In this document: piece by piece, positions 1 through 64,000 of the stretch | Layout of the letters: each line of letters begins with the position of its first letter | How positions within the stretch are numbered: position 1 is the first letter of the stretch | Origin: Shigella phage vB_SdyM_006 | Strand: one strand, 5' to 3' | DNA length: 64,000 bases | Sequence record: MK295204 | Notes under the pieces: generated by a model | Database searches by the model: none | What the model saw: the letters and a program-made list of their open reading frames with translations, nothing else | What the model was told of the DNA's origin: nothing | Position numbers and translations under genes: made by a program

Positions 1-112
1 TATCAAATTCTTCATTACCTAAACCAGTTAGGCTAATTCCATCGATACTAATATTCCATTGTCCAAAGCATAGCGTTGGATAAGACCCAGTCCACTCTAC
101 AAAAATTTTCAT
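1..112 (-). CDS. hypothetical protein, partial (start codon at 110-112, runs off the window edge)
   Basis: Open minus-strand frame from ATG at 110-112 to position 1 (MKIFVEWTGSYPTLCFGQWNISIDG...); not in the ORF track because it is truncated. Confidence 0.35.
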   Translation of the reverse strand, partial: MKIFVEWTGSYPTLCFGQWNISIDGISLTGLGNEEFD

Positions 113-230
113 GTAATTCCTTATAAACATACCACAATTGCAGTTAAAAATATAAAAACCATAACAGGAACATACCAAATGGTTTTTATAGCATCATTAG
201 GTTTTTCTGAGTCAAACATGATAATCTCGA

Positions 231-584
231 TTAATAATAAATAGTATTCCCAACATAAATTTTGTTTGGATTTGTAATATTATTTAAAATTTGTAAATAT
301 TCAACAGACACGCCAAGGTTCATAGCAATTTCGCTCAGTGTGTCATTAAATCGTACTGTATATGAAAATAAATTTGAATCACGATTAATTGACGCAGTTA
401 AAAAATCAACAGAATTCAGAACTTCAAAAGTCATCGCTTTGTCGTTGCCACTATTAAAGCCAATACCACGCTTAAGAATAGAAACGATAGTTGTACCTTC
501 ACCTGTTTCAGAAGCACCGATGATGTTACGTGTATCAACCATAAAACGTGATAAATCATCTGCAGAAGTTAAAATAATTTTCAT
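231..584 (-). CDS. LysM-domain protein (putative peptidoglycan-binding)
   Basis: C-terminal ~45 aa fit the LysM pattern (YTVRFNDTLSEIAMNLGVSVEYLQILNNITNPNKIYVGNTIY); no signal peptide. Confidence 0.6.
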   Translation of the reverse strand: MKIILTSADDLSRFMVDTRNIIGASETGEGTTIVSILKRGIGFNSGNDKAMTFEVLNSVDFLTASINRDSNLFSYTVRFNDTLSEIAMNLGVSVEYLQILNNITNPNKIYVGNTIYY

Positions 585-593
585 AGTATTTCC

Positions 594-986
594 TTACCAA
601 GAATAAGCAAAACCTGCACCAAGAGTAGAATTAGATTTGTTATCAAATGCACCAGACATTTTTAATGTTACATTTGTGTTTTCTGGATGAGCACCAAAAG
701 CGACAGCTACAGCTGAACCAGATTTATAACCACCAACACCTAAGCCTAAAGAAATGGTTTTAGAAAAATCTAATGGAACATTATTCATAGCAGAAGCAGA
801 AGCAAATCCAGCTTTTACTTGGTCCATTTTTCCGTCAACATCTTTAATATATCTATTCCAGGATTCATTTACAGTTCCTTCGTGAAAAGTATGATTAAGA
901 TTTGGACTAATCCAATTATTATCTGATGCAATTGAACCAGAACTCAAAACTAATAATGAAGCCATAAAAATAAATTTTAAATTCAT
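594..986 (-). CDS. secreted protein with YadA-like (trimeric autotransporter) C-terminal membrane-anchor domain
   Basis: N-terminal signal peptide (MNLKFIFMASLLVLSSGSIA); C-terminal alternating beta-strand pattern ending ...GAGFAYSW, like TAA anchors that end in Y-x-W. Confidence 0.5.
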   Translation of the reverse strand: MNLKFIFMASLLVLSSGSIASDNNWISPNLNHTFHEGTVNESWNRYIKDVDGKMDQVKAGFASASAMNNVPLDFSKTISLGLGVGGYKSGSAVAVAFGAHPENTNVTLKMSGAFDNKSNSTLGAGFAYSW

Positions 987-1127
987 AATTTTTTCCTTGT
1001 TTGTTTAAAGTAGAAACACTATATCATAGATTATATAAAAGCTAAATTTCTTTTATTTTAAAAACAAAAAAGGTCCAACATTTCTGTGGACCTTAAAAGC
1101 AACTTCTTTTATTATTTATTTTAAATT

Positions 1128-1203
1128 TGGTACACCTACGGGAATTCGAATCCCGGTTACACGCTCGAAAGGCGTGGGTCCTAGACCACTAGACGATAGG
1201 TGC
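1128..1203 (-). tRNA. tRNA-Glu (anticodon UUC)
   Basis: Manual cloverleaf on reverse complement: 7-bp acceptor stem, T-loop TTCGAAT, anticodon loop CTTTCGA, 3' CCA encoded. Confidence 0.8.
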
Positions 1204-1210
1204 ATTAAAA

Positions 1211-1302
1211 TGGAGGAGAGTATGGGATTCGAACCCATGGAACAGCGTAACTGTCCAACGGTTTTCAAGACCGTCTCAATAATCCATCTCTGACAACTCT
1301 CC
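1211..1302 (-). tRNA. tRNA-Ser (anticodon UGA), type II with long variable arm
   Basis: Acceptor GGAGAGT/ACTCTCC, anticodon loop CTTGAAA, long variable arm, T-loop TTCGAAT, CCA encoded. Confidence 0.8.
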
Positions 1303-1309
1303 AATATAA

Positions 1310-1627
1310 TTAAAACAGTAGACTATAAACAGTACCTTTACAATCTATAGGTTGTGTTTTTGAATATTCTTTAAATAGATTTAAATAACCAATTTCTTCA
1401 GGTTCCCATTGTCCTTCTAAACCATAACATGAACAATGTGAGCCGTTAACTTCCCAAAATATATCATTACTATCTTTGAAGATTACAGTAGCATACCCAG
1501 AATAATCTTCATAATCGTAATATGCTAAAATGATTTCTTTGTCATTAAGTGAATCCATAGGGATTTGGAATTCATGACAGATGTCTTCTTTTGAAGTAAA
1601 CAGTTCCATAAACACATTAGTTTTCAT
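1310..1627 (-). CDS. hypothetical protein
   Basis: Track ORF 1310..1720 trimmed to internal ATG at 1625-1627 (MKTNVF...) because the 5' extension overlaps tRNA-Asp. Confidence 0.45.
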   Translation of the reverse strand: MKTNVFMELFTSKEDICHEFQIPMDSLNDKEIILAYYDYEDYSGYATVIFKDSNDIFWEVNGSHCSCYGLEGQWEPEEIGYLNLFKEYSKTQPIDCKGTVYSLLF

Positions 1628-1650
1628 ATCAATATCCTCAAAATTAATTT

Positions 1651-1726
1651 TGGCGGTCTTACCGAGAATCGAACTCGGTGCTGTTCCGTGACAGGGAACT
1701 ATGTTAACCAGGTACACCATAAGACC
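1651..1726 (-). tRNA. tRNA-Asp (anticodon GUC)
   Basis: Acceptor GGTCTTA/TAAGACC, anticodon stem GTTCC/GGAAC with loop CTGTCAC, T-loop TTCGATT, CCA encoded. Confidence 0.8.
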
Positions 1727-1919
1727 TTAAAAATGTACCCATCCGGCTTTCCAGTCTGGTGAAGGGTTGTCACCTCTAGTTTAAACCTGCTAGTCAAGTA
1801 ATAATTGCATATCGTCCAATTATCAAAACCGTCTAGGTTATATTACACCACTTCCTAGAATACCGTCTAAGCGGACTTGATCGACGTAGATTACACCATA
1901 TACGTCTGATTGTGGAATT

Positions 1920-1994
1920 TGGAGCGATCTACGGGTATCGAACCCGTATCTTCTGGGTGGAAACCAGAAATAATAGCCATTATACTAAGATCGC
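1920..1994 (-). tRNA. tRNA-Gly (anticodon UCC)
   Basis: Perfect acceptor stem GCGATCT/AGATCGC, anticodon loop TTTCCAC, T-loop TTCGATA, CCA encoded. Confidence 0.85.
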
Positions 1995-2615
1995 ATATTT
2001 ATTAATAAATCTTCTTGCTTGGGTATGACTTAATCCTATATGTTTAGCAAATTTATTTAAGTTACCTCTTATTGAAATATCAAATGATTTTAATATTTCT
2101 AATCTATAATTAATTTCGTCTTTTGACAATGTAGAGGCATTATTAATAGAAATTTTGTTTTTAGATATATCCGAATGTCTCTTATTTTTAAAACCAAACG
2201 AATTTTTCTTTTTGCTAAAATCATATAATCCGAGTCTAAGTCTTTTCTTAAATGTATTAACTTGTTTACTTATAGTTAATTTAGATTTTGGCAATGAATT
2301 TATATAATCCCAACCACCTTCACCACCAACTTTTAAATTATATGTATTTTTGCTTTTAACAAATTTTTCTGTAACTATTTTGGCTTCATGTATAAACATG
2401 TCATACTTATTTTTATGAAATTTTAAAATAGTTTTTTCAAAATTTTCTTTGCCATATTTTTCTATGGCTTTTTTCAAAATCTTACCTGAACCAAAATATC
2501 CATCTTCTAAATCTTTGGTTTTATGAACACCTATATAAATTTTATTATTTATTTTATTTTTAATTTTGTATGTATAATAAAACATTATAGCCTTATTTAT
2601 CTTTTGGTACTCCAT
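1980..2615 (-). CDS. GIY-YIG homing endonuclease (Seg-like) embedded in the tRNA cluster
   Basis: N-terminal GIY-YIG motif (FYYTYKIKNKINNKIYIGV...GSG), basic C-terminal region; T4 segB sits in the equivalent tRNA region; 3' end overlaps tRNA-Gly by 15 nt. Confidence 0.6.
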   Translation of the reverse strand: MEYQKINKAIMFYYTYKIKNKINNKIYIGVHKTKDLEDGYFGSGKILKKAIEKYGKENFEKTILKFHKNKYDMFIHEAKIVTEKFVKSKNTYNLKVGGEGGWDYINSLPKSKLTISKQVNTFKKRLRLGLYDFSKKKNSFGFKNKRHSDISKNKISINNASTLSKDEINYRLEILKSFDISIRGNLNKFAKHIGLSHTQARRFINKYAILV

Positions 2616-2779
2616 TCTTTATTAGTTGCTTTATTAACAGCAGTAGAATAAGAATTTTTAATATCTTCTGTAACAGAATAGCCAGTTAACATAGTAGAAA
2701 TTAAAATAACATATCCAAGCATTAATAAAATACAAGATAAAAATCCTGCAATAATAAGAATTGTACCTAAAGTAGTCAT
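2597..2779 (-). CDS. small hydrophobic (membrane) protein
   Basis: Track ORF 2597..2890 trimmed to internal ATG at 2777-2779 (MTTLGTILIIAGFLSCILLMLGYVILI...) because the 5' extension overlaps tRNA-Met/Ile. Confidence 0.35.
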   Translation of the reverse strand: MTTLGTILIIAGFLSCILLMLGYVILISTMLTGYSVTEDIKNSYSTAVNKATNKEWSTKR

Positions 2780-2798
2780 ATTGTTCTCACAAATTATT

Positions 2799-2874
2799 TG
2801 GTGACCCACCATGGAATCGAACCATGCTCCAACGCTTATGAGGCGTTCGCTTTCAACCAGTAAGCTAGAGGGCC
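2799..2874 (-). tRNA. tRNA with CAU anticodon (Met, or Ile if lysidine-modified)
   Basis: Anticodon stem AACGC/GCGTT with loop CTCATAA, T-loop TTCGATT, CCA encoded; one T-T mismatch in acceptor stem. Confidence 0.7.
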
Positions 2875-2881
2875 TTGCAAT

Positions 2882-2966
2882 TGGTGGCACCGGGTAGACT
2901 CGAACTACCGAAGGCCGAAGCCTGGAGATTTACAGTCTCCTGTCATTGCCGCTAGACTACGATGCC
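2882..2966 (-). tRNA. tRNA-Tyr (anticodon GUA), type II
   Basis: Acceptor GGCATCG/CGGTGCC, discriminator A, anticodon loop CTGTAAA, long variable arm, CCA encoded. Confidence 0.8.
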
Positions 2967-3011
2967 TTTTCTTATCAATAACGACTAAAAATAATCGTTA
3001 TTAATCAGAAT

Positions 3012-3088
3012 TGGTACACACTACTGGATTCGAACCAGTGACCTACGGTTTAGAAGACCGTTGCTCTATCCATCTGAGCTAAGCATGC
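3012..3088 (-). tRNA. tRNA-Arg (anticodon UCU)
   Basis: D-stem GCTC/GAGC, anticodon stem ACGGT/ACCGT with loop CTTCTAA, T-loop TTCGAAT, CCA encoded; three G-U pairs in acceptor stem. Confidence 0.75.
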
Positions 3089-3089
3089 A

Positions 3090-3380
3090 TTATAAGTACT
3101 GTTTAATCAGTTCTTCGTTATTTTTAAAAAGAATAAAAATATTATCACGAACTTCAGTATCTGAGATATGCCATTTCATAGCATCAATTAAAATGTCTTT
3201 TGGGATCATATTATATAAATTATTTAGTAAAGCAATATTATTTATATCAATATCAACTTCAAATAATTCAAAAATACAACACGAAATAGAATCATAAAAA
3301 TCTTTAATGTCTATTTCATACTTAGACAAATTATTTATAAATTCTGTTTTAGCTTGTTCTGGATTATGTGCTTTAAACAT
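3090..3380 (-). CDS. hypothetical protein
   Basis: ORF in track, same strand as neighbours, no recognisable motif. Confidence 0.45.
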   Translation of the reverse strand: MFKAHNPEQAKTEFINNLSKYEIDIKDFYDSISCCIFELFEVDIDINNIALLNNLYNMIPKDILIDAMKWHISDTEVRDNIFILFKNNEELIKQYL

Positions 3381-3402
3381 TTTTATTCCTATTATTCTAA
3401 AA

Positions 3403-3477
3403 TGGCAGGCTCTGTAGGAATCGAACCCACGTCTTCGGATTTGGAATCCGGTATTCTACCGACTGAACTAAGAACCT
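3403..3477 (-). tRNA. tRNA-Trp (anticodon CCA)
   Basis: Acceptor AGGTTCT/AGAGCCT, anticodon loop TTCCAAA, T-loop TTCGATT, CCA encoded. Confidence 0.75.
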
Positions 3478-3478
3478 T

Positions 3479-3562
3479 TGGCGGGCAGTGTAGGATTCGA
3501 ACCTACGTCGTCAAATGACACGGATTAACAGTCCGCTGCTTAATCCACTCAGCCAACTACCC
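3479..3562 (-). tRNA. tRNA with GUU (Asn) anticodon but type-II architecture (13-nt variable arm)
   Basis: Acceptor GGGTAGT/ACTGCCC, discriminator G, 3-bp D-stem, anticodon stem GCGGA/TCCGT with loop CTGTTAA, variable-arm hairpin GTCATTTGAC, CCA encoded. Confidence 0.6.
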
Positions 3563-3898
3563 AATAATTTTTGCATCTTCTGAATAACTAGAAATACTAC
3601 CCCATTCTGAAGTATTAAATGAAACTTTATTTCCGTTTTTGAACTCTATAACTATATTTATATTGTCAACAGAAATCTCATTATCAGATGATTCTCTTTC
3701 TGAGGTTTTTAAATATGTATCCATAGTTTCAATAGTCACTTCTTCTGTTTGAAGAAGAGGTGAATAGTACTCAGCTAAATAAACTTTATTTACAATATCA
3801 CCAAAAATAGTTTTAGCAATATCAGTTAATTTAGTTGTTTCTTTTAATAAATGTTTCATAATATGTCCTTCACATGGAGTAGAAATTAATAATAACAC
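3557..3898 (-). CDS. hypothetical protein
   Basis: ORF in track; 3' end abuts tRNA. Confidence 0.45.
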   Translation of the reverse strand: MLLLISTPCEGHIMKHLLKETTKLTDIAKTIFGDIVNKVYLAEYYSPLLQTEEVTIETMDTYLKTSERESSDNEISVDNINIVIEFKNGNKVSFNTSEWGSISSYSEDAKIIG

Positions 3899-3922
3899 AA
3901 ATAATATGAAAGCATTTCTGTT

Positions 3923-4279
3923 TTAATATTTGTGTTTTGTTTTTCTAACTAATGTAACCTGAAAAGGTGTTTCCATACAATATGTATGGACAACAGAATC
4001 TTTGTCACGATTATGATAATATGGATAATAAGCTACACGATAACCTTCACGCGTAAATCCTAATAGAACGCCAACACTTAGTCCTTTACCGCCACCTATA
4101 GATGAGTAAGAGACAATATCACCAGGACTAATATGATTACCGATCATATCGTGTTTAGGTGTCCCTTGCGTCAACTTGTGGTGCATTTCGTATAGTTCAG
4201 GGTCTGTCTTTAAAATTTCAGAAAAACCTAATTGGTTCTCTGCCTTAAACAGAGAAAAAGCTTCTTGAATTGTCATCAC
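3923..4279 (-). CDS. hypothetical protein
   Basis: ORF in track; a 43-codon upstream ORF (4276..4406) overlaps its start in an ATGA arrangement. Confidence 0.5.
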   Translation of the reverse strand: MMTIQEAFSLFKAENQLGFSEILKTDPELYEMHHKLTQGTPKHDMIGNHISPGDIVSYSSIGGGKGLSVGVLLGFTREGYRVAYYPYYHNRDKDSVVHTYCMETPFQVTLVRKTKHKY

Positions 4280-4416
4280 CAGCCCTCGTCTTCGCGTTCT
4301 TGATAATTATAATAAGTATCACGTTCTTCGCCGTTAGATTCTTTTTTGGATTGATTTTCAAAAAAACGTTGTAGTTCTCTTGCTTCTCGGATTTCTTTTT
4401 CTGTCATAGTATATCC

Positions 4417-4791
4417 TTACTCTATCTCTTTATGATCGCCCACTTTATATTTTTCTAAAGCTTCATCTTTAGATTTAGCTTCAATTTCGTATAAAATAGG
4501 AGTGTACCATTCGCCACAAAAAACCGAATCGTTTGAGTCTATTAAATCAGCATGTTTATCAATATACTCTTTGATATCGTCTGGGCTATCTAAAAATTCT
4601 AGACACTCTTCTTCGTATCCAACCAATTCAATAAAATGTTCTAATACTGCAATATAGTATTTTTTATTAAGGTGACTAGTATTTAATCTAAATACTCTTC
4701 CTGTTGGAGGAACAACAGGTCGTATTTCCATAAGACCTTTATCAATCATTTCTTTAATGATTGGAAGATCTTGGATTTCTGGCCGTTGCAT
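4417..4791 (-). CDS. hypothetical protein
   Basis: ORF in track. Confidence 0.5.
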   Translation of the reverse strand: MQRPEIQDLPIIKEMIDKGLMEIRPVVPPTGRVFRLNTSHLNKKYYIAVLEHFIELVGYEEECLEFLDSPDDIKEYIDKHADLIDSNDSVFCGEWYTPILYEIEAKSKDEALEKYKVGDHKEIE

Positions 4792-4809
4792 AATATTCCT
4801 TAAATTTAA

Positions 4810-5097
4810 TCACGAAATTGATTTTACAAAATTCGGAAAAAGATTTTTAATAATAAAAATATGGATTATTGCAGAAATACCTGCACCCATAATTAGCACT
4901 ACAAATCCTAAAATAAGCCCAGCCATCATAGCATATTGCATATCTTCAGGAACACTCATAGCCCGTTCGTATTCAGAAAAGAATTTCTTTTGGACTAACC
5001 AATCATAAATAAACCAAAAATATAACCCGCATGAGCTTCCTACTAAAGTCAGCCAATAAATAAACCCAACAAAATTTTTAGTGCTCTCATTTTTCAT
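4810..5097 (-). CDS. hypothetical membrane protein
   Basis: ORF in track; two or three hydrophobic helices. Confidence 0.5.
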   Translation of the reverse strand: MKNESTKNFVGFIYWLTLVGSSCGLYFWFIYDWLVQKKFFSEYERAMSVPEDMQYAMMAGLILGFVVLIMGAGISAIIHIFIIKNLFPNFVKSIS

Positions 5098-5129
5098 AAT
5101 CTATTTCTCACAATTTTTGTTAACGAAAC

Positions 5130-5342
5130 TTAATAACCAAGTTCTTCAATAAAACCATCTAAGGACCAATTGTATTTCATTTCTGATTTACTGTAAACAA
5201 ATATTTTAGAGTTTTCAATTTTATCATAATCTTCTGGATTAACGTTGTTTGATAATGGGCACACTAATTTTAAGCATTCAATATTAGATGCAAATCCAAC
5301 AAATAAAAAATCAAGGTCTTTTAAAGAATAGATTTTAATCAT
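5130..5342 (-). CDS. hypothetical protein
   Basis: ORF in track. Confidence 0.4.
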   Translation of the reverse strand: MIKIYSLKDLDFLFVGFASNIECLKLVCPLSNNVNPEDYDKIENSKIFVYSKSEMKYNWSLDGFIEELGY

Positions 5343-5774
5343 TTAACTAATCTGCTTCAAAGGTTGAGTGATAATAGGTTTATCAACAAAATACACTTTC
5401 ATTTCATCGAAAACACGAATAAAATCATAATCATATTGTACAGGCTCACCAAGAATAGTTTGTAAAGCTTTTAATAAATTACTACTTGGAAAATATTTGT
5501 CTACAAATTCTTGAGAAATTTTTGATTCTGAAAGTAATTTATCTAAATTTGTTCTAATACCATCTTCAATGTCATAAAAATCTTCATTACAAAGATCTTC
5601 GCCACCATGATAACTTGGCTTAAAGATCATAAGAACATTTGAGAACATAGTCACTTCTTCTAGAGTGAGGCCATCAAAATACTGGGTAGAAAAATCATCT
5701 GCGTCATTTTCCCAAGTAGTAACAGAAATTAAATATCCTGATTTAACATTTAAGCCATTAATTAATTCTTTCAT
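5343..5774 (-). CDS. hypothetical protein
   Basis: ORF in track, abuts the preceding ORF. Confidence 0.5.
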   Translation of the reverse strand: MKELINGLNVKSGYLISVTTWENDADDFSTQYFDGLTLEEVTMFSNVLMIFKPSYHGGEDLCNEDFYDIEDGIRTNLDKLLSESKISQEFVDKYFPSSNLLKALQTILGEPVQYDYDFIRVFDEMKVYFVDKPIITQPLKQIS

Positions 5775-5844
5775 TTTATATACCGTGTTGTTTAAAAGAA
5801 TTTAATCATATACAAGAATATTTTTATGCGATTAAAAACCAAAA

Positions 5845-5868
5845 AAGAGACCGAAGTCTCTTTTTAAT
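5845..5868. terminator. bidirectional intrinsic terminator (hairpin AGAGACCGAAGTCTCT with A-run and T-run flanks)
   Basis: GC-rich 6-bp stem, CGAA loop, flanking A/T tracts. Confidence 0.55.
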
Positions 5869-5882
5869 TAGTTAGTATGGTT

Positions 5883-6161
5883 TTATAAAGTGCTCTTTAA
5901 AGCCTTTTCTATATCTTTTGAATTAAGATTAACTTCTGTTTTGGCCACTATAGCTTTAGAAATATTAAATTTCTTAAATTTTGAAGAATTTAAAATAGTT
6001 TTTAAATCTTTAGCTTCTATGACATCTACAACGTCATTTTCGTTTTTACTTCCAATAATTACAGCACGATAGCCTTCAATTTCATCATATTTAGAAAATC
6101 TATATTGGAATTCTACACTAAAATCTTTAGATTCATTCAAAAATTCATCAAATGTTTTCAT
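5883..6161 (-). CDS. hypothetical protein
   Basis: ORF in track; preceded by a sigma70-like promoter. Confidence 0.5.
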   Translation of the reverse strand: MKTFDEFLNESKDFSVEFQYRFSKYDEIEGYRAVIIGSKNENDVVDVIEAKDLKTILNSSKFKKFNISKAIVAKTEVNLNSKDIEKALKSTL

Positions 6162-6191
6162 TTTTAATCTCTGGTGTTTAAATTTATAAGT

Positions 6192-6220
6192 ATTATATCA
6201 CAATTTTTATGATTGTAAAC
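6192..6220 (-). promoter_or_regulatory. sigma70-like (T4 early-type) promoter: -35 GTTTAC, 17-bp spacer, TGn-TATAAT
   Basis: Read on minus strand: GTTTAC-aatcataaaaattgtga-TATAAT. Confidence 0.5.
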
Positions 6221-6222
6221 TG

Positions 6223-6495
6223 TTATTTTAAATATTGGACCATTTTATCTACCATATCATCATCTCTGACATTAAACAAATAATCTACTTCTTTGCTATT
6301 TTTCAGTATTTGCCATTCACCTGCACGATGTCGAACAAAAGTATATGCTCCTGATTTGAATGAATCACTACTAATTTTTTTGACATGTTTTATCTTAAGG
6401 CCTTCAACCTCGGCCCATGCCACAATTTGTTGGGCTGGGGTTAATCCATAATTTTTACGCTTAACTTCTGTTATGAATTCATTAAATGTTTTCAT
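6223..6495 (-). CDS. hypothetical protein
   Basis: ORF in track; first 21 nt nearly identical to the start of ORF 5883..6161. Confidence 0.5.
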   Translation of the reverse strand: MKTFNEFITEVKRKNYGLTPAQQIVAWAEVEGLKIKHVKKISSDSFKSGAYTFVRHRAGEWQILKNSKEVDYLFNVRDDDMVDKMVQYLK

Positions 6496-6526
6496 TTTTC
6501 AATTATTCCTCTTTAGTGGTTTAAAC

Positions 6527-6555
6527 ATACTATCGTCTTAAATTACGTATGTAAA

Positions 6556-6556
<1 letters not shown>
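6527..6556 (-). promoter_or_regulatory. possible sigma70-like promoter (-35 GTTTAC, 18-bp spacer, -10 TAGTAT)
   Basis: Read on minus strand upstream of ORF 6223..6495. Confidence 0.35.
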
Positions 6557-7232
<676 letters not shown>

Positions 7233-7252
<20 letters not shown>

Positions 7253-7892
7253 GTTTTACCTTTTTTTGAAAAATTTCTAAAGAATCATTATTTTCAATAA
7301 CAATATCACCTTCTAAAATAGGGAGGTCTTGTTCAGTGATATGGTCATCATTTGTAATTGTATTTTTTTTAATATGGATAATTTTACCTTTATTGTTTCG
7401 AACAGTATCAATTTCATGTACTTGTCGACAATCAGTAATAATAACAACATGACTTCTAGGGATTAATTTATCAATGTAATTGAAAACCATATCTACCCAG
7501 TACATTTTATCCATGCTTACAACAATATCAGTTCCAAGGGTCTGTAGGAACTTTCGAATTGTAAATTCATTATTATTTATAATAGGGATTTCTGGTATAT
7601 CACCTTTAAGACCATGACTTTTTAAATATCGAATACAGCGAATCATATAATCTTCGAATTGTTCTTGTGTCATATTTAATTTATATTCGCGATCAATGCC
7701 ATGTCCGTCAAAGTCATCATAGGTCAATTCAAACCCATTATAGTTTTGCCAATTTATAGACAAAGTGAATTTTAGATAATCGGCAAAAGCCATAGTGTGT
7801 GAAGTAATATTATTTTCTTCACAAATATCTTCAATAAATTTAGCACATGTATCTTTTCCGGAACGTTTTTTACCGGTCAAACCAATAATCAT
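7233..7892 (-). CDS. 1: deoxynucleoside monophosphate kinase (gp1)
   Basis: P-loop GLTGKKRSGKDT at N-terminus; synteny 57A-1-3. Confidence 0.75.
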
Positions 7893-7894
7893 AA

Positions 7895-8473
7895 TTACCT
7901 CATAGAAGGATGTAAGTTTCTACCTATTGAAATAGCGGAGTCTTGAATAGACGGACGAGATACTATAATTTTATTATTTTTCTCTATTTCGAAATATTTA
8001 AAGTTAAATACAACAGTCATATAAACCGCTGGGTCACCTTCGTTATCATAACCATATTCTATATCAGATATAGAAGAAGGCCAAGCGCCATAATAGTTAA
8101 ATGATATTAAGGATTCTTTTTTATCATTATCTAATATATGTAATATCAGTCCTTCAGGTTGTCCAGATGGGTCCCAGGCGGTATTATTATGGGTGATATA
8201 GTTATTAATTGATAACATCCATTTGTATATCTCTACGTAAGAGAGGAGTTCCTCGTCTAATAAAACTTTAGCTACTAATTCTCCATGTTCAAGTGTAGAA
8301 CCTGGTAAATTAGATCTACCAAGTCCTTTTGTTCCTAAAGGAACTTCAGTAATAGGTATTCTAACATCAGGAAGTGTAAAGCTTTGGACATTTAATGTAA
8401 ACGCTTCAGTTAATTTACTATCTGGTATATCAATTCTAAAATTTGTAGAATTTGTTTGATTAAAAAAACTCAT
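7895..8473 (-). CDS. 3: tail completion / sheath stabiliser protein (gp3-like)
   Basis: Position between gene 1 and gene 2, size 192 aa. Confidence 0.6.
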   Translation of the reverse strand: MSFFNQTNSTNFRIDIPDSKLTEAFTLNVQSFTLPDVRIPITEVPLGTKGLGRSNLPGSTLEHGELVAKVLLDEELLSYVEIYKWMLSINNYITHNNTAWDPSGQPEGLILHILDNDKKESLISFNYYGAWPSSISDIEYGYDNEGDPAVYMTVVFNFKYFEIEKNNKIIVSRPSIQDSAISIGRNLHPSMR

Positions 8474-8490
8474 ATTAGTTTCCTTGTTTT

Positions 8491-8656
8491 ATTAATTTAT
8501 TAAAAGTATAGTATATTCTATATAACTATTAAGTAATAAATTAATAACTATATGTTACTATTTCTAAAGAAATCTGGAGCTGCGCTCCAGAATTTTTATT
8601 ATTTTATTAAGTTCTTTATATATTATATATAACTATTAAGTAATAAATTAATAACT
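8491..8656. repeat. copy A of a ~166-bp element: two 31-bp direct repeats (8519-8549, 8626-8656) flanking a GC hairpin CTGGAGC-TGC-GCTCCAG (8574-8590); inverted copy at 53705-53871
   Basis: Direct comparison: reverse complement of 53705-53871 matches 8491-8656 except for the 3-nt hairpin loop. Confidence 0.9.
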
Positions 8657-8664
8657 GTACGTTA

Positions 8665-9483
8665 TTATCTTTTCCAAACTTTAGAAGCTGCAAATCTTGA
8701 ACCTTGAGACATAAATTGCTGAGTAGGCATAAAAATAATATTAGACCAATCTTGTGGTTTAACTTCTATTATAGGGCCTTTAATATGTCCAGGTAAATAA
8801 GCTTTTATCATCTGATCAGAACCATGCATTCCTCTAACACTACTCCAATTAATTTTTAATTTAGTTTTAGAAGAAATGTTACTTGTAGAAGAAAATCTTT
8901 TTAATAGTTCTTCTAAAAATGCTTGTCTGGCTTTAGGTGGTATATAATGAAGATTTAATCCATATAATAATTGATTTCCGTTTCCAGCAGTTTTAGCACC
9001 TAAGAAAATGATCAATGGAAACTTATCCCAATACGGGAGAGTATCTTTATTTTTGGCATCATAAACATAAGTATAAATTTTACCGATTTCTGGTACTTTA
9101 GTTGTTTTTGTTCTTACACCAGTTTTTATAGTTTCTTTAAACCATTTTATAGATTTATTATTAACAGCTGCGCCTTCATTTCTTATTTTTTTCTTTAAAG
9201 TACTTCTAAAGTCATTTACAATTGCAAGTTCACGTTCTCTACGTGATAATTTATGTTTAGATTTACCTTTAATAGCTTCGACTTCTAATGCTTCTTTTAT
9301 TTTATCAGAATACCGACTCATTGCTGATGTGAATGTGCTATATTTTATTCCTTTATATTCAGCAAACTTTTTAGAAGACACAGTTCTTCTAACTTTAGCA
9401 AATTCAACACCTAATTTAATCCAATCTTGTGCTGTTTTAGGTAAAGACATTTCTTCTTCAATTTCAAATATCATCCTTTCCAC
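8665..9483 (-). CDS. 2: DNA end protector protein (gp2-like)
   Basis: Synteny 3-2-4, size 272 aa (T4 gp2 274 aa). Confidence 0.7.
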   Translation of the reverse strand: MERMIFEIEEEMSLPKTAQDWIKLGVEFAKVRRTVSSKKFAEYKGIKYSTFTSAMSRYSDKIKEALEVEAIKGKSKHKLSRRERELAIVNDFRSTLKKKIRNEGAAVNNKSIKWFKETIKTGVRTKTTKVPEIGKIYTYVYDAKNKDTLPYWDKFPLIIFLGAKTAGNGNQLLYGLNLHYIPPKARQAFLEELLKRFSSTSNISSKTKLKINWSSVRGMHGSDQMIKAYLPGHIKGPIIEVKPQDWSNIIFMPTQQFMSQGSRFAASKVWKR

Positions 9484-9920
9484 CCCATGGTCTTTAAAGA
9501 CCTTTCTGTCACTATTTTAAATTTGATATTCATTTTATCCGCTAATTTTTGGGCCGCTTTCCATTTATCACTATTAACCTGGAATGTGTATATTTCTTCC
9601 ATAAATCTTTTTTTAGCCTTAACAGTAATATTAGCAGGTGGTCTAGGTTGTTGGGTTTCTTTAAATGGTTTTACTTCAAATAGAAATTCTTGTCCACTTT
9701 TGAATTTAGCCCAAAAATCCATAAAATATCTTCTTTTTTTGCCATCTGCATTACTAAAGTATGGAATTACGACTTCTTCAGAATTCCACCTAATACAATC
9801 TGGGTTATTATCAAGCCACTTCATAAAAAAGTGTTCCCAAGATGACCTATATGTAATTTTTCTCCAATCACCTTTATATTTGTCTTTATGAACTGGCAAG
9901 TATTTTCCTTTATAAGCCAT
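9471..9920 (-). CDS. 4: head completion protein (gp4-like)
   Basis: Close N-terminal match to remembered T4 gp4 (MAY.GK...KITYRS.WE.FF..WLD.NP...IPYF.NA.GKKRRYFMD). Confidence 0.8.
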   Translation of the reverse strand: MAYKGKYLPVHKDKYKGDWRKITYRSSWEHFFMKWLDNNPDCIRWNSEEVVIPYFSNADGKKRRYFMDFWAKFKSGQEFLFEVKPFKETQQPRPPANITVKAKKRFMEEIYTFQVNSDKWKAAQKLADKMNIKFKIVTERSLKTMGWKG

Positions 9921-9935
9921 AAGTCCACTCCTTTA

Positions 9936-9943
9936 TAAATACA
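9936..9943 (+). promoter_or_regulatory. T4-type late promoter TATAAATA (for gene 53 operon)
   Basis: Exact TATAAATA 29 nt upstream of gene 53 start. Confidence 0.6.
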
Positions 9944-9953
9944 TATAATAATA

Positions 9954-9961
9954 TTTATAAT
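9954..9961 (-). promoter_or_regulatory. T4-type late promoter TATAAATA on minus strand (for gene 4-2-3)
   Basis: Exact TATAAATA on minus strand about 34 nt upstream of gene 4 start; divergent from the plus-strand late promoter. Confidence 0.6.
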
Positions 9962-9971
9962 AGGGGGTTTT

Positions 9972-10523
9972 ATGATTTTTTCCTTTTTTGATCCTGTAGA
10001 ATATAGAGGAAAACTAACAACCAATATATTCAGAAACTATAAAGTTTATATAAAAAGAGTTTTATCTAATTATAAACTTAAAACATACTATATTTCTGGC
10101 TCACCGAGACCAGAAGAACTTGCTAATGCATTATATGGTAATCCACAACTATATTGGGTCTTATTAATGATCAATGACAATTATGACCCATTCCATGGCT
10201 GGATTAAAGGACAAGAAGCCTCATATCAGAGCGCTATACAACGCTATGAGAACGCAGGAGGACAACAAGTACTATACCATATAGATAATAATGGTGAACG
10301 TTATTATAACCTAGTAGAAGATCCTGATAACCCAGGCCTTTGGTACGATAAAGGCGATAAAGATATGGAACACTTGCAATATAATGGGCCTTTAGCTGCT
10401 ATAGATATTCTTGAAGATTCAATTCTTAAAAACGAAGAACGACGAGAAATAAAAATAATTGACCCTAAAGAAATTCAATCTTTTATTAGTGCAATTATTA
10501 GAGAGATGGAAAAAACACTATGA
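9972..10523 (+). CDS. 53: baseplate wedge protein gp53
   Basis: Strong match to remembered T4 gp53 (FFDP.EY...IFRNYK.Y.KR...Y.L.TYYI.GSPRPEELANA.YGNPQLYWVLLM.NDNYDP). Confidence 0.85.
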   Translation: MIFSFFDPVEYRGKLTTNIFRNYKVYIKRVLSNYKLKTYYISGSPRPEELANALYGNPQLYWVLLMINDNYDPFHGWIKGQEASYQSAIQRYENAGGQQVLYHIDNNGERYYNLVEDPDNPGLWYDKGDKDMEHLQYNGPLAAIDILEDSILKNEERREIKIIDPKEIQSFISAIIREMEKTL

Positions 10524-12250
10524 ATATCCAAAATTCTTATATCCAACCATTTTTTGGTGTTGTTGAAGATCGAATGGACCCTAAGAAATTAGGACGTGTC
10601 AGAGTTAGAATATATGGAGATCACCCTTTTTCTAAAACTAAAGGTGACGTGGCTGGTTTAGAAACTGAAGATTTATTATGGTTCCAAGTATTATTACCAG
10701 CAACATCTGCTACTGAATCCGGTGTTGGTAATTCTCCAACTGGTATATTAGAAGGCTCTTCAGTTTTTGGCCTATATTTAGACAAATATAAAACTTCAGG
10801 AATTGTTTTAGGGACTTGGGCTGGGATAAGAACAGAAATGCCTAACTACACAGAAGGTTTTTCCGACCCAAATCAACAGTACCCTACTAAACTTGGGAAT
10901 GATTTAAATGATTTATCTCTAGGTGGAAGAATAGGTAAAGAATCTATTGTTAACGTAATTCAAAATGATAATAGAGAAACTGCACCGAACCCATCAAATA
11001 TACCTGCAGGCGAAGAACCTGAAAATAACAGCCCAGAATTGACAATAGAAAAAATGTTACAACGTGACGAAGGCTTACGTTTACGTTGGTACCCAGATAA
11101 TGGATATGCATCTATTGGTATAGGACATTTAATTAAAGCCCAGAAAACATCAGACCCAGATTTAATTAATAAATGGATTTCAGAACTTGTCGGAAGAAAA
11201 GTAACAAACGGAACCATAACAATGGATGAATGTATGTCCATTTTTAAATCTGATATTAAAAAAGTTAAAGATGGAATAGTTAAGCACCCTACTATTGGTC
11301 CGATCTACAAAAAATGTAATGCTTCTAGGAAAATGGCTTTAGAGAACATGGCATATCAAATGGGACTAGGTGGATTAGCTAAATTTAAAAAAACTTTGAG
11401 ATACATGGAAGAAGAAAAATGGGAAGACGCTTATATAAATCTCCAACAATCACTTTGGTTTAGACAAACTAAAGGACGAGCATCAAGGGTTTCTTTGATT
11501 ATTCGTAATGGTAATTTAGAATCATACGGCGAAAAGACCCCTAGTGCCGCTAGGGCGTTCTCTTTACAAAAGAATATAAACATAGAACCTGAAGATCCTT
11601 TTGTCCCTAGCGACTCTAGGGTTATGTTTGAAGAACCTAAAACAGATTATAATAGCCAATACCCATATAATAAAACCTTTGGAACAGAATCAGGTATGAT
11701 TCAAGAATTTGACGATACACCTGGTGCCGAACGTTATAGACTAACACATACTTCAGGAACATACCAAGAAATTTCTCCAGATGGAAGAAATGTACAAAAA
11801 ATAATTGGGGACAATTATAAAATAGTCCAACAAGACGACCATATATTAGTCCAAGGCGATGTTAAACTTGTTATTGGCGGTAATTCTAATGTTTACATTA
11901 TGGGGTCATTAAACCAAACAATTGATGGAAGTATAAATCAAACTGTTAGAGGAAATGTTGTTCAACATGTAGAAGGTAATGTTAAAGCGACAATAGACCA
12001 AACGGCCGATATTCTTGTTAAAGAAGAAGCTATGATAACAGTTGAAAAAGATTTAACAGTTAATGCAAATCAAAATGCGGAAATTAATGTTAAAGAAAAA
12101 GCCACGGTTAATGCAGAAAATATTTCTGTTAACGCAGAGAAGACTATGAAGTTTAAAGCTGAAGATGTTGATTTTAGTGCAGTTAAAACATTTTCTGTTG
12201 ATTCTGGTGTTCTTACTAAAATTACAGGTGCTAATGTACAGGTGGGATAA
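10520..12250 (+). CDS. 5: baseplate central spike / tail lysozyme gp5
   Basis: N-terminal GVVEDRMDPKKLGRVRVRIYG, central lysozyme-like region, C-terminal repeated beta-helix pattern; 576 aa (T4 gp5 575 aa). Confidence 0.85.
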   Translation: MNIQNSYIQPFFGVVEDRMDPKKLGRVRVRIYGDHPFSKTKGDVAGLETEDLLWFQVLLPATSATESGVGNSPTGILEGSSVFGLYLDKYKTSGIVLGTWAGIRTEMPNYTEGFSDPNQQYPTKLGNDLNDLSLGGRIGKESIVNVIQNDNRETAPNPSNIPAGEEPENNSPELTIEKMLQRDEGLRLRWYPDNGYASIGIGHLIKAQKTSDPDLINKWISELVGRKVTNGTITMDECMSIFKSDIKKVKDGIVKHPTIGPIYKKCNASRKMALENMAYQMGLGGLAKFKKTLRYMEEEKWEDAYINLQQSLWFRQTKGRASRVSLIIRNGNLESYGEKTPSAARAFSLQKNINIEPEDPFVPSDSRVMFEEPKTDYNSQYPYNKTFGTESGMIQEFDDTPGAERYRLTHTSGTYQEISPDGRNVQKIIGDNYKIVQQDDHILVQGDVKLVIGGNSNVYIMGSLNQTIDGSINQTVRGNVVQHVEGNVKATIDQTADILVKEEAMITVEKDLTVNANQNAEINVKEKATVNAENISVNAEKTMKFKAEDVDFSAVKTFSVDSGVLTKITGANVQVG

Positions 12251-14313
12251 TGAATTATTACGATAAAATAGATGAAGTTGTCTCAAACTTCGCCCATCCA
12301 TGTGAAGGTGAAGTGCCAGATGGGTTCTATAGACGTGTTAAGTGGGAACTGTATAATCCATCAAAAGAAAATAAAGGCCCAGGAAATGGCGAAGAGTGGG
12401 ACACAGAGATAATTAAAATAGGGACTAGATTATACGATCAAAACCCTTTTGGGCATAAATCTGAAGAATTTCCAGAACCGCCAGTAGAAGGTGAAGGAGA
12501 AAAATGTAAATTCTGGTCTAAAAAAATAGGTGTTTGTTTTACAACTCAAAAAGAATTATCTGATTATGTAGAATCTATTGGGTCCAAACTTTTACCTGGT
12601 AATGATTGGTATGGTGCGGATTTATCAAAATCACATTTATTTAAAACAGCAAATGAATATAACATGTATCGTATAGAAAATGCCGGCGGGACTTGGACTA
12701 AATTAGGTCCTTCTATAGATAAACGAACTATGTTAATGGTTGATAAAGATTATAATATTTTAATTAATTATGATGGGGTTGAAGGGTCTAGGTCTGCTTA
12801 CTTAAAACACTATGAAGATAAACCTTGTACTTATGTTGGTATTCGCTTAAATCTTGATATTGATTTAAGTGTCCCGGGTATACCAGAATCAGAACCACCT
12901 ACAATAGGAAGTTTACCACCAGAATTACCAGCATTAATATTTGCTGCTAGAAGTTTACCCGCAATAGGTTGTATTCCATTTAAGGCTAAATTTCCTTATA
13001 ATGGGTTATCACAAGCAATAGTTGAAGCATGGAATGAATCAAGGCGTTCATTTAAATTAATGTGGGCCAATATTCCAGGACTACCTGAAGGTGAAGGTTC
13101 AATTTGGAGTACAATGTATTCTGGCGTGTCTATTGCTATGGAAGAACTTGGTAATGCGGCTTTAAGTATGTGCCAATACGTGCAACAAATGGCATGGAAC
13201 GCATTTAAAGAAATTATTTCGCAGGCTCTTAATATAGTTGGTGCTGGTTGGGATTTATTAAAATCATTTATCCCTAAAGTTACTATTCTTGGAATAACTT
13301 TTGATATTGAAGATATTTGTACTTCTGGTGATGGTTTACAAAAATTAAAAGATGCTTTTTCTAATTTTGATACAGAAAAAATAATAGAAAGTATATATGC
13401 ATTTATTGGAAGTGCTTACGAATATTCTGTAGAATATGTAAAAGTATTTTCTCGTGACTTAATAGATGCGTTAACAGATTTATATGATTATTTGTGGTAT
13501 GTGTTGATGACAGCAGGTGTTGCTTTATGTAAGACCCTTGTTAATTTAGCAGAAATCTGGTCTATCCCACCATGGATTCCAAACCCTTTATGGAATGTAG
13601 TTATTGCTGTAAAAGAGTTAATGAAACAAATAGAACCTTTAGATATGATTCTTAAAGGTGGATTTCCTGGTTTTACGGCATCAGATTTGTATTATATGGT
13701 TGAACGAGAAGTTAAAAAAGTTATAGACGAAACTTATGCAAAAATAGAATCATTTAAAAACCAAGCCATAGCTTTATGGGAACAAGTAAAAGAAGCTAAA
13801 GATAATTGGCAGCGAGAATCAATAGGATTTAAACAATATCTTAAAGGCATGTATGGTGCTGTAACTGAAGAGCTCACAAAACAAAAAGAAGCCTTAGTTA
13901 AACAGGCTAAAGATATATACGAATCATTATTGGCAAAATATGAAGCATTAAATATAAATATAGATACACTCAAAGCTTCTGTTTCTAATGTCTTAGAACT
14001 TGCATTAAATGAATTAAGACAGCTTCCTTTAGTGGCTCAAATAGAACAACTTTTATCATTAATAGGTTCATCTCTAGATGAAATGATAACAACTATTAAA
14101 AATGGTATAACTGGCGCACAAACGTTATACAAAAATTTTACAGATGGAAGCAGATCATTAAAAGATATATGTAAGTACATATTCAGCCAAATATCTACAT
14201 TATCATTGAGTAAAGTAACACAATGGATTAATAAATTATTGAGCATATTTGGATTAGAAATAAAGTTTCCTGAACTAGAATTGTGTATACCATACGTAAA
14301 ATACGAGGAATAA
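12250..14313 (+). CDS. large hypothetical protein at the spike-tip position (where T4 has genes 5.1-5.4)
   Basis: 687-aa ORF whose start overlaps the gp5 stop (TAATG) and whose stop abuts gene 6; Cys/His N-terminus, hydrophobic helices near residues 400-450, coiled-coil C-terminal third. Confidence 0.7.
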   Translation: MNYYDKIDEVVSNFAHPCEGEVPDGFYRRVKWELYNPSKENKGPGNGEEWDTEIIKIGTRLYDQNPFGHKSEEFPEPPVEGEGEKCKFWSKKIGVCFTTQKELSDYVESIGSKLLPGNDWYGADLSKSHLFKTANEYNMYRIENAGGTWTKLGPSIDKRTMLMVDKDYNILINYDGVEGSRSAYLKHYEDKPCTYVGIRLNLDIDLSVPGIPESEPPTIGSLPPELPALIFAARSLPAIGCIPFKAKFPYNGLSQAIVEAWNESRRSFKLMWANIPGLPEGEGSIWSTMYSGVSIAMEELGNAALSMCQYVQQMAWNAFKEIISQALNIVGAGWDLLKSFIPKVTILGITFDIEDICTSGDGLQKLKDAFSNFDTEKIIESIYAFIGSAYEYSVEYVKVFSRDLIDALTDLYDYLWYVLMTAGVALCKTLVNLAEIWSIPPWIPNPLWNVVIAVKELMKQIEPLDMILKGGFPGFTASDLYYMVEREVKKVIDETYAKIESFKNQAIALWEQVKEAKDNWQRESIGFKQYLKGMYGAVTEELTKQKEALVKQAKDIYESLLAKYEALNINIDTLKASVSNVLELALNELRQLPLVAQIEQLLSLIGSSLDEMITTIKNGITGAQTLYKNFTDGSRSLKDICKYIFSQISTLSLSKVTQWINKLLSIFGLEIKFPELELCIPYVKYEE

Positions 14314-14314
14314 A

Positions 14315-16234
14315 ATGGATTTAATTAAGAAACAAATAAACAGTATTCCTGAAGTATACACTTCAGCTACTTTTGACGAAATAAAAAATGATTGGATTAA
14401 CTGGTTAAGAGGGCAAGATGAATTTAAAGACTATGATTTTAAAGGTTCTAGATTAAATGTTCTTTTAGATTTATTATCTTATAATGTCCTTTATATCCAA
14501 CAATTTAGTAATTCTGCTTTATATGAATCGTTTATAAGAACAGCTTCTTTAAGGTCTTCAGTTGTTCAGGCTGCACAAGACATGGGATATTTTCCATCTT
14601 CTATGACTGCCGCTGAATGTTCTATAATGTTAGAATGTACGCATAAATTAAAACCACAAAGTATTAAAATCCCAAGAGGTACTAAATTTTTAGCTTCATC
14701 TAAAGATGGCCCAACTCAGCCTTATAACTTTGTGGTAAAAGAAGACGTTAACGTTGTAAAAAGTAAAGACGACAAATATTACCCTATAATTAACTTAGTC
14801 CAAGGGCGTGTTGTTAGAACTGAATTAGAATACGACCCAAATCAACAGATTTTGATTCGTGATAAATTTATGGATAGACACACAGTTAGGGTTATGGTTA
14901 ATGGTGTTAAATGGGAAGACTGGACAGAAAAATCAATTGTTAATATCTCCGGAACAAGCCATGTGTTTTATATGAGAGAAACAATTGACGAATACACCGA
15001 ACTATTTTTTGGTGAAGGCCAAGCAGATTATTCTATTGTTGATGGAAGTTTACAAAGTAATTATATTGGTGGGTTAAAACCTGTTGCTGGAAGTAATATT
15101 GTAATTGAATATATTAGAACAGATGGCGGCAAAGCTAATGGGTCTATTAACTTTAGCTATGCTGATACATTGCAATACGTTTCTGTTGTTAATATAATAG
15201 AAAATTATGATGAAACAGAAGATTATATTGGCGCTTTTGGTGGCGGTGATCCTGAAGATATCGAAAGAATTCGTGAACTTGGCCCTATAAAACGAGAATC
15301 TCAACGCCGTTGTGTAACAGCAACAGATTATGAGTCATTCGTTTCAGAAAGATTTGGGCCTATTGTCCAGGCTGTTCAATGTTTTACAGATAGAGATAAA
15401 CCTGGTTATGCATTTATTGCTATAAAGCCAAAAGAAGGTTTAAGATTATCATCTGTGCAAAGAGAAGATATTCAGAATTACCTTAAAGAATACAATATTT
15501 CTACCATAACACCTAGTATTATGTCTCCTAATTATATGTTCTTAAAACATAAAGTTAAAGTTACATATTCTATGAACAAACTTTCTGAATCTGAGCAATG
15601 GTTAAAAGGTAAAATCATTGACCAAATTGACACATATTATAAAGATGAAGTAGAAATATTTAACAAAAGTTTTCATAAATCTAAAATGTTAACTTATGTT
15701 GATGATGCTGATATTTCTATATTAGGTTCTTCTGCCGAAATAACAATGGTTAGAGAACTAGAAAATTTCTTTAAAACTCCTATGTCTGGTGTAAAATATA
15801 ATAATAAAATATTACCACGTGGTCTTATTAGTAATGTATTTGAATACACAGTTAATGATGAGCTATCGTATGGTGTTAGATTAGCTTCAACTGAGCCTAA
15901 AGGCGATTTAAAAGAAGGTAAAATTGTTATAGGTCCATTTAGACAAGGAGATATTAAAATAAGTCCTTATTTGGGAACTGATTTTGAAAAATTAAAAACA
16001 ACAGATACAAGAAATAGTTATTTTGTTGTTGGTAAAATAATCCATGAAGAGGATTATATCTATTGGGACCTTGGACAATTAAATGTGACAAGTGATAAAT
16101 TTTTAGTCCCGAGTATAGAATTATACGGAACTCCAGGAGATTCTAATATCTTTACAAAAGATGGGTCATTAATTGTATTTGAAAATAATTTAAGACCCGA
16201 ATACACAGAAATTATTATGGAGCCTATAGCTTAA
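14315..16234 (+). CDS. 6: baseplate wedge protein gp6
   Basis: Strong N-terminal and central match to remembered T4 gp6 (DYDF.GSRLNVL.DLL.YN.LYIQQF.N.A.YESF.RTA.LRSSVVQAAQD). Confidence 0.85.
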   Translation: MDLIKKQINSIPEVYTSATFDEIKNDWINWLRGQDEFKDYDFKGSRLNVLLDLLSYNVLYIQQFSNSALYESFIRTASLRSSVVQAAQDMGYFPSSMTAAECSIMLECTHKLKPQSIKIPRGTKFLASSKDGPTQPYNFVVKEDVNVVKSKDDKYYPIINLVQGRVVRTELEYDPNQQILIRDKFMDRHTVRVMVNGVKWEDWTEKSIVNISGTSHVFYMRETIDEYTELFFGEGQADYSIVDGSLQSNYIGGLKPVAGSNIVIEYIRTDGGKANGSINFSYADTLQYVSVVNIIENYDETEDYIGAFGGGDPEDIERIRELGPIKRESQRRCVTATDYESFVSERFGPIVQAVQCFTDRDKPGYAFIAIKPKEGLRLSSVQREDIQNYLKEYNISTITPSIMSPNYMFLKHKVKVTYSMNKLSESEQWLKGKIIDQIDTYYKDEVEIFNKSFHKSKMLTYVDDADISILGSSAEITMVRELENFFKTPMSGVKYNNKILPRGLISNVFEYTVNDELSYGVRLASTEPKGDLKEGKIVIGPFRQGDIKISPYLGTDFEKLKTTDTRNSYFVVGKIIHEEDYIYWDLGQLNVTSDKFLVPSIELYGTPGDSNIFTKDGSLIVFENNLRPEYTEIIMEPIA

Positions 16235-19200
16235 TGAAAGCACCTAAAGTTACTAGTCTAAGAATAATAAAATTATCAGCAAACCAGGTTCATGTTAAAT
16301 GGGACCCAGTAGGAAGTAATTTTTATTATTTTGTCGAACTAGCAGAAACAAGAAATAACGGAACTCAGGTTCCGTTAGACAAATTACAATGGCAAAGCCT
16401 GAATTATAGCTCAGATAATGACCGATTTATTAGTATTGGAATAACTCCTAATACCCATTATATGATTAGAGTTTCAGTAAGGGCTAAAGGGTTTGAACAA
16501 TCTGACTGGGCTTATACAGAAGAATTTTTAACATTTAAAACTAATGCGTATTCTTTTGATCATATGAAGGAGTTTACACTATCTGAGAAATTTATTAGTG
16601 AAAAGTTTATTAATAACAACGTGAATTATGTGAATTTTAATACAGATCAGTTATTGGCTTCATTGATGTCTGAAGATTTCCAGTTTACAGCAAAATATAG
16701 CGATGTGTCTCAGGTTTCTAATAAAATTTTAAAAGAAGCTAATTTCCATGAAATACAAGGAACACCTGAAGGCATAACAAGGGTATGTTCTGATATAAAC
16801 CGGGTTATGCCTGCTGAAATGGATGGCGTTTTATATCTGTTTGAGAGATTCCAAAATGTTGTTAAGGTGTCTAATGATAAAGGCCAAACATGGAAGTATT
16901 ATAAAGCTTTAGATGACCGTGTAGGCAATCCAGTTTCTAAGACATGTATTTACCAATCAGATACAACATCGTACGTACTAGGATATGATAGAGTGTTTTA
17001 TGGACGTAGAAGTTCTGATGTTAGATGGTCTGATGACCAACACAGATTCTCAGAAACTGATTTAACATTTGCTAAAATCGGTGATACTTTAAATTTAGGA
17101 TTTGATGTTGAAGTATTCGGAACATTATCGTTTTTGCCTGGTAACGTAACAAGGTTTGCAGAAGCTATTGCAGCAAGCAATGGTTTTTTATACATCGCAG
17201 GTAAAAACAATCTTAGATTTTTAGATTTACAAAATGCTAAAGTTGATATGGACGAAGGGTCTATATCATACGGTAAAAAAATGTTTGATGAGAAAACCAT
17301 TAAAATAACAAGTAATGAAAATATTGTTGTTAAAAAGATGGATATCCTTAATGGCGAATTATATGTTTTGGTGACAGGCGAAGTTAAAAAATATTTTGAT
17401 GACCCTACTAATCCTAAAAATGTTATAGATTCTAAAGACAAAGGTGTCTACAAATTAGTTGATGGTTCATTTGTTAGAGTTTTTGGCAATAATAAAGAAG
17501 AACTTAGAAAAATAGAACATGAATATACTAATATGTCTACAGATGGTAAAGAACTCTTTATTAGTTATGCCAATTTTAAATACACTGAATACACTAAAGA
17601 CGATAATCTAGAAAATGGTATAAAGTATATAAAAACTGAAAGTGGATTATCTGATAAACACTATCATATGGGTTCTATTAGAACATCTGACGGCGATAAT
17701 TGGAAAGCATATTATATGAGTTATTATGCAGAACCTTGGTTTACATGGATGAATAGAACTAAAACCAGGGTGTGGATTAATAATGATAATAGACCTGTTG
17801 TTATATACCCATCAAAAACATACACAAAAATAATCGATACCGTTGGTCCAACAGGTGAAGACCGGGTTGTCAAAGAAGTTTGGGATAAAGGCCATGGCAC
17901 ATTTTATTGCAAGAATGTATTCTTTGAAGGGTTTAAACAATATTCTGGTGGGGTTTTAATTCATAAAAGTTCTGGCGAAATAGTTGGTTATTATGAATAC
18001 AATTATCGTGTTCGTGATAACGCTCAGATTATATGGATACCTAAACTTATTTGTCTAGAAGCAACTTTGCAAAATCAAGTTCACCCAGAAATATGGGAAC
18101 CAAAACATAATGAAGGTGAAAAAGACCCAGATTTAAGGCCTTTATTAAACACAATGATTCCAGATAGTTATCTATTACAAAATAGTAATTTTGAAAAATT
18201 CTGTGAGTATTATCTCCAATTTTTATCAGATGGTAAAAATACACATTACAATAAATTACTAAATTTAATACGTAATAAGTACCCAAGAGAAACTGATTCT
18301 GTTGAATACTTGTGGTCTGAAATAAATAAGCGAAACATTTATTTAGACAAAGAAAAAAGAGATCAAGTTATTAGATTTTTTGAATCAAGAAAATCAGACT
18401 TCTATAGTACAAAAGGGACTGAGGCAAGTTATAAATTCCTGTTTAAATTATTATATAATGAAGACGTTGAAATAGAAATAGAATCTAATTCTGGGTTAGA
18501 ATACGACATCGTTGTTTATTCCGATAATATTAACGAAGACATAGTTGGAAGAACAATATACACCCCAACTGGTCGATGTAATGTTACATATATCGAAAGA
18601 GAATACTCTGAAGGTAAATTACAATGGCGTATGACGATTCATAATATGATAGGACGCTTTTTGGTTGGCCAGAATGTTTTAGGCGAACGTAGTGATTTTA
18701 AAGGTCAAATAATCCAAGGTATAAAAGGAAAGGAAATATTATCTAATAAAGAAGACCTAGCTAATAGATCAAGAAGCTATTATGTTATGAAAATAAAATC
18801 TAAACTACCAACTTCTAGATATTCTTCTGATGTTTTGAGATTTGTTCATCCTGTTGGATTTGGATTTATTGGAATAACTCTATTAACAATGTTTATTAAT
18901 TCTGGGTTATCATTAAAACATTCTGAAACTATAATTAATAAATTAATAACATATAGATATGATTCTGGATATCCTTTAGTTTGGCCTGATAGAGTAGCAA
19001 TATTAAAAAATGATATCATAGAGCGAGACCCTGTAACAGGTGATGCATTATATACTTTGCATCCTAAAGCTGGTGAAGATTTTGATATCCCGGATGATTA
19101 TGATAAAAATGAAGGATTCATTGGTCCAGAAAAACCGTATACAAATATGGCTGAGTATTTAAAAAATGTTCCTCCTTCTAAAAGGAGAAATCATTATAGT

Positions 19201-19341
19201 CCTTTATTTGACCAATCTGGATTAACTTATTCTATATTCAGAGATATGACTACGTTGCTTATTCAAAGAGATAAATATAGATATAAAGATAATATTAATA
19301 ATCCAAGAGACCCTGAAAATCCTACACAGGAGAAAGTATAA
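16234..19341 (+). CDS. 7: baseplate wedge protein gp7
   Basis: 1035 aa (T4 gp7 1032 aa), synteny between 6 and 8. Confidence 0.75.
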   Translation: MKAPKVTSLRIIKLSANQVHVKWDPVGSNFYYFVELAETRNNGTQVPLDKLQWQSLNYSSDNDRFISIGITPNTHYMIRVSVRAKGFEQSDWAYTEEFLTFKTNAYSFDHMKEFTLSEKFISEKFINNNVNYVNFNTDQLLASLMSEDFQFTAKYSDVSQVSNKILKEANFHEIQGTPEGITRVCSDINRVMPAEMDGVLYLFERFQNVVKVSNDKGQTWKYYKALDDRVGNPVSKTCIYQSDTTSYVLGYDRVFYGRRSSDVRWSDDQHRFSETDLTFAKIGDTLNLGFDVEVFGTLSFLPGNVTRFAEAIAASNGFLYIAGKNNLRFLDLQNAKVDMDEGSISYGKKMFDEKTIKITSNENIVVKKMDILNGELYVLVTGEVKKYFDDPTNPKNVIDSKDKGVYKLVDGSFVRVFGNNKEELRKIEHEYTNMSTDGKELFISYANFKYTEYTKDDNLENGIKYIKTESGLSDKHYHMGSIRTSDGDNWKAYYMSYYAEPWFTWMNRTKTRVWINNDNRPVVIYPSKTYTKIIDTVGPTGEDRVVKEVWDKGHGTFYCKNVFFEGFKQYSGGVLIHKSSGEIVGYYEYNYRVRDNAQIIWIPKLICLEATLQNQVHPEIWEPKHNEGEKDPDLRPLLNTMIPDSYLLQNSNFEKFCEYYLQFLSDGKNTHYNKLLNLIRNKYPRETDSVEYLWSEINKRNIYLDKEKRDQVIRFFESRKSDFYSTKGTEASYKFLFKLLYNEDVEIEIESNSGLEYDIVVYSDNINEDIVGRTIYTPTGRCNVTYIEREYSEGKLQWRMTIHNMIGRFLVGQNVLGERSDFKGQIIQGIKGKEILSNKEDLANRSRSYYVMKIKSKLPTSRYSSDVLRFVHPVGFGFIGITLLTMFINSGLSLKHSETIINKLITYRYDSGYPLVWPDRVAILKNDIIERDPVTGDALYTLHPKAGEDFDIPDDYDKNEGFIGPEKPYTNMAEYLKNVPPSKRRNHYSPLFDQSGLTYSIFRDMTTLLIQRDKYRYKDNINNPRDPENPTQEKV

Positions 19342-20348
19342 TGGATTCAGTAGAATTATATAGATCGGTTGTTACATCAAAGTTTAGAACCGGTAAATTA
19401 TTAAGTTTTTATGATGCAATAGGTGATTCAGAGGCCAAAACTACAATTTATGTTGGTTTTGGCCGACAGGAACCTTGGGCTGATAACGAAAAAGATATTG
19501 GATTCGCTCCACCTTATCCAATAGATGATGTATCAGGTGTTTCTGATATGTGGACACATATGATAGGTTTAATGAAGGTTGATAAAAGTTTAGTTGACGC
19601 TTTAATTCCTAGACGTGATTGGGGAGATTCAAGATATCCTAACCCAAGAACATTTAATATTGGTGATATTGTAGTTACAAATAGTGCGCCATATAATCAG
19701 ACTGATATAGGCGATGGGTGGAAAGTTTACCGAGTTATTGATATCCCAAAAACTGGTGTGTGTTCGATAAGCAATATTAAAGATAAAGAAGAATGCATTA
19801 AATTAGGTGGAACTTGGACACCATCTTACGAATCTGTGTTTCCACCAAAAGGACGTGGTGATGCTGAAAAAGGTGGATTAGTGGATATGGAAGATGGATA
19901 TCTATGGGAATATCTTTATACTATTCCACCTGATGTATCTATTAATAGATGTACAAACGAATATATTGTTGTTCCAACTCCAGATGAATTAGGACAAGAC
20001 CTAGAGCGCTGGGGATATGAAGACAATTTATCGTGGCAACAAAACGATAATAATCTTGTTTACAGACTTAAAGTTGTCACATTACGTTTTAGAGCGTTTA
20101 TGGATTCTGTATATTTTCCAGAAGCTTCATGGCCAGGGAATAATGGGTTCAGACAAATATGTGTTGTTATTAATCCATTAGAAAAGAAACAATTTCCAAA
20201 TGATAAAAATGTTAAAGCAACTAAAAACTATTATCGAGTATCTCAAGTAGAACGACACTCAGGTGAAATGATTTATTTAGAAAACAGGCCTCCTATAACA
20301 AGGTCAATAGATCAAACAGAACTTATTGATTTAGTTTTCAGTTTTTAA
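19341..20348 (+). CDS. 8: baseplate wedge protein gp8
   Basis: 335 aa (T4 334 aa), synteny. Confidence 0.75.
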   Translation: MDSVELYRSVVTSKFRTGKLLSFYDAIGDSEAKTTIYVGFGRQEPWADNEKDIGFAPPYPIDDVSGVSDMWTHMIGLMKVDKSLVDALIPRRDWGDSRYPNPRTFNIGDIVVTNSAPYNQTDIGDGWKVYRVIDIPKTGVCSISNIKDKEECIKLGGTWTPSYESVFPPKGRGDAEKGGLVDMEDGYLWEYLYTIPPDVSINRCTNEYIVVPTPDELGQDLERWGYEDNLSWQQNDNNLVYRLKVVTLRFRAFMDSVYFPEASWPGNNGFRQICVVINPLEKKQFPNDKNVKATKNYYRVSQVERHSGEMIYLENRPPITRSIDQTELIDLVFSF

Positions 20349-20350
20349 AT

Positions 20351-20375
20351 TAGGAGACTTCGGTCTCCTTTTTTG
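20351..20375 (+). terminator. intrinsic terminator (GGAGAC-TTCG-GTCTCC followed by T-run)
   Basis: Hairpin plus TTTTTT directly after gene 8 stop. Confidence 0.6.
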
Positions 20376-20383
20376 TATAAATA
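20376..20383 (+). promoter_or_regulatory. T4-type late promoter TATAAATA (gene 9)
   Basis: Exact TATAAATA 24 nt upstream of gene 9 ATG. Confidence 0.6.
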
Positions 20384-20406
20384 AGGATATATAACGAGGA
20401 CTCAAT

Positions 20407-21258
20407 ATGCAAGAATTCAAAACACTTATTGACACCGGTATTAAAGGAAATTCTTCAACTGGGGATATTTTATACGACGGTGGCGAAAAACTAAATATCA
20501 ATATGAACAATATCTATAATACTTTTGGTGATTATAGATTATTTGATGAAACACTTCAAGGCCAAGGAAAACAGAAACTTCATGCCACTGGGTATTACCA
20601 AAAACATACAAGAATGTATTATTTAGATACTCCTGAAGGCATAGAAATGGGTTCACTTCATGATGTTGATACAAGTTCAGGTAAATTAGATATTAAACTT
20701 CCAGCTGCTAAATTGGGCGAAGGAATTGTCATTATCAATAGTAATGGGTCTTTAAGTAAAGACACCCCTGTAATATTATCTGCTTTTGGTTCTGATACTA
20801 TTTTAGGTCATGGTGCAAGATTATCACTTGAAATGCCTAAAACAAAAACTACACTATGGTGCACACGTCAAGACCAAGGTATTGGTGTATGGGAATACAG
20901 AATAGAATCTATGTTTGGCAATCATCAACTTGCTGTAGATTCTGACTTATTACTAGATACATCCGAAAAAACCATAGAACTTGGAAACGTTGACCACTAC
21001 AATACAATAAAACTACTTCTACATGGTGTATCTCAAAACCAAAAGTCGTTTAAAAGCTCAGAAATGTTGATATCTATTTTACATTCTTCAGGCGAAGTTT
21101 ATAAAACAGAATACGCAGTTTTAAAAAATAATGGAGATTTGTTTTCAATAGATTTTGTTATAGATTCTGGAATTTTAAAGGCTAAAGTAAAATCATTATC
21201 AGGAAACGTAGCTTTTTCTATTAAATCTATTGGAACTATTAAGGTAGGAGCCGTATGA
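20407..21258 (+). CDS. 9: baseplate wedge / long tail fibre socket protein gp9
   Basis: 283 aa (T4 288 aa), synteny. Confidence 0.7.
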   Translation: MQEFKTLIDTGIKGNSSTGDILYDGGEKLNINMNNIYNTFGDYRLFDETLQGQGKQKLHATGYYQKHTRMYYLDTPEGIEMGSLHDVDTSSGKLDIKLPAAKLGEGIVIINSNGSLSKDTPVILSAFGSDTILGHGARLSLEMPKTKTTLWCTRQDQGIGVWEYRIESMFGNHQLAVDSDLLLDTSEKTIELGNVDHYNTIKLLLHGVSQNQKSFKSSEMLISILHSSGEVYKTEYAVLKNNGDLFSIDFVIDSGILKAKVKSLSGNVAFSIKSIGTIKVGAV

Positions 21259-22991
21259 TACAAGTAATTAATATTGGTAATACTGTCGATGACGGGACTG
21301 GCGACTATTTACGTAAAGGTGGCCAAAAAACAAACGCAAACTTTAAAGAAATATATCATGAATTAGGCGATGATAAAATCCTACATTCTGCCGGAGCATG
21401 GAAAACATTTACTGCCAAATCTGGTGCTTTAACACCGTCTTTTGGACAATCTTTGGCTCTAAATACATTAGAAGGCCCAATAAACATAACTTTACCTAAA
21501 GGAACTGCATCTGATTATAATAAAGTTATTAGAATTAGAGATGTGTGGAATTCTTGGGAAAAGTCTCCTGTTAACGTGATTGCATCTAAAGGCGATACAA
21601 TAAAAGGTTCTTCGGGTTCTAAGAAATTTGACAAGAACTTAATGGACTTAGAATTAGTATATTGTGCTCCTGGGCGTTGGGAATATGTAGAAAATAAACG
21701 TGTTGATAGATTAACAAATCCTAATATGTCAACTGTTATTAAAAGAAGTATTATTGCTAAGCAAGGTCAAAAAGATTTTTTAGATATTTTCAATGGCAAT
21801 TTATATAATACACGTAATTTTGATGTTTATCGTCGTGGTAACATTTTGTACTATGGTGATAATTCATTTGATAAAGCAAATGCTGATTACGGATCTCCAG
21901 ACGGAGCTTCTAATATTAAAGCACTTGATGGCAAAAATGTTAGATTAAAAGATGCGTGTGAAGCAGGTGACGTAATTACTTTTATTTCGTTTTTAGACGG
22001 AATTGATTCCTGGAAAAGTTCTTATAATAGAAAAATTGTGGCTTTAGTTGATAAGGCTTTAAGTTCAGAAAAAACAATCCCAGGTCGATTAATATCGGTC
22101 GATTTTACAAAATGGCCACTTGAGATATCAATGAATGATTTTGGGTTCTTTGACGGTGAATCTGCGAATCCATATGCATTAGAAGTTCTTGTGAATGGTG
22201 TTCAGTATACTCAATTAAACGATGCAAACACTGCGACAATGACCGGTGATTATGAATTTAAAATGGTTAACGGTAAAATAGAATCTATTGTCTTCCATAC
22301 AAGATTGGCTCATAATGATAATATTGTTCTACGCTGGTTCAATAATGACATAGGAACAACTCTTCCTATTGAAGAAATAACAGCTATAACAGACCAAATG
22401 TACGTTGCTTCAGAAACTGTAAGGGTTTCAAATAGAATAGCGTATACTGATACTGATAATCCTTCTCAGAAAACTAAAATTTCTATTGATGACGATGGCG
22501 ATTATAAAGTAAATAATGTGTCTAAAATGTTTGACTTATTTTATCCTATTGGGACAATTTATGAAAATGCTCATAATGCAGCGAATCCGGCTACATATAT
22601 GGGTATAGGAACATGGGTAAGATATGCAGAAGGTATGACAACGGTTGGTTGGAACTCTGATTCAAATGATAAAAATTTCCATTATAATAATTCGGATTTA
22701 AATGCCCAAGGTATTCCATCTAAAACAGCTGGTGGTAAAGTTGGTAAAGCATTTATTGCTTTAGAAAAAGCAAATCTTCCTGGAACCGAAACTAATGAAG
22801 AAGTTCTTATTAAAGACAAGAATGGGACTATTATTATTGGTGGGTGTCAATTTGACCCTGATGATGAAGGTCCTGGATATGATAAGTATAGAGAAGATAA
22901 AGCAACAATTGGGGTTAAATCAGATTATGGACGAGAATTTAGTTTAATTCAACCGTCTATTACTACGTATAAATGGATAAGGGTAGCATAA
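21255..22991 (+). CDS. 10: baseplate wedge / short tail fibre attachment protein gp10
   Basis: 578 aa (T4 602 aa), synteny. Confidence 0.7.
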   Translation: MIQVINIGNTVDDGTGDYLRKGGQKTNANFKEIYHELGDDKILHSAGAWKTFTAKSGALTPSFGQSLALNTLEGPINITLPKGTASDYNKVIRIRDVWNSWEKSPVNVIASKGDTIKGSSGSKKFDKNLMDLELVYCAPGRWEYVENKRVDRLTNPNMSTVIKRSIIAKQGQKDFLDIFNGNLYNTRNFDVYRRGNILYYGDNSFDKANADYGSPDGASNIKALDGKNVRLKDACEAGDVITFISFLDGIDSWKSSYNRKIVALVDKALSSEKTIPGRLISVDFTKWPLEISMNDFGFFDGESANPYALEVLVNGVQYTQLNDANTATMTGDYEFKMVNGKIESIVFHTRLAHNDNIVLRWFNNDIGTTLPIEEITAITDQMYVASETVRVSNRIAYTDTDNPSQKTKISIDDDGDYKVNNVSKMFDLFYPIGTIYENAHNAANPATYMGIGTWVRYAEGMTTVGWNSDSNDKNFHYNNSDLNAQGIPSKTAGGKVGKAFIALEKANLPGTETNEEVLIKDKNGTIIIGGCQFDPDDEGPGYDKYREDKATIGVKSDYGREFSLIQPSITTYKWIRVA

Positions 22992-23611
22992 TGAAGAACA
23001 ATAACGTATCACATTCGTCTCCTAATTCTAGTGAAATATATTATGAAGTTCATAATGATACATTAGCAGGTAATAGGGTTCCACTAGGAACCCAAGATAC
23101 AAGACAGTCAAGTTTAAACACATACCAACCTAATGTGCAGGCTGCTATAGACGATCTTAAGGGATCGTTTTTACCTTTAAACACATTAATCTATAACTCT
23201 GATGGAGAAAACCCACAGGGAGCTTCTCAAGTGGATTTTATAGATTTTAGTGGGACCGTTGAAGGAACTGGACCTACTATTGTCCAAGTTTTTGGCCTGC
23301 CCGTAACAGTTAATGGTGGTGATACCGCATCTGAAGTTACAGCAGCGTTCGAAAAACTTGCACAAGACTTGGTTTCTAAAAATCAGTATTTTTCTTTTGT
23401 ACAAAAAGAAACTGAGACTAGACTGACAATCAAATATATCGATTATAGAGACCATGATGCTATAAATATGTATAGTAATGGTATTAATGTATCAACAGAA
23501 CTTCAATCTCCAGCTAAATATGGATATGGGACTTGGGTTAAATTAGGTGTTAAAAATGAAACCTTAGGAGATACAGAATTACCAGTCCATATATTCAAAA
23601 GGATAGCATGA
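22991..23611 (+). CDS. 11: baseplate wedge protein gp11
   Basis: Synteny, ~206 aa; start set at the ATG overlapping the gp10 stop (track ORF begins 22973 inside gene 10). Confidence 0.65.
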   Translation: MKNNNVSHSSPNSSEIYYEVHNDTLAGNRVPLGTQDTRQSSLNTYQPNVQAAIDDLKGSFLPLNTLIYNSDGENPQGASQVDFIDFSGTVEGTGPTIVQVFGLPVTVNGGDTASEVTAAFEKLAQDLVSKNQYFSFVQKETETRLTIKYIDYRDHDAINMYSNGINVSTELQSPAKYGYGTWVKLGVKNETLGDTELPVHIFKRIA

Positions 23612-24954
23612 TGCAAAATACATATAAACATATAAGTGACAGTTCGTCTTTTGTCACTTTTAATCCAGCCAATACACAGTGGGACCAATCTATTAAAGAT
23701 GTCCAGACTGCTTTATCAAAAATTGGTTCATGGGCTATGATAGGTAAAGGATTACCTATCTCAACAGAAACATTAAACGGGATAATTAGAACTGCAACTC
23801 GTGATGAAGTTCTAAAAGGTTTAGGTTCAGGAGCGGTGACACCTAAATATTTAGAAGAACGTCTAGCTCATCCTCAAGCAACAGAATCCGTTTTAGGATT
23901 AACTAAATATGCTAATAATTCTGAAACACTAGCTGGGTCCATTAATAATAAGGCTGTTGTTCCTACTGGATTAAAACATACATTAGATTCTAGAACTTCT
24001 ACTGAAGGAAGAACTGGGTTAATTAAGATATCTTCTTTAGCCGCAGCGGCACAAGGTATTGATGACACAACGGCTATGACTCCTAAAAAAGTCAAACATG
24101 CTATAAACCAATTATCCCCGTCTTATGGTGTTGCAACAGAAAAAAATAGTGGGACCGTTAATATTGCGTCTATAGGGCAAGTTGCCCAAGGTCAAGCACA
24201 TGACGGTATTGCAGTTTCTCCTAAAGGTTTTATTTCAACTAGGGCCACAGAAACACAAGTTGGTACAACTAAAATAGCTAATGTTGCTCAAACTAAAGCC
24301 ATGACTGATGGGACTGTTGTTATTTCCCCTAAAAATTTGGCTCAACTTAAAGCATCAGATTCTGAATTTGGATTAGTTAAAACCACAACAACTATAGGCA
24401 ATTCTGGTGCCAATCTTGCACTAAGTCCTATGGCTCCAGTTGTCCCTAATACAAGAACCGTAAACAATAAGCCTTTAACAGGCAATATTGTTTTAAGCGC
24501 TGATGACGTAGGTGCATACTCTAAATCACAAGTATGGACTAAAACAGAATCCGATGCAAGGTATATGCCTAAAACAGATATTCCAAAACAGTCATTTTAT
24601 ACTTATTTTGATGCATGGGATTTAGGTGGTAAATATCCGATTGGGCGTGGCGGTTATTGGGCAGATATAGGCCAAACTAGATTACCATTTGGTGAATATA
24701 CACGACTACAATTTAATCTGACATTAAAAAATACATCAGATCTTAGACCGTTTGTGTTAAGAATATGGCAAAATGGAACATTAATAAAAGAACATTCTAG
24801 ATTTATAGGTTACCCAAACAATTATGATTTTACAGATAGATTATTAATTAATGGCAAATTTAAAGCTGGGGATATTATTAGGGCAGAAGCCACAGCCAAT
24901 GGTGGTCCTAATTACAGATATAATTTAAGTACATGGTACCTATTATTCACATAA
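23608..24954 (+). CDS. 12: short tail fibre protein gp12
   Basis: N-terminus MMQNTYKHISDSS.FVTF resembles T4 gp12 MSNNTYQHVSNES.YVKF; synteny. Confidence 0.8.
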   Translation: MMQNTYKHISDSSSFVTFNPANTQWDQSIKDVQTALSKIGSWAMIGKGLPISTETLNGIIRTATRDEVLKGLGSGAVTPKYLEERLAHPQATESVLGLTKYANNSETLAGSINNKAVVPTGLKHTLDSRTSTEGRTGLIKISSLAAAAQGIDDTTAMTPKKVKHAINQLSPSYGVATEKNSGTVNIASIGQVAQGQAHDGIAVSPKGFISTRATETQVGTTKIANVAQTKAMTDGTVVISPKNLAQLKASDSEFGLVKTTTTIGNSGANLALSPMAPVVPNTRTVNNKPLTGNIVLSADDVGAYSKSQVWTKTESDARYMPKTDIPKQSFYTYFDAWDLGGKYPIGRGGYWADIGQTRLPFGEYTRLQFNLTLKNTSDLRPFVLRIWQNGTLIKEHSRFIGYPNNYDFTDRLLINGKFKAGDIIRAEATANGGPNYRYNLSTWYLLFT

Positions 24955-24963
24955 GGAAATATA

Positions 24964-26700
24964 ATGGATAAAATAGAATTACTTCCACTGCCATTTGTTG
25001 ATGGCCCAATTAAAGACCAAACACAGATAGAATGGATTTTAAATAAAAAAGAATGTTTAACCGGAGCATCTAAATACGGTAAATCGGACGGGGTCCTTAA
25101 TAGGGTCCCAGCACAATTATATGAAAATATCAAAACGCTTGAAGAAAATGACTCATTATTACATGGGCAAGTAAATGAATTGATTGATTCTGTAGATACT
25201 ATTAATGAATCATTAGAAATTGGTAACAATAAAGATTTAATAAAAACAATTATTGAAACCAAAGAACGAGCTGATATATTTGAAAGCGTTATACAAAGCA
25301 ATTCTGATGACATTTTTAGCTTAGACGAAGATATTGTAGATCTGAAGGGAGAAGTTGGTATTCATAATCCTATTGATACTGTAAAAAGAACACTTCGTGA
25401 TGACACATTATGGATTAAACGTGAAATGGGTTCTTATCCAGGCCAAGACATTAATGGACAGTCTTCTCAAGAATCTTTAGGAAGCGGTATGAAAAGACGT
25501 ATTATCGATACTGCAACACAAACAGTTGATAATACTAAAAGAATATCTGCGTTAGAAAAAACATGGAGCGATTCTGATGTTGGTAGTTTAACTATTGAAG
25601 TTGGTAAATTAAGAACTGAACTTGGTAATTCTTCTGATCAAGAATATTTGTCTGTATATAAACGACTTTCTGTTATTGAAGATAACGTAGATAAAGGTAG
25701 TGAAGTCATTAGTGATATTATGACTAAAATAGGTTCTGGTAACATTTCTGAAGCTGTTAATGAAAATAGTTCAGAAATAACTAAACTTAATGAGGAAGTT
25801 CTAGGCACGTCTGGAGTAAAAACTAGAGTATCACGTATAGAAACTAAAATTGGAAATGACACTACACCGTTTACTATTCTTTATGATATAAGTAAAAACA
25901 CAGAAGGATTAAAAGATTTAAATACGACAGTCGGTGCTGACACAAGTTCAGGTCTTCGTGGACAAGTTGCATGGATTCAAACACAAGTTGGCCTTGGAGA
26001 CGAACCACCTGCTCCAGGAACGGTTTTGTCTAAAATAGACTTGTTAACAAATAGCACTAATGAACTTAGTATAGATGTCCAAAATCTCCAATCTGAAGTA
26101 GGTAATAATAAAACTGGTATTAAGGGAACCGTTATTCAATTAGTTAAGGCTATTGAAGGAACTGATCCTGAAGGCACAACGGTTAAAGAAATAGGAATTC
26201 AAAAAGCTACTGAAGATATGTATGAAGTTTATGACAAAGGCATGCCTTTACCTCCAGAAGATGGTAAAGCTTATATATGCCGTTATAAAACTTGGTATGC
26301 TATTCCTACTTCTCTTGGTGTGTTTACAGCAAATTATAATAAAACTGTTGAAGAAGGTCTTAATGATGTTGCAATAACTGATACAGTGATAACTAAGCTA
26401 TGTGAACTCACTGATGGCAAAATCTCTATATTTGATACAGGATATTATGAGATAGATTTTGAATCACTTATCCCTAAAGAGTTTTCCGAAAGAAAAATTA
26501 AATTTAGTTTATTTAAAAATGAAGAAGCTTTTTTTGAAACAAGCGATTTAATTTCTACTAATAATTCTAATGTGTTTAAAGAATCAACTATAGTAGAAAT
26601 AGCGGAAAACGATAATATTTCTATTAAAGTAGAATCACTTGATTCAGATTTTTCTGAAATAACGTTTGGAATTAAAATACAAGTAAAACCACTTATATAA
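24964..26700 (+). CDS. wac: fibritin (whisker antigen control, wac) with extended C-terminal domain
   Basis: N-terminal LPFVDGP and internal LWIKRE.G.Y.GQDINGQ and SDVGSLTIEVG.LR.ELG blocks match remembered T4 fibritin; 578 aa vs 487 aa in T4. Confidence 0.85.
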   Translation: MDKIELLPLPFVDGPIKDQTQIEWILNKKECLTGASKYGKSDGVLNRVPAQLYENIKTLEENDSLLHGQVNELIDSVDTINESLEIGNNKDLIKTIIETKERADIFESVIQSNSDDIFSLDEDIVDLKGEVGIHNPIDTVKRTLRDDTLWIKREMGSYPGQDINGQSSQESLGSGMKRRIIDTATQTVDNTKRISALEKTWSDSDVGSLTIEVGKLRTELGNSSDQEYLSVYKRLSVIEDNVDKGSEVISDIMTKIGSGNISEAVNENSSEITKLNEEVLGTSGVKTRVSRIETKIGNDTTPFTILYDISKNTEGLKDLNTTVGADTSSGLRGQVAWIQTQVGLGDEPPAPGTVLSKIDLLTNSTNELSIDVQNLQSEVGNNKTGIKGTVIQLVKAIEGTDPEGTTVKEIGIQKATEDMYEVYDKGMPLPPEDGKAYICRYKTWYAIPTSLGVFTANYNKTVEEGLNDVAITDTVITKLCELTDGKISIFDTGYYEIDFESLIPKEFSERKIKFSLFKNEEAFFETSDLISTNNSNVFKESTIVEIAENDNISIKVESLDSDFSEITFGIKIQVKPLI

Positions 26701-26703
26701 TTT

Positions 26704-26727
26704 AAGGACCTTCGGGTCCTTTTTTTG
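26704..26727 (+). terminator. intrinsic terminator (GGACC-TTCG-GGTCC followed by T7)
   Basis: Hairpin plus TTTTTTT after wac stop. Confidence 0.6.
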
Positions 26728-26736
26728 GAGTAAATT

Positions 26737-27663
26737 ATGGCTGGATATAACGCATATAATCCTAAAGAATTAAAAGATGTTATCTTAAGACGTTTAGGAG
26801 CACCAATTATTAACGTAGAAGTAACAGAAGATCAAATCTATGACTGTATTCAAAGGGCTTTAGAACTATACGGAGAATACCACTTTGATGGGCTTAATAA
26901 AACATACCAAACATTTTACGTTGGAGAAGACGAAACCTATACAAAAGGAGTTTTTGATTTACACCCATCGGTTTTTGCTGTTACACAAATAGTTCGAACT
27001 AATGTTGGTTCTATAACATCAATGGATGGCAATGCAACTTATCCCTGGTTTACAGATTTTTTAATGGGTATGGCTGGCATAAATGGTGGGATGGGTTCTT
27101 CTTGTAATAAATTTTATGGTCCTAATGCCTTTGGAGCAGACCTTGGATATTTTACACAGTTAATGCAATACAGAAGTATGATGCAAGACATGTTATCTCC
27201 ACTTCCAGATTATTGGCAAAACTCTGATACAAACCAATTAAAAGTCATGGGTAATTTTAAACCAGGCGATATTATTATATGTGAAGTTTATGTTAAATCG
27301 TATATCGATGTTCCTGATAATATGGGTGCAACATCTGGGTACGCTTGGGCTGGCGGTTGTGAAGATGAAGGAAGTGCTTCGGATATATATGATAATCCAT
27401 ATAAGAAGTTGACAGGATATACTGCTGGCGACGATTCACAAGTCCATCAAGGTTCATATAACAATAGATGGGTCAAAGATTATTCGACAACATTAGTTAA
27501 AGAATTAAATGGACAAATCTTAGCTAAACATCAAGGCATGCAATTAGCTGGTGGTGTTACCGTTGATGGTATTCGTTTAATAGAAGAAGCTAGAGAAGAA
27601 AAAAGACTTCTAAGAGAAGAACTAGAATTATTAGACGGGCCAGTTGGAATACTAATAGGATAA
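26737..27663 (+). CDS. 13: neck protein gp13
   Basis: 308 aa (T4 309 aa), synteny. Confidence 0.75.
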
Positions 27664-27666
27664 ATT

Positions 27667-28410
27667 ATGTATGATAGTAGCTTATTTGCAAAATTAGAAA
27701 ATGATTCTGGTTATCATAAAACAAATGAGAGTCAGATACTGAACCCTTATGTCAATTTTATGAAGCACGGAAACACACAAGAATTAGCTGATGTTTTAGT
27801 TCAAGAAACAATACAAATGAGAGGTTTAGAATTATATTATATTCCTAGAGAATACGCTAATTTAGACCTTTTATTTGGAGAAGATCCAAATTCTAAATTT
27901 ACTAAAGCTTGGAAATTTGCAGCATATTTAGATTCATATGAAGGGTATTCCGGTGACAACTCTTTTATTTCGTCTTTTGGGTATCAAGTTAATGACCAAG
28001 TTAAATTCATTATAAATCCATCTTTGTTCAAGCATCAAGTTAATGGTAAAGAACCTATTGAAGGCGATTTAATTTATTTTCCTATGGACAATTCATTATT
28101 CGAAATAAATTGGGTCGAACCGTATACACCGTTTTATCAAGTTGGAAAAAATGCACAACGCCAAATCGTAGCAGAGAAATTCATTTATTCTGGTGAAGAA
28201 CTGAATCCTGAATTACAAAGAAATGAAGGAATAGAAATAGATGAGTTTAGTGTTTTAGACTTAGAACCAGTTAAAAACTTAGATGGCTTAGCTGACATTA
28301 CATCAGACGAATACTCAGAAGTTAAGCAGATTAATAGTGAAGCCAAAGAATTCGTTCAACCATATTATGTTGGGACTGGGCGAGGAACGCCGTTTGATGA
28401 CTTTGAATAA
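27667..28410 (+). CDS. 14: neck protein gp14
   Basis: 247 aa (T4 256 aa), synteny. Confidence 0.75.
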
Positions 28411-28495
28411 ATAAGTATATAAACAAATTAAATGATGGGGGTGGGTTATTTTTGGACACTGGTACAATAGCTCGTTAAGAAGGTACATAGTATTA

Positions 28496-29281
28496 ATGGG
28501 AGATTTATTCTCTCATGTTTCTGTTGCCAGGATACGAGATGATAAAATAAAATATATAAGAGTTCCTATTACATATAAATCTAAAGAAAGATTTGTTCAA
28601 GTATTAAATAAATATACAAACCCTTCTAGTCAAGAAAATATTGCTAAAGTCGAAACAGTTTTACCACGAATGAATTTAAACCTTGTTGATATGATGTATA
28701 ATTCTGGGTATAAAACTTCTCAAGCTAATAGAACCATGTCTAGAGAAAATGGGTTAAGAACATATTCTCAATACGCGCCAACGGCTTTTAAGATGATATT
28801 TGAATTAGGAATATACACTAGAAATCAGGACGATATGTTTCAAATTGTTGAGCAGATTCTTCCTTATTTCCAGCCACATTTTAATACAACAATTACAGAA
28901 ATGCATACAAATCCTATTAAAAAATTTGATAGAGATATAAGAATAGCGTTCCAAAGTGTTGCTATTGATGAAACACCAGATGGTGATGTTAATACAAGAA
29001 GACATATAGAATGGTCTATTATGTTTGAAGTTAATGGATGGATTTATCCACCTGTTGCTGACATTAAAGGCGAAATTAAAACAGTATATGTTAATTTCTT
29101 TAATGAGAAAGTAGAACTTACTCCTGAAGGAGAATTTGAAGAATTCGAAGAATTTGAATCAGTAGATCACCAGGTAGTCCCAGATGACGTTCAGGAAGCG
29201 GATTGGGATGGAGAAAGTGTTACTACATATTCTAGAAATAAGCCTATTCCTGTTGATCCTGATAAGCCTAAACCGAGGTAA
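28496..29281 (+). CDS. 15: tail sheath stabiliser / tail terminator gp15 (coordinates from first ATG; conserved N-terminal codons lie upstream from about 28448)
   Basis: MGDLFS...IRVPITY.SKE.F matches T4 gp15; the in-frame upstream codons ...IFGHWYNSSLRRYIVL match the T4 gp15 N-terminus (MFGYFYNSSFRRYATL) but contain no ATG. Confidence 0.85.
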
Positions 29282-29283
29282 TT

Positions 29284-31534
<2,251 letters not shown>

Positions 31535-31564
31535 TAAATACTATAAACAAATGAGGATAAATCA

Positions 31565-33562
31565 ATGGCATCGACATTACTTTCACCTGGAGTTGAATCT
31601 AGGGAAACTAGCGTACAATCTACGATTGTCAGAAACGCTACAGGAAGAGCGGCTCTTGCAGGTAAATTTGCATGGGGTCCAGCGTTCCAAGTTGTACAAA
31701 TTACAAATGAAGTAGAATTAGTTGACACTTTTGGTGGCCCTAATAATGATACAGCAGATTATTTTATTAGTGCTATGAACTTTTTACAGTACGGTAATGA
31801 TTTACGTGTTGTAAGGGCTGTTGACACAAAAAATGCTAAAAATGCTTCACCATTATTTGGACAAATTAAATCTAAAATCGTTTCAGGTGGTTCTAACTAC
31901 ACTGTAGGCGATAAAGTTGTTGTAAAATACAATAATAAAACTATTGAAGAAGACGGTATTGTTACACAAGTTGCTAGTGATACTAAAAAAATTGAGAAGA
32001 TTTTTATTCCATCAGCTAAAATTATTGCACATTCAAAAGCAATTGGCACATACCCACAATTAGGTGCAGGATGGACTGCCGAAGTTTCAAAAAGTACTTC
32101 TGGTGTTGCAGGTTCAATCACTTTAGATTCTATTATTGTTGATTCAGGTATTTTACTAACAGAATCTGATTCTGCAAATAGTATTATTACTTCTGAAGAA
32201 TATATGGAACAAATTAAAGCTTATTCATTACCTGCTATTGCAGCCGTATATCCGGGTGAACGAGGTTCTAATATTGAAGTAGAAATAGTCTCTAAAGAAT
32301 CTTATGAGAAAAATACGACTATAAATCAATACCCAGATGGTGGCGAAAAACAAACTTCCGGTCCTTTAGTATTCCAATATGGACCTCAAAATGAAGACCA
32401 GTATGGTATCATTGTTCGTGTTGACGGAATTATCCAAGAATCTATGATTCTTAGTGTTAAACGTGGCGATAAAGATGTGTATGGTTCTAACATTTTTATG
32501 GATGACTATTTCTCTAAAGGTTCTAGTAAATTCATTTATGCTAGTTCAATGAATTGGCCTAAAGGTTTTTCTGGATTTATTAAATTAGGTGGCGGTTTAT
32601 CATCAAATAAAACTGTTTCTGCTGGTGATTTAATGCAAGCTTGGGACCATTTTGCTGATCGTGAATCATTACATGTTAATTTGCTGATTGCTGGATCTTG
32701 TGCTGGTGAATCTGAAGAAATTGCATCAACTGTCCAAAAACATGTTATTTCTATTGCAGATGAACGTCAAGATTGTTTAGCTTTAATTTCTCCTCCAAGA
32801 GAGCTCCTGGTTAACGTTCCTTTGGCCAAAGCTGTTTCTAATATAACATCATGGAGAAAAGGTAGAAGTTCATCAGGCGAAGCCCTGGACAACAATATGA
32901 ATGTTAATAGTACATATTTTGAGATTGACGGCAACTATAAATATCAGTATGACAAGTACAATGATGTTAATAGATGGGTTCCATTAGCAGCAGATATTGC
33001 AGGATTATGTGCTAGAACAGATTCAGTTGCACAACCATGGGCTTCACCAGCTGGATATAATCGTGGTCAAATCATGAATTGTATTAAACTTGCTATTGAG
33101 CCAAGACAATCACATCGTGATGAACTATATCAATTAGGAATTAACCCTGTTGCAGGATTTGCAGGTGGTGATGGATTCATTTTATTCGGAGATAAAACTG
33201 GTGCATTAGCTCCAACTCCATTTGACCATATTAACGTTCGTAGACTGTTTAATATGCTTAAGAAAAATATTGGTGATTCCGCTAAATATAAATTATTCGA
33301 AATCAATGATGATTTTACTCGTAAATCGTTCAGAATGGAAGTTTCTCAGTATCTGGCTGGATTAAAATCACTTGGTGCAATGTATGATTTCCGTGTAGTT
33401 TGTGATACAACAAACAATACTCCTGCAGTTATCGATAGAGGAGAATTTGTAGCTTCTATCTATATTAAACCTGCACGTAGTATTAACTATATTACATTGA
33501 ACTTTATCGCTACAAATACTGGCGCTGATTTTGATGAATTAATTGGACCTCAACAACAGTAA
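31565..33562 (+). CDS. 18: tail sheath protein gp18
   Basis: 665 aa (T4 659 aa), MASTLLSPGVESRETS-type N-terminus, synteny. Confidence 0.8.
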   Translation: MASTLLSPGVESRETSVQSTIVRNATGRAALAGKFAWGPAFQVVQITNEVELVDTFGGPNNDTADYFISAMNFLQYGNDLRVVRAVDTKNAKNASPLFGQIKSKIVSGGSNYTVGDKVVVKYNNKTIEEDGIVTQVASDTKKIEKIFIPSAKIIAHSKAIGTYPQLGAGWTAEVSKSTSGVAGSITLDSIIVDSGILLTESDSANSIITSEEYMEQIKAYSLPAIAAVYPGERGSNIEVEIVSKESYEKNTTINQYPDGGEKQTSGPLVFQYGPQNEDQYGIIVRVDGIIQESMILSVKRGDKDVYGSNIFMDDYFSKGSSKFIYASSMNWPKGFSGFIKLGGGLSSNKTVSAGDLMQAWDHFADRESLHVNLLIAGSCAGESEEIASTVQKHVISIADERQDCLALISPPRELLVNVPLAKAVSNITSWRKGRSSSGEALDNNMNVNSTYFEIDGNYKYQYDKYNDVNRWVPLAADIAGLCARTDSVAQPWASPAGYNRGQIMNCIKLAIEPRQSHRDELYQLGINPVAGFAGGDGFILFGDKTGALAPTPFDHINVRRLFNMLKKNIGDSAKYKLFEINDDFTRKSFRMEVSQYLAGLKSLGAMYDFRVVCDTTNNTPAVIDRGEFVASIYIKPARSINYITLNFIATNTGADFDELIGPQQQ

Positions 33563-33564
33563 TA

Positions 33565-33585
33565 TAAGGCCGAAAGGCCTTTTAT
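33565..33585 (+). terminator. possible intrinsic terminator/attenuator (AGGCC-GAAA-GGCCT + TTTT)
   Basis: Hairpin directly after gp18 stop. Confidence 0.45.
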
Positions 33586-33599
33586 AAAAGGATTAAATA

Positions 33600-34091
33600 A
33601 TGAATCTTACAGATTTAACACGTGCCTTTGAATCAGGAGATTTCGCTCGTCCAAACTTGTTCGAGGTCGAAATTCCGTTTTTAGGTAATAATTTTAAACT
33701 TAAATGTAAAGCAGCAACTATGCCGCCAAGTGTGGTAGAAAAAATTCCTGTTGGGTACATGAACCGTAAACTAAATATTGCCGGTGACCGTACTTATGAT
33801 GACTGGACAATTACGGTTTATAATGATGATGCACACTCAACTCGTCAAAAAATCCTTGATTGGTCGCATTTAACACATGGCCGTGGTGACGAAATTTCTG
33901 GTGCTTCTCCTGCAGAATATAAGAAAACTGCTTTAATCCGTCAATTCCATCGTAATGGTAAAGATGTTACACACGAAGAGACAGTCCAAGGAATTTGGCC
34001 TACTAACGTTGGTGAAGTTCAATTAGATTGGGACTCAAATAACGAAGTTGAAACATTTGAAGTAACATTCTCTGTTGACTGGACCGAATAA
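33600..34091 (+). CDS. 19: tail tube protein gp19
   Basis: 163 aa, identical length to T4 gp19, synteny. Confidence 0.8.
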   Translation: MNLTDLTRAFESGDFARPNLFEVEIPFLGNNFKLKCKAATMPPSVVEKIPVGYMNRKLNIAGDRTYDDWTITVYNDDAHSTRQKILDWSHLTHGRGDEISGASPAEYKKTALIRQFHRNGKDVTHEETVQGIWPTNVGEVQLDWDSNNEVETFEVTFSVDWTE

Positions 34092-34120
34092 TAATGGGCC
34101 TACGGGCCCTTATTAATGGA

Positions 34121-34128
34121 TATAAATA
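34121..34128 (+). promoter_or_regulatory. T4-type late promoter TATAAATA (gene 20)
   Basis: Exact TATAAATA, followed by GGAG and the ATG at 34149. Confidence 0.55.
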
Positions 34129-34148
34129 TTAGTAACAATGGAGATATT

Positions 34149-35699
34149 ATGTTTGAAACTTTAAAAATGTTTAGCCCTTGGGCTAAAGAAGACCAATCAA
34201 CGTATAACCAAATAATTAATAATAACAATGATTCTATAACAGCTCCTAAATTTGATGATGGCGCTATAGAATATGAATCTGATTCATCTTCATATAATGT
34301 TTTAATGCAACAATTCTTCGGTTCTAATATAAGTCCAGAAGTTAAAAACACAACAGATTTAATTAAAACCTATCGGGCTTTAGTTAATATACATGAAGTT
34401 GATAATGCTGTTTCTGAAATAGTCAACGATGCTATAGTTTTTGATGACGACGAAGAAGTTGTATCAATAAATTTAGACAATACTTCATTTAGTGATTCTA
34501 TTAAAACTAAAATACAAGAAGAGTTTGATTCTGTTTTAAATATCTTAGATTTTAGACGAAGAGCCCAAGACCATTTTAGAAGATGGTATATAGATTCAAG
34601 GATTTATTTCCATAAAGTAATAGATGTTAATAACCCTAAAAAAGGGATAATGGAACTTAGACGATTAAATCCTTTTAATGTCCAATATGTCAGAGAAATT
34701 ATCACTGAAACAGAAAATAATGTAAAGGTTGTTAAAGGGTATAAAGAATCTTTTATCTATGATACTGGAAATGAAAGTTATACAATTGGCGGTAGAATAT
34801 ACGGTCCTAACACTAAAATATCTATCCCAAAATCTGCTATAGTTTATGCTCACTCTGGTTTAGTTGATGAATGCGGTAAAAATATTATCGGATATTTGCA
34901 TAGAGCTGTTAAACCGGCTAATCAATTAAAACTATTAGAAGATGCTATGGTCATTTATCGTATCACACGTTCTCCGGAACGAAGAGTGTTTTACATAGAT
35001 ACTGGTAACATGCCAAATAAAAAAGCAACACAACACATGAACAATATTATGAATGGGCTTAAAAACCGAGTTGTCTATGATGCAACTACAGGTAAAATTA
35101 AGAACCAACAACATAATATGGCTATGACTGAAGACTACTGGTTACAAAGACGTGACGGTAAAGCAGTTACTGATGTTACTTCTCTTCCTGGTGCAACAGG
35201 AATGAATGAAATAGAAGACGTCAGATGGTTTAATCAAAAATTATATGAAGCACTAAGAATTCCGTTATCTAGAATCCCTAATCCACAAGGTGGTGTTAAT
35301 TTTGGAATGGGCTCAGAAATAACTCGGGATGAGGTAAACTTTTTTAAATTTATCAAAATTCTTAGACATCAATTTGAGGCTATTCTTTCAGACCCACTTA
35401 AATCTAATTTAATCCTTAAAAAGATTATTACAGAAGAAGAATGGAACGAAGAGCGTAATAATATTAAAATCATTTTTAATAATGATTCATATTTTACTGA
35501 ACTTAAAGATGCCGAAATATTAGAACGTAGATTGAATATGCTTCAAATGGTAGAACCGTTTATCGGTAAATATTATTCTAATAGATCTGTTATGAAAGGT
35601 ATTCTTAAAATGACAGATGAACAAATAGAACAAGAATTTAAACAAATAGAACTAGAATCTAAAGATTCTAAATTTAATGATGAGCCCGAGGAATTTTAA
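34149..35699 (+). CDS. 20: portal vertex protein gp20
   Basis: Strong match to remembered T4 gp20 ([56 protein letters not shown]); start moved to ATG 34149 because the track start overlaps the late promoter. Confidence 0.9.
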
Positions 35700-35927
35700 A
35701 TGGAAGACATAATTGTAGCAATTAAAAATAAAGACCTTGTAGAGGTTAAAAAACTTTTCAGTGAAGCAATGAAAGAGCGAACACTAGGTCTAATCGAAGC
35801 CGAAAAATTAAAAATCTGTCAAAATATTTTTGTCGAAGGCGAAGAATCTGACAAAGACGATTCAGATGACAAAGAAAAAGACGTTAAAGATACTAAAAAA
35901 GATAAAGATGACAAAGATGCCGAATAA
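35700..35927 (+). CDS. 67: prohead core protein gp67-like (small acidic)
   Basis: 75 aa, highly acidic C-terminus, position after gene 20. Confidence 0.6.
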
Positions 35928-35938
35928 GGAGAATTCTT

Positions 35939-36361
35939 ATGATTATTGTAGAAGATGATTTCGACATCACATTAGAAAACATAGAATCTTTTTCTGAAGA
36001 AGCAAGTAAACAATTCGACCTTATAAAAGCGTTAGAAAAAACCGATATAAATAGAATTATAGAGAACATTGCTTCTAGTGGTGATTTTGGTACTGCGATT
36101 TGTATGGGCTCATTAAACGAAAATATGCCTTTAAACGAGTATATTGTTAAACATGTTTCTTCACGCGGTGAAGTTACAAGAACTAAAGATAGAAAAACTC
36201 GTGAACGAAATGCGTTTAAAACAACTGGTTTAAGTAAATCTAAACGTAGACAAATTGCAAGAAGAGCCGTAAAAACTAAACGCGCTAATCCTTCTATCCA
36301 AACACGTGCTCAAAGAAAACGTAAAAAAGCGATGAAGAGAAGAGAGGCCTTAGGGTTATGA
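35939..36361 (+). CDS. 68: prohead core protein gp68-like
   Basis: 140 aa (T4 141 aa), basic C-terminus, synteny. Confidence 0.6.
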
Positions 36362-36984
36362 GTGAAATACTTTTAATCGAAGACTGGGGATTACCAGGTG
36401 AAACCTTAAACGGAACACCCTTAATTGAATCTTCAGAATCAGACGGCGCTCTTTATATTGAAGGTATTTTTATGCAGGCTGAAGTCGTTAATAGAAATAA
36501 ACGACTTTATCCTAAAAAAATCCTAGAACAAGCCGTAAGTAAGTACATAAAAGAACAAGTTAATTCTAAACAGGCTTTAGGCGAATTAAACCACCCACCA
36601 AGAGCTTCAGTTGATCCGATGCAAGCAGCGATTTTAATAGAAAAATTGTGGTGGGAAGGCAATAACGTGTATGGGAGAGCTAGAGTCATTGAAGGCGATT
36701 ACGGCCCAGGCGATAAGCTTGCTGCTAATATACGAGCTGGATGGATTCCAGGTGTAAGTTCTCGTGGCCTTGGTTCTTTAAAATCTTCTGGTAAAGGATA
36801 TAACGTTGTTCAAGAAGGTTATAGATTAACAGTAGGTGTAGACGTTGTATGGGGTCCTTCAGCACCAGATGCTATGGTTACTCCAAAAAGAATTCAGGAA
36901 TCTGTAGATATTCCTAAAAATATGGAAAATAGTGCTGACAAGGCATTTTCTTTATTATCACAGCGCTTAAAACAAGCGTTATAA
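36358..36984 (+). CDS. 21: prohead core protease gp21
   Basis: 208 aa (T4 212 aa), synteny between 68 and 22. Confidence 0.75.
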
Positions 36985-36987
36985 ATA
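36980..36987 (+). promoter_or_regulatory. T4-type late promoter TATAAATA (gene 22)
   Basis: Exact TATAAATA 30 nt upstream of gene 22 ATG. Confidence 0.55.
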
Positions 36988-37016
36988 ATTATGTAATTTA
37001 ACAACAGGACTTAAAA

Positions 37017-37811
37017 ATGCTTAAAGAATTCTTAATTGAAGAAGCACAGAAAATCAATGATGTTTCTGTAGCTCTAGATGGCATTTTCGAATCAGTTGAA
37101 TTGTCTGATGATGTAAAAGCCCAATTCAGCACTGTTTTCGAAAACGCAGTAAAAACTAATGCTATCAAATTAGCAGAAACCCATATCAATGACTTAACTG
37201 AAAAAGCTGATCAAAAAGAACTAGAGATTAAAGAATCTGTTCAAGCTGCTATAGAAACAGAAATGACCGAAAACATTTCTAAATTTATGGACCATGTATC
37301 AGAACAGTGGTTAGAAGAAAATAAATTAGCTGTGACTAATGGTATTAAAGCCGATTTATTTGAATCTATGTTCCAAAGTATTAAAACCGTAGTTATTGAC
37401 CATAATGTTATTCTTCCTGAAGAATCTGTGGATGTAGTCAAAGAAATGGAAGAAGAACTGGAAGAAAGTAAATCTGAAGTTGCTTCATTATTCGATAAAA
37501 CTGTATCTTTGCAAGAAAAAGTAAACACTCTTGAAAAAGAAAAAATTATCAAAGAAGAAACTCAAAATTTGACTGAATCACAAAAAGAAAAAGTTGCTTC
37601 TTTAATTGAAGGACTTGCTTATGGTGATAAGTTCAAAGATAATTTAGAAGCTATTGTTTCTATGGTGTCTAAAACTAATGAAGAAAAAGCACCTATTTCT
37701 GAAGCTATAAATACTACTGATGAGAGCGGTATCAACTATACCCCAGAAAATCCTGTCGTAAAAAACGACCCAATGAGTGTTTATACAGCTGCGGCTAAAA
37801 AAATCAATTAA
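37017..37811 (+). CDS. 22: prohead core scaffold protein gp22
   Basis: 264 aa, acidic coiled-coil (T4 269 aa), synteny. Confidence 0.75.
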   Translation: MLKEFLIEEAQKINDVSVALDGIFESVELSDDVKAQFSTVFENAVKTNAIKLAETHINDLTEKADQKELEIKESVQAAIETEMTENISKFMDHVSEQWLEENKLAVTNGIKADLFESMFQSIKTVVIDHNVILPEESVDVVKEMEEELEESKSEVASLFDKTVSLQEKVNTLEKEKIIKEETQNLTESQKEKVASLIEGLAYGDKFKDNLEAIVSMVSKTNEEKAPISEAINTTDESGINYTPENPVVKNDPMSVYTAAAKKIN

Positions 37812-37831
37812 TTTAATTTAAAGGTATTAAA

Positions 37832-39382
37832 ATGGAAATCAAAAATAAAGATGCATTAATCGAAAAATGGGGTGGTTTTATGAGCAACCCTGATCTTGGA
37901 GTTATCGAAGGTTCTACCAAACAAGCTATTATGGCTAAAATCTTAGAAAACCAAGAAATGGATATTCAAAAATCTCCAGAATATCGTGACGAAAAAATTG
38001 CTGAAGCTTTTGGTGATTTTTTAACTGAAGCCGAAGTTGGTGGTGACCATGGTTATGACGCTAGCAATATTGCTATGGGTAAAACAAGTGGTGCTGTAAC
38101 TCAAATTGGGCCTGCTGTAATGGGTATGGTTCGTCGTTCATTCCCTAATATGATCGGGTTTGATATCGCTGGTGTTCAGCCAATGAATGGACCAACTGGT
38201 CAGTACTTCTCATTACGTTCTATTTACGGTGAAGATCCACTGGCTAAAGATGCTAAAGAAGCATTCCATCCTATGTTTGCACCAGATGCAATGTACGGTG
38301 GTCGTGGTTCTCACGAAGTATTCGAAAAAATCGAAGCTTCAAAATCATTAACCGAAGGTAAAGTTTACACATTTGAATTTGCCGAAACTGGTACTGCACA
38401 TTTACAAGCTGTAGAAGCTGTTACTATTGCAGGTACAGATGTAGAAGTAGATGTTCTTAAGAATATTGAAGCTGGTAAATTAGTAGAAATCGCAGAAGCA
38501 ATGGCAACAAGTATTGCGGAACTGCAACAAAGCTTTAATAAGTCTAAAGACAATCCATGGGATGAAATGACTTTCCGTATCGACAAACAAGTTGTTGAAG
38601 CGAAATCAAAACAACTTAAAGCAAGTTATTCTATCGAACTGGCACAAGATTTACGTGCAGTACATGGTATGGATGCTGATGCTGAGTTGAGTTCTATCCT
38701 GGCTACAGAAATTCTGTTAGAAATGAACCGTGAATTAGTTAACTGGATTAACTATACTGCTCAACCTGGTAAAACTGGTATGACATTAACCATGGGTTCA
38801 AAAGCAGGTGTATTTGACTTCCAAGACCCAATCGATACACGTGGTGCAAGATGGGCTGGTGAAAGCTTCAAATCTCTGTTATACCAAATCGATAAAGAAG
38901 CTGCAGAAATTGCACGTCAAACTGGTCGTGGTGCTGGTAACTTCTTGATTGCTTCACGTAACGTTGTTAATATCTTAGCTTCTGTTGATGTTAACGTTAC
39001 TCCAGCTGCTCAAGGTTTAGCACGTGGTCTGAATACAGATACAACTAAAGCAGTATTTGCCGGTGTTCTTGGTGGTAAATACAAAGTTTATATTGACCAA
39101 TACGCTCGTCAAGATTACTTCACTGTTGGTTATAAAGGTGCTAACGAAATGGATGCAGGTATCTACTACTGTCCATACGTTGCATTAACACCATTACGTG
39201 GTAGCGATCCTAAGAACTTCCAACCAGTAATGGGCTTCAAAACTCGTTACGGTATTGGTATTAACCCATTTGCTGATTCTCGTTCACAAGCTCCAACAGA
39301 CAGAATCACTTCTGGTATGCCTTCTTTAGATTCAATCGGTAAGAATGCTTACTTCCGCCGTGTGTGGGTTAAAGGTGCATAA
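37832..39382 (+). CDS. 23: major capsid protein gp23
   Basis: Very strong match to remembered T4 gp23 (GGDHGY.A.NIA.G.TSGAVTQIGPAVMGMVRR, KNAYFRRV.VKG); 516 aa. Confidence 0.95.
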   Translation: MEIKNKDALIEKWGGFMSNPDLGVIEGSTKQAIMAKILENQEMDIQKSPEYRDEKIAEAFGDFLTEAEVGGDHGYDASNIAMGKTSGAVTQIGPAVMGMVRRSFPNMIGFDIAGVQPMNGPTGQYFSLRSIYGEDPLAKDAKEAFHPMFAPDAMYGGRGSHEVFEKIEASKSLTEGKVYTFEFAETGTAHLQAVEAVTIAGTDVEVDVLKNIEAGKLVEIAEAMATSIAELQQSFNKSKDNPWDEMTFRIDKQVVEAKSKQLKASYSIELAQDLRAVHGMDADAELSSILATEILLEMNRELVNWINYTAQPGKTGMTLTMGSKAGVFDFQDPIDTRGARWAGESFKSLLYQIDKEAAEIARQTGRGAGNFLIASRNVVNILASVDVNVTPAAQGLARGLNTDTTKAVFAGVLGGKYKVYIDQYARQDYFTVGYKGANEMDAGIYYCPYVALTPLRGSDPKNFQPVMGFKTRYGIGINPFADSRSQAPTDRITSGMPSLDSIGKNAYFRRVWVKGA

Positions 39383-39393
39383 TCTTTAAGTTT

Positions 39394-39420
39394 AAAGCCC
39401 GGGAAACCGGGCTATTTTAT
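39394..39420 (+). terminator. intrinsic terminator (AGCCCGG-GAAA-CCGGGCT + T-run)
   Basis: Strong GC hairpin and TATTTTATT directly after gp23 stop. Confidence 0.65.
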
Positions 39421-39500
39421 TAATATTTTATCGTAAAGTATTAATAAAATATTTTAAACTCTAACAACTAAAAAGATTTATACTTTAAGAGAGAAATAAA

Positions 39501-40751
39501 ATGACCAATAAGATTCAAAAATTATTGCGCGAATCAAGTACAACAGCCAGTTCATCTAATGGACGTCCTGATCTTGTTGGGTTAACACGCGCAACACATG
39601 ATTTAATTTTTACAGATTTAATTGCAATACAGAATACAAATCAGCCAGAAGCGACTCTTTATGGTGTCAAATATTTAAATGACAATAAAGATATGAGTTT
39701 TATGACACCAGCTACATATTCTGGTGCTATAAAATCAAGAGAAAATATCGAAGAACTTGACCCATCTAAATCATATTCTAAAGATGATATGTTTAAATTT
39801 GAAGAAGTGGTTTATAAAGTCGTTAAAGATAATCCATTTACAGATTTGACGTCATTACCAAAAAATGAAGCTTTAGGCCAAGCAATTATAGATGGTTCTA
39901 TTAGATTTATGTCTGAAGCGGCATTAACTGGGCATTTTGAAAAGAAAGACGTAGAAATAGCAGAAGCTTCTGTCAGATTAGATCGTTGGAATATTCCTGT
40001 AAGAACAAGAAAAATTAAAACAGAGCTCACAGTTGAATTTGCTCAAGACTTAAATTCAAACCAGTTTGAAGCAGGTGCCGTAATTGATGACATGTTAGCT
40101 ACTATTTTAGCTGAAGATGTTAATAAAGACGTTATCCAAAAAATTATGACTGTTTCTAGTCGATATAAGGTTAAAGGAATTTCTGATAAAGGAATGTTAG
40201 ATTTAACCAAAACGGATGTTGCTCCTGAACAAGGACGTACTTTATATCGTTATATTTGTGAAATGAATGCGTCTATCGAAAGAAATACAACTTATGATGG
40301 GACATATGTTTTAGCTAGTTCAAGATGTGCTGCTATTTTGTCTGCATCAGGTTGGATGGATATTAATCCTGATTATCCTTTAGCCGCTGGCACACTTAAA
40401 AATGGCTTACCTGTTTATTCTGACCCTTGGTCTCCTGTTGACTATGTAGTTGTAGGAACTAAACAAAACCTTGGTGAGCTAGAACATGTAGGTTCTTTAT
40501 TCTATGCACCTTATATTGATTTTGATGGCGCAGGTGCTTATAAATTAGTTGTCGATCCAGATAGTTTACAACCTAAACTTGCTTTAATGGTCCGATATGG
40601 GTTATCAATTAATCCATATACAGTCATTGAAGTAGACGAAACACCTCAAAAAGAATCTATGTTAGTTCAAGGTGATGATTGGGACAATTTAGTTGGTAAG
40701 TCTAAAATGTCATATATTTTAGGTGTTCAATTACCTAAACTTATAGAATAA
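39501..40751 (+). CDS. 24: capsid vertex protein gp24
   Basis: 416 aa (T4 427 aa), gp23-like fold signatures, synteny. Confidence 0.8.
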   Translation: MTNKIQKLLRESSTTASSSNGRPDLVGLTRATHDLIFTDLIAIQNTNQPEATLYGVKYLNDNKDMSFMTPATYSGAIKSRENIEELDPSKSYSKDDMFKFEEVVYKVVKDNPFTDLTSLPKNEALGQAIIDGSIRFMSEAALTGHFEKKDVEIAEASVRLDRWNIPVRTRKIKTELTVEFAQDLNSNQFEAGAVIDDMLATILAEDVNKDVIQKIMTVSSRYKVKGISDKGMLDLTKTDVAPEQGRTLYRYICEMNASIERNTTYDGTYVLASSRCAAILSASGWMDINPDYPLAAGTLKNGLPVYSDPWSPVDYVVVGTKQNLGELEHVGSLFYAPYIDFDGAGAYKLVVDPDSLQPKLALMVRYGLSINPYTVIEVDETPQKESMLVQGDDWDNLVGKSKMSYILGVQLPKLIE

Positions 40752-40784
40752 TTTATTTAATTTCCGGTAATTTATTACCTTTTT

Positions 40785-40810
40785 TGGGAACTTCGGTTCC
40801 CTTTTTATTA
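40785..40810 (+). terminator. intrinsic terminator (GGGAAC-TTCG-GTTCCC + TTTTT)
   Basis: Hairpin plus T-run after gp24. Confidence 0.6.
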
Positions 40811-41371
40811 GAAAAAATCATCTAATGTAAACTCTTTATATCCTATCATTTCTTTGAATTCGCACATCACTATTGGGTTATATAAATTATAAGTCTTTAT
40901 CCCTAAATAACGTGCTAGATAAACAGCTGTTCTTGTCCCTCCAGAAACATTCCCATATTTATCCTCAGGTGCCCAAAATATAACTGAATCAACAGGATTT
41001 TCTAAAGTAGGTGTTAATATTTGCATACAATTTCTACATTGAAGATGTTTAACAGTTTTAGAAACACTGTCTAATTTAGGATAAAATCTTCTTATAATAT
41101 TAGCGGCTTTTTCTTGGATTTCGTCATTAAAGTCTGTAAATATATGAACACCATTCCCAGAATAGTGATTATTGAACCCCTGGTGAGGAATAATAACACA
41201 TTTATTTTCAGATGAGTATTTCTTCATAAACAAATAATCACTCCCAGGCGCTCCTCCTGATGTTCCTAGCACTCCTAAATTAGAAATATATTCTCCACCA
41301 CTTATTAAAATATTAGATAAACGACTTGGTATTTTTCTTGACCCTATTAAAGCTACAGAATTTTTAACCAT
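40808..41371 (-). CDS. Rossmann-fold protein, possibly DprA/LOG/SLOG-like
   Basis: Weak motif resemblance (ALIGSRK...; GTSGGAPGSD; VSGGTRTAV); unverified. Confidence 0.35.
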   Translation of the reverse strand: MVKNSVALIGSRKIPSRLSNILISGGEYISNLGVLGTSGGAPGSDYLFMKKYSSENKCVIIPHQGFNNHYSGNGVHIFTDFNDEIQEKAANIIRRFYPKLDSVSKTVKHLQCRNCMQILTPTLENPVDSVIFWAPEDKYGNVSGGTRTAVYLARYLGIKTYNLYNPIVMCEFKEMIGYKEFTLDDFF

Positions 41372-41383
41372 GCTAACCTCAAA

Positions 41384-41404
41384 AAGGACCCGAAGGTCCT
41401 TTAA
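41384..41404 (-). terminator. intrinsic terminator on minus strand (GGACC-CGAA-GGTCC; T-run on minus)
   Basis: Hairpin followed by TTTTTGAG on minus strand. Confidence 0.5.
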
Positions 41405-41405
41405 T

Positions 41406-41561
41406 TTATTGTAAAGCTAAAATTAAACCCACAATAATAAACCATAACACAAACCCAATCCATAATGGTGATAACACCCATAGCCAAGACCAAGCAATGA
41501 CACCAACTAGTTTTAAAACAATAAACACAATACCTAGTACACCCAAAAATCCAATTTTCAT
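41406..41561 (-). CDS. small hydrophobic membrane protein (51 aa)
   Basis: Untracked ORF MKIGFLGVLGIVFIVLKLVGVIAWSWLWVLSPLWIGFVLWFIIVGLILALQ; followed by a terminator. Confidence 0.3.
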   Translation of the reverse strand: MKIGFLGVLGIVFIVLKLVGVIAWSWLWVLSPLWIGFVLWFIIVGLILALQ

Positions 41562-41562
41562 A

Positions 41563-41808
41563 TTACCAACCTGTTATTTGTATTATATTAGAATCAAATT
41601 GGGTTCTTTTAACAGTTAACCCTTCGTTTTGTAATTTTGTAATAACTTTCTCTTGGACTCGGTATGAGATTTCACCTAGAGTCCAAGTTAAACTATCATA
41701 CCCATGTTTAGATTTAAGCATTAATCGCTTTGCAATATCATTAAACACCTGTTTAGATTCAAGCTCAACTAAGCTATCTTTAGAATCTTTTAATTTATCA
41801 ATAAACAT
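41563..41808 (-). CDS. hypothetical protein
   Basis: ORF in track. Confidence 0.45.
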   Translation of the reverse strand: MFIDKLKDSKDSLVELESKQVFNDIAKRLMLKSKHGYDSLTWTLGEISYRVQEKVITKLQNEGLTVKRTQFDSNIIQITGW

Positions 41809-41815
41809 AATAAAC

Positions 41816-42820
41816 CTATTTTGTAATTAAATTGACCCAATCTTTTCGAATGAATTCTTGTATTTCTTTTTGAATAGATTTCTTGATTAATGCTGGGTCA
41901 TCGTAATCAAGAATATCATGCCCGTCTTTTAACATATCTTTTAAAACATCCTGCATCATTAGACCTTGAACTTTGCCAAAATCTTTTGAAGATATTTCGC
42001 CAACATGGCTAATCACATTAGATAAACGTTGTGCAGTGATATATGATGTAGAAAAATTAACCAGTTCTTGGTCGTCATTTGATAATTCTGGTGTAGGTCT
42101 AATTGTTTTTACTTTACCAGTTTCTTTGAACTTAGCATTTTTACATTTAAAAATTACACGGCTTTTATTATTGAACTGTGTTGGAGTAATAGGTTTAAGA
42201 ACATAACCTTCTGCAATATTTTCTGAACCTTCTTTTTGAGGACCAAATACGTGGGCATTTGCAGCCGGAATACCATGTTCTTTTACTATTGCATTAAATT
42301 CTGGGATTAAAGAATCAAATGAACGCTCTAAATTACTTAATTCATCAAAGTCACCAGTTAAAATAACAGGGCAGATTTTAAGATTTGTTTTAGAAGATAA
42401 CATTCTTAAAAATAAAGCATCTACTAAATCACCATTAATTAAAATATCAAATACCCAGAAATCTTTTTCTTCGTAATCTACTTCTCGTTGAATACCAGGG
42501 CCTGCATATTCGCCAAAGACTGTTAAAAGTTCTAAGTCAGGCATTGATTCTTTAACAGTATTAAACATGTCAAGAATGTTTTGTTTATAACGCTTTAAGA
42601 TTAATTCGTATCCAAAAAATGCTTCAGATTCACCAATAAGATTAGTTCGTTTTGCACAAACAACATCTACACCATCACAAATAAAACTAAAATTAGTCCC
42701 ATGTATTTTTTCTTGGGCAATCCAAGGAATACCTGGTGCTGTTTTTCCTTCAAAAAAGGCCTTTTCTACTAATTTAGTGTTATCAATATTTTCAATAGAA
42801 TCATATTTAATAAATTGCAT
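41816..42820 (-). CDS. rnlB: RNA ligase 2 (RnlB)
   Basis: 334 aa, identical length to T4 Rnl2; adenylation motif KIHGTNFS; further blocks match remembered T4 Rnl2 (FGE.AGPGIQ, EGYVLKP, DFGKV.GL..QD). Confidence 0.9.
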   Translation of the reverse strand: MQFIKYDSIENIDNTKLVEKAFFEGKTAPGIPWIAQEKIHGTNFSFICDGVDVVCAKRTNLIGESEAFFGYELILKRYKQNILDMFNTVKESMPDLELLTVFGEYAGPGIQREVDYEEKDFWVFDILINGDLVDALFLRMLSSKTNLKICPVILTGDFDELSNLERSFDSLIPEFNAIVKEHGIPAANAHVFGPQKEGSENIAEGYVLKPITPTQFNNKSRVIFKCKNAKFKETGKVKTIRPTPELSNDDQELVNFSTSYITAQRLSNVISHVGEISSKDFGKVQGLMMQDVLKDMLKDGHDILDYDDPALIKKSIQKEIQEFIRKDWVNLITK

Positions 42821-43156
42821 TTATACCTCAAACAATCGTATTTTAAGACTAGTTGTATATTTGATTTCTAAATTATAAACTTTACCACTATAAACAACAA
42901 GAATTTTATTTGGGTTTTCTTCACACCACATTATATTATCGTCATTAATAATGTTTAAAAATTCTAGCTCTGAATAACAAGCCCACGAGAATGATTTACT
43001 TAAAAACTCTTTTAAATCAAGCCAATCGGTTTCGTCACAAATAGCAGGACTCATAACAGCAAGTTTGTGGGTATATGTTTCTTTATCACACCAACGAGTA
43101 AAAAACACTTCACGTTTTTCTTCTAAAGGAATAACACCAGCAGTATACCAAGACAT
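42821..43156 (-). CDS. hypothetical protein
   Basis: ORF in track; C-terminal segment similar to that of the next ORF. Confidence 0.45.
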   Translation of the reverse strand: MSWYTAGVIPLEEKREVFFTRWCDKETYTHKLAVMSPAICDETDWLDLKEFLSKSFSWACYSELEFLNIINDDNIMWCEENPNKILVVYSGKVYNLEIKYTTSLKIRLFEV

Positions 43157-43165
43157 AATAATTCC

Positions 43166-43450
43166 TTATTTGATTGGGATGATTCTAAATTTGTATTCAC
43201 CGCCACGAGTAAATTTAACTTCTAACTGAGTTGATTCACCAATGTAAAGAACCAAAATTGAATTTTTATTAGAACGTAACCAGTCTTGATATTCTTCAAA
43301 AGACTTGCGTAAAGATGGGATGCTATTTTTATATCGGCCTAAAATAGTCCATGAGAATTCACCACTGCCCATCCATTTAGTGGAACGGTCATATTTTAAA
43401 AGGTTTTCAATATCAATATTTAACCATGTTTTAAAGTTTTCTTTAATCAT
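43166..43450 (-). CDS. hypothetical protein
   Basis: ORF in track; C-terminus ...ILVLYIGESTQLEVKF resembles ...ILVVYSGKVYNLEIKY of ORF 42821..43156. Confidence 0.45.
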   Translation of the reverse strand: MIKENFKTWLNIDIENLLKYDRSTKWMGSGEFSWTILGRYKNSIPSLRKSFEEYQDWLRSNKNSILVLYIGESTQLEVKFTRGGEYKFRIIPIK

Positions 43451-43650
43451 TTTCTTACCTTCATTCGTTTACGATAAACTACTTTTTCGCGAGTTTTAAA
43501 TTCCTTCTGTTTTTGTTCAACTTCAATATAAACAGAAGCCATTTCTTTAGCTGTTCCACCCATTTTTCTGGCTATATCAACAAAGTGCATACCTTGTTGT
43601 TTAAGAAAGTGGATTTTTATTTTATCATGATTTGTCATTATTTTCTTCAA
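43447..43650 (-). CDS. small basic protein with putative helix-turn-helix
   Basis: MHFVDIARKMGGTAKEMASVY resembles an HTH; basic C-terminus. Confidence 0.4.
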   Translation of the reverse strand: MKKIMTNHDKIKIHFLKQQGMHFVDIARKMGGTAKEMASVYIEVEQKQKEFKTREKVVYRKRMKVRK

Positions 43651-43831
43651 AATCTTTACAGATATCCAAGAGTTTTTTGTTTAAAGCTTCAACAAATTCT
43701 GTAGCTGAATCAGGGTATTCGTTAAATAAATAACACAAATACTCACTATGTATTTCATGGGCCACTTGAGAAACCATAGTCTTAAGTTCTTTATTCATAT
43801 AATCACCTCTCAATAATGTGTATTCTATCAT
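43625..43831 (-). CDS. hypothetical protein
   Basis: ORF in track. Confidence 0.4.
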   Translation of the reverse strand: MIEYTLLRGDYMNKELKTMVSQVAHEIHSEYLCYLFNEYPDSATEFVEALNKKLLDICKDFEENNDKS

Positions 43832-44237
43832 CTAAAATATCATTAAGCATAGGACCAATGACATCCCAATTTAAGCCACCATTAGAACACCCTGGTTTAG
43901 GCAGGAGAACTCTTTTAAAATTGTTATTAGATACTATCTCCATTAATTCTAATGCACTCTTACGTATCAGGTCTTTATCAGACTTGTTATACCAATCATG
44001 TTTAGTAGGAAATGATATTAAATTAATGTTATTATATTTCGTAAGAATTCTGCATACATGGCCGTATTGGATTAAGGATTTAGCCATGATTAAGTCTAAA
44101 TTAGGAACCTTCAACGAAAAGAGACGGGCAATTCCGGCTCCCATAACAGCTCTTTTATTTTTCTTGATATTCATGTTTGTTGTAATGCAAATAGCATCAC
44201 AAGGGATATCAAGAATATTTCCAGATACTATTTTCAT
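43803..44237 (-). CDS. putative macro-domain protein (ADP-ribose binding/hydrolase-like)
   Basis: Motif resemblance to macro domains: DAICITTNMN...AVMGAGIA and LLPKPGCSNGGL; unverified. Confidence 0.4.
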   Translation of the reverse strand: MKIVSGNILDIPCDAICITTNMNIKKNKRAVMGAGIARLFSLKVPNLDLIMAKSLIQYGHVCRILTKYNNINLISFPTKHDWYNKSDKDLIRKSALELMEIVSNNNFKRVLLPKPGCSNGGLNWDVIGPMLNDILDDRIHIIER

Positions 44238-44656
44238 AAAGCTTCTTTTAAAACTTCTATAGCATGCTTAATTTCAAAAGGGATACCTTCTGATGGATGC
44301 TGGCGAATGTTATCGTCAATATGACTAAAATCCATGCCAATTACACGGACTTTATATTTTTGCTCACTATCAAATTCTGATATATTAGAACCCCAAGTGT
44401 TTGATGATGTAACTTCTTTAGTCTCAAAATAAGTACATCCACAATGACAATATTCGTGCCAAAAATCACAGTCTTTATCAAATAAAGGGTGGTCTTCGCG
44501 AAGAGTTAAATATACCGCATAACTCCAATCCGGACGACCATCATTAAATAAAGCTTTATAACTAGGTGGTAATCCTGTAAACCATGAAGTAACTTCAATA
44601 GCTTCGCCTTTCTTTTTATCTGCATGAACAGTGTATACATATTTTTGAATAGACAT
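44234..44656 (-). CDS. hypothetical Cys/His-rich protein
   Basis: ORF in track; CDFWHEYCHCGC cluster suggests metal binding. Confidence 0.45.
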   Translation of the reverse strand: MSIQKYVYTVHADKKKGEAIEVTSWFTGLPPSYKALFNDGRPDWSYAVYLTLREDHPLFDKDCDFWHEYCHCGCTYFETKEVTSSNTWGSNISEFDSEQKYKVRVIGMDFSHIDDNIRQHPSEGIPFEIKHAIEVLKEAL

Positions 44657-44854
44657 TTATTTTACCTCAATAATAGTGAGTTCAGTATCTTCTGTCAAAT
44701 CACAAAAGTCAAAAGCCAATGCAGCAATACCTGGGTATTCTGATTCGTCAATAATACATTCAGTATTATTATTTTTGATGTCTAAGGCTAATTGATAATT
44801 AGACGTAGTAAATCCAAGTTCAAGTTCTTCGCACCATACGGTATACTTTTTCAT
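44657..44854 (-). CDS. hypothetical small protein (tandem paralogue 1)
   Basis: 65 aa; shares WCEE...GF.T..YQLA...ELT.IEVK pattern with the adjacent 64-aa ORF. Confidence 0.5.
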   Translation of the reverse strand: MKKYTVWCEELELGFTTSNYQLALDIKNNNTECIIDESEYPGIAALAFDFCDLTEDTELTIIEVK

Positions 44855-45049
44855 TTATTTTACCTCAATGAGTTCACAATCGTATAAACAACTACACAGT
44901 TCACAAAAAGAATAAGCCGATGCATATGAATCAGTGTCTATCCAAAACCCAAGATTATCAATAGCACCTTTACGAACTTCATAAGCAAGTTGATAATCAA
45001 CTGTTTCAAATCCAATTTTCTTTTCTTCGCACCATACTATATATTTCAT
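44855..45049 (-). CDS. hypothetical small protein (tandem paralogue 2)
   Basis: 64 aa; paralogue of 44657..44854. Confidence 0.5.
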   Translation of the reverse strand: MKYIVWCEEKKIGFETVDYQLAYEVRKGAIDNLGFWIDTDSYASAYSFCELCSCLYDCELIEVK

Positions 45050-45894
45050 GAGTATTCCTTGTCATAATAAGAATCTGGAGTAAAAATATTTAACATATTT
45101 GTAGAATTATCAATAGTAATAATATTTTCCTGTTCAACTTCAGGTGTATAATATTTTAAAAACTCTTCTTTAACGTATTTTACTGGATCACTTTTATAAT
45201 CGTCAGTAGAAATATCAAATAATTCAATTGTATACGTATCAAGCCATTTTTCAGAACATGTTAATCGTCCACATAATAATCCATCATAAACGATAGCATA
45301 TTCAATATGGCCCCATTTATATGAGCTATCAGCGTCGTGTCTGATTAGATAAAACTTAATATCAGAATTCTCACAATCATCACTAATATTGTCACGAACA
45401 TCGTATTCATTGAGCTCGGTCAATTCACTTAAAGCATTAATAAACAGGTTTTTATATTGAGGGCCAGTTACTAACTTATCTTCTGTTAGTTCTTTCTCAA
45501 TAAATTCTTTTAAAGTTAAAACTGGCAATTCATACTTAGGAAATAATGCAGTTTCAGTAATAGTGCCGATATTCAATTCGGCCAATTTCTTAATAACAGA
45601 ATCTTCAGCTTTATCAGAATCAGTCCAAATATGAAGAACTTTAAAATTATGATTATTCCAAATTTTTTGTGGGTCAACATCAATCACATCTTGGGTTTTA
45701 GACAAAAACATTAAAAGGTAATCAGAATCATTCCACCCTACTGGGTTTTCGTATTTTTGAATGACTAGATATTGGAAATCAGTCATTAATGCATTATATC
45801 TTTCTTTAGAAGCTAAAGAAGTAGAATCCATAGATGAAGAAAAAGCTTCAATAACACTAGCTGGGTTTTTAATTAACATTTTGAATAGTCCCAT
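45046..45894 (-). CDS. hypothetical protein
   Basis: 282-aa ORF in track, no recognised motif. Confidence 0.5.
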   Translation of the reverse strand: MGLFKMLIKNPASVIEAFSSSMDSTSLASKERYNALMTDFQYLVIQKYENPVGWNDSDYLLMFLSKTQDVIDVDPQKIWNNHNFKVLHIWTDSDKAEDSVIKKLAELNIGTITETALFPKYELPVLTLKEFIEKELTEDKLVTGPQYKNLFINALSELTELNEYDVRDNISDDCENSDIKFYLIRHDADSSYKWGHIEYAIVYDGLLCGRLTCSEKWLDTYTIELFDISTDDYKSDPVKYVKEEFLKYYTPEVEQENIITIDNSTNMLNIFTPDSYYDKEYS

Positions 45895-46115
45895 GTGATT
45901 TTAACACGATCATGATATATTACTCTATCATGGCTTTTTGAAACTGTAAATCCTTTTTCTTTAAGAATTTCAATCAACGCATCTTTAATGGCTTCATTTT
46001 CTGGAAGCTTTGCGTAATGCTCTGTACTATCATGCAAAGCCAGTTGGCAAATATCATTTAACACAATAGCTAAATTGTGTTCAACAACAGTATTTTTAAG
46101 ATCAGATAAATTCAT
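45873..46115 (-). CDS. hypothetical protein
   Basis: ORF in track. Confidence 0.4.
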   Translation of the reverse strand: MNLSDLKNTVVEHNLAIVLNDICQLALHDSTEHYAKLPENEAIKDALIEILKEKGFTVSKSHDRVIYHDRVKITWDYSKC

Positions 46116-46200
46116 ATTATTCTCACAGTTGCGAATTGATGATGTGTATACTATATTATAAAATAGTGTTTGTAAACATCTAAAATAATTTAAAATAAAT

Positions 46201-46229
46201 GTTTACTTTTGCTGTCATTATGATATTAT
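46201..46229 (+). promoter_or_regulatory. sigma70-like early-type promoter inside a repeated promoter-RBS-start cassette (-35 GTTTAC, 17 bp, TGa-TATTAT)
   Basis: Cassette tgtttacttttgctg...tattatatacatattgaaac...ggagtatattATG also occurs at 60771-60845 and 61096-61168 on the minus strand. Confidence 0.55.
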
Positions 46230-46271
46230 ATACATATTGAAACGAAACATGAAAAACAAATGGAGTATATT

Positions 46272-46616
46272 ATGAATAAGACACAAATCAATGCAGTTTT
46301 AAAAACTTTAGGTTATGGTAATTTACGTTATTCTAATGGTAAAACATACCGCAGAGGAAACTCTATGGTTAAAGGTTTTCATTTAATTTCTACTGGTGCA
46401 TGTATGGTGACTTCACCAGAAACACAAAAATTTAGTGATCTTGTTAATGAGTTAAAACAACATTTTGAATTACAATCATATTATGACAATTGCATGGCAA
46501 TATTTGTGACAGGAAAATTAAAAATTGTTGTTTGTTTAACAAATTTTAATACATACGGTGGCTTAAACCCAGATTATAAAACATGGTTTGCATCTGTTAA
46601 TATTGAAAAGTTATAA
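46272..46616 (+). CDS. hypothetical protein
   Basis: Start set at the cassette ATG (MNKTQ...) 8 nt after GGAG; lone plus-strand gene among minus-strand genes. Confidence 0.5.
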   Translation: MNKTQINAVLKTLGYGNLRYSNGKTYRRGNSMVKGFHLISTGACMVTSPETQKFSDLVNELKQHFELQSYYDNCMAIFVTGKLKIVVCLTNFNTYGGLNPDYKTWFASVNIEKL

Positions 46617-46621
46617 AACAA

Positions 46622-46650
46622 AAATGGGACCGTAAGGTCCCATTTTCAAA
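46622..46650. terminator. bidirectional terminator (ATGGGACC-GTAA-GGTCCCAT)
   Basis: 8-bp stem; T-runs on both strands; sits between convergent genes. Confidence 0.6.
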
Positions 46651-47560
46651 TTAATCTTGTTACAGCTCCTATTCCTCCTCCAGCACCACCTAATCTTGTT
46701 AAATTTCTTAATGAAGAGCTTAAAGAGTTTTCTTCTGAAATTGTATCTATGGCACCAATTGCTTTTGATTCTAACCAATCAAGAGCTGCTTGCCTACCGA
46801 CAGAACCTACCTGCATCACCCTGTATGCGAATGTAACATCAAAAACAGCAATAGTATTATTATCTTCATATGAAAGTTCAGGAGCACCTACCGACATAGG
46901 AACACACCCTGTGAACATGGCAACAGTATGTGGAAGACCGTTTCTATTGTGTAAATTAACCTGGATATCGGCTTCAACATCTATAGGTAAAGCACGTAGT
47001 CCTGTGATTGGGTCTTCAACTGAATTCACCCAATCTTGCATAGCTCGATAATTACTTGCTTCTGAATCCATCCTAAACGAAATTATCAACGGGTCATATT
47101 CTCTAGATAGAACTTTTATATTAGGTGAATTATGATTTTTATCCATCTCATAAGATAGTCTGTTTTCTGGTAATTTGACAGAATAAACCATTAACCCAGA
47201 TGTTGGAAATGCCATATTAAAGAAATCTAATAGATAAGTCCCTACTTCAAATTCTCCTAATAATGATTGAACCACACGATTAGACATGGCTCCTAAAAGA
47301 TATTTAGAAACACCAGATTTTCTCACTAGTTTTTGAGTACCAGCAACAACTAGACTTGATACTGCACTAGTTACATCATTTTGAGATATTCCAAGAAAAT
47401 CTGTATCTATAGGTAAATTGTTAAACAAAAAACCACCAAAATTATCTAAAAGCTCATTAGTTTTTGATGATGGGGCTGTGGCAAAAACAACACTAAACAT
47501 GTTTGTTCTTTGGAAGTCAAGATTGACAGCTTGGCTTTTAAATTCTTCTAATGTATACAT
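46646..47560 (-). CDS. 54: baseplate tail tube initiator gp54
   Basis: 304 aa (T4 320 aa), synteny 29-48-54. Confidence 0.65.
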   Translation of the reverse strand: MYTLEEFKSQAVNLDFQRTNMFSVVFATAPSSKTNELLDNFGGFLFNNLPIDTDFLGISQNDVTSAVSSLVVAGTQKLVRKSGVSKYLLGAMSNRVVQSLLGEFEVGTYLLDFFNMAFPTSGLMVYSVKLPENRLSYEMDKNHNSPNIKVLSREYDPLIISFRMDSEASNYRAMQDWVNSVEDPITGLRALPIDVEADIQVNLHNRNGLPHTVAMFTGCVPMSVGAPELSYEDNNTIAVFDVTFAYRVMQVGSVGRQAALDWLESKAIGAIDTISEENSLSSSLRNLTRLGGAGGGIGAVTRLI

Positions 47561-48603
47561 TATAACAATCCTTCTGCAAACAAAGTTCCACGATTTAGTG
47601 TTAAAATCTCTCTAAACGTTATTTCAAGAGTAAACGTACTTGGTAAATTTGGGGCCATGGCTAGACCATTAAAATGTCCATTAGGAGATTTGTCAAATCT
47701 TATACTAGAAATCTGGGCTGGTCCAAATATATCAGTTCGGCCATCATAAGAAGATGTTTTACCAAAATTTCGTATAACCCATATTGTTGGGTTACTTACA
47801 ACAAGAACATTAGTTAAAAAACTTGTAATATTTTCCAATATTGTTCCTGAAGTATCAGCACCGTCTGGGGTATTAGGATTTATTAATGTTGTTTTATACC
47901 ATTCATCAATAGCGGCTTTAATTTCTTTAGCAAATTTAGACACACCTGTTTCACCATAAGAGAAATAACTAAATATTTCGTAAATATACAAAATTTGTAT
48001 AAGGTCTTGTGGAGTCCTTGGTGTTAAATGCCAGGTAAAAACTTTAGTTCTATTATCCGCTCCAGCATACATAGATCTAGCTGTAGTATAAATTTGTTCG
48101 CCTTTATCAGCCATAATTCCTTGTGTAATCGAATCTAATGCACCAAAAACAGCCGTTGACGCAACATTACTCAAAGCACCTGTTACGCTACCACCACCTT
48201 TAGTTAATAAAGAATCTCCAACATCATTAAATCTATGAGAAATGTTATCTACGTCAGATTGACTTCTTGGCATTAATATATTAGCAACAGATTCTTGACT
48301 AAAGGTGGTTGTCCCACCTTTTTTAGAAAAATCAATATTAATTGCGTCAACGGCATTTTGTTTTTTTCTAAAGTCTCTTAATGAGCCTGTATCGCGTGCA
48401 TTATAATTATATGCAGTAAATAACAGCCCGTTTTTATATAAGTCATTAAGTCTAAAATCTAAAGCATTATCTGTACCAGAGGCTCGTTCTGCTGGAAACT
48501 GAGCCACTAATGTTTTGGTTTGAGTATTTGTTGGATTAGAAGACCCAGCAGATATTTTTGTTCCTATTTTCTCTACTTCTTCATCCAGAACTTTTATTTT
48601 CAT
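47560..48603 (-). CDS. 48: baseplate tail tube junction protein gp48
   Basis: 347 aa (T4 364 aa), synteny. Confidence 0.65.
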   Translation of the reverse strand: MKIKVLDEEVEKIGTKISAGSSNPTNTQTKTLVAQFPAERASGTDNALDFRLNDLYKNGLLFTAYNYNARDTGSLRDFRKKQNAVDAINIDFSKKGGTTTFSQESVANILMPRSQSDVDNISHRFNDVGDSLLTKGGGSVTGALSNVASTAVFGALDSITQGIMADKGEQIYTTARSMYAGADNRTKVFTWHLTPRTPQDLIQILYIYEIFSYFSYGETGVSKFAKEIKAAIDEWYKTTLINPNTPDGADTSGTILENITSFLTNVLVVSNPTIWVIRNFGKTSSYDGRTDIFGPAQISSIRFDKSPNGHFNGLAMAPNLPSTFTLEITFREILTLNRGTLFAEGLL

Positions 48604-50324
48604 TAATTAACCTCTAAAGCTTTATACATGCCAGGAGCAGCATATCCTGTTACAGGATTTTGTTGAATAACAGTCTTATTATTAGCTACATTGTTTTGGA
48701 CATTAGCTGTATTTGTGGTCGTTTGAGATGATGTTTCTGTTGTTTCTATATTATTGATATTTTCTGCACTTGTGTAAGCTTGAGATTCTTTAGGATCTTC
48801 AGGTTTAATAGATGGGATCTGCTCTAATAACAAATCTGATCTATCTAATGCATCTATTCCTAATTTATAATAATCCGAATCGACTTCAACATCTTGGTTA
48901 TCAACAATAGAACTTGCAAGTTCTCTTAATTCGCCAGCTATTTTAGTTAAAGCCTCTGGGTTATTTCTATGAGCTTCAGATAAGGCCATTAATTGATTTA
49001 ATCTAGCTTCAGTTTTTACTTGTTCTTCTATATCGCCCATTTCTGGTGCAGATTCATCTTGCTTTTTAGCTAAAGCAATAGCCCTATCAGCATCTTCTCT
49101 ACTTATAACATTATTTTTTACATAAGTGTTTGCAGCTTCTTCTATAGACCCACCTGTAAATCTTGCTCTAGCTTTTATCATTGATAAATAGCCTTCATCA
49201 TCACTTTTGGCGGTATTTCTAATGTCGTTACCACGAACTTTAGCCATTAACTTAAGTTCATCTTCGTTAGGCATATAACCTGTATTTTTATTATATGCTT
49301 CTATAGTTGCAACTTCTAATTCGTCAGCCCAGTCGTCCTGCCCTATAGCTCGTAATAATGAAGATAACATTTTTCCTAATGCGTACTGTAAGCCTTGTAA
49401 AAGATTTTCTAAAACGTTTACCATACCTTTTACAATGGCTAATGCTAAATTACCAAAATCGCCTTCTTTCCAGAATTTTTTGACATCTTCTAGTGTAGCA
49501 AATATAGAACGCAATATCGGGGCTAGTGGTCCAAGTTTTTCTTCAAAATCGTCAAAGGCTTCATTAAATAATTTACCCCAATATTTAAAATGAATCATTA
49601 TAAGGTCCATAGCTAATACTATAGCCAACATTATTGCTGCCCATTTGGCAGCAAACAACGCCGCTGTTACAGTGTATTTAAACAACATATCAGCTATTCT
49701 GTTTGTCATCCCATAAGCAGATTTGAACCCAGTTTTAACATTTTTATTTAAAGAATTTAAAACTTTAGATAAAGAGTCTTTTTCTTTATTGTCATCTTTA
49801 GGTTCTTTCTTTTTCTTCTCTTCTTCTGGGACCGGTGCTCTATCGACGTCATCTCTTCTAATAACAAGGTCTTTAATAGCAGATTCTAGTTTATTATCTT
49901 CAACCGGAACAGGGAGTTTAGAAAAAGCTTCTTCGGTCTCAGAAACTTCTGGTTCTACAATTTCCTGTTTTTCTGGTTTAAATTTTTCTTTTAACATATT
50001 ACTTAATTTAGATATGTTCGAAGAAAAAGAATTTGATAATTTAGAATTACTTGTTGCTAAGTCTTTTAAGTTATTATTTGTTTCTTGACTAGAATCTATT
50101 AATAACTCAACACCAGCTTGAACATCTTCTACAGAAGAAACAACTTTAGAAGTCCCAGATTCTACGGTTTCTGCAACTAGCTCAATACCATTTGATAAGT
50201 CATCTAAAGAATCAGAAACATTAAGCATAGAGTTAGCAACATTTTCTTGGCCTTTAGATTCTTTAGATATTTTATTTTTTTCTTCTATTACTTTATTTCT
50301 TCTAAACGAATCAGGTGTTTTCAT
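48603..50324 (-). CDS. 29: baseplate hub / tail length determinant (tape measure) gp29
   Basis: 573 aa (T4 590 aa), low-complexity coiled-coil-rich, synteny. Confidence 0.7.
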   Translation of the reverse strand: MKTPDSFRRNKVIEEKNKISKESKGQENVANSMLNVSDSLDDLSNGIELVAETVESGTSKVVSSVEDVQAGVELLIDSSQETNNNLKDLATSNSKLSNSFSSNISKLSNMLKEKFKPEKQEIVEPEVSETEEAFSKLPVPVEDNKLESAIKDLVIRRDDVDRAPVPEEEKKKKEPKDDNKEKDSLSKVLNSLNKNVKTGFKSAYGMTNRIADMLFKYTVTAALFAAKWAAIMLAIVLAMDLIMIHFKYWGKLFNEAFDDFEEKLGPLAPILRSIFATLEDVKKFWKEGDFGNLALAIVKGMVNVLENLLQGLQYALGKMLSSLLRAIGQDDWADELEVATIEAYNKNTGYMPNEDELKLMAKVRGNDIRNTAKSDDEGYLSMIKARARFTGGSIEEAANTYVKNNVISREDADRAIALAKKQDESAPEMGDIEEQVKTEARLNQLMALSEAHRNNPEALTKIAGELRELASSIVDNQDVEVDSDYYKLGIDALDRSDLLLEQIPSIKPEDPKESQAYTSAENINNIETTETSSQTTTNTANVQNNVANNKTVIQQNPVTGYAAPGMYKALEVN

Positions 50325-50829
50325 TTTGGAATAATCCTAATATGTCGTCGCCATAAACAACTTTGTCTTCAAGGTTTATAGCAATACTTTTTCCAAGTTC
50401 ATCAGCCCATTTATACACAAAAGCTGGCATACTACCAAAATCAACTTTTTCTAAACATAATGTTTCTAAAAGTTCTTTAGCTGAAGTGAATCTTTCTCCT
50501 GGTAATATGTCTCTAAATTTATATTCTTTTCCTTGATAAGTAAATTTAGGTGTTGGTAATAGATAAACATCATTTATTGAGTAAGTTTTATCTTTATATA
50601 CGAATGTGTCTGTACATTTACCATTAAATTCGGCTAAATGAAGCAAGACTAAATGAGCTTCTTTAAATGACAAATTTTTATCTACAGAATCAAGAACTAT
50701 TTTTAAAGTATCTTCTGGAGATTTAGCTTCTTTGAATTTGTCATAATAATTAAGTCCGAGTTTAGGAATTGTTAATTCTTTTCCATTTATATTAATCTTC
50801 TTCAGTGGAAGAATTATCTTTAATTTCAT
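50311..50829 (-). CDS. 28: baseplate hub distal subunit gp28
   Basis: 172 aa (T4 177 aa), synteny. Confidence 0.65.
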   Translation of the reverse strand: MKLKIILPLKKININGKELTIPKLGLNYYDKFKEAKSPEDTLKIVLDSVDKNLSFKEAHLVLLHLAEFNGKCTDTFVYKDKTYSINDVYLLPTPKFTYQGKEYKFRDILPGERFTSAKELLETLCLEKVDFGSMPAFVYKWADELGKSIAINLEDKVVYGDDILGLFQNENT

Positions 50830-51937
50830 TTTTTACCTTAATATGATCTACTGGTTTAAGAATTTTACTATTACTGAACATGTAAATATGTGTAAAACTC
50901 TGATTATTAGACATTTCATGTATAACAGAATCTACATAAAAAGTACTTAAGAACTGATTCTTAGGGTCATAGAATTCTAATTTATTTCCAGGCGTTATAT
51001 CAAAATCCCCATAAGTTGTACATTTTGCATAGGAATCATATTGAGCCATTGTATTTAATTTAGTCGCTTCTTCATACCCATTTCTAAATAACTGATCTGA
51101 ATACCCGCCATTTCTCGAAACTAAAATAGAATTTTCGCCATTTCCATTCACTATCCTAGTACAAGTTTTATCAATCATACTAAAAGAATATATAGTCGAG
51201 TTTTCGTATGGGTTTCTATTATGAGAATTTGTTTTTGTTATCCATTCAAAATCATATGCAAGTGGATATTCAAGTTGATCTGCAAATTGTCCAACCATTA
51301 ACGGTTCTCCGACTACCATTTCCTTAACTTTTGAATTAATGATTTGTTGGAAATCTGTGACGTGGATCCCATTAAAATCATCCCAAACCAAAGCAAACAT
51401 ATCAGATGCAACAGAAATACCAGTATCTCTAACATAGTCCATATATTCCTTAATTCCAAGAACCCATGGAACTAAAGGAACGTGAATATTCGTGCCAGTG
51501 ATCGTAGGTTTCAATAAAGGGGTGTCGGTATATAAAACATTTATCATTTCTTCTATAGTCTCTGTGGCGTTCTTGAAGAACACTCGACTAAATTTAAGAT
51601 TTTTATTTTTATACGGTGGAATCAATTGCATTGTAATAATGTTATCGCCTTTTTGATCAACTGATACAGAAGAATATTTTACGGCATAAATTCTATTTTT
51701 AGTTATTGATGTATTTGCATTACCTACAGAAATTTGGATTATTTGGTCTCCATCTAATTTAGTATGCATATTTTTATGATCGTAAATTTGTAACATCCCT
51801 TCGTTGGTCCCGTATAAATCATCTCTAATTGTCAACGAAGTAAAAGTTCCTGCTAATTCTATAAATCGGTTTTCTAACCAAGCATCATAACTTTGGTATA
51901 ATTTTATCGATATATTAGGATAACCCACCTTTTGCAT
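50792..51937 (-). CDS. 27: baseplate hub subunit gp27
   Basis: 381 aa (T4 391 aa), synteny. Confidence 0.7.
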   Translation of the reverse strand: MQKVGYPNISIKLYQSYDAWLENRFIELAGTFTSLTIRDDLYGTNEGMLQIYDHKNMHTKLDGDQIIQISVGNANTSITKNRIYAVKYSSVSVDQKGDNIITMQLIPPYKNKNLKFSRVFFKNATETIEEMINVLYTDTPLLKPTITGTNIHVPLVPWVLGIKEYMDYVRDTGISVASDMFALVWDDFNGIHVTDFQQIINSKVKEMVVGEPLMVGQFADQLEYPLAYDFEWITKTNSHNRNPYENSTIYSFSMIDKTCTRIVNGNGENSILVSRNGGYSDQLFRNGYEEATKLNTMAQYDSYAKCTTYGDFDITPGNKLEFYDPKNQFLSTFYVDSVIHEMSNNQSFTHIYMFSNSKILKPVDHIKVKNEIKDNSSTEED

Positions 51938-52688
51938 GTTTTTTGTCCTTTAAATCTTTTTCTATTAATGCTAATGTGATTGTCCTGTTCATTGGGGTCA
52001 TTTTCTCTATATCGTTTAGAGAATAGCCTTGTTTAACCATGATATGATTAATTTTATAAAATGCTATAATTTCCTCTTCAGACAAAATTATTTTAAACAG
52101 GTCTAAAATGTTTCTATATACCATTTCGTGAGTATCACAACAACTAAATTTAACAGGGATATAAATTGGATATATCTCTTTTATTATTTGTTCAAAATCA
52201 TCTAGAGAAATAACAGACATAACAAGATTTTTATTCTCTTGGTCTAAATCTTCCCATATATAAGAACCATTATTGTCTTCAATTTTATATATACAGCTGT
52301 CAAATAATTTTTTTATATCAGTTGTCATTATATCTGTAAAATCAAAATGAATTTTTATTCCTGAAGTTTCTAGAACAGGTCTTTTAAGTCTTTTCAATTC
52401 TAAGTTTAAAAAGGTCTTCTTTTCTTTACCACATTTAGGGCATTTAAAACGTATAGGAAGAACAGATTTACCAATAGATGAAGTAAACCAAATTATAAAT
52501 GCATAAGCTCTATATATTTTTGGCATATAAGGAAATGACTCTTCTAATAATTCATCTAGTATTTGTTCTGCTTCTTCTTGATTTTTTTCTATTTCACTCC
52601 GTACAAATAATAATTGTAAATAATCATCATTAGTAAACTGACGAATTCTGTATGTTTTTTCTGGTGTGACTATTCTTATTATGTTCAT
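51915..52688 (-). CDS. 51: baseplate hub assembly protein gp51
   Basis: 257 aa (T4 249 aa), synteny, divergent from gene 26. Confidence 0.6.
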   Translation of the reverse strand: MNIIRIVTPEKTYRIRQFTNDDYLQLLFVRSEIEKNQEEAEQILDELLEESFPYMPKIYRAYAFIIWFTSSIGKSVLPIRFKCPKCGKEKKTFLNLELKRLKRPVLETSGIKIHFDFTDIMTTDIKKLFDSCIYKIEDNNGSYIWEDLDQENKNLVMSVISLDDFEQIIKEIYPIYIPVKFSCCDTHEMVYRNILDLFKIILSEEEIIAFYKINHIMVKQGYSLNDIEKMTPMNRTITLALIEKDLKDKKHAKGGLS

Positions 52689-52704
52689 AGTGTCTCCTCT
52701 TATT

Positions 52705-52712
52705 TATTTATA
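52705..52712 (-). promoter_or_regulatory. T4-type late promoter TATAAATA on minus strand (gene 51-27-28-29-48-54)
   Basis: Exact TATAAATA on minus strand, overlapping the divergent plus-strand late promoter. Confidence 0.55.
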
Positions 52713-52716
52713 AATA
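52709..52716 (+). promoter_or_regulatory. T4-type late promoter TATAAATA (gene 26-25)
   Basis: Exact TATAAATA on plus strand 18 nt upstream of gene 26 ATG. Confidence 0.55.
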
Positions 52717-52733
52717 GATAAAAAGGAGACACT

Positions 52734-53318
52734 ATGTTTGAAATAACATGTAACGACATAACATACAACGCTAGATATTTCACTCTAGACGAATACGAGG
52801 ACGTTCTTAATAAAATAACTGATAATAATATTAAAGACGCCATTAGTGGGCTCTTAATTGATTGTATAGACTCCTACGATACAAACTTGCCTAAACACTA
52901 TGCAGAATGTATTTTTCTTAAATTATGGGCTCACAGTTTAGGTGGAGTAACTAAAGAACTAAATGATATTTTTGTTAATTTTAATTATATAGAAACACCT
53001 AAAGAAAAAGGATTTATTTACAAATTAGATGGATTGAGTCTCAAAATGAGATATCCAAAATTATTTGAAGACTCTGATAAATTAGAAATGGTCATAAATT
53101 GTATTGACTCAGTATTATTAGAAGACCAAACAGAAATTAAAGCTTCAGAGCTTTCTTCAGATGATTTAAACGTTTTATATTCATACTTGACGAAAGACGT
53201 AATTTTTTCGTTAAGAGACGAATTACTTAGACCTAAACCGTATATCGCTTTTCCTGTTGATGACGAAATTAAAACAATAGAAGGGTTTAAAAATTTATTA
53301 GAGGTGATAGATGAGTAA
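52734..53318 (+). CDS. 26: baseplate hub subunit gp26
   Basis: 194 aa (T4 208 aa), synteny. Confidence 0.6.
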   Translation: MFEITCNDITYNARYFTLDEYEDVLNKITDNNIKDAISGLLIDCIDSYDTNLPKHYAECIFLKLWAHSLGGVTKELNDIFVNFNYIETPKEKGFIYKLDGLSLKMRYPKLFEDSDKLEMVINCIDSVLLEDQTEIKASELSSDDLNVLYSYLTKDVIFSLRDELLRPKPYIAFPVDDEIKTIEGFKNLLEVIDE

Positions 53319-53697
53319 AATGAATGTTTTATATTCTGACTTAGACCCTAAAATGGAAAAAGGCTGGGATAAAGACCTGCATAAAGTCGTAGGAGATAGG
53401 GCTGTCAAAAATTCTATTCTAGGAATAATTAGTACTAGGAAAGGGTCTAGACCCTTTGACCCAGAATTTGGGTGTAATATAACAGACCAATTATTCGAAA
53501 ATATGAGTCCATTAATAGAAGACACTATAGAGCGATCTATAGTTTCGGCTATTAAAAATTATGAGCCAAGAGTACAAAGATTAAAAGTTTCTGTTACTGC
53601 ATTGTATGATTCAAATTCTATAGTTGTAGATATTATTTTTTCTATTGTAGATAATCCAGACACATTAGAACAGATAAAAGTTCAATTATCAAAATAG
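53311..53697 (+). CDS. 25: baseplate wedge protein gp25
   Basis: 128 aa (T4 132 aa); gpW/gp25-like pattern (ILGIISTRKGSRPFDPEFGC). Confidence 0.75.
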   Translation: MSKMNVLYSDLDPKMEKGWDKDLHKVVGDRAVKNSILGIISTRKGSRPFDPEFGCNITDQLFENMSPLIEDTIERSIVSAIKNYEPRVQRLKVSVTALYDSNSIVVDIIFSIVDNPDTLEQIKVQLSK

Positions 53698-53704
53698 TTT
53701 ACTA

Positions 53705-53871
53705 TAGTTATTAATTTATTACTTAATAGTTATATATAATATATAAAGAACTTAATAAAATAATAAAAATTCTGGAGCTGCGCTCCAGATTTCTTTAGAA
53801 ATAGTAACATATAGTTATTAATTTATTACTTAATAGTTATATAGAATATACTATACTTTTAATAAATTAAT
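53705..53871. repeat. copy B (inverted) of the ~166-bp element; hairpin CTGGAGC-TGC-GCTCCAG at 53771-53787
   Basis: Reverse complement identical to 8491-8656 apart from the 3-nt hairpin loop. Confidence 0.9.
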
Positions 53872-53936
53872 TTACTAGAGTTACTATTAATAGGCTATTA
53901 TAATAAAATGGTTATAATGAATCATTTGGAGGAACT

Positions 53937-54347
53937 ATGAATTTAGAAGAATTACAAACAATGTTATCAGAAGATTTAAGAATTGATCCATTAAAACTTC
54001 AATATGAAGCTGCAAATAATCCAACATTATATGGAAAATGGTTAAAAATTTATTCTGATATAAAGAAAGGAATTATTTCTTATGAAGCTAATAAGAAAAA
54101 ACTTTTAAAACAAAGATTAGACCATTATACTGGACGTGGTGATGAAGTGTGTATGGACTTATATGAAAAATCAGAACTTAAAACTGTTATTGCAGCTGAC
54201 CCAGAAATTTTGAAAACACAAACATCTGTGGAATATAGAACATTATTATTGGATTTTGCATCAAAAGCTTTAGATGCTATTAAAGCCCGTGGATTTAGTA
54301 TTAAGCACATTCTAGAATGTAGACAATTTGAGGCAGGAACAAAATGA
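53937..54347 (+). CDS. uvsY: recombination mediator UvsY
   Basis: Strong match to remembered T4 UvsY (KLQYEAANN, YSGRGD/YTGRGD, LLDF.S.ALDAIK.RGF.IKHI). Confidence 0.9.
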   Translation: MNLEELQTMLSEDLRIDPLKLQYEAANNPTLYGKWLKIYSDIKKGIISYEANKKKLLKQRLDHYTGRGDEVCMDLYEKSELKTVIAADPEILKTQTSVEYRTLLLDFASKALDAIKARGFSIKHILECRQFEAGTK

Positions 54348-54715
54348 CAAGCATTGATGTATTGAATCAACAGATTGATTTAGCTTCTTCAATTGAAGGA
54401 ATTACTGACAAAACTCCTGTAATAAAATCAATGAAACACTATTTAAGAGATATAAATAATATTAAGCCAATGGCTGAAGGTATACTTAAAAGTAATAAAT
54501 TACCTGATTATACATTATCTCAAATCATTGAAGAACTAAAAGGATGGGCTATGGACCATATTTGTGTAGTTTGTAAAAAGCCTATTGATGAGAGTTTAGT
54601 TATCTATAACGATAATAATGAACCTGTTCATCCGGGGCCTTGTTATAATTTTGCTAAAGAACAACCTGTAACAGAATCAGGTCATTCTTTAAATGAAGTA
54701 GAATTATTAATGTAA
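54344..54715 (+). CDS. hypothetical protein (uvsY-adjacent; possible Zn-ribbon C..C...H..C)
   Basis: ORF overlapping the uvsY stop; HICVVCKKPID...HPGPC. Confidence 0.5.
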   Translation: MTSIDVLNQQIDLASSIEGITDKTPVIKSMKHYLRDINNIKPMAEGILKSNKLPDYTLSQIIEELKGWAMDHICVVCKKPIDESLVIYNDNNEPVHPGPCYNFAKEQPVTESGHSLNEVELLM

Positions 54716-54720
54716 AAAAT

Positions 54721-54747
54721 AAAAGACGAGGGTTACTCGTCTTTTTC
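54721..54747. terminator. bidirectional terminator (AGACGAG-GGTTA-CTCGTCT)
   Basis: Hairpin with A-run upstream and T-run downstream, between convergent genes. Confidence 0.6.
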
Positions 54748-54954
54748 TGTTTCTAAATCTTCTAATTCTAATCTCTTGCCTTCTAAGGCATCTCTTATAG
54801 AGATATCATCAGTATCTTTAATTTCTAATTCTTTTATACGTTTAGAATAATATTTTTCTAATTCGTCTAAACCAGCCAATGTTTGACATTCTCTTATTTT
54901 GTTCATAAAAGTTTCGACACTAGCTTCGATTAAAATATCTTTAAATTTTAACAT
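54733..54954 (-). CDS. UvsW.1-like small acidic protein
   Basis: 73 aa, directly downstream of uvsW on the same strand. Confidence 0.55.
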   Translation of the reverse strand: MLKFKDILIEASVETFMNKIRECQTLAGLDELEKYYSKRIKELEIKDTDDISIRDALEGKRLELEDLETEKDE

Positions 54955-56453
54955 AATTTTACCTCTCTCATAGAATAATCAAATTGTTCACTTGCATACC
55001 TTTCTATACGTTCTAAAGCGTGTTTTAATGCATAATTTAAATGTACATATTTCTTTTTAGAATTTTTAGATTTAGGTTTTACACCCATGTCATCTACAAT
55101 GTCCCAAAGAACACCTTCAGCTTTAGAACCATGTAATCTAAGAACACGTCCAATAGATTGTAATACGGTTACTTTTGATTTAATTGGGTGTGCAAATATA
55201 ACATGGTGTAAATTTTTTATAGATACACCAGCACTGAAAACACCATAAGAAGCGACTACAACCATCCCTGAGCGTTTTTCTGCTAAGGCCTTTATAATAT
55301 CTCTATCTTTGTCTTTAACTTCTCCTGCGATAAAGAAGACGTTTTCTTCGCCATATATAGCCTTACATGCCTCGTATAGATCTTTACCATGGGCTATTCT
55401 ATCAAACATAACAAACACATTTTCATTTTTAGATGCTAATTTACATGCAAGTTTAGCTATCCATTCATTACGCTGTTTAGCTTTAATAATGATTTTAATT
55501 TCATCTTGATACGAAAATCCTTTAACTTTTTCTGTAAACGCATCCGGGTATCTTAAAAACAAAGTATTAATTTTAAGTTTAGACACTTGTCCTGCTTCCA
55601 TTAGTTCAGCCGTGGACACTGGTTTGTATATATCTCCAAATAATCCGATATATTGCATTACATTAGCTTTGCCATCTTTAACGGTTCCTGTTAGCCCGAA
55701 TTTAAATTTACAGTTGTTTAATCCGTTAATAATAGTACTAATACTTTTACCAGTCGCTAAATGACACTCATCATTCATTAACATTCCAAATTGACTAAAC
55801 CATTCTTTTGGTTGCTTAATAGCTGTCTGCCAGGTTGATACGTAAACCAAAGCATCAGAATCTTTAGCTGTACCGCCTTTTATTCCTAATAACATTTCTT
55901 TAGAAAATAGTCTATAGTCGACTAAGTCATCAATCATTTGTTTAACAAGAATAGTTGTTGGAACTAAAATTAAAACTTTACCTTGAAAGTTTTCTATATA
56001 ATAACGTGCTAAGAGCGCCTGGATCAACGATTTACCAGCTGATGTAGGTAAATTCAATAAAGCTCTATTTTGTGTTAAGCCTTTAACTACAGAATCTTTT
56101 TGATACCAATGAGGCGTTATCTTAGATGACCCAGAATATATTTCTTTAGAATCTATCCAATCAGAAACTTCTTTTTCAGTAATATCGCCATTATCATATA
56201 TTTTAGGATCCGTTTCTACAGTATAGTCCATATTAGAAGCAAACTTTTTAACATAGTTCACAAGCCCGTATGGTAATAAGCCGTCATACCCTAAAATTCT
56301 AATCTTGCCGTCCCATTGACCATATTTAAATTTTGGATTAAATTGGTACCCAGGAGTTTCGAAAGAGAAATAATCTCTTAATTCAAAGAACACAGAATCT
56401 TCACACTCGATTTTTACACTACTATAATCGTAAAACTTTAATTTAATATCCAT
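54948..56453 (-). CDS. uvsW: UvsW DNA/RNA-DNA helicase
   Basis: Extensive match to remembered T4 UvsW (MDIK..F.D.S.V.I.CE, helicase motif I NLPTSAGKSLIQALLARYY, DECHLATGKS, VLQSIGRVLR); start set at MDIKLKF (56453) with RBS AAGGTGA. Confidence 0.9.
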   Translation of the reverse strand: MDIKLKFYDYSSVKIECEDSVFFELRDYFSFETPGYQFNPKFKYGQWDGKIRILGYDGLLPYGLVNYVKKFASNMDYTVETDPKIYDNGDITEKEVSDWIDSKEIYSGSSKITPHWYQKDSVVKGLTQNRALLNLPTSAGKSLIQALLARYYIENFQGKVLILVPTTILVKQMIDDLVDYRLFSKEMLLGIKGGTAKDSDALVYVSTWQTAIKQPKEWFSQFGMLMNDECHLATGKSISTIINGLNNCKFKFGLTGTVKDGKANVMQYIGLFGDIYKPVSTAELMEAGQVSKLKINTLFLRYPDAFTEKVKGFSYQDEIKIIIKAKQRNEWIAKLACKLASKNENVFVMFDRIAHGKDLYEACKAIYGEENVFFIAGEVKDKDRDIIKALAEKRSGMVVVASYGVFSAGVSIKNLHHVIFAHPIKSKVTVLQSIGRVLRLHGSKAEGVLWDIVDDMGVKPKSKNSKKKYVHLNYALKHALERIERYASEQFDYSMREVKLC

Positions 56454-56466
56454 TACTTTCACCTTG

Positions 56467-56474
56467 TTATAAAT
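56467..56474 (+). promoter_or_regulatory. T4-type late promoter TATAAATA (inh-hoc)
   Basis: Exact TATAAATA 35 nt upstream of the 56509 ATG. Confidence 0.5.
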
Positions 56475-56480
56475 ACATAT

Positions 56481-56488
56481 ATATTTAT
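56481..56488 (-). promoter_or_regulatory. T4-type late promoter TATAAATA on minus strand (uvsW)
   Basis: Exact TATAAATA on minus strand 28 nt upstream of uvsW ATG. Confidence 0.5.
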
Positions 56489-56508
56489 ACAAAGCCTAAG
56501 AGGACATT

Positions 56509-57222
56509 ATGAAAATTGATCAACAATATATTGATTCTTTAACTGAAGAATATACTTCAGGCGAAATTGATAGAAAAACAGCTAAACAAAAATTAACAGA
56601 TTATGCTAAAGAATCTTTTAATTTTGATTTAAACAAACAAAAAAGTTTTGAGAATATGATTGTTCAGCTTAAAGAAATGATCGATAATTATGTAGAACCC
56701 GAATTAGAAGAACAAGATGGAATTTCTATTAAAGATCTAATTACCGCAGCTGACCAATTAGATGGTAAAAGTGTTTTTAATGATGCCAATGAAGAAGCAT
56801 TAGAATTACTTTCAGATGTTTCTTATGATGGAATTAAACCAGATTTGGTAATTAAAACACCCCAACCACAAATTACTAAAGAAGAAATTATTGATAAACC
56901 AGAAAAATCTTTAATAAGTAAGAATTTAGAAGTTAAAGAAGAAATTAAATCCCAAGAATATATGCCGGAATCGGCAAAATATGTTCTTCCTGATGGGTTC
57001 TCTCCAACTATTACATTAATTGGTAAAACTCCTGGATATTATACTCTTCCATGGTGGATTTATCAATGGATTTTAGAAAATGAAGATTGGAAAGATAGGC
57101 CAGAAGAATGCCCCGAGTATTCAGCTATTAATATTTTAAAATCATTGATTTACTTTATTAATAGAGATGGACAGGTCAAAATTAGAGAAACAAGAAATTC
57201 AAGATTTTATACCCTAAAATAA
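56509..57222 (+). CDS. hypothetical protein, possibly Inh-like (prohead protease inhibitor) by position
   Basis: 237 aa between uvsW and hoc, as inh is in T4; no sequence-level confirmation. Confidence 0.35.
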   Translation: MKIDQQYIDSLTEEYTSGEIDRKTAKQKLTDYAKESFNFDLNKQKSFENMIVQLKEMIDNYVEPELEEQDGISIKDLITAADQLDGKSVFNDANEEALELLSDVSYDGIKPDLVIKTPQPQITKEEIIDKPEKSLISKNLEVKEEIKSQEYMPESAKYVLPDGFSPTITLIGKTPGYYTLPWWIYQWILENEDWKDRPEECPEYSAINILKSLIYFINRDGQVKIRETRNSRFYTLK

Positions 57223-57231
57223 GGATTATAT

Positions 57232-58056
57232 ATGAGTATAGTACTAAAATTAACACCAGAGAACCCTAAAATTACTATAGGAGAATCTCAAGAATTCACC
57301 ATGACTACAGAGAATCAAACAGATGAGACTCTAAAATATGAATGGTATATTAATGAAGACATATATGAAGCCACAAATAAAAATATGACATATACACCTG
57401 ATAAATCAGGTGAATTTATTATAAAATGTAAAGTATCTTCTTTAGGATTAGAAGGGGAAACCGTTTTAGGCGAAGAATCCACCACTTTAACTGTAAATCT
57501 TAAAACTATAACCGATTTGACGACAAATATTACAGGCCCAAAAGAAGCAGAATATGGCGAAGAATTTGAACTTGTTGTAAATGCTGAAACTACAGCAGAA
57601 TCTCCTAAATATACATATAAATGGTCTAGTGGTGAAACTACAAAAAAAATAAAGGTAATTGAATCTGAAGAAGGTGAAAAAACTTTTACATGTACAGTAA
57701 CATGTAAATCAACTAATTATGAACCCGCTACTTCAACATCAGAACATAAAGTTTCTATATCAAAACCCGTAGTTCCTGAACCAGATCCGTCTTGTGAATC
57801 ATGTAGATATATTCATCCTTTAGACCATAGAGAATCAGCATATTTATGGGTAGGATACTGGGTACTAGAAGAAATAGAAAAAGCCGTGGAAGAAGGAATT
57901 GATTGGAAGAAGCCAGATGATACTGATCTAAAATATAAATGTGATTTGAAGACCCTCGCATTTATGTTAGAAAAATACCCTAATGTAGATGTACAAGAAT
58001 CAAGAAATGGATATATCTTATCTAAAGACGATATTGAAAATGGGGTTATTTACTAA
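57232..58056 (+). CDS. hoc: Hoc-like outer capsid protein (two Ig-like domains + capsid-binding C-terminus)
   Basis: C-terminus matches remembered T4 Hoc (HPL.HR.SAY.W.G.WV..EI.K..EEG.DWK..D.D.KY, VDVQESRNGYI); N-terminal repeated Ig-like units. Confidence 0.8.
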   Translation: MSIVLKLTPENPKITIGESQEFTMTTENQTDETLKYEWYINEDIYEATNKNMTYTPDKSGEFIIKCKVSSLGLEGETVLGEESTTLTVNLKTITDLTTNITGPKEAEYGEEFELVVNAETTAESPKYTYKWSSGETTKKIKVIESEEGEKTFTCTVTCKSTNYEPATSTSEHKVSISKPVVPEPDPSCESCRYIHPLDHRESAYLWVGYWVLEEIEKAVEEGIDWKKPDDTDLKYKCDLKTLAFMLEKYPNVDVQESRNGYILSKDDIENGVIY

Positions 58057-58063
58057 ACAAAAA

Positions 58064-58090
58064 AGGGACCAATTGGTCCCTTTTTATTTT
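58064..58090. terminator. bidirectional terminator (AGGGACC-AATT-GGTCCCT)
   Basis: Hairpin with A6 upstream and T-rich tract downstream. Confidence 0.6.
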
Positions 58091-58359
58091 TATTTTCTAA
58101 AGATCTTACCAAATTTGCTAATCACAAAATTCTCACCAACTTTAATATCGATACGAATAGAAACATGTCCTATTGTATCAGTATTCAACATATCACTTAA
58201 AGACATTGAAGAATGTCTTTCGAAATCTTCAACAATATTAAACCCATCATTATCACAATGAGTGTCAATAAATTCTTTAAGCTTTACTGAGCTTCCTTCA
58301 GATAAAATAGGGTCATTATAGAAACGACAAGATGATTCAAATAATTTTAAAGTAACCAT
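58090..58359 (-). CDS. hypothetical protein
   Basis: Start set at internal ATG 58357-58359 (MVTLKLF...) with strong RBS AAAGGAGA. Confidence 0.45.
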   Translation of the reverse strand: MVTLKLFESSCRFYNDPILSEGSSVKLKEFIDTHCDNDGFNIVEDFERHSSMSLSDMLNTDTIGHVSIRIDIKVGENFVISKFGKIFRK

Positions 58360-58419
58360 GATATTCTCCTTTGTTGTTGATGTAAGTATAGTAACACTAC
58401 ACAAAGGAGATGTAAACAA

Positions 58420-60483
58420 TTAAATAATAAATTTTTCTGGGACAAAAGTAAGATCAACAGCTGTTGATAATAATTCTAGCCCTTTTTGACTAATTTTACC
58501 AGTATTTTCTTTTAAGAATTCTTTAAACCCAATTTTTTCGATTTTTCCTTCAGATAAAAACTTATTTCCGTCAATAAGTTCGCTTTCATCTAGTAATTCT
58601 GGATCCACTACAGATGTTTCTACTAATATTGGTCTATTAAATTCTATATCACGAGCGTTTTCATAACCGTGGATAGAATGAATCTTAAGAGCTAAACCTC
58701 TAGGTAAAATCACCTCGCATTCACTAGAGTATTTTGACATATTACCAGGAATAATAACATTGACTTTATGTGCACCTTTAATAGTTATACCCATAGAAAT
58801 GTTAATATCTGTTTTCTTAGTTGCTTTCTTACCATTAACGGCTACACCAATATTTTTTGGTGTCATAACTGTTGATATAACATCATCGAATGTTTCGGAT
58901 TCAAAAGTTACTGTAGTCGCGTTAGGTTTAATATTATCAAGAACATCATTTCGTTCCCCAAAAATAATTGGAGCTAATGAAGTCGAAATATAATTAGGAA
59001 AATATAATGTTTTATTTTTAGCAGCTTTTTCTACGTCGGCATAAGGTAATTTTTGTGCTCTATATAAAATAGTTCCTTTTTCTAACTTGGTTCCTTTTTT
59101 GAAGGCCCCATCTAAGACAGGAATTTTGTTTTCATACACAGATTTTAAACTTTTATCTTTACCAAGCAAAAAGTCGTTCATTTCTTCATATCCACGTAAA
59201 GCATAATCTGTGATAACTTTTCGCTCTTCTTCTGTTAAATCCATTTCTGTTTCGGTTCTAAATAACTCTTCTAAAGGAGTATAGAAAACATTTCTGTTTA
59301 AAGCAGAGATACAGCCTCTTAAAGCTCTAGTCTTAGCCACATTATCGTCAGGTCCATATGTTTCTAAATCTTCGGCTATTTTTTTGTAAACATCCATAGC
59401 ATTATTAGAAGTTTTGAGCGCATTGTTAATTATCAATATATACGGTTTTGCTAATTTATATTTTTCTTCACTAGATAAATGATAAAAATTTTCAACACCA
59501 TACCCAGATATGCGTTCTAAAGAATCTAATAAAAATCTAGCTTCTAGATCTGATTCTTCTTCACTCACGGCCGAATTTATTTTATCTAAAAACACAGATT
59601 TAGATTCATCAATTTTATTAAGGACATTTTTATGAACTAATGCAATTTTTGTAGAATCACTTTGGACAATAGGAGGATTATCTTGTAGTTCAATATATTT
59701 TCTTCTTCCTTCTTCAGAATAATTTTCTAAGTCTTCTGGTTTAGAAACACCATACATTGCTGATAATAATTCACGTCTAGAAACTTTAGTTTTTGAAATG
59801 ACAGATCGTTCACTTCTTGTGTTTTCTTGTGCTGCAATACTTCCTGCAATGGCTTCTAATTTAGACACTTGCTTGCCAGTTTTGTCATTGATATACACAT
59901 CACCTACTTTAGAATCGACTTTAGTATATAAGTCAGAATCAATACCAGGAATCCCAGCGATGTCTTCTAAAGGTCTGTTTTTACGATATATTAAAACATA
60001 AGCATGTTTACCTGTAAATTGATACAAATCTTCTAAGACAACAAATTTACCACCAGTACGTTGCATAGCCAGACGTTTGATTATTCTTTGTAATGTCTTT
60101 TCTTGGCCTTTCATTTTTTTAGCAGGGAATCTAAATAAAACTGCGTCCATTTTAAGTTTTTTAACTTGTTCGTATACAGTGTCAAAAATAGTATTCAATG
60201 CCCCAATAGGGTCTGAGCCTAAACCATTTCTTAATTCTGCTGCATTACCATTTTTAGACAAACTCATCAAAAACACTTGAACAAATTTATCACCTTGCTT
60301 TACTGCTTTTAATGCATCGCCTTTAGATAAATAAGACACCATTCTAACTAAAAGATTGTCATTTCCAGGAACACTGACATTCCATAATTGAGGGACCTTA
60401 GCCCTTTTATTAAGATTAATAGCTTTATATTGAGCTATTTCTGAATCAAAAACCTCATTTAAATTAATTTCATTTAATTCCAT
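58420..60483 (-). CDS. alt: ADP-ribosyltransferase Alt-like (capsid-packaged RNA polymerase modifier)
   Basis: 687 aa (T4 Alt 682 aa); C-terminal ART triad in order R (YRAQKL), S-T-S (YISTSLAP), E-x-E (SECEVILP); late promoter upstream. Confidence 0.75.
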   Translation of the reverse strand: MELNEINLNEVFDSEIAQYKAINLNKRAKVPQLWNVSVPGNDNLLVRMVSYLSKGDALKAVKQGDKFVQVFLMSLSKNGNAAELRNGLGSDPIGALNTIFDTVYEQVKKLKMDAVLFRFPAKKMKGQEKTLQRIIKRLAMQRTGGKFVVLEDLYQFTGKHAYVLIYRKNRPLEDIAGIPGIDSDLYTKVDSKVGDVYINDKTGKQVSKLEAIAGSIAAQENTRSERSVISKTKVSRRELLSAMYGVSKPEDLENYSEEGRRKYIELQDNPPIVQSDSTKIALVHKNVLNKIDESKSVFLDKINSAVSEEESDLEARFLLDSLERISGYGVENFYHLSSEEKYKLAKPYILIINNALKTSNNAMDVYKKIAEDLETYGPDDNVAKTRALRGCISALNRNVFYTPLEELFRTETEMDLTEEERKVITDYALRGYEEMNDFLLGKDKSLKSVYENKIPVLDGAFKKGTKLEKGTILYRAQKLPYADVEKAAKNKTLYFPNYISTSLAPIIFGERNDVLDNIKPNATTVTFESETFDDVISTVMTPKNIGVAVNGKKATKKTDINISMGITIKGAHKVNVIIPGNMSKYSSECEVILPRGLALKIHSIHGYENARDIEFNRPILVETSVVDPELLDESELIDGNKFLSEGKIEKIGFKEFLKENTGKISQKGLELLSTAVDLTFVPEKFII

Positions 60484-60513
60484 TTTATCACCTTTATAAT
60501 AAGAATATATTAC

Positions 60514-60521
60514 TATTTATA
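60514..60521 (-). promoter_or_regulatory. T4-type late promoter TATAAATA on minus strand (alt)
   Basis: Exact TATAAATA on minus strand 31 nt upstream of alt ATG. Confidence 0.55.
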
Positions 60522-60534
60522 CCAAAAAGGAGAC

Positions 60535-60560
60535 CGAAGTCTCCTTGTTTTTATATTATT
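60535..60560 (-). terminator. intrinsic terminator on minus strand (GGAGAC-CGAA-GTCTCC; T-run on minus)
   Basis: Hairpin followed by TTTTTGG on the minus strand downstream of ORF 60564..60773. Confidence 0.55.
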
Positions 60561-60563
60561 TAT

Positions 60564-60773
60564 TTATTCACCAATTTCTTCTAAGAAATTCTCATAATCA
60601 GTTGGGAATCTTTTCCAAAACTTTTTAATTTTTTGTTCTTTATTCTTGCATTCTGCCAATGAAATCATTAAACCGTTATCAGAATCAGATTCAACTCGTG
60701 TTAATGTTAAACCTAATTCAGAAAGTGCTGTTAAGTGATTTTGTGCCAATACATATAAATATAAATCAAACAT
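60564..60773 (-). CDS. hypothetical small protein
   Basis: Start set at cassette ATG (MFDLYLYV...) 8 nt after GGAG; the track ORF extends upstream into the promoter. Confidence 0.45.
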   Translation of the reverse strand: MFDLYLYVLAQNHLTALSELGLTLTRVESDSDNGLMISLAECKNKEQKIKKFWKRFPTDYENFLEEIGE

Positions 60774-60813
60774 AATATACTCCGTTGTTTCCGTGTGTTG
60801 TTTCAATATGTAT

Positions 60814-60842
60814 ATAATAACATGTCTACAGCAAAAGTAAAC
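60814..60842 (-). promoter_or_regulatory. sigma70-like early-type promoter, cassette copy 1 (-35 GTTTAC, 17 bp, TGt-TATTAT)
   Basis: Minus strand reads tgtttac-ttttgctgtagacatgt-tattat; identical core to the copy at 61136-61164. Confidence 0.55.
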
Positions 60843-60861
60843 ATGTTATTGTGGCTTTTTA

Positions 60862-61098
60862 TTAAATAATTCTAGCTATCAATGCAGAAGTATTAATACT
60901 AACAGTAAATTCCATTGGCGTTTCATCTTCTTCAGAACTAATTACCATTGAATGGATTTCGGTAACACCAGATACGGATAAAACTCTATCTTCAATAATA
61001 GTTATATGTGAAGAATATTCAAAAGGACCATATGGGTCTCCATCTAATCTAGATGTATCTTTAAGCATTTTTAACAATTCAGCACTTGATAATTTCAT
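60862..61098 (-). CDS. hypothetical small protein
   Basis: Start set at cassette ATG (MKLSSAELLK...) after GGAGTATATA; the track ORF extends upstream into the promoter. Confidence 0.45.
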   Translation of the reverse strand: MKLSSAELLKMLKDTSRLDGDPYGPFEYSSHITIIEDRVLSVSGVTEIHSMVISSEEDETPMEFTVSINTSALIARII

Positions 61099-61135
61099 TA
61101 TATACTCCATTTTCGTATGTTGTTTCAATATGTAT

Positions 61136-61164
61136 ATAATAACATGTCTACAGCAAAAGTAAAC
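61136..61164 (-). promoter_or_regulatory. sigma70-like early-type promoter, cassette copy 2
   Basis: Same sequence as copy 1. Confidence 0.55.
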
Positions 61165-61167
61165 AAA

Positions 61168-61190
61168 AAAGAGCCTTTCGGCTCTAAATA
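61168..61190 (-). terminator. intrinsic terminator on minus strand (AGAGCC-TTTC-GGCTCT; T-run on minus)
   Basis: Hairpin followed by TTTTTTGTTT on minus strand, downstream of the ligase gene. Confidence 0.5.
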
Positions 61191-61316
61191 ATTTTTGATA
61201 AATCATCTTGTATTGCTAAGATTTTATGAAAATCTGATTCTCTTATAGGACAAGACTTATCTAACTTAAATGATATTAAAGAATTCATAAAGATAGATTC
61301 TATTTGTTCTTCTAAA

Positions 61317-62789
61317 TCATCTATTAAAATATTCTTCTGGTGATTGTCCAAAGATTTCATAAAAGTCATTTGCCTCTTGTTTATCAAGACGTCTCATTTT
61401 AACACGTGGTAAAAATAAACTATATGTTTCTCGTCCATCAACTTTTTGAGCTGCATTACATACACCCGAGATAATCATACCGACAAGTTTACCTTTCTTA
61501 TGAAGATCCCATAATAAACGACGGTCTAATTCATGACGTTTATCGAGTGGAATCCAGATTTTTTCTTTTGAACCTTTTACCTTTTCGTAATCTTTATCCT
61601 TAAAACCAGAACCACAGTCAACTAAAATAGTCCCATCTCTAGACCTTAAATTGACACCACCTAATTTTTCAGGGTCTTTAGAATGTGGATACGCACCAAT
61701 AATTTCTAAATCAAAATCTTTTTCTTCTTTAAATTTTACTTGGTCACAAGTACGTCCATCAGACCAAACACCAAGTTTATTTTTTAGAATAATACCTTCT
61801 AACTTCATATCAACATATTTTCTGTAAATAACTTGGGCTTCTTCTAAAGTCTTAACTTCTTCTGATGGAATTAATTCTAAACGTCCTGCTTTTTTAGTAA
61901 TTAATTCTAAATTTTTTAACCTTTCTTTGTAAGGTTTATTAATTTCTGAATTATCAGTCTGTGTACCTTGTGTAACTTCATAGTTAATTAGATCCCAGAC
62001 CTGGAATTTAACACAATCTGCTTCGGTTTTTGAAATGGTTCCTTGGATTGATTTATTTGCAATACCGTTACCTTCTTCTCTAGAAGCAACAATATTTTCT
62101 TCTTCGTCTTCATCAAAGAATAAATCTAGACCTTGTTTTGTTGATTTAGGAAAATAAACTAGTTCACCATCAAGAACAACGTTTCCTAATCCTTCAGTGA
62201 TAGATACAATTTCTTCTTTTAGCAAATCTAGACCAAGATATTCGCTACCAGAACGAGAATATAAATTAACTTCCCCGTCTACAACTTCGGCAAAACATCT
62301 AGCACCATCTGCTTTAAGCTGAGCTAATGCTGGGAATTTAATTTTAGATACATTAGCTTTACTAAAAGGCGCTGCTAAAAACTGCGGCTGCTTTGGTAAT
62401 AAATTTTCCCATACTTTGTTTGGAATACTTCTTCCTACACCACATTCCAAGTCACGTTTGACAATGCGTTTAATTAATGCTGCATCTTTAGGGCATAAAC
62501 TTTCTAATACATCTTTTAAAGCAGCAATTGCAGCATGTCCTGTTAAAACCCGTTCACCTAAAACATTTTCTAAAAAATCTAAAGCGTCACGAAGTGTTTT
62601 AGATTCGGTTTTAGGTTCATATTCTGGAATCTTTTTAATATGGAATTTGACTCTTTGAGAATATGTTAATCTAAACACATCTTTTACTAATAAATTGTTT
62701 TTATATTTTAAAAGAATATTTTCTTTTTCTTTTAATGAATCCGTAGAAGCTAGTTCTACAATAATATCGTATACCATACCTTTTTCCAT
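61317..62789 (-). CDS. 30: ATP-dependent DNA ligase (gp30)
   Basis: Strong match to remembered T4 DNA ligase (VFRLTYS, LKADGARCFAEV, YLGLDLLKEE, VLDGELVY); 490 aa (T4 487 aa). Confidence 0.9.
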   Translation of the reverse strand: MEKGMVYDIIVELASTDSLKEKENILLKYKNNLLVKDVFRLTYSQRVKFHIKKIPEYEPKTESKTLRDALDFLENVLGERVLTGHAAIAALKDVLESLCPKDAALIKRIVKRDLECGVGRSIPNKVWENLLPKQPQFLAAPFSKANVSKIKFPALAQLKADGARCFAEVVDGEVNLYSRSGSEYLGLDLLKEEIVSITEGLGNVVLDGELVYFPKSTKQGLDLFFDEDEEENIVASREEGNGIANKSIQGTISKTEADCVKFQVWDLINYEVTQGTQTDNSEINKPYKERLKNLELITKKAGRLELIPSEEVKTLEEAQVIYRKYVDMKLEGIILKNKLGVWSDGRTCDQVKFKEEKDFDLEIIGAYPHSKDPEKLGGVNLRSRDGTILVDCGSGFKDKDYEKVKGSKEKIWIPLDKRHELDRRLLWDLHKKGKLVGMIISGVCNAAQKVDGRETYSLFLPRVKMRRLDKQEANDFYEIFGQSPEEYFNR

Positions 62790-62798
62790 TTATAGTCC

Positions 62799-63434
62799 TT
62801 ATTTTATACTATTTAATGATTCTTCTAAGTCTGGTAAAATGGATTCAAAATCATACCAGTCTTTAACATTGATAATAGGACAATCTGGCAAATCACGTTG
62901 TCCACGTGGCATATGAATCAAAGGTAGTCTCGAAATAACTTTATGACAATCTTCAAGATTATGAGCCAAATCATCAACAAAACATAAAAGATTTTTAGTG
63001 TGTTTAACTTTAACATCTAAATAATGAGGAGTTTTAGATTCACCATAATTCACAAGTAAAATATCACTAAATGCATTAGGAAATAAAGAATTCAAATTAT
63101 ATAACCGATTAAACAATGCCTGGTTAGTAGTTCCTAAAGCTGTGATAGCAACAAATTCATACTTATGTTTAAGCCTATTAATGACTTCAATGGCATCAGT
63201 ATATCCAGTTAGATACTTAATATATTTTGAGTTATTGTATTCCGTCATTAATTTTAAGCCAAGTTCTTCATTACAACGGAACATTTCGCCTGGCGACATA
63301 AAAACATTTTCTGTGATAACTCTTAAAATATTTGATGTATCAATACCATAATCTTGTGCAAAATAAGGAAGTCCAGATGCCCACTGGACTAAAATGCCAT
63401 CAACGTCAGTTAAAATAACAGGTTTTACTTGCAT
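62799..63434 (-). CDS. HAD-superfamily hydrolase (putative 5'-nucleotidase-like)
   Basis: N-terminal HAD motif I ILTDVDGIL and C-terminal FVDD-type motif. Confidence 0.5.
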   Translation of the reverse strand: MQVKPVILTDVDGILVQWASGLPYFAQDYGIDTSNILRVITENVFMSPGEMFRCNEELGLKLMTEYNNSKYIKYLTGYTDAIEVINRLKHKYEFVAITALGTTNQALFNRLYNLNSLFPNAFSDILLVNYGESKTPHYLDVKVKHTKNLLCFVDDLAHNLEDCHKVISRLPLIHMPRGQRDLPDCPIINVKDWYDFESILPDLEESLNSIK

Positions 63435-63877
63435 TATGCATCCTCATATTTAATTGCCATAAGAGCCTTTTTAGTGAATTCGTAGATGTCAATATTTTTA
63501 ACACCTTGGCTTAAAATAGATTCCACTGTTTTATCAAGAACTGGCTTAATAAAAGGTCCTTGAAGATTCATTGTTCCAGTTCTATCTTTAAATGCGATAA
63601 CGAATTTACGATCGACCCAATTATTTTTGGGTTCAAGATTTTCTATTTTTTCAAAATAACCATGTTCATCAACGTCAATAATAAACGCTACTGTAAAATC
63701 GTCTTCGGTTAAAGTTTCGTCACCACATTTAAGTTTTTTGACATGTCCACTTTCGTCAAGTTCAATAACTTTAAATGGGCTATTTGAGATAGCATTAGCA
63801 ATACGTTCATTAGAATAATTTTCATCAACAAATCCGTCAATGTCAATTAATTTATACCAACCATTTAATTCAAACAT
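63434..63877 (-). CDS. hypothetical protein
   Basis: ORF in track; start abuts the downstream gene. Confidence 0.5.
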   Translation of the reverse strand: MFELNGWYKLIDIDGFVDENYSNERIANAISNSPFKVIELDESGHVKKLKCGDETLTEDDFTVAFIIDVDEHGYFEKIENLEPKNNWVDRKFVIAFKDRTGTMNLQGPFIKPVLDKTVESILSQGVKNIDIYEFTKKALMAIKYEDA

Positions 63878-63883
63878 AGTATT

Positions 63884-64000
63884 CTCACTTAAAAGTAATA
63901 GATTGGGTGATTTCAGCAGTTTTATCTAAAGTATACATTTCAACTTTACCAGTAGGATTTTTTGTTAAAAATGCTTCGATACTTTTATGTGCTGATTCTT
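63884..64000 (-). CDS. hypothetical protein, partial (C-terminal end only; runs off the window edge)
   Basis: Open minus-strand frame ending at stop 63884-63886 (...GKVEMYTLDKTAEITQSITFK*). Confidence 0.3.

What the first reader, a model, noticed from the sequence alone, without database searches (positions are those of the whole stretch)
52690..52733. Divergent overlapping late promoters inside a palindrome that gives both genes the same RBS-start context
Between divergent genes 51 and 26, a 10-bp inverted repeat (AGTGTCTCCT / AGGAGACACT) supplies each gene with the identical context AGGAGACACT-ATG. Between the arms, the sequence TATTTATTTATAAATAGATA holds overlapping TATAAATA late-promoter motifs on both strands. 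Similar back-to-back late promoters occur at 9936-9961 (gene 53 vs gene 4) and 56467-56488 (inh-hoc vs uvsW).
Basis: seen in the sequence. Interest (0 to 1): 0.4.

Follow-up and report, generated by a model that had tools for sequence, protein, structure and literature searches.

The report
Two-way late promoter between genes 51/26
This is the ordinary, conserved two-directional late promoter and ribosome-binding region between two baseplate genes of a T4-like Proteus phage; the only unusual point is that in this genus the 51-bp region has become an almost perfect palindrome.

Summary
The window is a Bragavirus, a T4-like Proteus phage 99.9% identical to SJ_PmiM. Genes 51 (-) and 26 (+) start 45 bp apart. 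Two TATAAATA boxes on opposite strands (52705-12 -, 52709-16 +) share TATA and form the palindrome TATTTATAAATA. The identical contexts AGGAGACACT-ATG form 13-bp inverted arms.

The same 12-mer sits at the 51/26 junction in T4 and in about a dozen other genera. Both promoters are already annotated in GenBank for the congener Pm5461, which also encodes a gp55-type late sigma factor. The promoter reading is therefore supported and already known, although no transcript 5' ends were available.

The perfect arms are specific to Bragavirus. In other genera the arms pair only through their Shine-Dalgarno sequences, with no sign of co-evolution.

The predicted late starts (52722 +, 52699 -) lie inside the palindrome, so late mRNAs carry one arm and an open ribosome site. 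Any read-through RNA would fold into a hairpin of -24 to -26 kcal/mol that buries both sites. This is the logic known for T4 genes e, soc, 49 and I-TevI, and cited for gene 26. Whether it is selected here is unproven.

gp51 and gp26 are paralogs (same Pfam family).

The parts
51915..52688 (-). Gene 51 (baseplate hub assembly chaperone, 257 aa). Its start codon is CAT on the + strand at 52686-52688.
   Evidence: ORF; Pfam PF12322, E 3.6e-43; annotated in SJ_PmiM and Pm5461.
52689..52698 (-). Left arm, which is the translation initiation region of gene 51. It reads AGGAGACACT on the - strand: SD AGGAG plus the 5-nt spacer ACACT.
52699..52699 (-). Predicted late transcription start for 51-27-28-29-48-54 (G on the - strand). 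The leader is 11 nt.
   Evidence: Inferred from the rule that TATAAATA lies at -13..-6 (PMC1524935). Not measured.
52701..52708 (-). Variant box AATAAATA (A at -13) overlapping the consensus - box. Its predicted start would fall inside the SD, so it is probably not productive.
   Evidence: A(-13) variants are known in T4 (PMC2988020).
52705..52712 (-). Late promoter box TATAAATA for gene 51.
   Evidence: annotated as a promoter at the homologous position in Pm5461.
52709..52716 (+). Late promoter box TATAAATA for gene 26.
   Evidence: annotated as a promoter at the homologous position in Pm5461.
52705..52716 (.). 12-bp perfect palindrome TATTTATAAATA, made of the two boxes sharing the central TATA. 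This is the conserved core of the element.
   Evidence: The same 12-mer lies at the 51/26 junction in T4.
52722..52722 (+). Predicted late transcription start for 26-25 (A). The leader is 12 nt.
   Evidence: Inferred from the -13..-6 rule (PMC1524935). Not measured.
52724..52733 (+). Right arm, which is the translation initiation region of gene 26 (AGGAGACACT).
52686..52736 (.). The whole 51-bp near-perfect palindrome: 13-bp outer helix, TTAT/ATAA segment, then the inner palindrome. It is predicted to form a hairpin in any RNA that spans it.
52734..53318 (+). Gene 26 (baseplate hub chaperone/subunit, 194 aa), a paralog of gene 51.
   Evidence: Pfam PF12322, E 3.2e-30; BLASTP of the N-termini; reciprocal HMM hits.
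53311..53697 (+). Gene 25 (baseplate wedge subunit), the second gene of the rightward late unit.
   Evidence: phrog_261, E 6e-58.
53771..53789 (.). Bidirectional terminator-like hairpin. It is the likely end of the 26-25 late transcript and a barrier to leftward read-through.
46619..46648 (.). Terminator hairpin at the convergent junction after gene 54. It is the likely end of the leftward 51...54 late unit.
9934..9959 (.). Second double late promoter, between gp4 and gp53: TATAAATA(+), 10-bp spacer, TATAAATA(-). The box order is opposite to that of the 51/26 site.
56468..56489 (.). Third double late promoter, between uvsW and inh-hoc: TATAAATA(+), 6-bp spacer, TATAAATA(-). The box order is opposite to that of the 51/26 site.

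Best explanation
The site is the shared control region of two divergent late operons of a T4-like (Bragavirus) phage. The leftward operon is 51-27-28-29-48-54 and the rightward one is 26-25.

Promoters. RNA polymerase carrying the phage late sigma factor gp55 recognises TATAAATA on either strand. The two boxes share their central TATA, forming TATTTATAAATA, so only one orientation can be occupied at a time (inferred). Both operons therefore draw on one symmetric site. Transcription is predicted to start about 6 bp beyond each box, at 52722 (+) and 52699 (-).

Translation. The resulting leaders are 11-12 nt and consist essentially of AGGAG-ACACU-AUG. The two palindrome arms are simply the two ribosome-binding regions.

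Consequence of the palindrome. Both starts lie inside it, so each late mRNA contains one arm and its ribosome site is open. Any RNA that reads across the region from outside, in either direction, contains both arms. Such RNA folds into a hairpin of -24 to -26 kcal/mol that buries the SD and AUG of the downstream gene. Read-through or antisense RNA is thus predicted to be translationally silent for both genes.

What is shown and what is inferred. Shown: the motifs, their conservation, the gene identities, and the thermodynamic predictions. Inferred: the start sites, the mutual exclusion, and the effect on translation.

Evolution. The double promoter is ancestral to T4-like phages. The perfect arms are an elaboration specific to Bragavirus, and whether they are selected is uncertain. 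My estimates are about 0.9 for the promoter/ribosome-site reading and about 0.35 that the extended hairpin is itself a selected function.
For: - Motifs and geometry.
- Half of all TATAAATA copies lie 16-33 nt upstream of same-strand starts, against 3.9% expected.
- No other consensus or A(-13) late box occurs on the coding strand of either operon between 46000 and 54000.
- The same 12-mer lies at the 51/26 junction in T4 and in 13 of 16 phages sampled across genera. It also lies at 17 gp51/gp26 junctions found in IMG/VR and in PSTCR6 and metagenome locus L118.
- Both promoters are annotated in GenBank KP890823. They were predicted with MEME (PMC4923195).
- The congener encodes a gp55-type late sigma factor (phrog_234, E 1e-63) and the gp45 clamp.
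- The intergenic region is 44/45 identical between phages whose third codon positions are only 67-70% identical.
- The hairpin folds at -26/-24 kcal/mol, z about -7.
- P(unpaired) over SD..AUG is 0.56 and 0.40 in the predicted late mRNAs, against 0.001 in read-through RNAs in both directions.
- Precedent: T4 genes e, soc, 49 and I-TevI have late promoters inside an RBS-sequestering hairpin (PMC3014915, section 29). PMC2988022, section 12, lists genes 25 and 26 among such cases, citing Gruidl et al. 1991.
- An early-type promoter at about 46202-46229 points towards gene 26 through antisense 54...51.
Against: - No 5'-end data exist for this phage.
- Outside Bragavirus the two arms pair no better than arms taken from different phages: -9.2 vs -8.8 kcal/mol, permutation p = 0.21. 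Hairpin z-scores there are only 0 to -3.7. The extended helix is therefore not a conserved requirement.
- Within the genus the arms are invariant, so there is no covariation to examine.
- Conservation extends about 14 nt into both coding regions, so ordinary constraint on translation initiation could explain it.
- Read-through must pass terminator-like hairpins at 46619-48, 53771-89 and 54721-45.
Confidence: 0.8

Rival explanations
1. The perfect symmetry of the arms has no function of its own. Both genes need a strong SD at good spacing, which already makes the region a quasi-palindrome. The remaining identity (ACACT) arose by chance or by quasi-palindrome 'correction', meaning template switching during replication. 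The hairpin in read-through RNA is then an unselected side effect. The promoters and ribosome sites still work as described.
For: - No arm co-evolution in 23 other 51/26 junctions (p = 0.21) or in 36 unrelated TATTTATAAATA junctions (p = 0.37).
- Extended palindromes appear only sporadically: Bragavirus and L054.
- The gene 51 arm (GGAGACACTATG) resembles the widespread gene 51 context GGAGATACTATG seen in Cronus and L078. Gene 26 contexts vary. This fits a one-way copying of the 51 arm onto the 26 side.
- Terminators limit read-through.
- Templated quasi-palindrome mutation is an established mechanism, first described in T4 rII (my own knowledge, not checked here).
Against: - Only 3 of 3321 gene pairs share >=10 nt of upstream context, and at least one of the other two is a duplicated cassette.
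- All 10 spacer positions (ACACT, twice) are unchanged between phages with about 32% divergence at third codon positions.
- A T4 precedent for RBS sequestration at gene 26 exists (PMC2988022).
Confidence: 0.5
2. The palindrome is a DNA-level element. It could be a binding site for a dimeric DNA-binding protein that modulates late transcription (for example a DsbA-like protein), or a cruciform that affects promoter opening.
For: - The region is a 51-bp near-perfect palindrome. Each DNA strand folds at -14.1 kcal/mol, z = -8.
- T4 DsbA was reported to bind AT-rich sites overlapping two late promoters, with low affinity (PMC2988020, section 7).
Against: - The outer arms are fully explained as SD, spacer and start codon, and they are not conserved in other genera.
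- The inner palindrome is fully explained by the two consensus boxes.
- No candidate binding protein was identified.
- Extrusion of a cruciform with an AT-rich centre in replicating, nicked late phage DNA is speculative.
Confidence: 0.06
3. The TATAAATA boxes are chance AT-rich matches, and the real promoters of genes 51 and 26 lie elsewhere.
For: The total TATAAATA count in the window is not above the compositional expectation (21 vs 17.6). About half of the copies lie inside coding regions.
Against: - The exact 12-mer is conserved at this junction across genera whose gp26 proteins are only about 26-33% identical.
- There is strong positional enrichment upstream of start codons.
- No alternative late box serves either operon.
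- The 45-bp intergenic region leaves no room for other promoters.
Confidence: 0.04
4. The hairpin serves mainly as a processing or stability element, such as an RNase III-type target or a barrier to antisense RNA, rather than as a translational gate.
For: The helix is about 22 bp with small internal loops in either RNA orientation. Antisense ('both strands transcribed at different times') RNA is documented in T4 (PMC2988020).
Against: - No U-tract follows the helix in either direction, so it is not an intrinsic terminator.
- No evidence of processing is available.
- The helix is absent from other genera.
Confidence: 0.07

Closest known systems
The gene 51 / gene 26 intergenic region of phage T4 (orthologous locus)
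   Same: The same divergent genes, and the identical 12-bp double box TATTTATAAATA. The leaders are short (predicted 12 and 16 nt), with SD-bearing arms on both sides. A review lists T4 gene 26 among late genes whose RBS is sequestered in long transcripts (PMC2988022, citing Gruidl et al. 1991).
   Different: The T4 arms share only 8 bp (GCTCCTTT/AAAGGAGC). The predicted hairpin is -11.6 to -13.3 kcal/mol, z about -3, against -23 to -25 and z -8 to -9 here. The two T4 ribosome-binding contexts are not identical. The primary paper could not be read.
GenBank annotation of Proteus phage vB_PmiM_Pm5461 (KP890823), same genus
   Same: Two 8-bp 'promoter' features on opposite strands at exactly the homologous positions, overlapping by 4 bp. 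The intergenic sequence differs at one base.
   Different: The annotation rests on MEME motif discovery only (PMC4923195). It does not mention the palindrome or the identical ribosome-binding contexts.
T4 late-promoter-inside-hairpin translational control (genes e, soc, 49, I-TevI; Aeh1 mobE)
   Same: A helix buries the SD and/or AUG in long early or middle transcripts. A TATAAATA promoter sits so that the late transcript lacks the 5' arm and is translated (PMC3014915, section 29; PMC2988022, section 12).
   Different: The known cases act in one direction, on a late gene embedded in an early transcription unit. Here one hairpin would gate two divergent genes, its loop holds two promoters, and its 5' arm is the other gene's ribosome site. 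Read-through transcripts have not been shown.
The other double late promoters in this window (gp4/gp53, uvsW/inh) and the Gualtarvirus 51/26 junction
   Same: Paired TATAAATA boxes on opposite strands serve divergent late genes.
   Different: The box order is reversed: TATAAATA-N10-TATTTATA, TATAAATA-N6-TATTTATA, and TATAAATATTTATA in phages MP1 and PSTRCR_121. Each box therefore lies just downstream of the opposite start site. The leaders are longer and there are no extended arms.

Membership tests
T4-type (gp55-dependent) late promoter | Consensus TATAAATA, positioned at -13..-6 from the start, with no -35 element | tested here: met
   Exact matches on both strands at 52705-12 (-) and 52709-16 (+). 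The consensus and its position come from PMC1524935 and PMC2988020.
T4-type (gp55-dependent) late promoter | Lies immediately upstream of, and points towards, an orthologue of a T4 late (virion/assembly) gene | tested here: met
   The boxes lie 16 and 17 nt upstream of genes 51 and 26. Gene identities come from Pfam and PHROGs.
T4-type (gp55-dependent) late promoter | The phage encodes the late sigma factor gp55 and the sliding-clamp activator gp45 | tested here: met
   Shown in the congener Pm5461: phrog_234 late sigma factor, E 1e-63, and phrog_223 clamp, E 2e-77. These genes lie outside the 64-kb window itself.
T4-type (gp55-dependent) late promoter | Positional conservation of the box in related phages | tested here: met
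   The identical 12-mer lies at the same junction in T4 and in 13 of 16 sampled phages, plus 17 IMG/VR junctions.
T4-type (gp55-dependent) late promoter | Late, replication-coupled, gp55/gp33-dependent transcripts starting about 6 nt downstream of the box | not testable with these tools
   No RNA 5'-end data for this phage. The T4 dRNA-seq table is not held, and the T4 GenBank records carry no promoter features here.
RBS-sequestering hairpin with an embedded late promoter (T4 e/soc/49/I-TevI type) | A stable helix that includes the SD and/or start codon | tested here: met
   13-bp outer helix covering SD, spacer and AUG. Folding energy is -24 to -26 kcal/mol, z -6.9 to -9.4. P(unpaired) is 0.001 in read-through RNA.
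RBS-sequestering hairpin with an embedded late promoter (T4 e/soc/49/I-TevI type) | The late transcript starts inside the structure and lacks the 5' arm | tested here: met
   By geometry only. The predicted starts at 52722 and 52699 lie between the arms, and the predicted late mRNAs have P(unpaired) of 0.56 and 0.40 over SD..AUG. The start sites are inferred, not measured.
RBS-sequestering hairpin with an embedded late promoter (T4 e/soc/49/I-TevI type) | Longer (early/middle or antisense) transcripts actually read through the site | tested here: inconclusive
   An early-type promoter cassette at about 46202-46229 (+) points this way. However, terminator-like hairpins lie at 46619-48, 53771-89 and 54721-45. 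No RNA data are available.
RBS-sequestering hairpin with an embedded late promoter (T4 e/soc/49/I-TevI type) | The helix is maintained among relatives (conservation or covariation) | tested here: not met
   The arms are invariant within the genus, which is uninformative. Outside it, same-phage arms pair no better than cross-phage arms (p = 0.21), and the hairpins are weak.
RBS-sequestering hairpin with an embedded late promoter (T4 e/soc/49/I-TevI type) | Translation from long transcripts is reduced relative to late transcripts | not testable with these tools
   This needs reporter fusions or toeprinting.

The most novel reading that the evidence does not exclude
In Bragavirus the 51-bp palindrome is a selected, two-directional translational gate. 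A single hairpin has two late promoters in its loop and two ribosome-binding sites as its arms. It would keep both paralogous hub-chaperone genes, and the operons behind them, silent on any early, antisense or read-through RNA. The two late mRNAs, each starting inside it, would be fully open. It would have arisen by copying the gene 51 initiation region onto the gene 26 side.
Probability: 0.3. Interest if true: 0.4.

Novelty: already known. Interest (0 to 1): 0.2.

Why it matters
Mostly this is a sound annotation rather than a discovery. It places the single late promoter pair that drives the whole baseplate-hub gene set of a Proteus phage, and shows that this pair is the conserved T4 arrangement.

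Three modest points go beyond that.
- Fifty-one base pairs encode two promoters and two ribosome sites with almost no spare nucleotides. This could serve as a compact natural design for two-way late expression.
- The double box TATTTATAAATA is a reliable landmark for the 51/26 junction across T4-like phages.
- If the genus-specific perfect arms prove functional, they would extend the T4 'late promoter inside an RBS hairpin' mechanism to a symmetric form that controls two genes.

Tried and rejected
- Experimental start sites. The T4 dRNA-seq preprint (10.1101/2024.04.04.588121) reports 150 T4 start sites, but its table is not among the held supplements.
- Primary literature. Miller et al. 2003, Gruidl & Mosig 1986 and Desplats et al. 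2002 are not held. Gruidl et al. 1991, the primary source for gene 26 RBS sequestration, was seen only as a citation.
- T4 GenBank records NC_000866 and AF158101 carry no promoter features at this junction.
- A literature search for the 12-mer TATTTATAAATA found nothing relevant.
- Intermediate Bragavirus relatives, sought to look for compensatory changes in the arms. IMG/VR held only the two known genomes.
- Overall enrichment of TATAAATA was rejected as an argument, because the count equals the compositional expectation. Only placement is informative.
- A family-wide selected hairpin was rejected by permutation tests.
- A terminator role was rejected because no U-tract follows the helix.
- AGGAGACACT as a commonly used initiation context in this phage was rejected. 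It occurs only at these two genes.

Full report
WHAT THE WINDOW IS. Megablast of 51900-53700 matches Proteus phages SJ_PmiM and phiP4-3 at 99.8-99.9% and PM2 and Pm5461 at about 85%. All belong to the genus Bragavirus, family Straboviridae, that is, T4-like phages. The ORF at 51915-52688 (-) and the ORF at 52734-53318 (+) are annotated as baseplate hub assembly protein and hub subunit. They are flanked by orthologues of gp27, gp25 and UvsY.

THE OBSERVATION. The 51 bases at 52686-52736 read CAT-AGTGTCTCCT-CTTATT-TATTTATAAATA-GATAAAA-AGGAGACACT-ATG. With both start codons the perfect inverted repeat is 13 bp. The repeat finder reports 16 nt at 94% complementarity plus an inner 14-nt palindrome. 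TATAAATA occurs at 52709-16 (+) and 52705-12 (-). The two boxes share TATA and together form the perfect palindrome TATTTATAAATA, present once in the window.

IS IT MORE THAN CHANCE? The raw number of TATAAATA copies is not informative: 21 found against 17.6 +/- 4.1 in shuffles. Their placement is informative. Ten of 21 lie 16-33 nt upstream of a same-strand start codon, where 3.9% of slots would be expected. Three of the four divergent gene junctions in the window carry a box on each strand. For the arms, only 3 of 3321 gene pairs share >=10 identical nt before ATG. One of the other two (46272/60773) belongs to a repeated early promoter-leader cassette. The pair at 44656/44854 was not examined further. 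AGGAGACACT occurs nowhere else in the window.

COMPARATIVE EVIDENCE FOR THE PROMOTERS. T4 has the same 12-mer at its 51/26 junction: CAT-AGATGCTCCTTTTATTC-TATTTATAAATA-TGATAAATAAAGGAGCTAAAT-ATG.
- I extracted the junction from 16 phages covering about a dozen genera, whose gp26 proteins are only 26-33% identical to this one. Thirteen have exactly TATTTATAAATA.
- A pattern scan of IMG/VR found 71 unique CTCC...TATTTATAAATA...GGAG sites. Local HMMs identified 17 of them as gp51/gp26 junctions.
- The nearest outgroup genus, Gualtarvirus (phages MP1 and PSTRCR_121), instead has TATAAATATTTATA, with the boxes in the opposite order. Phage PSTCR6 has the usual 12-mer.
- In GenBank KP890823 (Pm5461, same genus) both 8-bp boxes are annotated as promoters at the homologous positions. 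They were predicted with MEME (PMC4923195).
- That phage encodes a gp55-type late sigma factor and the gp45 clamp.
- Between the window and Pm5461/PM2 the 45-bp intergenic region is 44/45 identical, while third codon positions of the flanking genes are 67-70% identical.
- No other consensus or A(-13) box lies on the coding strand of either operon between 46 and 54 kb.

The interpretation 'divergent overlapping late promoters' is therefore well supported. It is also not new.

PREDICTED OPERATION. T4 late boxes lie at -13..-6 from the start site (PMC1524935). That places the starts at 52722 (A, +) and 52699 (G, -), 23 bp apart, with leaders of 12 and 11 nt that begin almost at the SD. T4 has similarly short predicted leaders (12 and 16 nt). 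The likely ends of the two units are the terminator-like hairpins at 53771-89 and 46619-48. Because the two boxes overlap, and each lies in the region the other promoter must melt, I infer that polymerase binding is mutually exclusive. Both hub operons would then draw on one symmetric site.

THE PALINDROME. The arms are the two ribosome-binding regions.
- As RNA, the region folds into a nearly continuous hairpin in either orientation: -26 and -24 kcal/mol, z about -7. As DNA it folds at -14.1 kcal/mol, z = -8.
- In predicted late mRNAs the SD..AUG stretch is largely open (mean P(unpaired) 0.56 and 0.40). In RNAs that read across the region from either side it is closed (0.001).
- This is the logic established for T4 genes e, soc, 49 and I-TevI. 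There a late promoter sits inside the 5' half of an RBS-sequestering hairpin (PMC3014915, section 29).
- One review lists genes 25 and 26 among such cases, citing Gruidl et al. 1991 (PMC2988022, section 12). I could not read the primary paper.
- An early-type promoter cassette at about 46202-46229 (+) does point through antisense 54...51 towards gene 26. Terminator-like hairpins stand in the way on both sides.

IS THE EXTENDED HAIRPIN SELECTED? The evidence is against a general requirement.
- Hairpin stability is -21 to -25 kcal/mol (z -7 to -9) in Bragavirus, -11.6 to -13.3 (z about -3) in T4, and weak elsewhere (z 0 to -3.7).
- Arm-arm duplex energy for the same phage is no better than for arms from different phages once Bragavirus is excluded: -9.2 vs -8.8 kcal/mol, permutation p = 0.21.
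- The same holds for 36 unrelated TATTTATAAATA junctions (p = 0.37). Only one of these, L054, is similarly palindromic.
- The baseline of about -9 kcal/mol is the unavoidable pairing of one SD with the complement of the other.
- Within the genus the arms are invariant, so there is no covariation to read. Conservation also runs about 14 nt into both genes, as ordinary initiation-region constraint would produce.
- The gene 51 arm resembles the common gene 51 context in other genera (GGAGATACTATG), whereas gene 26 contexts vary. This fits a one-way copying event, for example templated quasi-palindrome correction (my own knowledge, not tested here).

I therefore rate the hairpin's physical consequence as likely, and its status as a selected function at about 0.35.

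A DEEPER SYMMETRY. gp51 and gp26 both match Pfam PF12322 over its full length (E 3.6e-43 and 3.2e-30). Their N-termini align from the first residues, and HMMs built from one family hit the other at 1e-8 to 1e-19. Both are listed as hub assembly chaperones (PMC3004832). The locus is thus an ancient head-to-head duplication, and the palindromic control region lies on its axis.

THE TWO 'SIMILAR' SITES. Box pairs exist between gp4 and gp53 (9934-41 +, 9952-59 -) and between uvsW and inh-hoc (56468-75 +, 56482-89 -). The + box lies to the left of the - box, with 10- and 6-bp spacers. The predicted starts are 9947/9946 and 56481/56476. Each box falls in the first nucleotides of the opposite transcript, and the leaders are 23-28 nt. 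These sites are divergent late promoters but do not have the architecture of the 51/26 site.

VERDICT. The core feature is the known, conserved T4-type two-way late promoter at the 51/26 junction. The only unreported detail is the genus-specific perfection of the palindrome, whose function is unproven. Interest is low.

Noticed in passing
51915-52688 (-) and 52734-53318 (+): gp51 and gp26 are paralogs. Both match Pfam PF12322 over its full length, their N-termini align from residue 1-3, and HMMs of one family hit the other at 1e-8 to 1e-19. The locus is an ancient head-to-head duplication with the promoter palindrome on its axis.
   Followed up: yes
9934-9959 and 56468-56489: The other two double late promoters have the boxes in the opposite order (+ box left of - box) with 10- and 6-bp spacers. 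Both contain TATAAATACATATA. Each box is predicted to lie in the first few nucleotides of the opposite mRNA.
   Followed up: partly
about 46190-46274 (+), 60774-60863 (-), 61099-61188 (-): Three unrelated small ORFs share a roughly 70-nt upstream cassette: GTTTACTTTTGCTGT...TATTATATACATATTGAAAC...GGAGTATAT(T/A)ATG. It looks like a T4-type early promoter plus a conserved leader. The copy at 61098 is preceded by a terminator-like stem (GAGCCGAAAGGCTC followed by a T run). This resembles the repeated early promoter/stem-loop cassettes described in T4-type genomes (from memory, not checked).
   Followed up: partly
46646-58056, compared with T4 (L006): The block 54-48-29-28-27-51 | 26-25-uvsY | uvsW | inh-hoc is inverted and reversed in order relative to the 53...23 late block, compared with the T4 map. 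The identity of gene 23 at 37832-39382 was not verified.
   Followed up: no
L111 and L112 (Morganella phage MP1, Providencia phage PSTRCR_121), 51/26 junction: The nearest outgroup genus, Gualtarvirus, has the alternative 14-bp palindrome TATAAATATTTATA (boxes in reversed order, sharing TA) instead of TATTTATAAATA. The geometry of the double promoter has therefore flipped at least once at the same junction.
   Followed up: partly
IMG/VR loci L019-L110 (for example L054 near 1842, L105, L090, L053): At about 54 unique sites, CTCC...TATTTATAAATA...GGAG is flanked by divergent ORFs that are not gp51/gp26. L054 has a near-perfect palindrome of -22 kcal/mol like the Bragavirus one. The flanking genes and phage types were not identified.
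   Followed up: no
52701-52708 (-): A second, A(-13)-variant box AATAAATA overlaps the consensus - box by 4 bp. Its predicted start (about 52695) would fall inside the gene 51 SD.
   Followed up: no
53771-53789, 54721-54745, 58060-58085, 46619-46648: Terminator-like hairpins, scored on both strands except 46619-46648 (scan hit on the - strand only), sit at three convergent junctions and between gene 25 and uvsY. Fourteen terminator-like sites were found in 45.8-58.2 kb, against 3.9 +/- 2.1 in shuffles.
   Followed up: partly
44234-44656 (-) and 44657-44854 (-): Two adjacent small genes share 15 identical nt upstream of ATG (ATTGAGGTAAAATAA). Their proteins show no similarity to each other.
   Followed up: partly

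What the first reader, a model, noticed from the sequence alone, without database searches (positions are those of the whole stretch)
53771..53787. Hairpin loop keeps the same absolute orientation in both inverted copies
In both copies the plus strand reads CTGGAGC-TGC-GCTCCAG, although all flanking sequence is inverted. Relative to its arms the loop is therefore flipped in one copy. Consequently the T-rich tract follows the hairpin on the plus strand in copy A but on the minus strand in copy B, in each case the strand opposite to the flanking genes. This could reflect strand-specific selection (for example on an RNA read from one strand), a protein-binding site, or cruciform-mediated gene conversion; it could also be coincidence in a 3-nt loop.
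Basis: partly seen in the sequence, partly recalled or inferred. Interest (0 to 1): 0.55.

Follow-up and report, generated by a model that had tools for sequence, protein, structure and literature searches.

The report
Flipped loop in duplicated phage terminator
Two inverted copies of a small terminator/promoter cassette in a T4-like Proteus phage differ only because the 3-base hairpin loop has flipped in one copy; related phages show the same flip recurring at several such hairpins in either direction, so it looks like a mutational quirk and not a strand-specific signal.

Summary
CTGGAGC-TGC-GCTCCAG occurs on the + strand at 8574-8590 and 53772-53788, one base off the stated coordinates. It lies in a 169-nt inverted repeat (8491-8659 / 53703-53871) whose arms match perfectly except for the loop.

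The window is from a T4-like Proteus phage (Bragavirus). Copy A lies between genes 2 and 3. Copy B lies between gene 25 and uvsY, inside a block already known to be inverted relative to T4. Each copy has the layout repeat unit, hairpin, repeat unit, and resembles the PeSL terminator/promoter cassettes of T4-like phages.

Read in the direction of the flanking genes, the loop is GCA (once ACA) in 8 of 10 copies across five genomes. It is flipped to TGC only in the window's copy B and in Pm5461's copy A. As a result the window reads TGC on the + strand at both copies, and Pm5461 reads GCA at both.

Two further cassette hairpins outside the window also flip (GAA/TTC) between PM2 and Pm5461, which differ by 2.3%. 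Predicted hairpin energy is the same in either orientation.

Best reading: recurrent, nearly neutral minute inversions of the loop, most likely by replication template switching between the palindromic arms. Conserved absolute orientation is refuted. This is a new example of a known kind of event, of modest interest.

The parts
8491..8659 (-). Cassette A: 169-nt arm of the inverted repeat, in the gap between gene 2 and gene 3. In the gene direction it reads unit a, hairpin, unit b.
53703..53871 (+). Cassette B: the other 169-nt arm, between gene 25 (baseplate wedge) and uvsY. Same layout as cassette A, read on the + strand.
8573..8591 (.). Hairpin A, TCTGGAGC-NNN-GCTCCAGA with an 8-bp stem (5 G-C pairs). 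Terminator-like on both strands.
53771..53789 (.). Hairpin B, with the same stem as hairpin A. Terminator-like on both strands.
8581..8583 (-). Loop of copy A. It reads GCA in the gene (-) direction, which is the majority and probably ancestral state, and TGC on the + strand.
53779..53781 (+). Loop of copy B. It reads TGC in the gene (+) direction. This is the flipped, derived state: all four relatives have GCA here.
8594..8668 (-). Repeat unit a of cassette A, the first unit after the gene 2 stop codon. It contains the conserved core GTTATTAATTTATTACTTAATAGTTATATA.
   Evidence: (D2)
8487..8561 (-). Repeat unit b of cassette A, followed by the ribosome-binding site and start codon of gene 3. 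It holds the promoter-like ATTACT-N18-TACTAT at 8508-8537.
   Evidence: (D2)
53692..53764 (+). Repeat unit a of cassette B.
   Evidence: (D1)
53799..53871 (+). Repeat unit b of cassette B. It holds the promoter-like ATTACT-N18-TACTAT at 53825-53854.
   Evidence: (D1)
7895..8473 (-). Gene 3 (tail completion and sheath stabilizer), downstream of cassette A.
8665..9483 (-). Gene 2 (DNA end protector), upstream of cassette A. The relatives annotate a shorter 810-nt gene with a later start.
53311..53697 (+). Gene 25 (baseplate wedge subunit, GPW_gp25), upstream of cassette B.
53937..54347 (+). uvsY (recombination mediator), downstream of cassette B.

Best explanation
The hairpin is the stem-loop of a likely two-way intrinsic terminator. 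It sits inside a repeated intergenic cassette (repeat unit, hairpin, repeat unit) that this phage group carries at four fixed places in the genome. Copies A and B face opposite ways because copy B lies in a block that is inverted in these phages relative to T4.

Both copies originally read GCA in the direction of the flanking genes. In the lineage of this window, the 3-base loop of copy B underwent a minute inversion to TGC, which by chance makes the + strand read the same at both copies.

Such flips recur at perfect G+C-rich hairpins in these phages and appear nearly neutral. The most likely mechanism is this: during replication, the growing strand that has just copied one arm jumps to the complementary arm on the other strand, copies the loop backwards, and jumps back.

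Shown here: the anatomy, the polarity of the flip, its recurrence, and the equal predicted folding energy. Inferred: terminator activity, promoter activity of the units, and template switching as the mechanism.
For: 1. Anatomy. The two arms of the 169-nt inverted repeat are identical except for the loop. The hairpin is terminator-like on both strands. The depositors annotated the sister hairpins at loci C and D in Pm5461, and at loci A and D in Morganella phage MP1, as rho-independent terminators.

2. Polarity. Copy B reads GCA in the gene direction in SJ_PmiM, phiP4-3, PM2 and Pm5461, and TGC only in the window. Apart from the loop, SJ_PmiM's intergenic sequence at copy B matches the window's.

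3. Recurrence, with exact reverse complements and unchanged stems:
- Locus A: Pm5461 has TGC, against GCA in the window, phiP4-3 and PM2 (SJ_PmiM has ACA).
- Locus C (gene 35|36, stem CTGGGAGC): PM2 and an ENA contig have TTC, Pm5461 has GAA.
- Locus D (upstream of gene 55, stem TCAAGGAGC): Pm5461 has TTC; PM2 and phiP4-3 have GAA.
- MP1: the same stem carries AAA at locus A and TTT at locus D.

4. Rate. PM2 and Pm5461 differ by 2.34% over 62 kb, yet 3 of their 4 cassette hairpins are flipped. The window and phiP4-3 differ by 2.28%, and 1 of 2 is flipped.

5. No fixed strand. The window's + strand reads TGC/TGC at A/B, Pm5461's reads GCA/GCA, and phiP4-3 and PM2 read TGC/GCA.

6. Neutrality. 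RNA energy is -12.7 kcal/mol and DNA energy -7.8 kcal/mol for either orientation.

7. Known mechanism. Loop inversion at perfectly paired hairpins, and spacer inversion between short inverted repeats, are described outcomes of template switching (PMC8794818; PMC8604942).

8. Why the copies are inverted. A block of more than 10 kb (baseplate genes to hoc) is reported as inverted in MP1 and Pm5461 relative to T4 (PMC5384007), and the gene order seen here agrees.
Against: - No reads, transcripts or experiments were available. Terminator function, promoter function and the replication origin of the flips are all inferred.
- Only five Bragavirus genomes, one metagenome contig and two Gualtarvirus genomes could be compared, and they are not independent samples.
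- About 18 of 23 triloops are purine-rich in the gene direction. If flipping were fast and fully neutral, a ratio nearer 1:1 would be expected, so some selection for the gene-direction orientation may exist. Alternatively the flips are simply recent.
- For the window's copy B alone, conversion from copy A in a parallel register would give the same product and cannot be excluded.
Confidence: 0.75

Rival explanations
1. Ectopic gene conversion between the two copies. Because the stem is a palindrome, copy A and copy B can also pair in a parallel register over the hairpin. A short conversion patch would then copy A's + strand loop (TGC) into B. This is.
For: - The two copies are otherwise identical over 169 nt, although orthologous cassettes differ by about 18% between genomes. 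This suggests the copies do exchange sequence.
- In the parallel register, 27 of 31 positions around the hairpin match (family D16).
- The product is exactly what is observed.
Against: - Perfect homology in the parallel register is only 8 + 8 bp.
- The hairpins at loci C and D have stems found nowhere else in their genomes, yet they flip too. A mechanism acting within one hairpin is therefore needed anyway and is sufficient here.
- The hairpin at 46621 may also have flipped in Pm5461.
Confidence: 0.12
2. Strand-specific function. The loop is kept in one absolute orientation because an RNA read from one strand, an oriented protein site, or the DNA strand carrying the very stable GCGCAGC mini-hairpin must face a fixed way, for example relative to replication.
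For: - In the window both copies have GCGCAGC on the - strand.
- In Pm5461 all four cassette hairpins have the G-N-A loop on the + strand.
- GCGNAGC is a documented very stable DNA mini-hairpin that forms on one strand only (PMC13037366).
Against: - Absolute orientation differs between genomes. The window has G-N-A on -/- at A/B. Pm5461 has it on + at all four loci. phiP4-3 and SJ_PmiM are split two and two. PM2 is split three to one.
- Any single flip from the two-and-two ancestral state makes a genome look more uniform, so the window's pattern carries no information.
- Predicted folding energies are equal in both orientations.
- No Rfam family matches the region.
Confidence: 0.05
3. Assembly or sequencing artefact, or an arbitrary consensus call from a phage population that holds both loop orientations.
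For: - The cassette is a repeat that breaks short-read assemblies: Logan contigs end inside the unit.
- One ENA contig joins gene 25 to gene 36 through a unit.
- Fold-back artefacts at palindromes are known in library preparation (own knowledge).
Against: - Producing a flipped loop from unflipped reads would need an assembly word length no longer than the 8-nt arm.
- Flips appear in independent genomes from different laboratories and at four loci.
- A mixed population would itself mean frequent real flipping, which is the best explanation.
Confidence: 0.06
4. Coincidence: three independent point substitutions happened to produce the reverse complement.
For: Among unrelated runs of three or more mismatches in divergent comparisons, about 2-3% are exact reverse complements by chance.
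Against: - The region otherwise shows almost no substitutions relative to SJ_PmiM.
- The three changes fill the loop of a perfect 8-bp stem exactly.
- The same pattern recurs at least five times at hairpin loops.
Confidence: 0.01

Closest known systems
Loop inversions at perfect hairpins by template switching (PMC8794818), spacer inversion between short inverted repeats (PMC8604942), and the minute hairpin inversions of chloroplast non-coding DNA (Kelchner and Wendel 1996, from memory; small-inversion papers)
   Same: The loop becomes its exact reverse complement. Length is preserved and the flanking arms are perfect. The event recurs independently in different lineages, and it arises faster than point substitutions.
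   Different: Here it is seen in terminator hairpins of a T4-like phage, with 3-nt loops in which all three bases change. The reported rRNA cases are mostly 4-nt, partly self-complementary loops. It also affects paralogous copies within one genome, which is what produced the 'same absolute orientation' puzzle.
PeSL (promoter-early stem-loop) composite terminator/promoter cassettes of T4-like phages (PMC2839356, PMC4122927)
   Same: These are short, conserved, A+T-rich intergenic cassettes present in several copies per genome. A stem-loop lies just upstream of a sigma-70-like promoter, followed by a ribosome-binding site and start codon (cassette A before gene 3). They are substrates for recombination between copies.
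   Different: The Bragavirus cassettes sit at four fixed loci in the conserved core (2|3, 25|uvsY, 35|36, upstream of 55), not in the hyperplastic regions. They carry two repeat units each. The promoter match is imperfect (ATTACT-N18-TACTAT against TTTACW-N17-TAYWAT). No gene insertions, deletions or swaps next to them were seen among the five genomes.
Quasi-palindrome templated mutations in phage T4 rII (Ripley; de Boer and Ripley; Schultz and Drake; from memory) and in E. coli (PMC7202029)
   Same: These also involve a strand switch between the arms of an inverted repeat during replication, and the classic system is T4 itself.
   Different: Those events correct imperfect arms. Here the arms are already perfect, so only the loop records the event.
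d(GCGNAGC) extraordinarily stable DNA mini-hairpin (PMC13037366)
   Same: The top of the stem plus the loop reads GCGCAGC or GCGAAGC on one DNA strand, which is exactly the motif.
   Different: No evidence here that the DNA hairpin forms or acts in vivo. The phage tolerates the motif on either strand.

Membership tests
Intrinsic (rho-independent) terminator | G+C-rich stem-loop of adequate stability | tested here: met
   The stem has 8 bp with 5 G-C pairs and a 3-nt loop. RNA energy is -12.7 kcal/mol, z-scores -3.4 and -3.6 for the two orientations.
Intrinsic (rho-independent) terminator | U-rich tract directly 3' of the stem | tested here: met
   TTTCTTT follows on the gene strand and ATTTTTATTATTTT on the opposite strand. 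Both pass the scan. The PM2-type cassettes have the stronger tract on the gene strand, ATTTTTAATATTTT.
Intrinsic (rho-independent) terminator | Transcripts end there | not testable with these tools
   No RNA data. Depositors annotated the sister hairpins as terminators from folding alone.
PeSL cassette | Conserved composite of a stem-loop and a sigma-70-like early promoter, the stem-loop upstream of the promoter | tested here: inconclusive
   The order hairpin then unit b is present. Unit b contains ATTACT-N18-TACTAT, one mismatch and one extra spacer base from the T4/PST consensus. Matches of that quality occur about 0.4 times per kb per strand in this A+T-rich window (PMC4122927).
PeSL cassette | Several near-identical copies in intergenic regions of one genome | tested here: met
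   Four loci with two units each in Pm5461 and in phiP4-3. Four units lie in the window.
PeSL cassette | Ends in the ribosome-binding site and start codon of the downstream gene | tested here: met
   In cassette A, unit b is followed by AAGGAAACTAAT and the ATG of gene 3. In the PM2-type cassette B, a copy of the leader found upstream of gene 3 in PM2 lies upstream of the hairpin. Cassette B in the window has about 65 extra bases before uvsY.
PeSL cassette | Preferentially in hyperplastic regions, next to insertions, deletions or gene swaps | tested here: not met
   All four loci are between conserved core genes, and gene order is the same in all five genomes.
Template-switch loop inversion | Loop replaced by its exact reverse complement, length kept, both arms unchanged and perfectly paired | tested here: met
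Template-switch loop inversion | Independent recurrence in different lineages or loci | tested here: met
   At least five flips: locus A in Pm5461, locus B in the window, locus C in PM2, locus D in Pm5461, and MP1 locus A versus locus D.
Template-switch loop inversion | Arises during DNA synthesis by a strand switch | not testable with these tools
   Inferred from the literature.
d(GCGNAGC) mini-hairpin DNA | Sequence GCGNAGC | tested here: met
   The - strand of both window copies reads GCGCAGC. The motif definition comes from PMC13037366.
d(GCGNAGC) mini-hairpin DNA | Forms and acts as a single-stranded DNA structure in vivo | not testable with these tools
   The nearest-neighbour DNA model gives equal energy for both strands because it has no term for this motif.

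The most novel reading that the evidence does not exclude
The four conserved cassettes are not only terminator/promoter units but preferred sites of fork stalling, strand switching or recombination-primed replication in these phages. Copy B lies just upstream of uvsY, where T4 has its origin oriF (from memory). Under this reading, the very frequent loop flips are footprints of that activity, promoted by the hyperstable GCGNAGC DNA mini-hairpin. The flip changes which DNA strand carries the mini-hairpin and could therefore have strand-specific consequences.
Probability: 0.07. Interest if true: 0.7.

Novelty: new member of a known kind. Interest (0 to 1): 0.33.

Why it matters
The practical value is as a caution. 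A cluster of three substitutions in a hairpin loop is one event, and it can recur. It should not be counted as three mutations, used as a phylogenetic marker, or read as evidence of selection on one strand.

It also shows that terminator triloops in T4-like phages flip much faster than they accumulate point changes. Three of four cassette hairpins are flipped between genomes that differ by 2.3%. In contrast, the UUCG and GNRA tetraloop terminators in the same window kept their orientation in every alignable comparison.

This offers a natural system, in the phage family where templated mutation was first defined, for measuring template switching at perfect palindromes. It also extends PeSL-like cassettes to the conserved core genome of two more genera.

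Tried and rejected
- **More genomes.** Scans of IMG/VR, JGI metagenomes and GTDB genomes with the 21-nt unit core returned only Pm5461 and phiP4-3 again, plus four single chance-like matches.
- **Exact-protein look-ups of gp25 and gp3.** These gave Logan contigs that all stop inside the repeat unit, so they contributed no new A or B hairpins. One ENA contig did give an extra locus C hairpin.
- **Rfam.** Nothing relevant.
- **Repeats as ends of an invertible 45-kb segment.** All five genomes have the same gene order, and the known inversion relative to T4 has other end points. Rejected.
- **Window-wide screen for reverse-complement mismatch clusters.** In divergent pairs, about 2-3% of mismatch runs are reverse complements by chance and have no flanking stem. 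These were discarded.
- **T4 late promoter or MotA box in the units.** There is no TATAAATA in the cassettes and no TGCTT by eye. The sigma-70 scan gave only weak matches, at the level expected by chance.
- **Lavi et al. 2018 (PMC5941160).** It does not mention spacer inversion or terminators.

Full report
**1. The observation**

The 17-mer CTGGAGCTGCGCTCCAG occurs twice in the window, both times on the + strand, at 8574-8590 and 53772-53788. None is expected by chance. The finding's coordinates are one base low. With the flanking T and A the stem is 8 bp, at 8573-8591 and 53771-53789.

The two hairpins lie in a 169-nt inverted repeat, 8491-8659 / 53703-53871. When copy A is aligned with the reverse complement of copy B, the repeat matches at every position except the three loop bases, TGC versus GCA. 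The core observation is therefore correct.

**2. Where it is**

The window comes from a T4-like Proteus phage of the genus Bragavirus. Its nearest records are SJ_PmiM and phiP4-3.

- Copy A lies between gene 2 (DNA end protector) and gene 3 (tail completion protein), both on the - strand.
- Copy B lies between gene 25 (baseplate wedge) and uvsY, both on the + strand.

The copies face opposite ways because copy B lies in a block running from the baseplate genes to hoc. That block is published as inverted in Pm5461 and Morganella phage MP1 relative to T4 and other T-even phages (PMC5384007). The gene order seen here agrees.

**3. What the repeat is**

Read in the direction of the flanking genes, each copy has this order: stop codon, repeat unit a, hairpin, repeat unit b, then the next gene. 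The two units are about 75 nt long and 82-84% alike (families D1 and D2).

The unit core occurs twice at each of four loci in Pm5461 and in phiP4-3:

| Locus | Position |
|---|---|
| A | between genes 2 and 3 |
| B | between gene 25 and uvsY |
| C | between genes 35 and 36 (long tail fibre connectors) |
| D | upstream of gene 55 (late sigma factor) |

In Bragavirus every locus has one perfect G+C-rich hairpin built around GGAGC-NNN-GCTCC. Loci C and D lie outside the window.

The same cassette, with unit and hairpin variants, is present in the sister genus Gualtarvirus, in phages MP1 and PSTRCR_127.

The hairpin scores as terminator-like on both strands. Depositors annotated the sister hairpins as rho-independent terminators.

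Unit b contains ATTACT-N18-TACTAT. This is close to the T4/PST PeSL promoter consensus TTTACW-N17-TAYWAT (PMC4122927). In cassette A it runs straight into the ribosome-binding site and start codon of gene 3. In the PM2-type cassette B, a copy of the leader found upstream of gene 3 in PM2 sits upstream of the hairpin.

The closest described thing is therefore the PeSL composite terminator/promoter cassette of T4-like phages. Two caveats apply. The promoter match is weak evidence in such A+T-rich DNA. And these cassettes sit between core genes, not in the hyperplastic regions where PeSLs are typically found.

**4.

Loops read in the direction of the flanking genes. An asterisk marks a loop that is the exact reverse complement of the majority state, with unchanged stems.

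| Locus | Window | phiP4-3 | SJ_PmiM | PM2 | Pm5461 | Other |
|---|---|---|---|---|---|---|
| A | GCA | GCA | ACA | GCA | TGC* | MP1: AAA |
| B | TGC* | GCA | GCA | GCA | GCA | |
| C | – | AAA | AAA | TTC* | GAA | ENA contig: TTC* |
| D | – | GAA | GCA | GAA | TTC* | PSTRCR_127: GCA; MP1: TTT* (same stem as MP1 locus A) |

This gives at least five independent flips, spread over all four loci. Several points follow.

- **Polarity.** The window's copy B is the derived one. All four relatives have GCA there, and apart from the loop SJ_PmiM's intergenic sequence at copy B matches the window's.
- **Absolute orientation is not conserved.** On a common map orientation, the window reads TGC/TGC at A/B, Pm5461 reads GCA/GCA, and phiP4-3 and PM2 read TGC/GCA.
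- **Flips are fast.** PM2 and Pm5461 differ at 2.34% of positions, yet 3 of their 4 cassette hairpins are flipped. The window and phiP4-3 differ at 2.28%, and 1 of 2 is flipped.
- **Unique stems flip too.** The stems at loci C and D are found nowhere else in their genomes, so a mechanism acting within a single hairpin is required.

**5. Window-wide control**

I listed 25 perfect hairpins in the window and compared each with its counterpart in the four relatives.

- Apart from A and B, only the two-way terminator at 46621-46646 shows a possible flip: GTAA in the window and PM2, TTAC in Pm5461. This involves only two base changes.
- Six terminators with UUCG or GNRA tetraloops (20352, 26704, 33566, 40786, 41383, 60527) kept their orientation in every alignable relative.

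This fits selection on loop identity where the RNA loop matters, and tolerance of flips in the triloops. The sample is small.

Reverse-complement mismatch runs without flanking stems occur at the chance level of about 2-3% of runs.

**6. Neutrality and asymmetry**

The nearest-neighbour energies are identical for the two orientations: -12.7 kcal/mol for RNA and -7.8 kcal/mol for DNA.

One real asymmetry is not captured by the model. GCGCAGC and GCGAAGC are the d(GCGNAGC) mini-hairpin, which is extraordinarily stable as single-stranded DNA. Among all 64 triloops, only G-N-A forms it (PMC13037366). Its complement does not. A flip therefore moves this motif to the other DNA strand.

The phages tolerate the motif on either strand. 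However, about 18 of 23 triloops are purine-rich in the gene direction. This may reflect ancestry or a mild preference; I could not separate the two.

**7. Mechanism**

Template switching between the arms of a perfect inverted repeat is a described route to loop or spacer inversion (PMC8794818; PMC8604942). T4 is the classic system for templated mutation at quasi-palindromes (own knowledge; for context).

I consider this the most likely mechanism, but it is inferred. The alternatives are:

- **Parallel-register conversion between copies A and B.** It would give the same product at copy B. It is disfavoured by the 8 + 8 bp of homology and by the flips at loci C and D.
- **Artefact.** This is unlikely, because an assembler would need a word length no longer than the 8-nt arm, and because flips appear in independent assemblies.
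- **Three chance substitutions.** Excluded by the near-identity of the surrounding sequence to SJ_PmiM and by the recurrence.

**8. Concerted evolution**

Within the window and within phiP4-3, cassettes A and B are identical apart from the loop. Orthologous cassettes of the two sequence types differ by about 18%. SJ_PmiM carries the PM2-type cassette at A and the window-type cassette at B. The cassettes therefore exchange sequence within and between genomes, as proposed for PeSLs.

**9. Verdict**

What remains is a clean, recurrent example of hairpin-loop minute inversion in the terminator hairpins of a PeSL-like cassette family. It is a new member of a known kind, of modest interest. Its main value is as a caution for interpreting clustered substitutions and as a possible natural assay for template switching in T4-like phages.

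Noticed in passing
window 46621-46646 and 58060-58085: The block inverted relative to T4 (gene 54 to hoc, about 46.65-58.06 kb) is bounded on both sides by similar palindromic two-way terminators between convergent genes: AAAATGGGACC-GTAA-GGTCCCATTTT and AAAAAGGGACC-AATT-GGTCCCTTTTT. Recombination between two such palindromes could have produced the published inversion. Similar GGACC stems occur elsewhere in the window, so the resemblance may not be specific.
   Followed up: partly
L041 (ENA ERZ27259936, contig k141_1523), locus 1887-2020: A metagenome contig joins gene 25 (identical protein to the window's) through a single repeat unit and a locus C-type hairpin (loop TTC) directly to gene 36 and gene 37. 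This skips uvsY and about 36 kb. It is either a cassette-mediated recombinant or deletion product, as proposed for PeSLs, or an assembly chimera through the repeat.
   Followed up: partly
L042-L047 (Logan contigs): All Logan contigs carrying the window's gp25 or gp3 end inside the repeat unit, at ...TTACTTAATAGTTA or starting at TATTACTTAATAG... The unit is therefore repeated in those phages too, and it breaks short-read assemblies.
   Followed up: no
L003 599-886 (phiP4-3 copy B): phiP4-3 has a 49-nt tandem duplication that covers the last bases of gene 25 plus the start of the repeat unit (TTTACTATAGTTATTAATTTATTACTTAA|AAGTTCAATTATCAAAATAG|TTTACTATAG...). This looks like slippage or unequal exchange at the unit.
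   Followed up: no
L002 875-1080 and L001 3099-3337 (SJ_PmiM): SJ_PmiM is a mosaic. Its cassette A is of the PM2/Pm5461 sequence type, and its cassette B is of the window/phiP4-3 type. The window is closest to phiP4-3 around copy A (97%) and to SJ_PmiM around copy B (99.3%).
   Followed up: partly
window 46199-46255, 60788-60844, 61110-61165: A second repeat family of about 56 nt (TTTYCGTRTGTTGTTTCAATATGTATATAATAACATGTCTACAGCAAAAGTAAACA) has two direct copies 322 nt apart and one inverted copy 14.5 kb away. It looks like a promoter plus a gene 5' end and is unrelated to the cassette.
   Followed up: no
window 20352, 26704, 33566, 40786, 41383, 60527: Terminator-like hairpins with UUCG or GNRA tetraloops (TTCG, GAAA, or CGAA on the + strand) keep their loop orientation in all alignable relatives, unlike the triloop cassette hairpins.
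   Followed up: partly
L035 (Morganella phage MP1, gene 2|3 gap): MP1's cassette A carries a second hairpin, TATCTGAAC-GCA-GTTCAGAAAT, after the second unit. MP1's cassette B hairpin has only TT between the arms (CTGGGCC-TT-GGCCCAG), which looks like a flipped loop with one base lost.
   Followed up: no
window 1661-1679 and 1930-1948: These two perfect hairpins lie where the relatives annotate a tRNA gene cluster, so they are probably tRNA arms and not terminators. This was not checked with a tRNA finder.
   Followed up: no

What the first reader, a model, noticed from the sequence alone, without database searches (positions are those of the whole stretch)
60771..60845. Triplicated promoter-5'UTR-RBS-start-codon cassette driving three unrelated small ORFs
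A ~75-bp module (-35 GTTTAC, 17-bp spacer, extended -10 TGn-TATTAT, conserved leader atacatattgaaac..., GGAGTATAT(T/A)ATG) occurs at 60771-60845 (minus), 61096-61168 (minus) and 46198-46275 (plus). Copies 1 and 2 are nearly identical across the promoter. Each drives a different small ORF. This is consistent with modular shuffling of early-expression cassettes that capture or exchange downstream cargo ORFs.
Basis: seen in the sequence. Interest (0 to 1): 0.6.

Follow-up and report, generated by a model that had tools for sequence, protein, structure and literature searches.

The report
T4-type early promoter cassettes (PeSLs)
The three repeated 70-75-bp modules are real, but they are ordinary early-gene promoter/ribosome-site cassettes of a T4-like Proteus phage, a kind of mobile regulatory cassette ("PeSL") already described in other T4-type phages.

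Summary
A 43-nt core (GTTTAC, 17-nt spacer, TGn-TATTAT, ATACATATTGAAAC) occurs exactly three times in the window, with none expected by chance. Each copy ends in GGAGTATAT(T/A)ATG and starts a different small ORF.

The window comes from a T4-like Proteus myovirus (Straboviridae, Bragavirus). It is 99.6% identical to SJ_PmiM at copies 1-2 and 97.8% identical to phiP4-3 at copy 3. GTTTAC at -36 to -31, TGn and a -10 box define the T4 early promoter class. About 20 such cassettes occur per genome, and most share an A-rich leader and a GGAG-type SD. The three copies form a tight sub-family: they are the top 3 of 210 promoter pairs.

Copy 2 has a terminator hairpin directly upstream, and copy 1 has a 14-bp stem-loop inside the promoter. 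[quoted passage not shown]

Comparative evidence only partly supports cargo exchange:
- The copy-1 promoter-plus-ORF module is missing at this site in Pm5461 and PM2. Their distant homologue lies downstream of alt behind its own promoter.
- Copy 3 and its cargo are orthologous in all five relatives.

The conserved 3' end resembles the RegB/S1 cleavage site. This is a new member of a known kind, of low interest.

The parts
60771..60850 (-). Copy 1, complete cassette. It contains an internal stem-loop, -35 GTTTAC (60842-60837), TGn plus -10 TGTTATTAT (60822-60814), a predicted TSS near 60807, a 34-nt A-rich leader, GGAGTATATTA (60783-60773) and ATG (60773-60771).
   Evidence: The copy is 100% identical in SJ_PmiM and phiP4-3.
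60816..60850 (-). 14-bp inverted repeat with a 7-nt loop, AATAACATGTTTAC / GTAGACATGTTATT. It spans the -35 box and reaches the extended -10 of copy 1, so it is a PeSL-type stem-loop inside the promoter. It would be present only in RNA that reads through from copy 2.
   Evidence: the repeat finder pair I5, 93% complementary. The RNA fold shows a 14-pair stem; the 91-nt segment has z = -2.4.
60564..60773 (-). Cargo ORF1, 69 aa, PHROG 25836, function unknown.
   Evidence: Homologues at 35-38% identity lie downstream of alt in Pm5461, PM2 and PSTCR6.
60527..60546 (-). Intrinsic-terminator-like hairpin plus T-run. It ends the ORF2-ORF1 early unit, just before the late promoter of alt.
   Evidence: The position is conserved in Pm5461.
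61096..61168 (-). Copy 2, complete cassette. It contains -35 (61164-61159), TGn plus -10 (61144-61136), a predicted TSS near 61129, a 31-nt leader, GGAGTATATAA (61108-61098) and ATG (61098-61096).
61165..61185 (-). Terminator hairpin AGAGCCGAAAGGCTCT followed by a T-run that runs into the -35 of copy 2. This is the stem-loop-plus-promoter arrangement of T4/PST-type PeSLs.
   Evidence: The segment including it folds with z = -4.2.
60862..61098 (-). Cargo ORF2, 78 aa, PHROG 22000, function unknown.
   Evidence: The orthologue Pm5461_189 sits behind a different early promoter.
46198..46275 (+). Copy 3, complete cassette. It contains -35 (46201-46206), TGn plus -10 (46221-46229), a predicted TSS near 46236, a 36-nt leader, GGAGTATATTA (46262-46272) and ATG (46272-46274). 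It has no stem-loop.
46272..46616 (+). Cargo ORF3, 114 aa, PHROG 13016, function unknown. It is orthologous in SJ_PmiM, Pm5461, PM2 and phiP4-3.
46148..46177 (-). Divergent partner early promoter (GTTTAC-N18-TAGTAT), back-to-back with copy 3. It drives the leftward early cluster.

Best explanation
Each copy is a T4-type early transcription/translation cassette. On infection, host sigma-70 RNA polymerase recognises the strong promoter: an A/T-rich upstream region, -35 GTTTAC, a 17-nt spacer, TGn and -10 TATTAT. Transcription starts about 7 nt after the -10 box. The transcript has a 31-36-nt A-rich, unstructured leader and a GGAG Shine-Dalgarno 6 nt before the AUG, so the small accessory ORF is translated at once.

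Copies 2 and 1 form a tandem unit: terminator hairpin, P2, ORF2, stem-loop/P1, ORF1, terminator. This unit lies in the hyperplastic region between DNA ligase and alt. Copy 3 is one half of a divergent early promoter pair next to the baseplate genes.

The three copies belong to a family of about 20 such cassettes per genome. They are unusually alike because of recent duplication or gene conversion among cassettes. That is the behaviour described for PeSL (promoter-early stem-loop) cassettes, whose 50-100 bp of homology lets the T4 recombination system insert, delete or move promoter-plus-ORF modules.

The conserved 3' end, GGAGUAUAU(U/A)A, probably also serves as a RegB/S1 cleavage site that shuts these early mRNAs off.

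What is shown: the sequence anatomy, the family structure and the comparative indels. What is inferred: promoter activity, the start site, the recombination mechanism and RegB cleavage.
For: Source:
- The window is a T4-like Bragavirus phage carrying alt, ligase, hoc and baseplate genes.

Promoter class:
- GTTTAC at -36 to -31 plus TGn, a -10 box and an A-rich upstream region is the published T4 early promoter signature.
- phiP4-3 has 21 and SJ_PmiM has 20 GTTTAC-N17/18-TAnnnT cassettes followed by an SD and ATG.
- The motif GGAGnnTAnnATG lies within 65 nt behind such a promoter in 12 of 13 cases in SJ and 7 of 11 in phiP4-3.
- T-even coliphages ime09, IME08 and LZ1 carry the same promoter-leader-SD architecture. 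They match copy 1 at about 83% over 53 nt.

Sub-family status:
- Outside the two hexamers the three pairs are 100%, 82% and 82% identical.
- The mean over 210 pairs is 37% with sd 11%, and the next best pair is 67%.

PeSL features:
- A terminator hairpin abuts copy 2.
- A 14-bp stem-loop lies inside copy 1.
- The cassettes sit in a hyperplastic region upstream of ORFs of unknown function.

Indels and relocation:
- P1 plus ORF1 is absent at this site in Pm5461 and PM2.
- The distant ORF1 homologue there lies downstream of alt behind its own GTTTACTTTTGCT promoter.

Exchange between cassettes:
- At 6 of the 8 positions where copy 3 differs from its orthologues it matches copies 1 and 2.

Leader:
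- The leaders are unstructured, and there is no significant Rfam match.

RegB reading:
- The T4 consensus is GGAGRAYARAA. Copy 2 matches 9 of 11 positions and copies 1 and 3 match 8 of 11.
- GGAG sites in early cassettes score higher than other SD-like GGAG sites (p = 6e-4 and 6e-5).
- GGAG is enriched as the SD of the first gene after an early promoter: 12 of 21 against 39 of 199, p = 4e-4.
- phiP4-3 encodes RegB, PF10715, E = 1e-51.
Against: - No transcript data exist, so promoter activity, start sites and timing are inferred from consensus and from T4.
- Copy 3 has no stem-loop, and its promoter and cargo are orthologous in all relatives. It is a resident promoter, not a demonstrably mobile cassette.
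- The window and Pm5461 arrangements at ligase-alt cannot be interconverted by a single crossover between two promoters. A crossover between P2 and P1 would delete ORF2, not ORF1.
- ORF1 is only 35% identical to the Pm5461 gene. The history therefore involves more than one event or an outside donor.
- The gene-conversion signal rests on few sites (6, 3 and 2 informative positions).
- Cross-genus conservation of spacer and leader shows that purifying selection on these positions also contributes to similarity.
- Positions 5, 9 and 10 of the RegB consensus are not matched.
- The control set is crude, and paralogous cassettes are not independent.
Confidence: 0.8

Rival explanations
1. Convergence only. 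The three copies are alike because selection drives every strong early promoter and leader towards one optimum. No duplication, conversion or mobility is involved.
For: An extended consensus beyond the hexamers is documented for T4 early promoters. Very similar spacers and leaders occur in distant genera such as ime09 and IME08. Most cassettes share the A-rich leader and the GGAG-TAT-ATG end.
Against: Other early promoters in the same genome are only 37% (sd 11%) identical outside the hexamers, yet copies 1 and 2 are 100% identical over 33 non-hexamer positions and 82% identical to copy 3. Copy 3 shares 6 of its 8 lineage-specific states with copies 1 and 2. P1 plus ORF1 is a discrete indel relative to Pm5461 and PM2.
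Confidence: 0.1
2. Post-transcriptional operator. The conserved leader and the SD-AUG segment are kept mainly as a binding or cleavage site for a phage regulator, either RegB/S1 endonuclease or the RegA translational repressor. The three ORFs would then form a co-regulated set. This complements the best explanation rather than excluding it.
For: The 11-mers match the RegB/S1 consensus GGAGRAYARAA at 8-9 of 11 positions, and early-cassette GGAG sites score higher than other sites. The leaders are single-stranded. The closest complete relative encodes RegB and RegA. The motif is almost confined to early cassettes.
Against: The match to the consensus is imperfect, with U at positions 5 and 9, and at position 10 in copies 1 and 3. 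The statistics use a crude control and non-independent cassettes. No resemblance to a RegA site was tested. The specific ATACATATTGAAAC leader is unique to these three copies and is not explained by RegB.
Confidence: 0.35
3. Translation gating by transcript origin. The untranscribed upstream half of the cassette pairs with its own SD, so that only RNA started at the cassette promoter is translated.
For: Three cassettes per genome, including the neighbouring one at window 58358-58417 (-), have strong spacer-SD hairpins of -13 to -21 kcal/mol. Own-pair energies beat shuffled pairings overall.
Against: For the three copies of this finding, own-pair duplex energies (-9.7, -7.3 and -5.4 kcal/mol) are unremarkable. 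Their ranks are 3-16 of 20-21. The weak -10/SD pairing comes from TATATA-type low complexity.
Confidence: 0.03
4. Assembly or annotation artefact, or a non-promoter element such as an sRNA or a replication or packaging site.
For: None specific.
Against: The same copies occur in three independently sequenced genomes: the window, SJ_PmiM and phiP4-3. Each sits at the correct distance and orientation before an ORF. There is no significant Rfam family match.
Confidence: 0.02

Closest known systems
PeSL (promoter-early stem-loop) cassettes of T4-type phages (Arbiol et al. 2010, PMC2839356; Comeau et al. 2014, PMC4122927)
   Same: Both are composite modules: upstream stop codon or AT-rich tract, stem-loop, early promoter, SD and start codon. 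Both are repeated many times per genome, concentrated in hyperplastic regions upstream of small ORFs of unknown function, and associated with indels between close relatives. The T4/PST-type consensus TTTACW-N17-TAYWAT and a stem-loop just upstream match copy 2. A stem-loop overlapping the -35 and -10 boxes, a subclass seen in phi1 and RB49, matches copy 1.
   Different: The host genus differs: PeSLs have not been described in Bragavirus or Proteus phages. Copy 3 has no stem-loop. The stems are AT-rich or AGAGCC-type rather than G4...C4. No mini-circle, promoter or terminator assay exists here. The observed indel is not explained by one crossover between two cassettes.
T4 early promoters (Pe), the 'uber' UP/-35/TGn/-10 class (Hinton 2010, PMC2988021; Nolan et al. 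2006, PMC1524935)
   Same: They share GTTTAC at -36 to -31, the extended -10 TGn, the -10 TAnnnT and an A-rich upstream region. Both are placed before early genes and novel ORFs. There is direct sequence similarity of about 83% over 53 nt to promoters in T-even phages, for example upstream of the motA region and of 30.7.
   Different: The -10 box is TATTAT rather than TATAAT. The ATACATATTGAAAC initial transcribed sequence is specific to this lineage: the IMG/VR scan found it only in phiP4-3, and a metagenome scan for a 28-base core pattern (-35 to just past the -10, excluding that leader) found nothing.
RegB/S1 target sites in T4 early mRNAs (Durand et al. 2006, PMC1702504)
   Same: GGAG lies within the SD of early genes, in single-stranded RNA, followed by an A/U-rich 7-mer. 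RegB is encoded by the closest complete relative.
   Different: Only 8-9 of 11 consensus positions match. Cleavage has not been tested.
Morons and integron cassettes, the analogies drawn in the PeSL paper
   Same: Each is a single accessory gene that travels with its own expression signals.
   Different: No integrase or attC-type site is present. Homology of the regulatory cassette itself is the proposed vehicle. Orientation follows the neighbouring early genes.

Membership tests
T4-type early promoter | -35 hexamer GTTTAC, about 17 nt upstream of a -10 TAnnnT box | tested here: met
   All three copies have GTTTAC-N17-TATTAT. The consensus is stated.
T4-type early promoter | Extended -10 (TGn) | tested here: met
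   The sequence is TGTTATTAT in copies 1 and 2 and TGATATTAT in copy 3. The scan flags TG in all three.
T4-type early promoter | A-rich UP-like tract around -40 to -44 | tested here: inconclusive
   Copy 3 (aaaataaat) and copy 1 (aataacat) are A-rich. Copy 2 has the T-run of the terminator there.
T4-type early promoter | Transcription by unmodified host RNA polymerase immediately after infection | not testable with these tools
   No transcript data are available.
PeSL cassette | Stem-loop adjacent to or overlapping the early promoter | tested here: met
   Met for copy 2 (hairpin at 61170-61185 plus T-run) and for copy 1 (14-bp inverted repeat at 60816-60850). Not met for copy 3 (z = -0.3).
PeSL cassette | SD and start codon of the downstream ORF form the 3' end of the conserved module | tested here: met
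   GGAGTATAT(T/A)ATG is present in all three copies, and identity stops at the ATG. The motif is tightly linked to early promoters genome-wide.
PeSL cassette | Many copies per genome, enriched in hyperplastic regions before ORFs of unknown function | tested here: met
   There are 20-21 cassettes per genome. Copies 1 and 2 lie between ligase and alt. The cargo has unknown function. Enrichment was judged by inspection and was not tested statistically.
PeSL cassette | Indels or replacements between close relatives coincide with the cassettes | tested here: met
   Met for copy 1 and ORF1, and for the gene-187 module downstream of alt in Pm5461. Not seen at copy 3.
PeSL cassette | Recombination between cassettes yields deletions or mini-circles; promoter and terminator activities demonstrated | not testable with these tools
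   This needs PCR or deep sequencing of lysates and reporter assays.
RegB/S1 target site | 11-nt single-stranded GGAGRAYARAA | tested here: inconclusive
   The match is 9 of 11 for copy 2 and 8 of 11 for copies 1 and 3. The leaders are unstructured. Early-cassette sites score higher than other sites.
RegB/S1 target site | Phage encodes RegB | tested here: met
   phiP4-3 gene 172 matches PF10715 with E = 1e-51. The gene lies outside the 64-kb window.

The most novel reading that the evidence does not exclude
The cassettes are actively copied as complete promoter-to-SD units between distant, oppositely oriented loci. Copy 3, 14.6 kb away, would exchange sequence with copies 1 and 2 by gene conversion or mini-circle reintegration. 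Each unit would be a self-contained 'express at once, then be cut by RegB' module. The Bragavirus phages would then provide a clean natural system, with a 322-bp direct-repeat interval around ORF2, in which PeSL mobility and its coupling to post-transcriptional shut-off could be measured directly.
Probability: 0.25. Interest if true: 0.4.

Novelty: new member of a known kind. Interest (0 to 1): 0.2.

Why it matters
It adds little conceptually. It shows that the PeSL/early-promoter cassette organisation described for RB49/phi1, T4/PST and KVP40/nt-1 also holds in Proteus T4-like phages, which are used in phage-therapy cocktails. It also shows that promoter, leader and a RegB-like SD are inherited as one unit.

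Practical value:
- These cassettes mark immediate-early accessory genes of unknown function, which are candidate host-takeover or anti-defence genes.
- They mark likely recombination hot spots.
- The two identical copies 322 bp apart give a simple assay for cassette-mediated deletion or mini-circle formation.

Tried and rejected
- Structured leader or known RNA family: the leaders fold weakly, and Rfam in E-value mode over 44-64 kb gave only sub-threshold chance hits.
- Promoter-embedded anti-SD hairpin for the three copies: a duplex-energy test against all other cassettes showed nothing special for copies 1-3, although it holds for three other cassettes per genome.
- More copies or other cargo elsewhere: the IMG/VR scan for the diagnostic 20-mer found only phiP4-3 itself. 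A metagenome scan for the 28-specified-base core found nothing.
- Selection signal from relatives: window, SJ_PmiM and phiP4-3 differ at one position each over 60400-61400, so this comparison is uninformative.
- GGAG as a general early-strand SD: it is not enriched on the early strand as a whole, at 18-20% against 29-31% on the late strand. It is enriched only for the first gene after an early promoter.
- Function of the cargo ORFs: there is no Pfam hit, and the PHROG families have unknown function. The large homology and structure searches were not spent on them because they would not change the verdict.
- Literature on Proteus and Morganella T4-like phages only counts promoters and does not mention PeSLs.

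Full report
**Observation.** The three modules exist as described. A 43-nt core, GTTTACTTTTGCTGTNNNNATGNTATTATATACATATTGAAAC, is found exactly three times: at 60800-60842 (-), 61122-61164 (-) and 46201-46243 (+). None was found in 100 dinucleotide-preserving shuffles, even with three mismatches allowed. The repeat finder reports copies 1 and 2 as a 56-nt direct repeat at 96% identity, 322 bp apart, plus a 16-nt repeat covering the SD and start codon. Similarity begins 1-2 nt before the -35 hexamer and ends at the ATG, and the coding sequences are unrelated. The three ORFs (69, 78 and 114 aa) belong to three different PHROG families of unknown function and have no Pfam match.

**Source and context.** The window is from a T4-like Proteus myovirus (Straboviridae, Bragavirus).
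- It is 99.6% identical to SJ_PmiM over 60000-62000.
- At 45000-47600 it is closest to phiP4-3 (97.8%) and only 83% identical to SJ_PmiM. It is therefore mosaic relative to the sequenced isolates.
- Copies 2 and 1 lie in tandem between DNA ligase (gp30) and the ADP-ribosyltransferase gene alt.
- Copy 3 lies next to the baseplate gene cluster, back-to-back with a divergent early promoter.

**What the modules are.** GTTTAC at -36 to -31, an extended -10 (TGn), a -10 TAnnnT box and an A-rich upstream tract are the published signature of T4 early promoters. These are described as 'uber' UP/-35/TGn/-10 promoters and are commonly found before novel ORFs.
- Whole-genome scans give about 20 such promoters followed by an SD and ATG in both SJ_PmiM and phiP4-3.
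- Most share a G-poor leader (a.aCATCAAAACAAA) and an SD-start motif GGAGT(A/C)TAT(A/T)ATG.
- The motif GGAGnnTAnnATG lies within 65 nt behind a GTTTAC promoter in 12 of 13 occurrences in SJ_PmiM and 7 of 11 in phiP4-3. Promoter and translation signals are therefore inherited as one module.
- The same whole-cassette architecture occurs in T-even coliphages of other genera. Examples are ime09, IME08 and LZ1 upstream of gene 30.7 in the equivalent ligase-alt region. They match copy 1 at about 83% over 53 nt.

**The three copies are a sub-family.** Among 21 cassettes of phiP4-3, identity outside the two hexamers averages 37% (sd 11%) over 210 pairs. The three pairs of interest are the top three at 100%, 82% and 82%, and the next best pair is 67%. 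The diagnostic 20-mer TATTATATACATATTGAAAC is found in IMG/VR only in phiP4-3. A metagenome scan for a 28-base core pattern found nothing.

**Anatomy.**
- A terminator hairpin (61170-61185) plus a T-run abuts the -35 of copy 2, isolating it from ligase transcription.
- Copy 1 has a 14-bp inverted repeat (60816-60829 / 60837-60850, 7-nt loop) that spans its -35 box and reaches the extended -10.
- A terminator follows ORF1 (60527-60546). It is followed immediately by the T4 late-promoter motif TATAAATA (60514-60521) before alt.
- Copy 3 has no stem-loop.
- Predicted leaders are 31-36 nt long, A-rich and essentially unstructured.
- No Rfam family matches significantly.

**Comparison with the literature.** Arbiol et al. 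2010 and Comeau et al. 2014 describe PeSLs as composite, repeated cassettes. Their order is upstream stop or AT-rich tract, stem-loop, early promoter, SD and start codon.
- They lie mainly in hyperplastic regions before ORFans and flank indels between close relatives.
- They are proposed to mediate 'modular shuffling' through homologous recombination and mini-circles.
- For T4/PST the consensus is TTTACW-N17-TAYWAT with the stem-loop just upstream. In phi1/RB49 the stem-loop often lies between or over the boxes.

Copy 2 fits the first layout and copy 1 fits the second. Papers on Proteus and Morganella T4-like phages only count promoters and do not mention PeSLs.

**Test of cargo exchange.**
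- Copy 3. Promoter and cargo are orthologous in SJ_PmiM, Pm5461, PM2 and phiP4-3. It is a resident promoter and its cargo was not captured recently. Window/phiP4-3 copy 3 differs from its orthologues at 8 of 43 core positions. At 6 of these it carries the state of copies 1 and 2, whereas only 3 positions group copy 3 with its orthologue against copy 1. This points to intragenomic exchange between cassettes 14.6 kb apart, either by gene conversion or by derivation of copies 1 and 2 from this allele. The number of informative sites is small.
- Copy 2. Its cargo is retained in Pm5461 and PM2 behind an early promoter at the same position. That promoter shares only GTTTACTTTTGCT and the general layout.
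- Copy 1. The P1-ORF1 module is absent between ligase and alt in Pm5461 and PM2. The only ORF1 homologues (35-38% identity) lie downstream of alt in Pm5461, PM2 and Providencia phage PSTCR6, each behind its own GTTTAC promoter. The window lineage lacks that module downstream of alt.

Promoter-plus-ORF units do differ in presence and position around alt, as the PeSL model predicts. The low identity, and the fact that a P2 x P1 crossover would delete ORF2 rather than ORF1, mean the history is not a single simple event.

Two further details are suggestive only. The spacer of copies 1 and 2 combines TTTTGCT, as in P187 and P189 of Pm5461, with TAGACATGT, as in P186 of Pm5461. The nine bases AATTATTTA occur in register upstream of both copy 1 and copy 2.

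**The conserved 3' end.** In T4, RegB endonuclease with ribosomal protein S1 cuts early mRNAs within GGAG at an 11-nt single-stranded site. The consensus is GGAGRAYARAA, and the T4 form is GGAGAAUAAAA.
- Copy 2 (GGAGUAUAUAA) matches 9 of 11 positions. Copies 1 and 3 match 8 of 11.
- The T-even LZ1 cassette carries the exact T4 consensus.
- SD-like GGAG sites behind early promoters score higher against this consensus than other SD-like GGAG sites: 8.3 against 7.1-7.2, with Mann-Whitney p = 6e-4 and 6e-5.
- GGAG is enriched as the SD of first genes after early promoters: 12 of 21 against 39 of 199, p = 4e-4.
- phiP4-3 encodes RegB (PF10715) and RegA (PF01818).

This makes a RegB-type shut-off function plausible but unproven. 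The controls are crude and the cassettes are not independent.

**Rejected idea.** Some cassettes have an untranscribed spacer that pairs with their own SD. The duplex-energy test finds three strong cases per genome, including window 58358-58417 (-). It finds nothing unusual for copies 1-3.

**Verdict.** The modules are T4-type early promoter/leader/SD cassettes, and two of them have PeSL-type stem-loops. The three copies form a recently homogenised sub-family within a family of about 20 members per genome. Modular shuffling is partly supported by comparative data but is an already published concept. This is a new member of a known kind, of low interest.

Noticed in passing
window 58358-58417 (-): The early promoter just downstream of alt (GTTTAC-N18-TACTAT) has a spacer, TCTCCTTTGT, that is complementary to the SD region, ACAAAGGAGA, of its own gene. 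The fold energy is -16.8 kcal/mol with z = -2.4. RNA reading through from the late gene alt would sequester the SD, whereas RNA started at the promoter lacks the upstream arm. Analogous spacer-SD hairpins occur at two other early promoters per genome, in PSTCR6, and at T-even LZ1 P30.8.
   Followed up: partly
window 60514-60546 (-): A terminator hairpin (60527-60546) is followed immediately by the T4 late-promoter motif TATAAATA (60514-60521) upstream of alt. This is consistent with alt being a late, virion-packaged protein as in T4. The arrangement is conserved in Pm5461.
   Followed up: partly
window 45000-47600 versus 60000-62000: The window is mosaic relative to sequenced isolates. At the ligase-alt locus it is 99.6% identical to SJ_PmiM and 97.3% to phiP4-3. 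At the copy-3 locus it is 97.8% identical to phiP4-3 and only 83% to SJ_PmiM. Left of copy 3, SJ_PmiM, Pm5461 and PM2 carry a different set of small ORFs.
   Followed up: partly
window 46148-46229: Two early promoters lie back-to-back and fire in opposite directions. Their -35 boxes with flanks (GTAAACAT / ATGTTTAC) form an 8-bp inverted repeat 21 nt apart. A weak sub-threshold Rfam 'mir-30' hit at 46163-46215 is probably caused by this symmetry.
   Followed up: no
window 5883-6556 (-): Two tandem GTTTAC early promoters (-35 at 6220 and 6556) drive adjacent ORFs of 92 and 90 aa that both begin MKTF(D/N)EF. This may be a tandem promoter-plus-ORF duplication that has since diverged.
   Followed up: no
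window 61184-61360 (-): A small ORF (58 aa, PHROG 24203) starts inside the 3' end of the DNA ligase gene in another frame, with a 44-nt overlap, and ends at the terminator before copy 2. It is conserved in SJ_PmiM and phiP4-3. Pm5461 has a shorter version.
   Followed up: no
window 46260-46274 (+) and 61096-61110 (-): In copies 3 and 2 the SD is embedded in an in-frame upstream ATG (ATGGAGTATAT.ATG, giving MEYIM...). Mechanical ORF calls therefore start 4 codons early. That ATG has no SD of its own and is absent in copy 1 (ACGGAG).
   Followed up: no
L018 (Providencia phage PSTCR6) 2960-3440: The region downstream of alt is an array of terminator/UP/GTTTAC-promoter/ORF units. The hairpin AAGGAGCCTAGTGCTCCTTTTTTTG is repeated identically before two successive promoters, which is a textbook PeSL array in another genus.
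   Followed up: no
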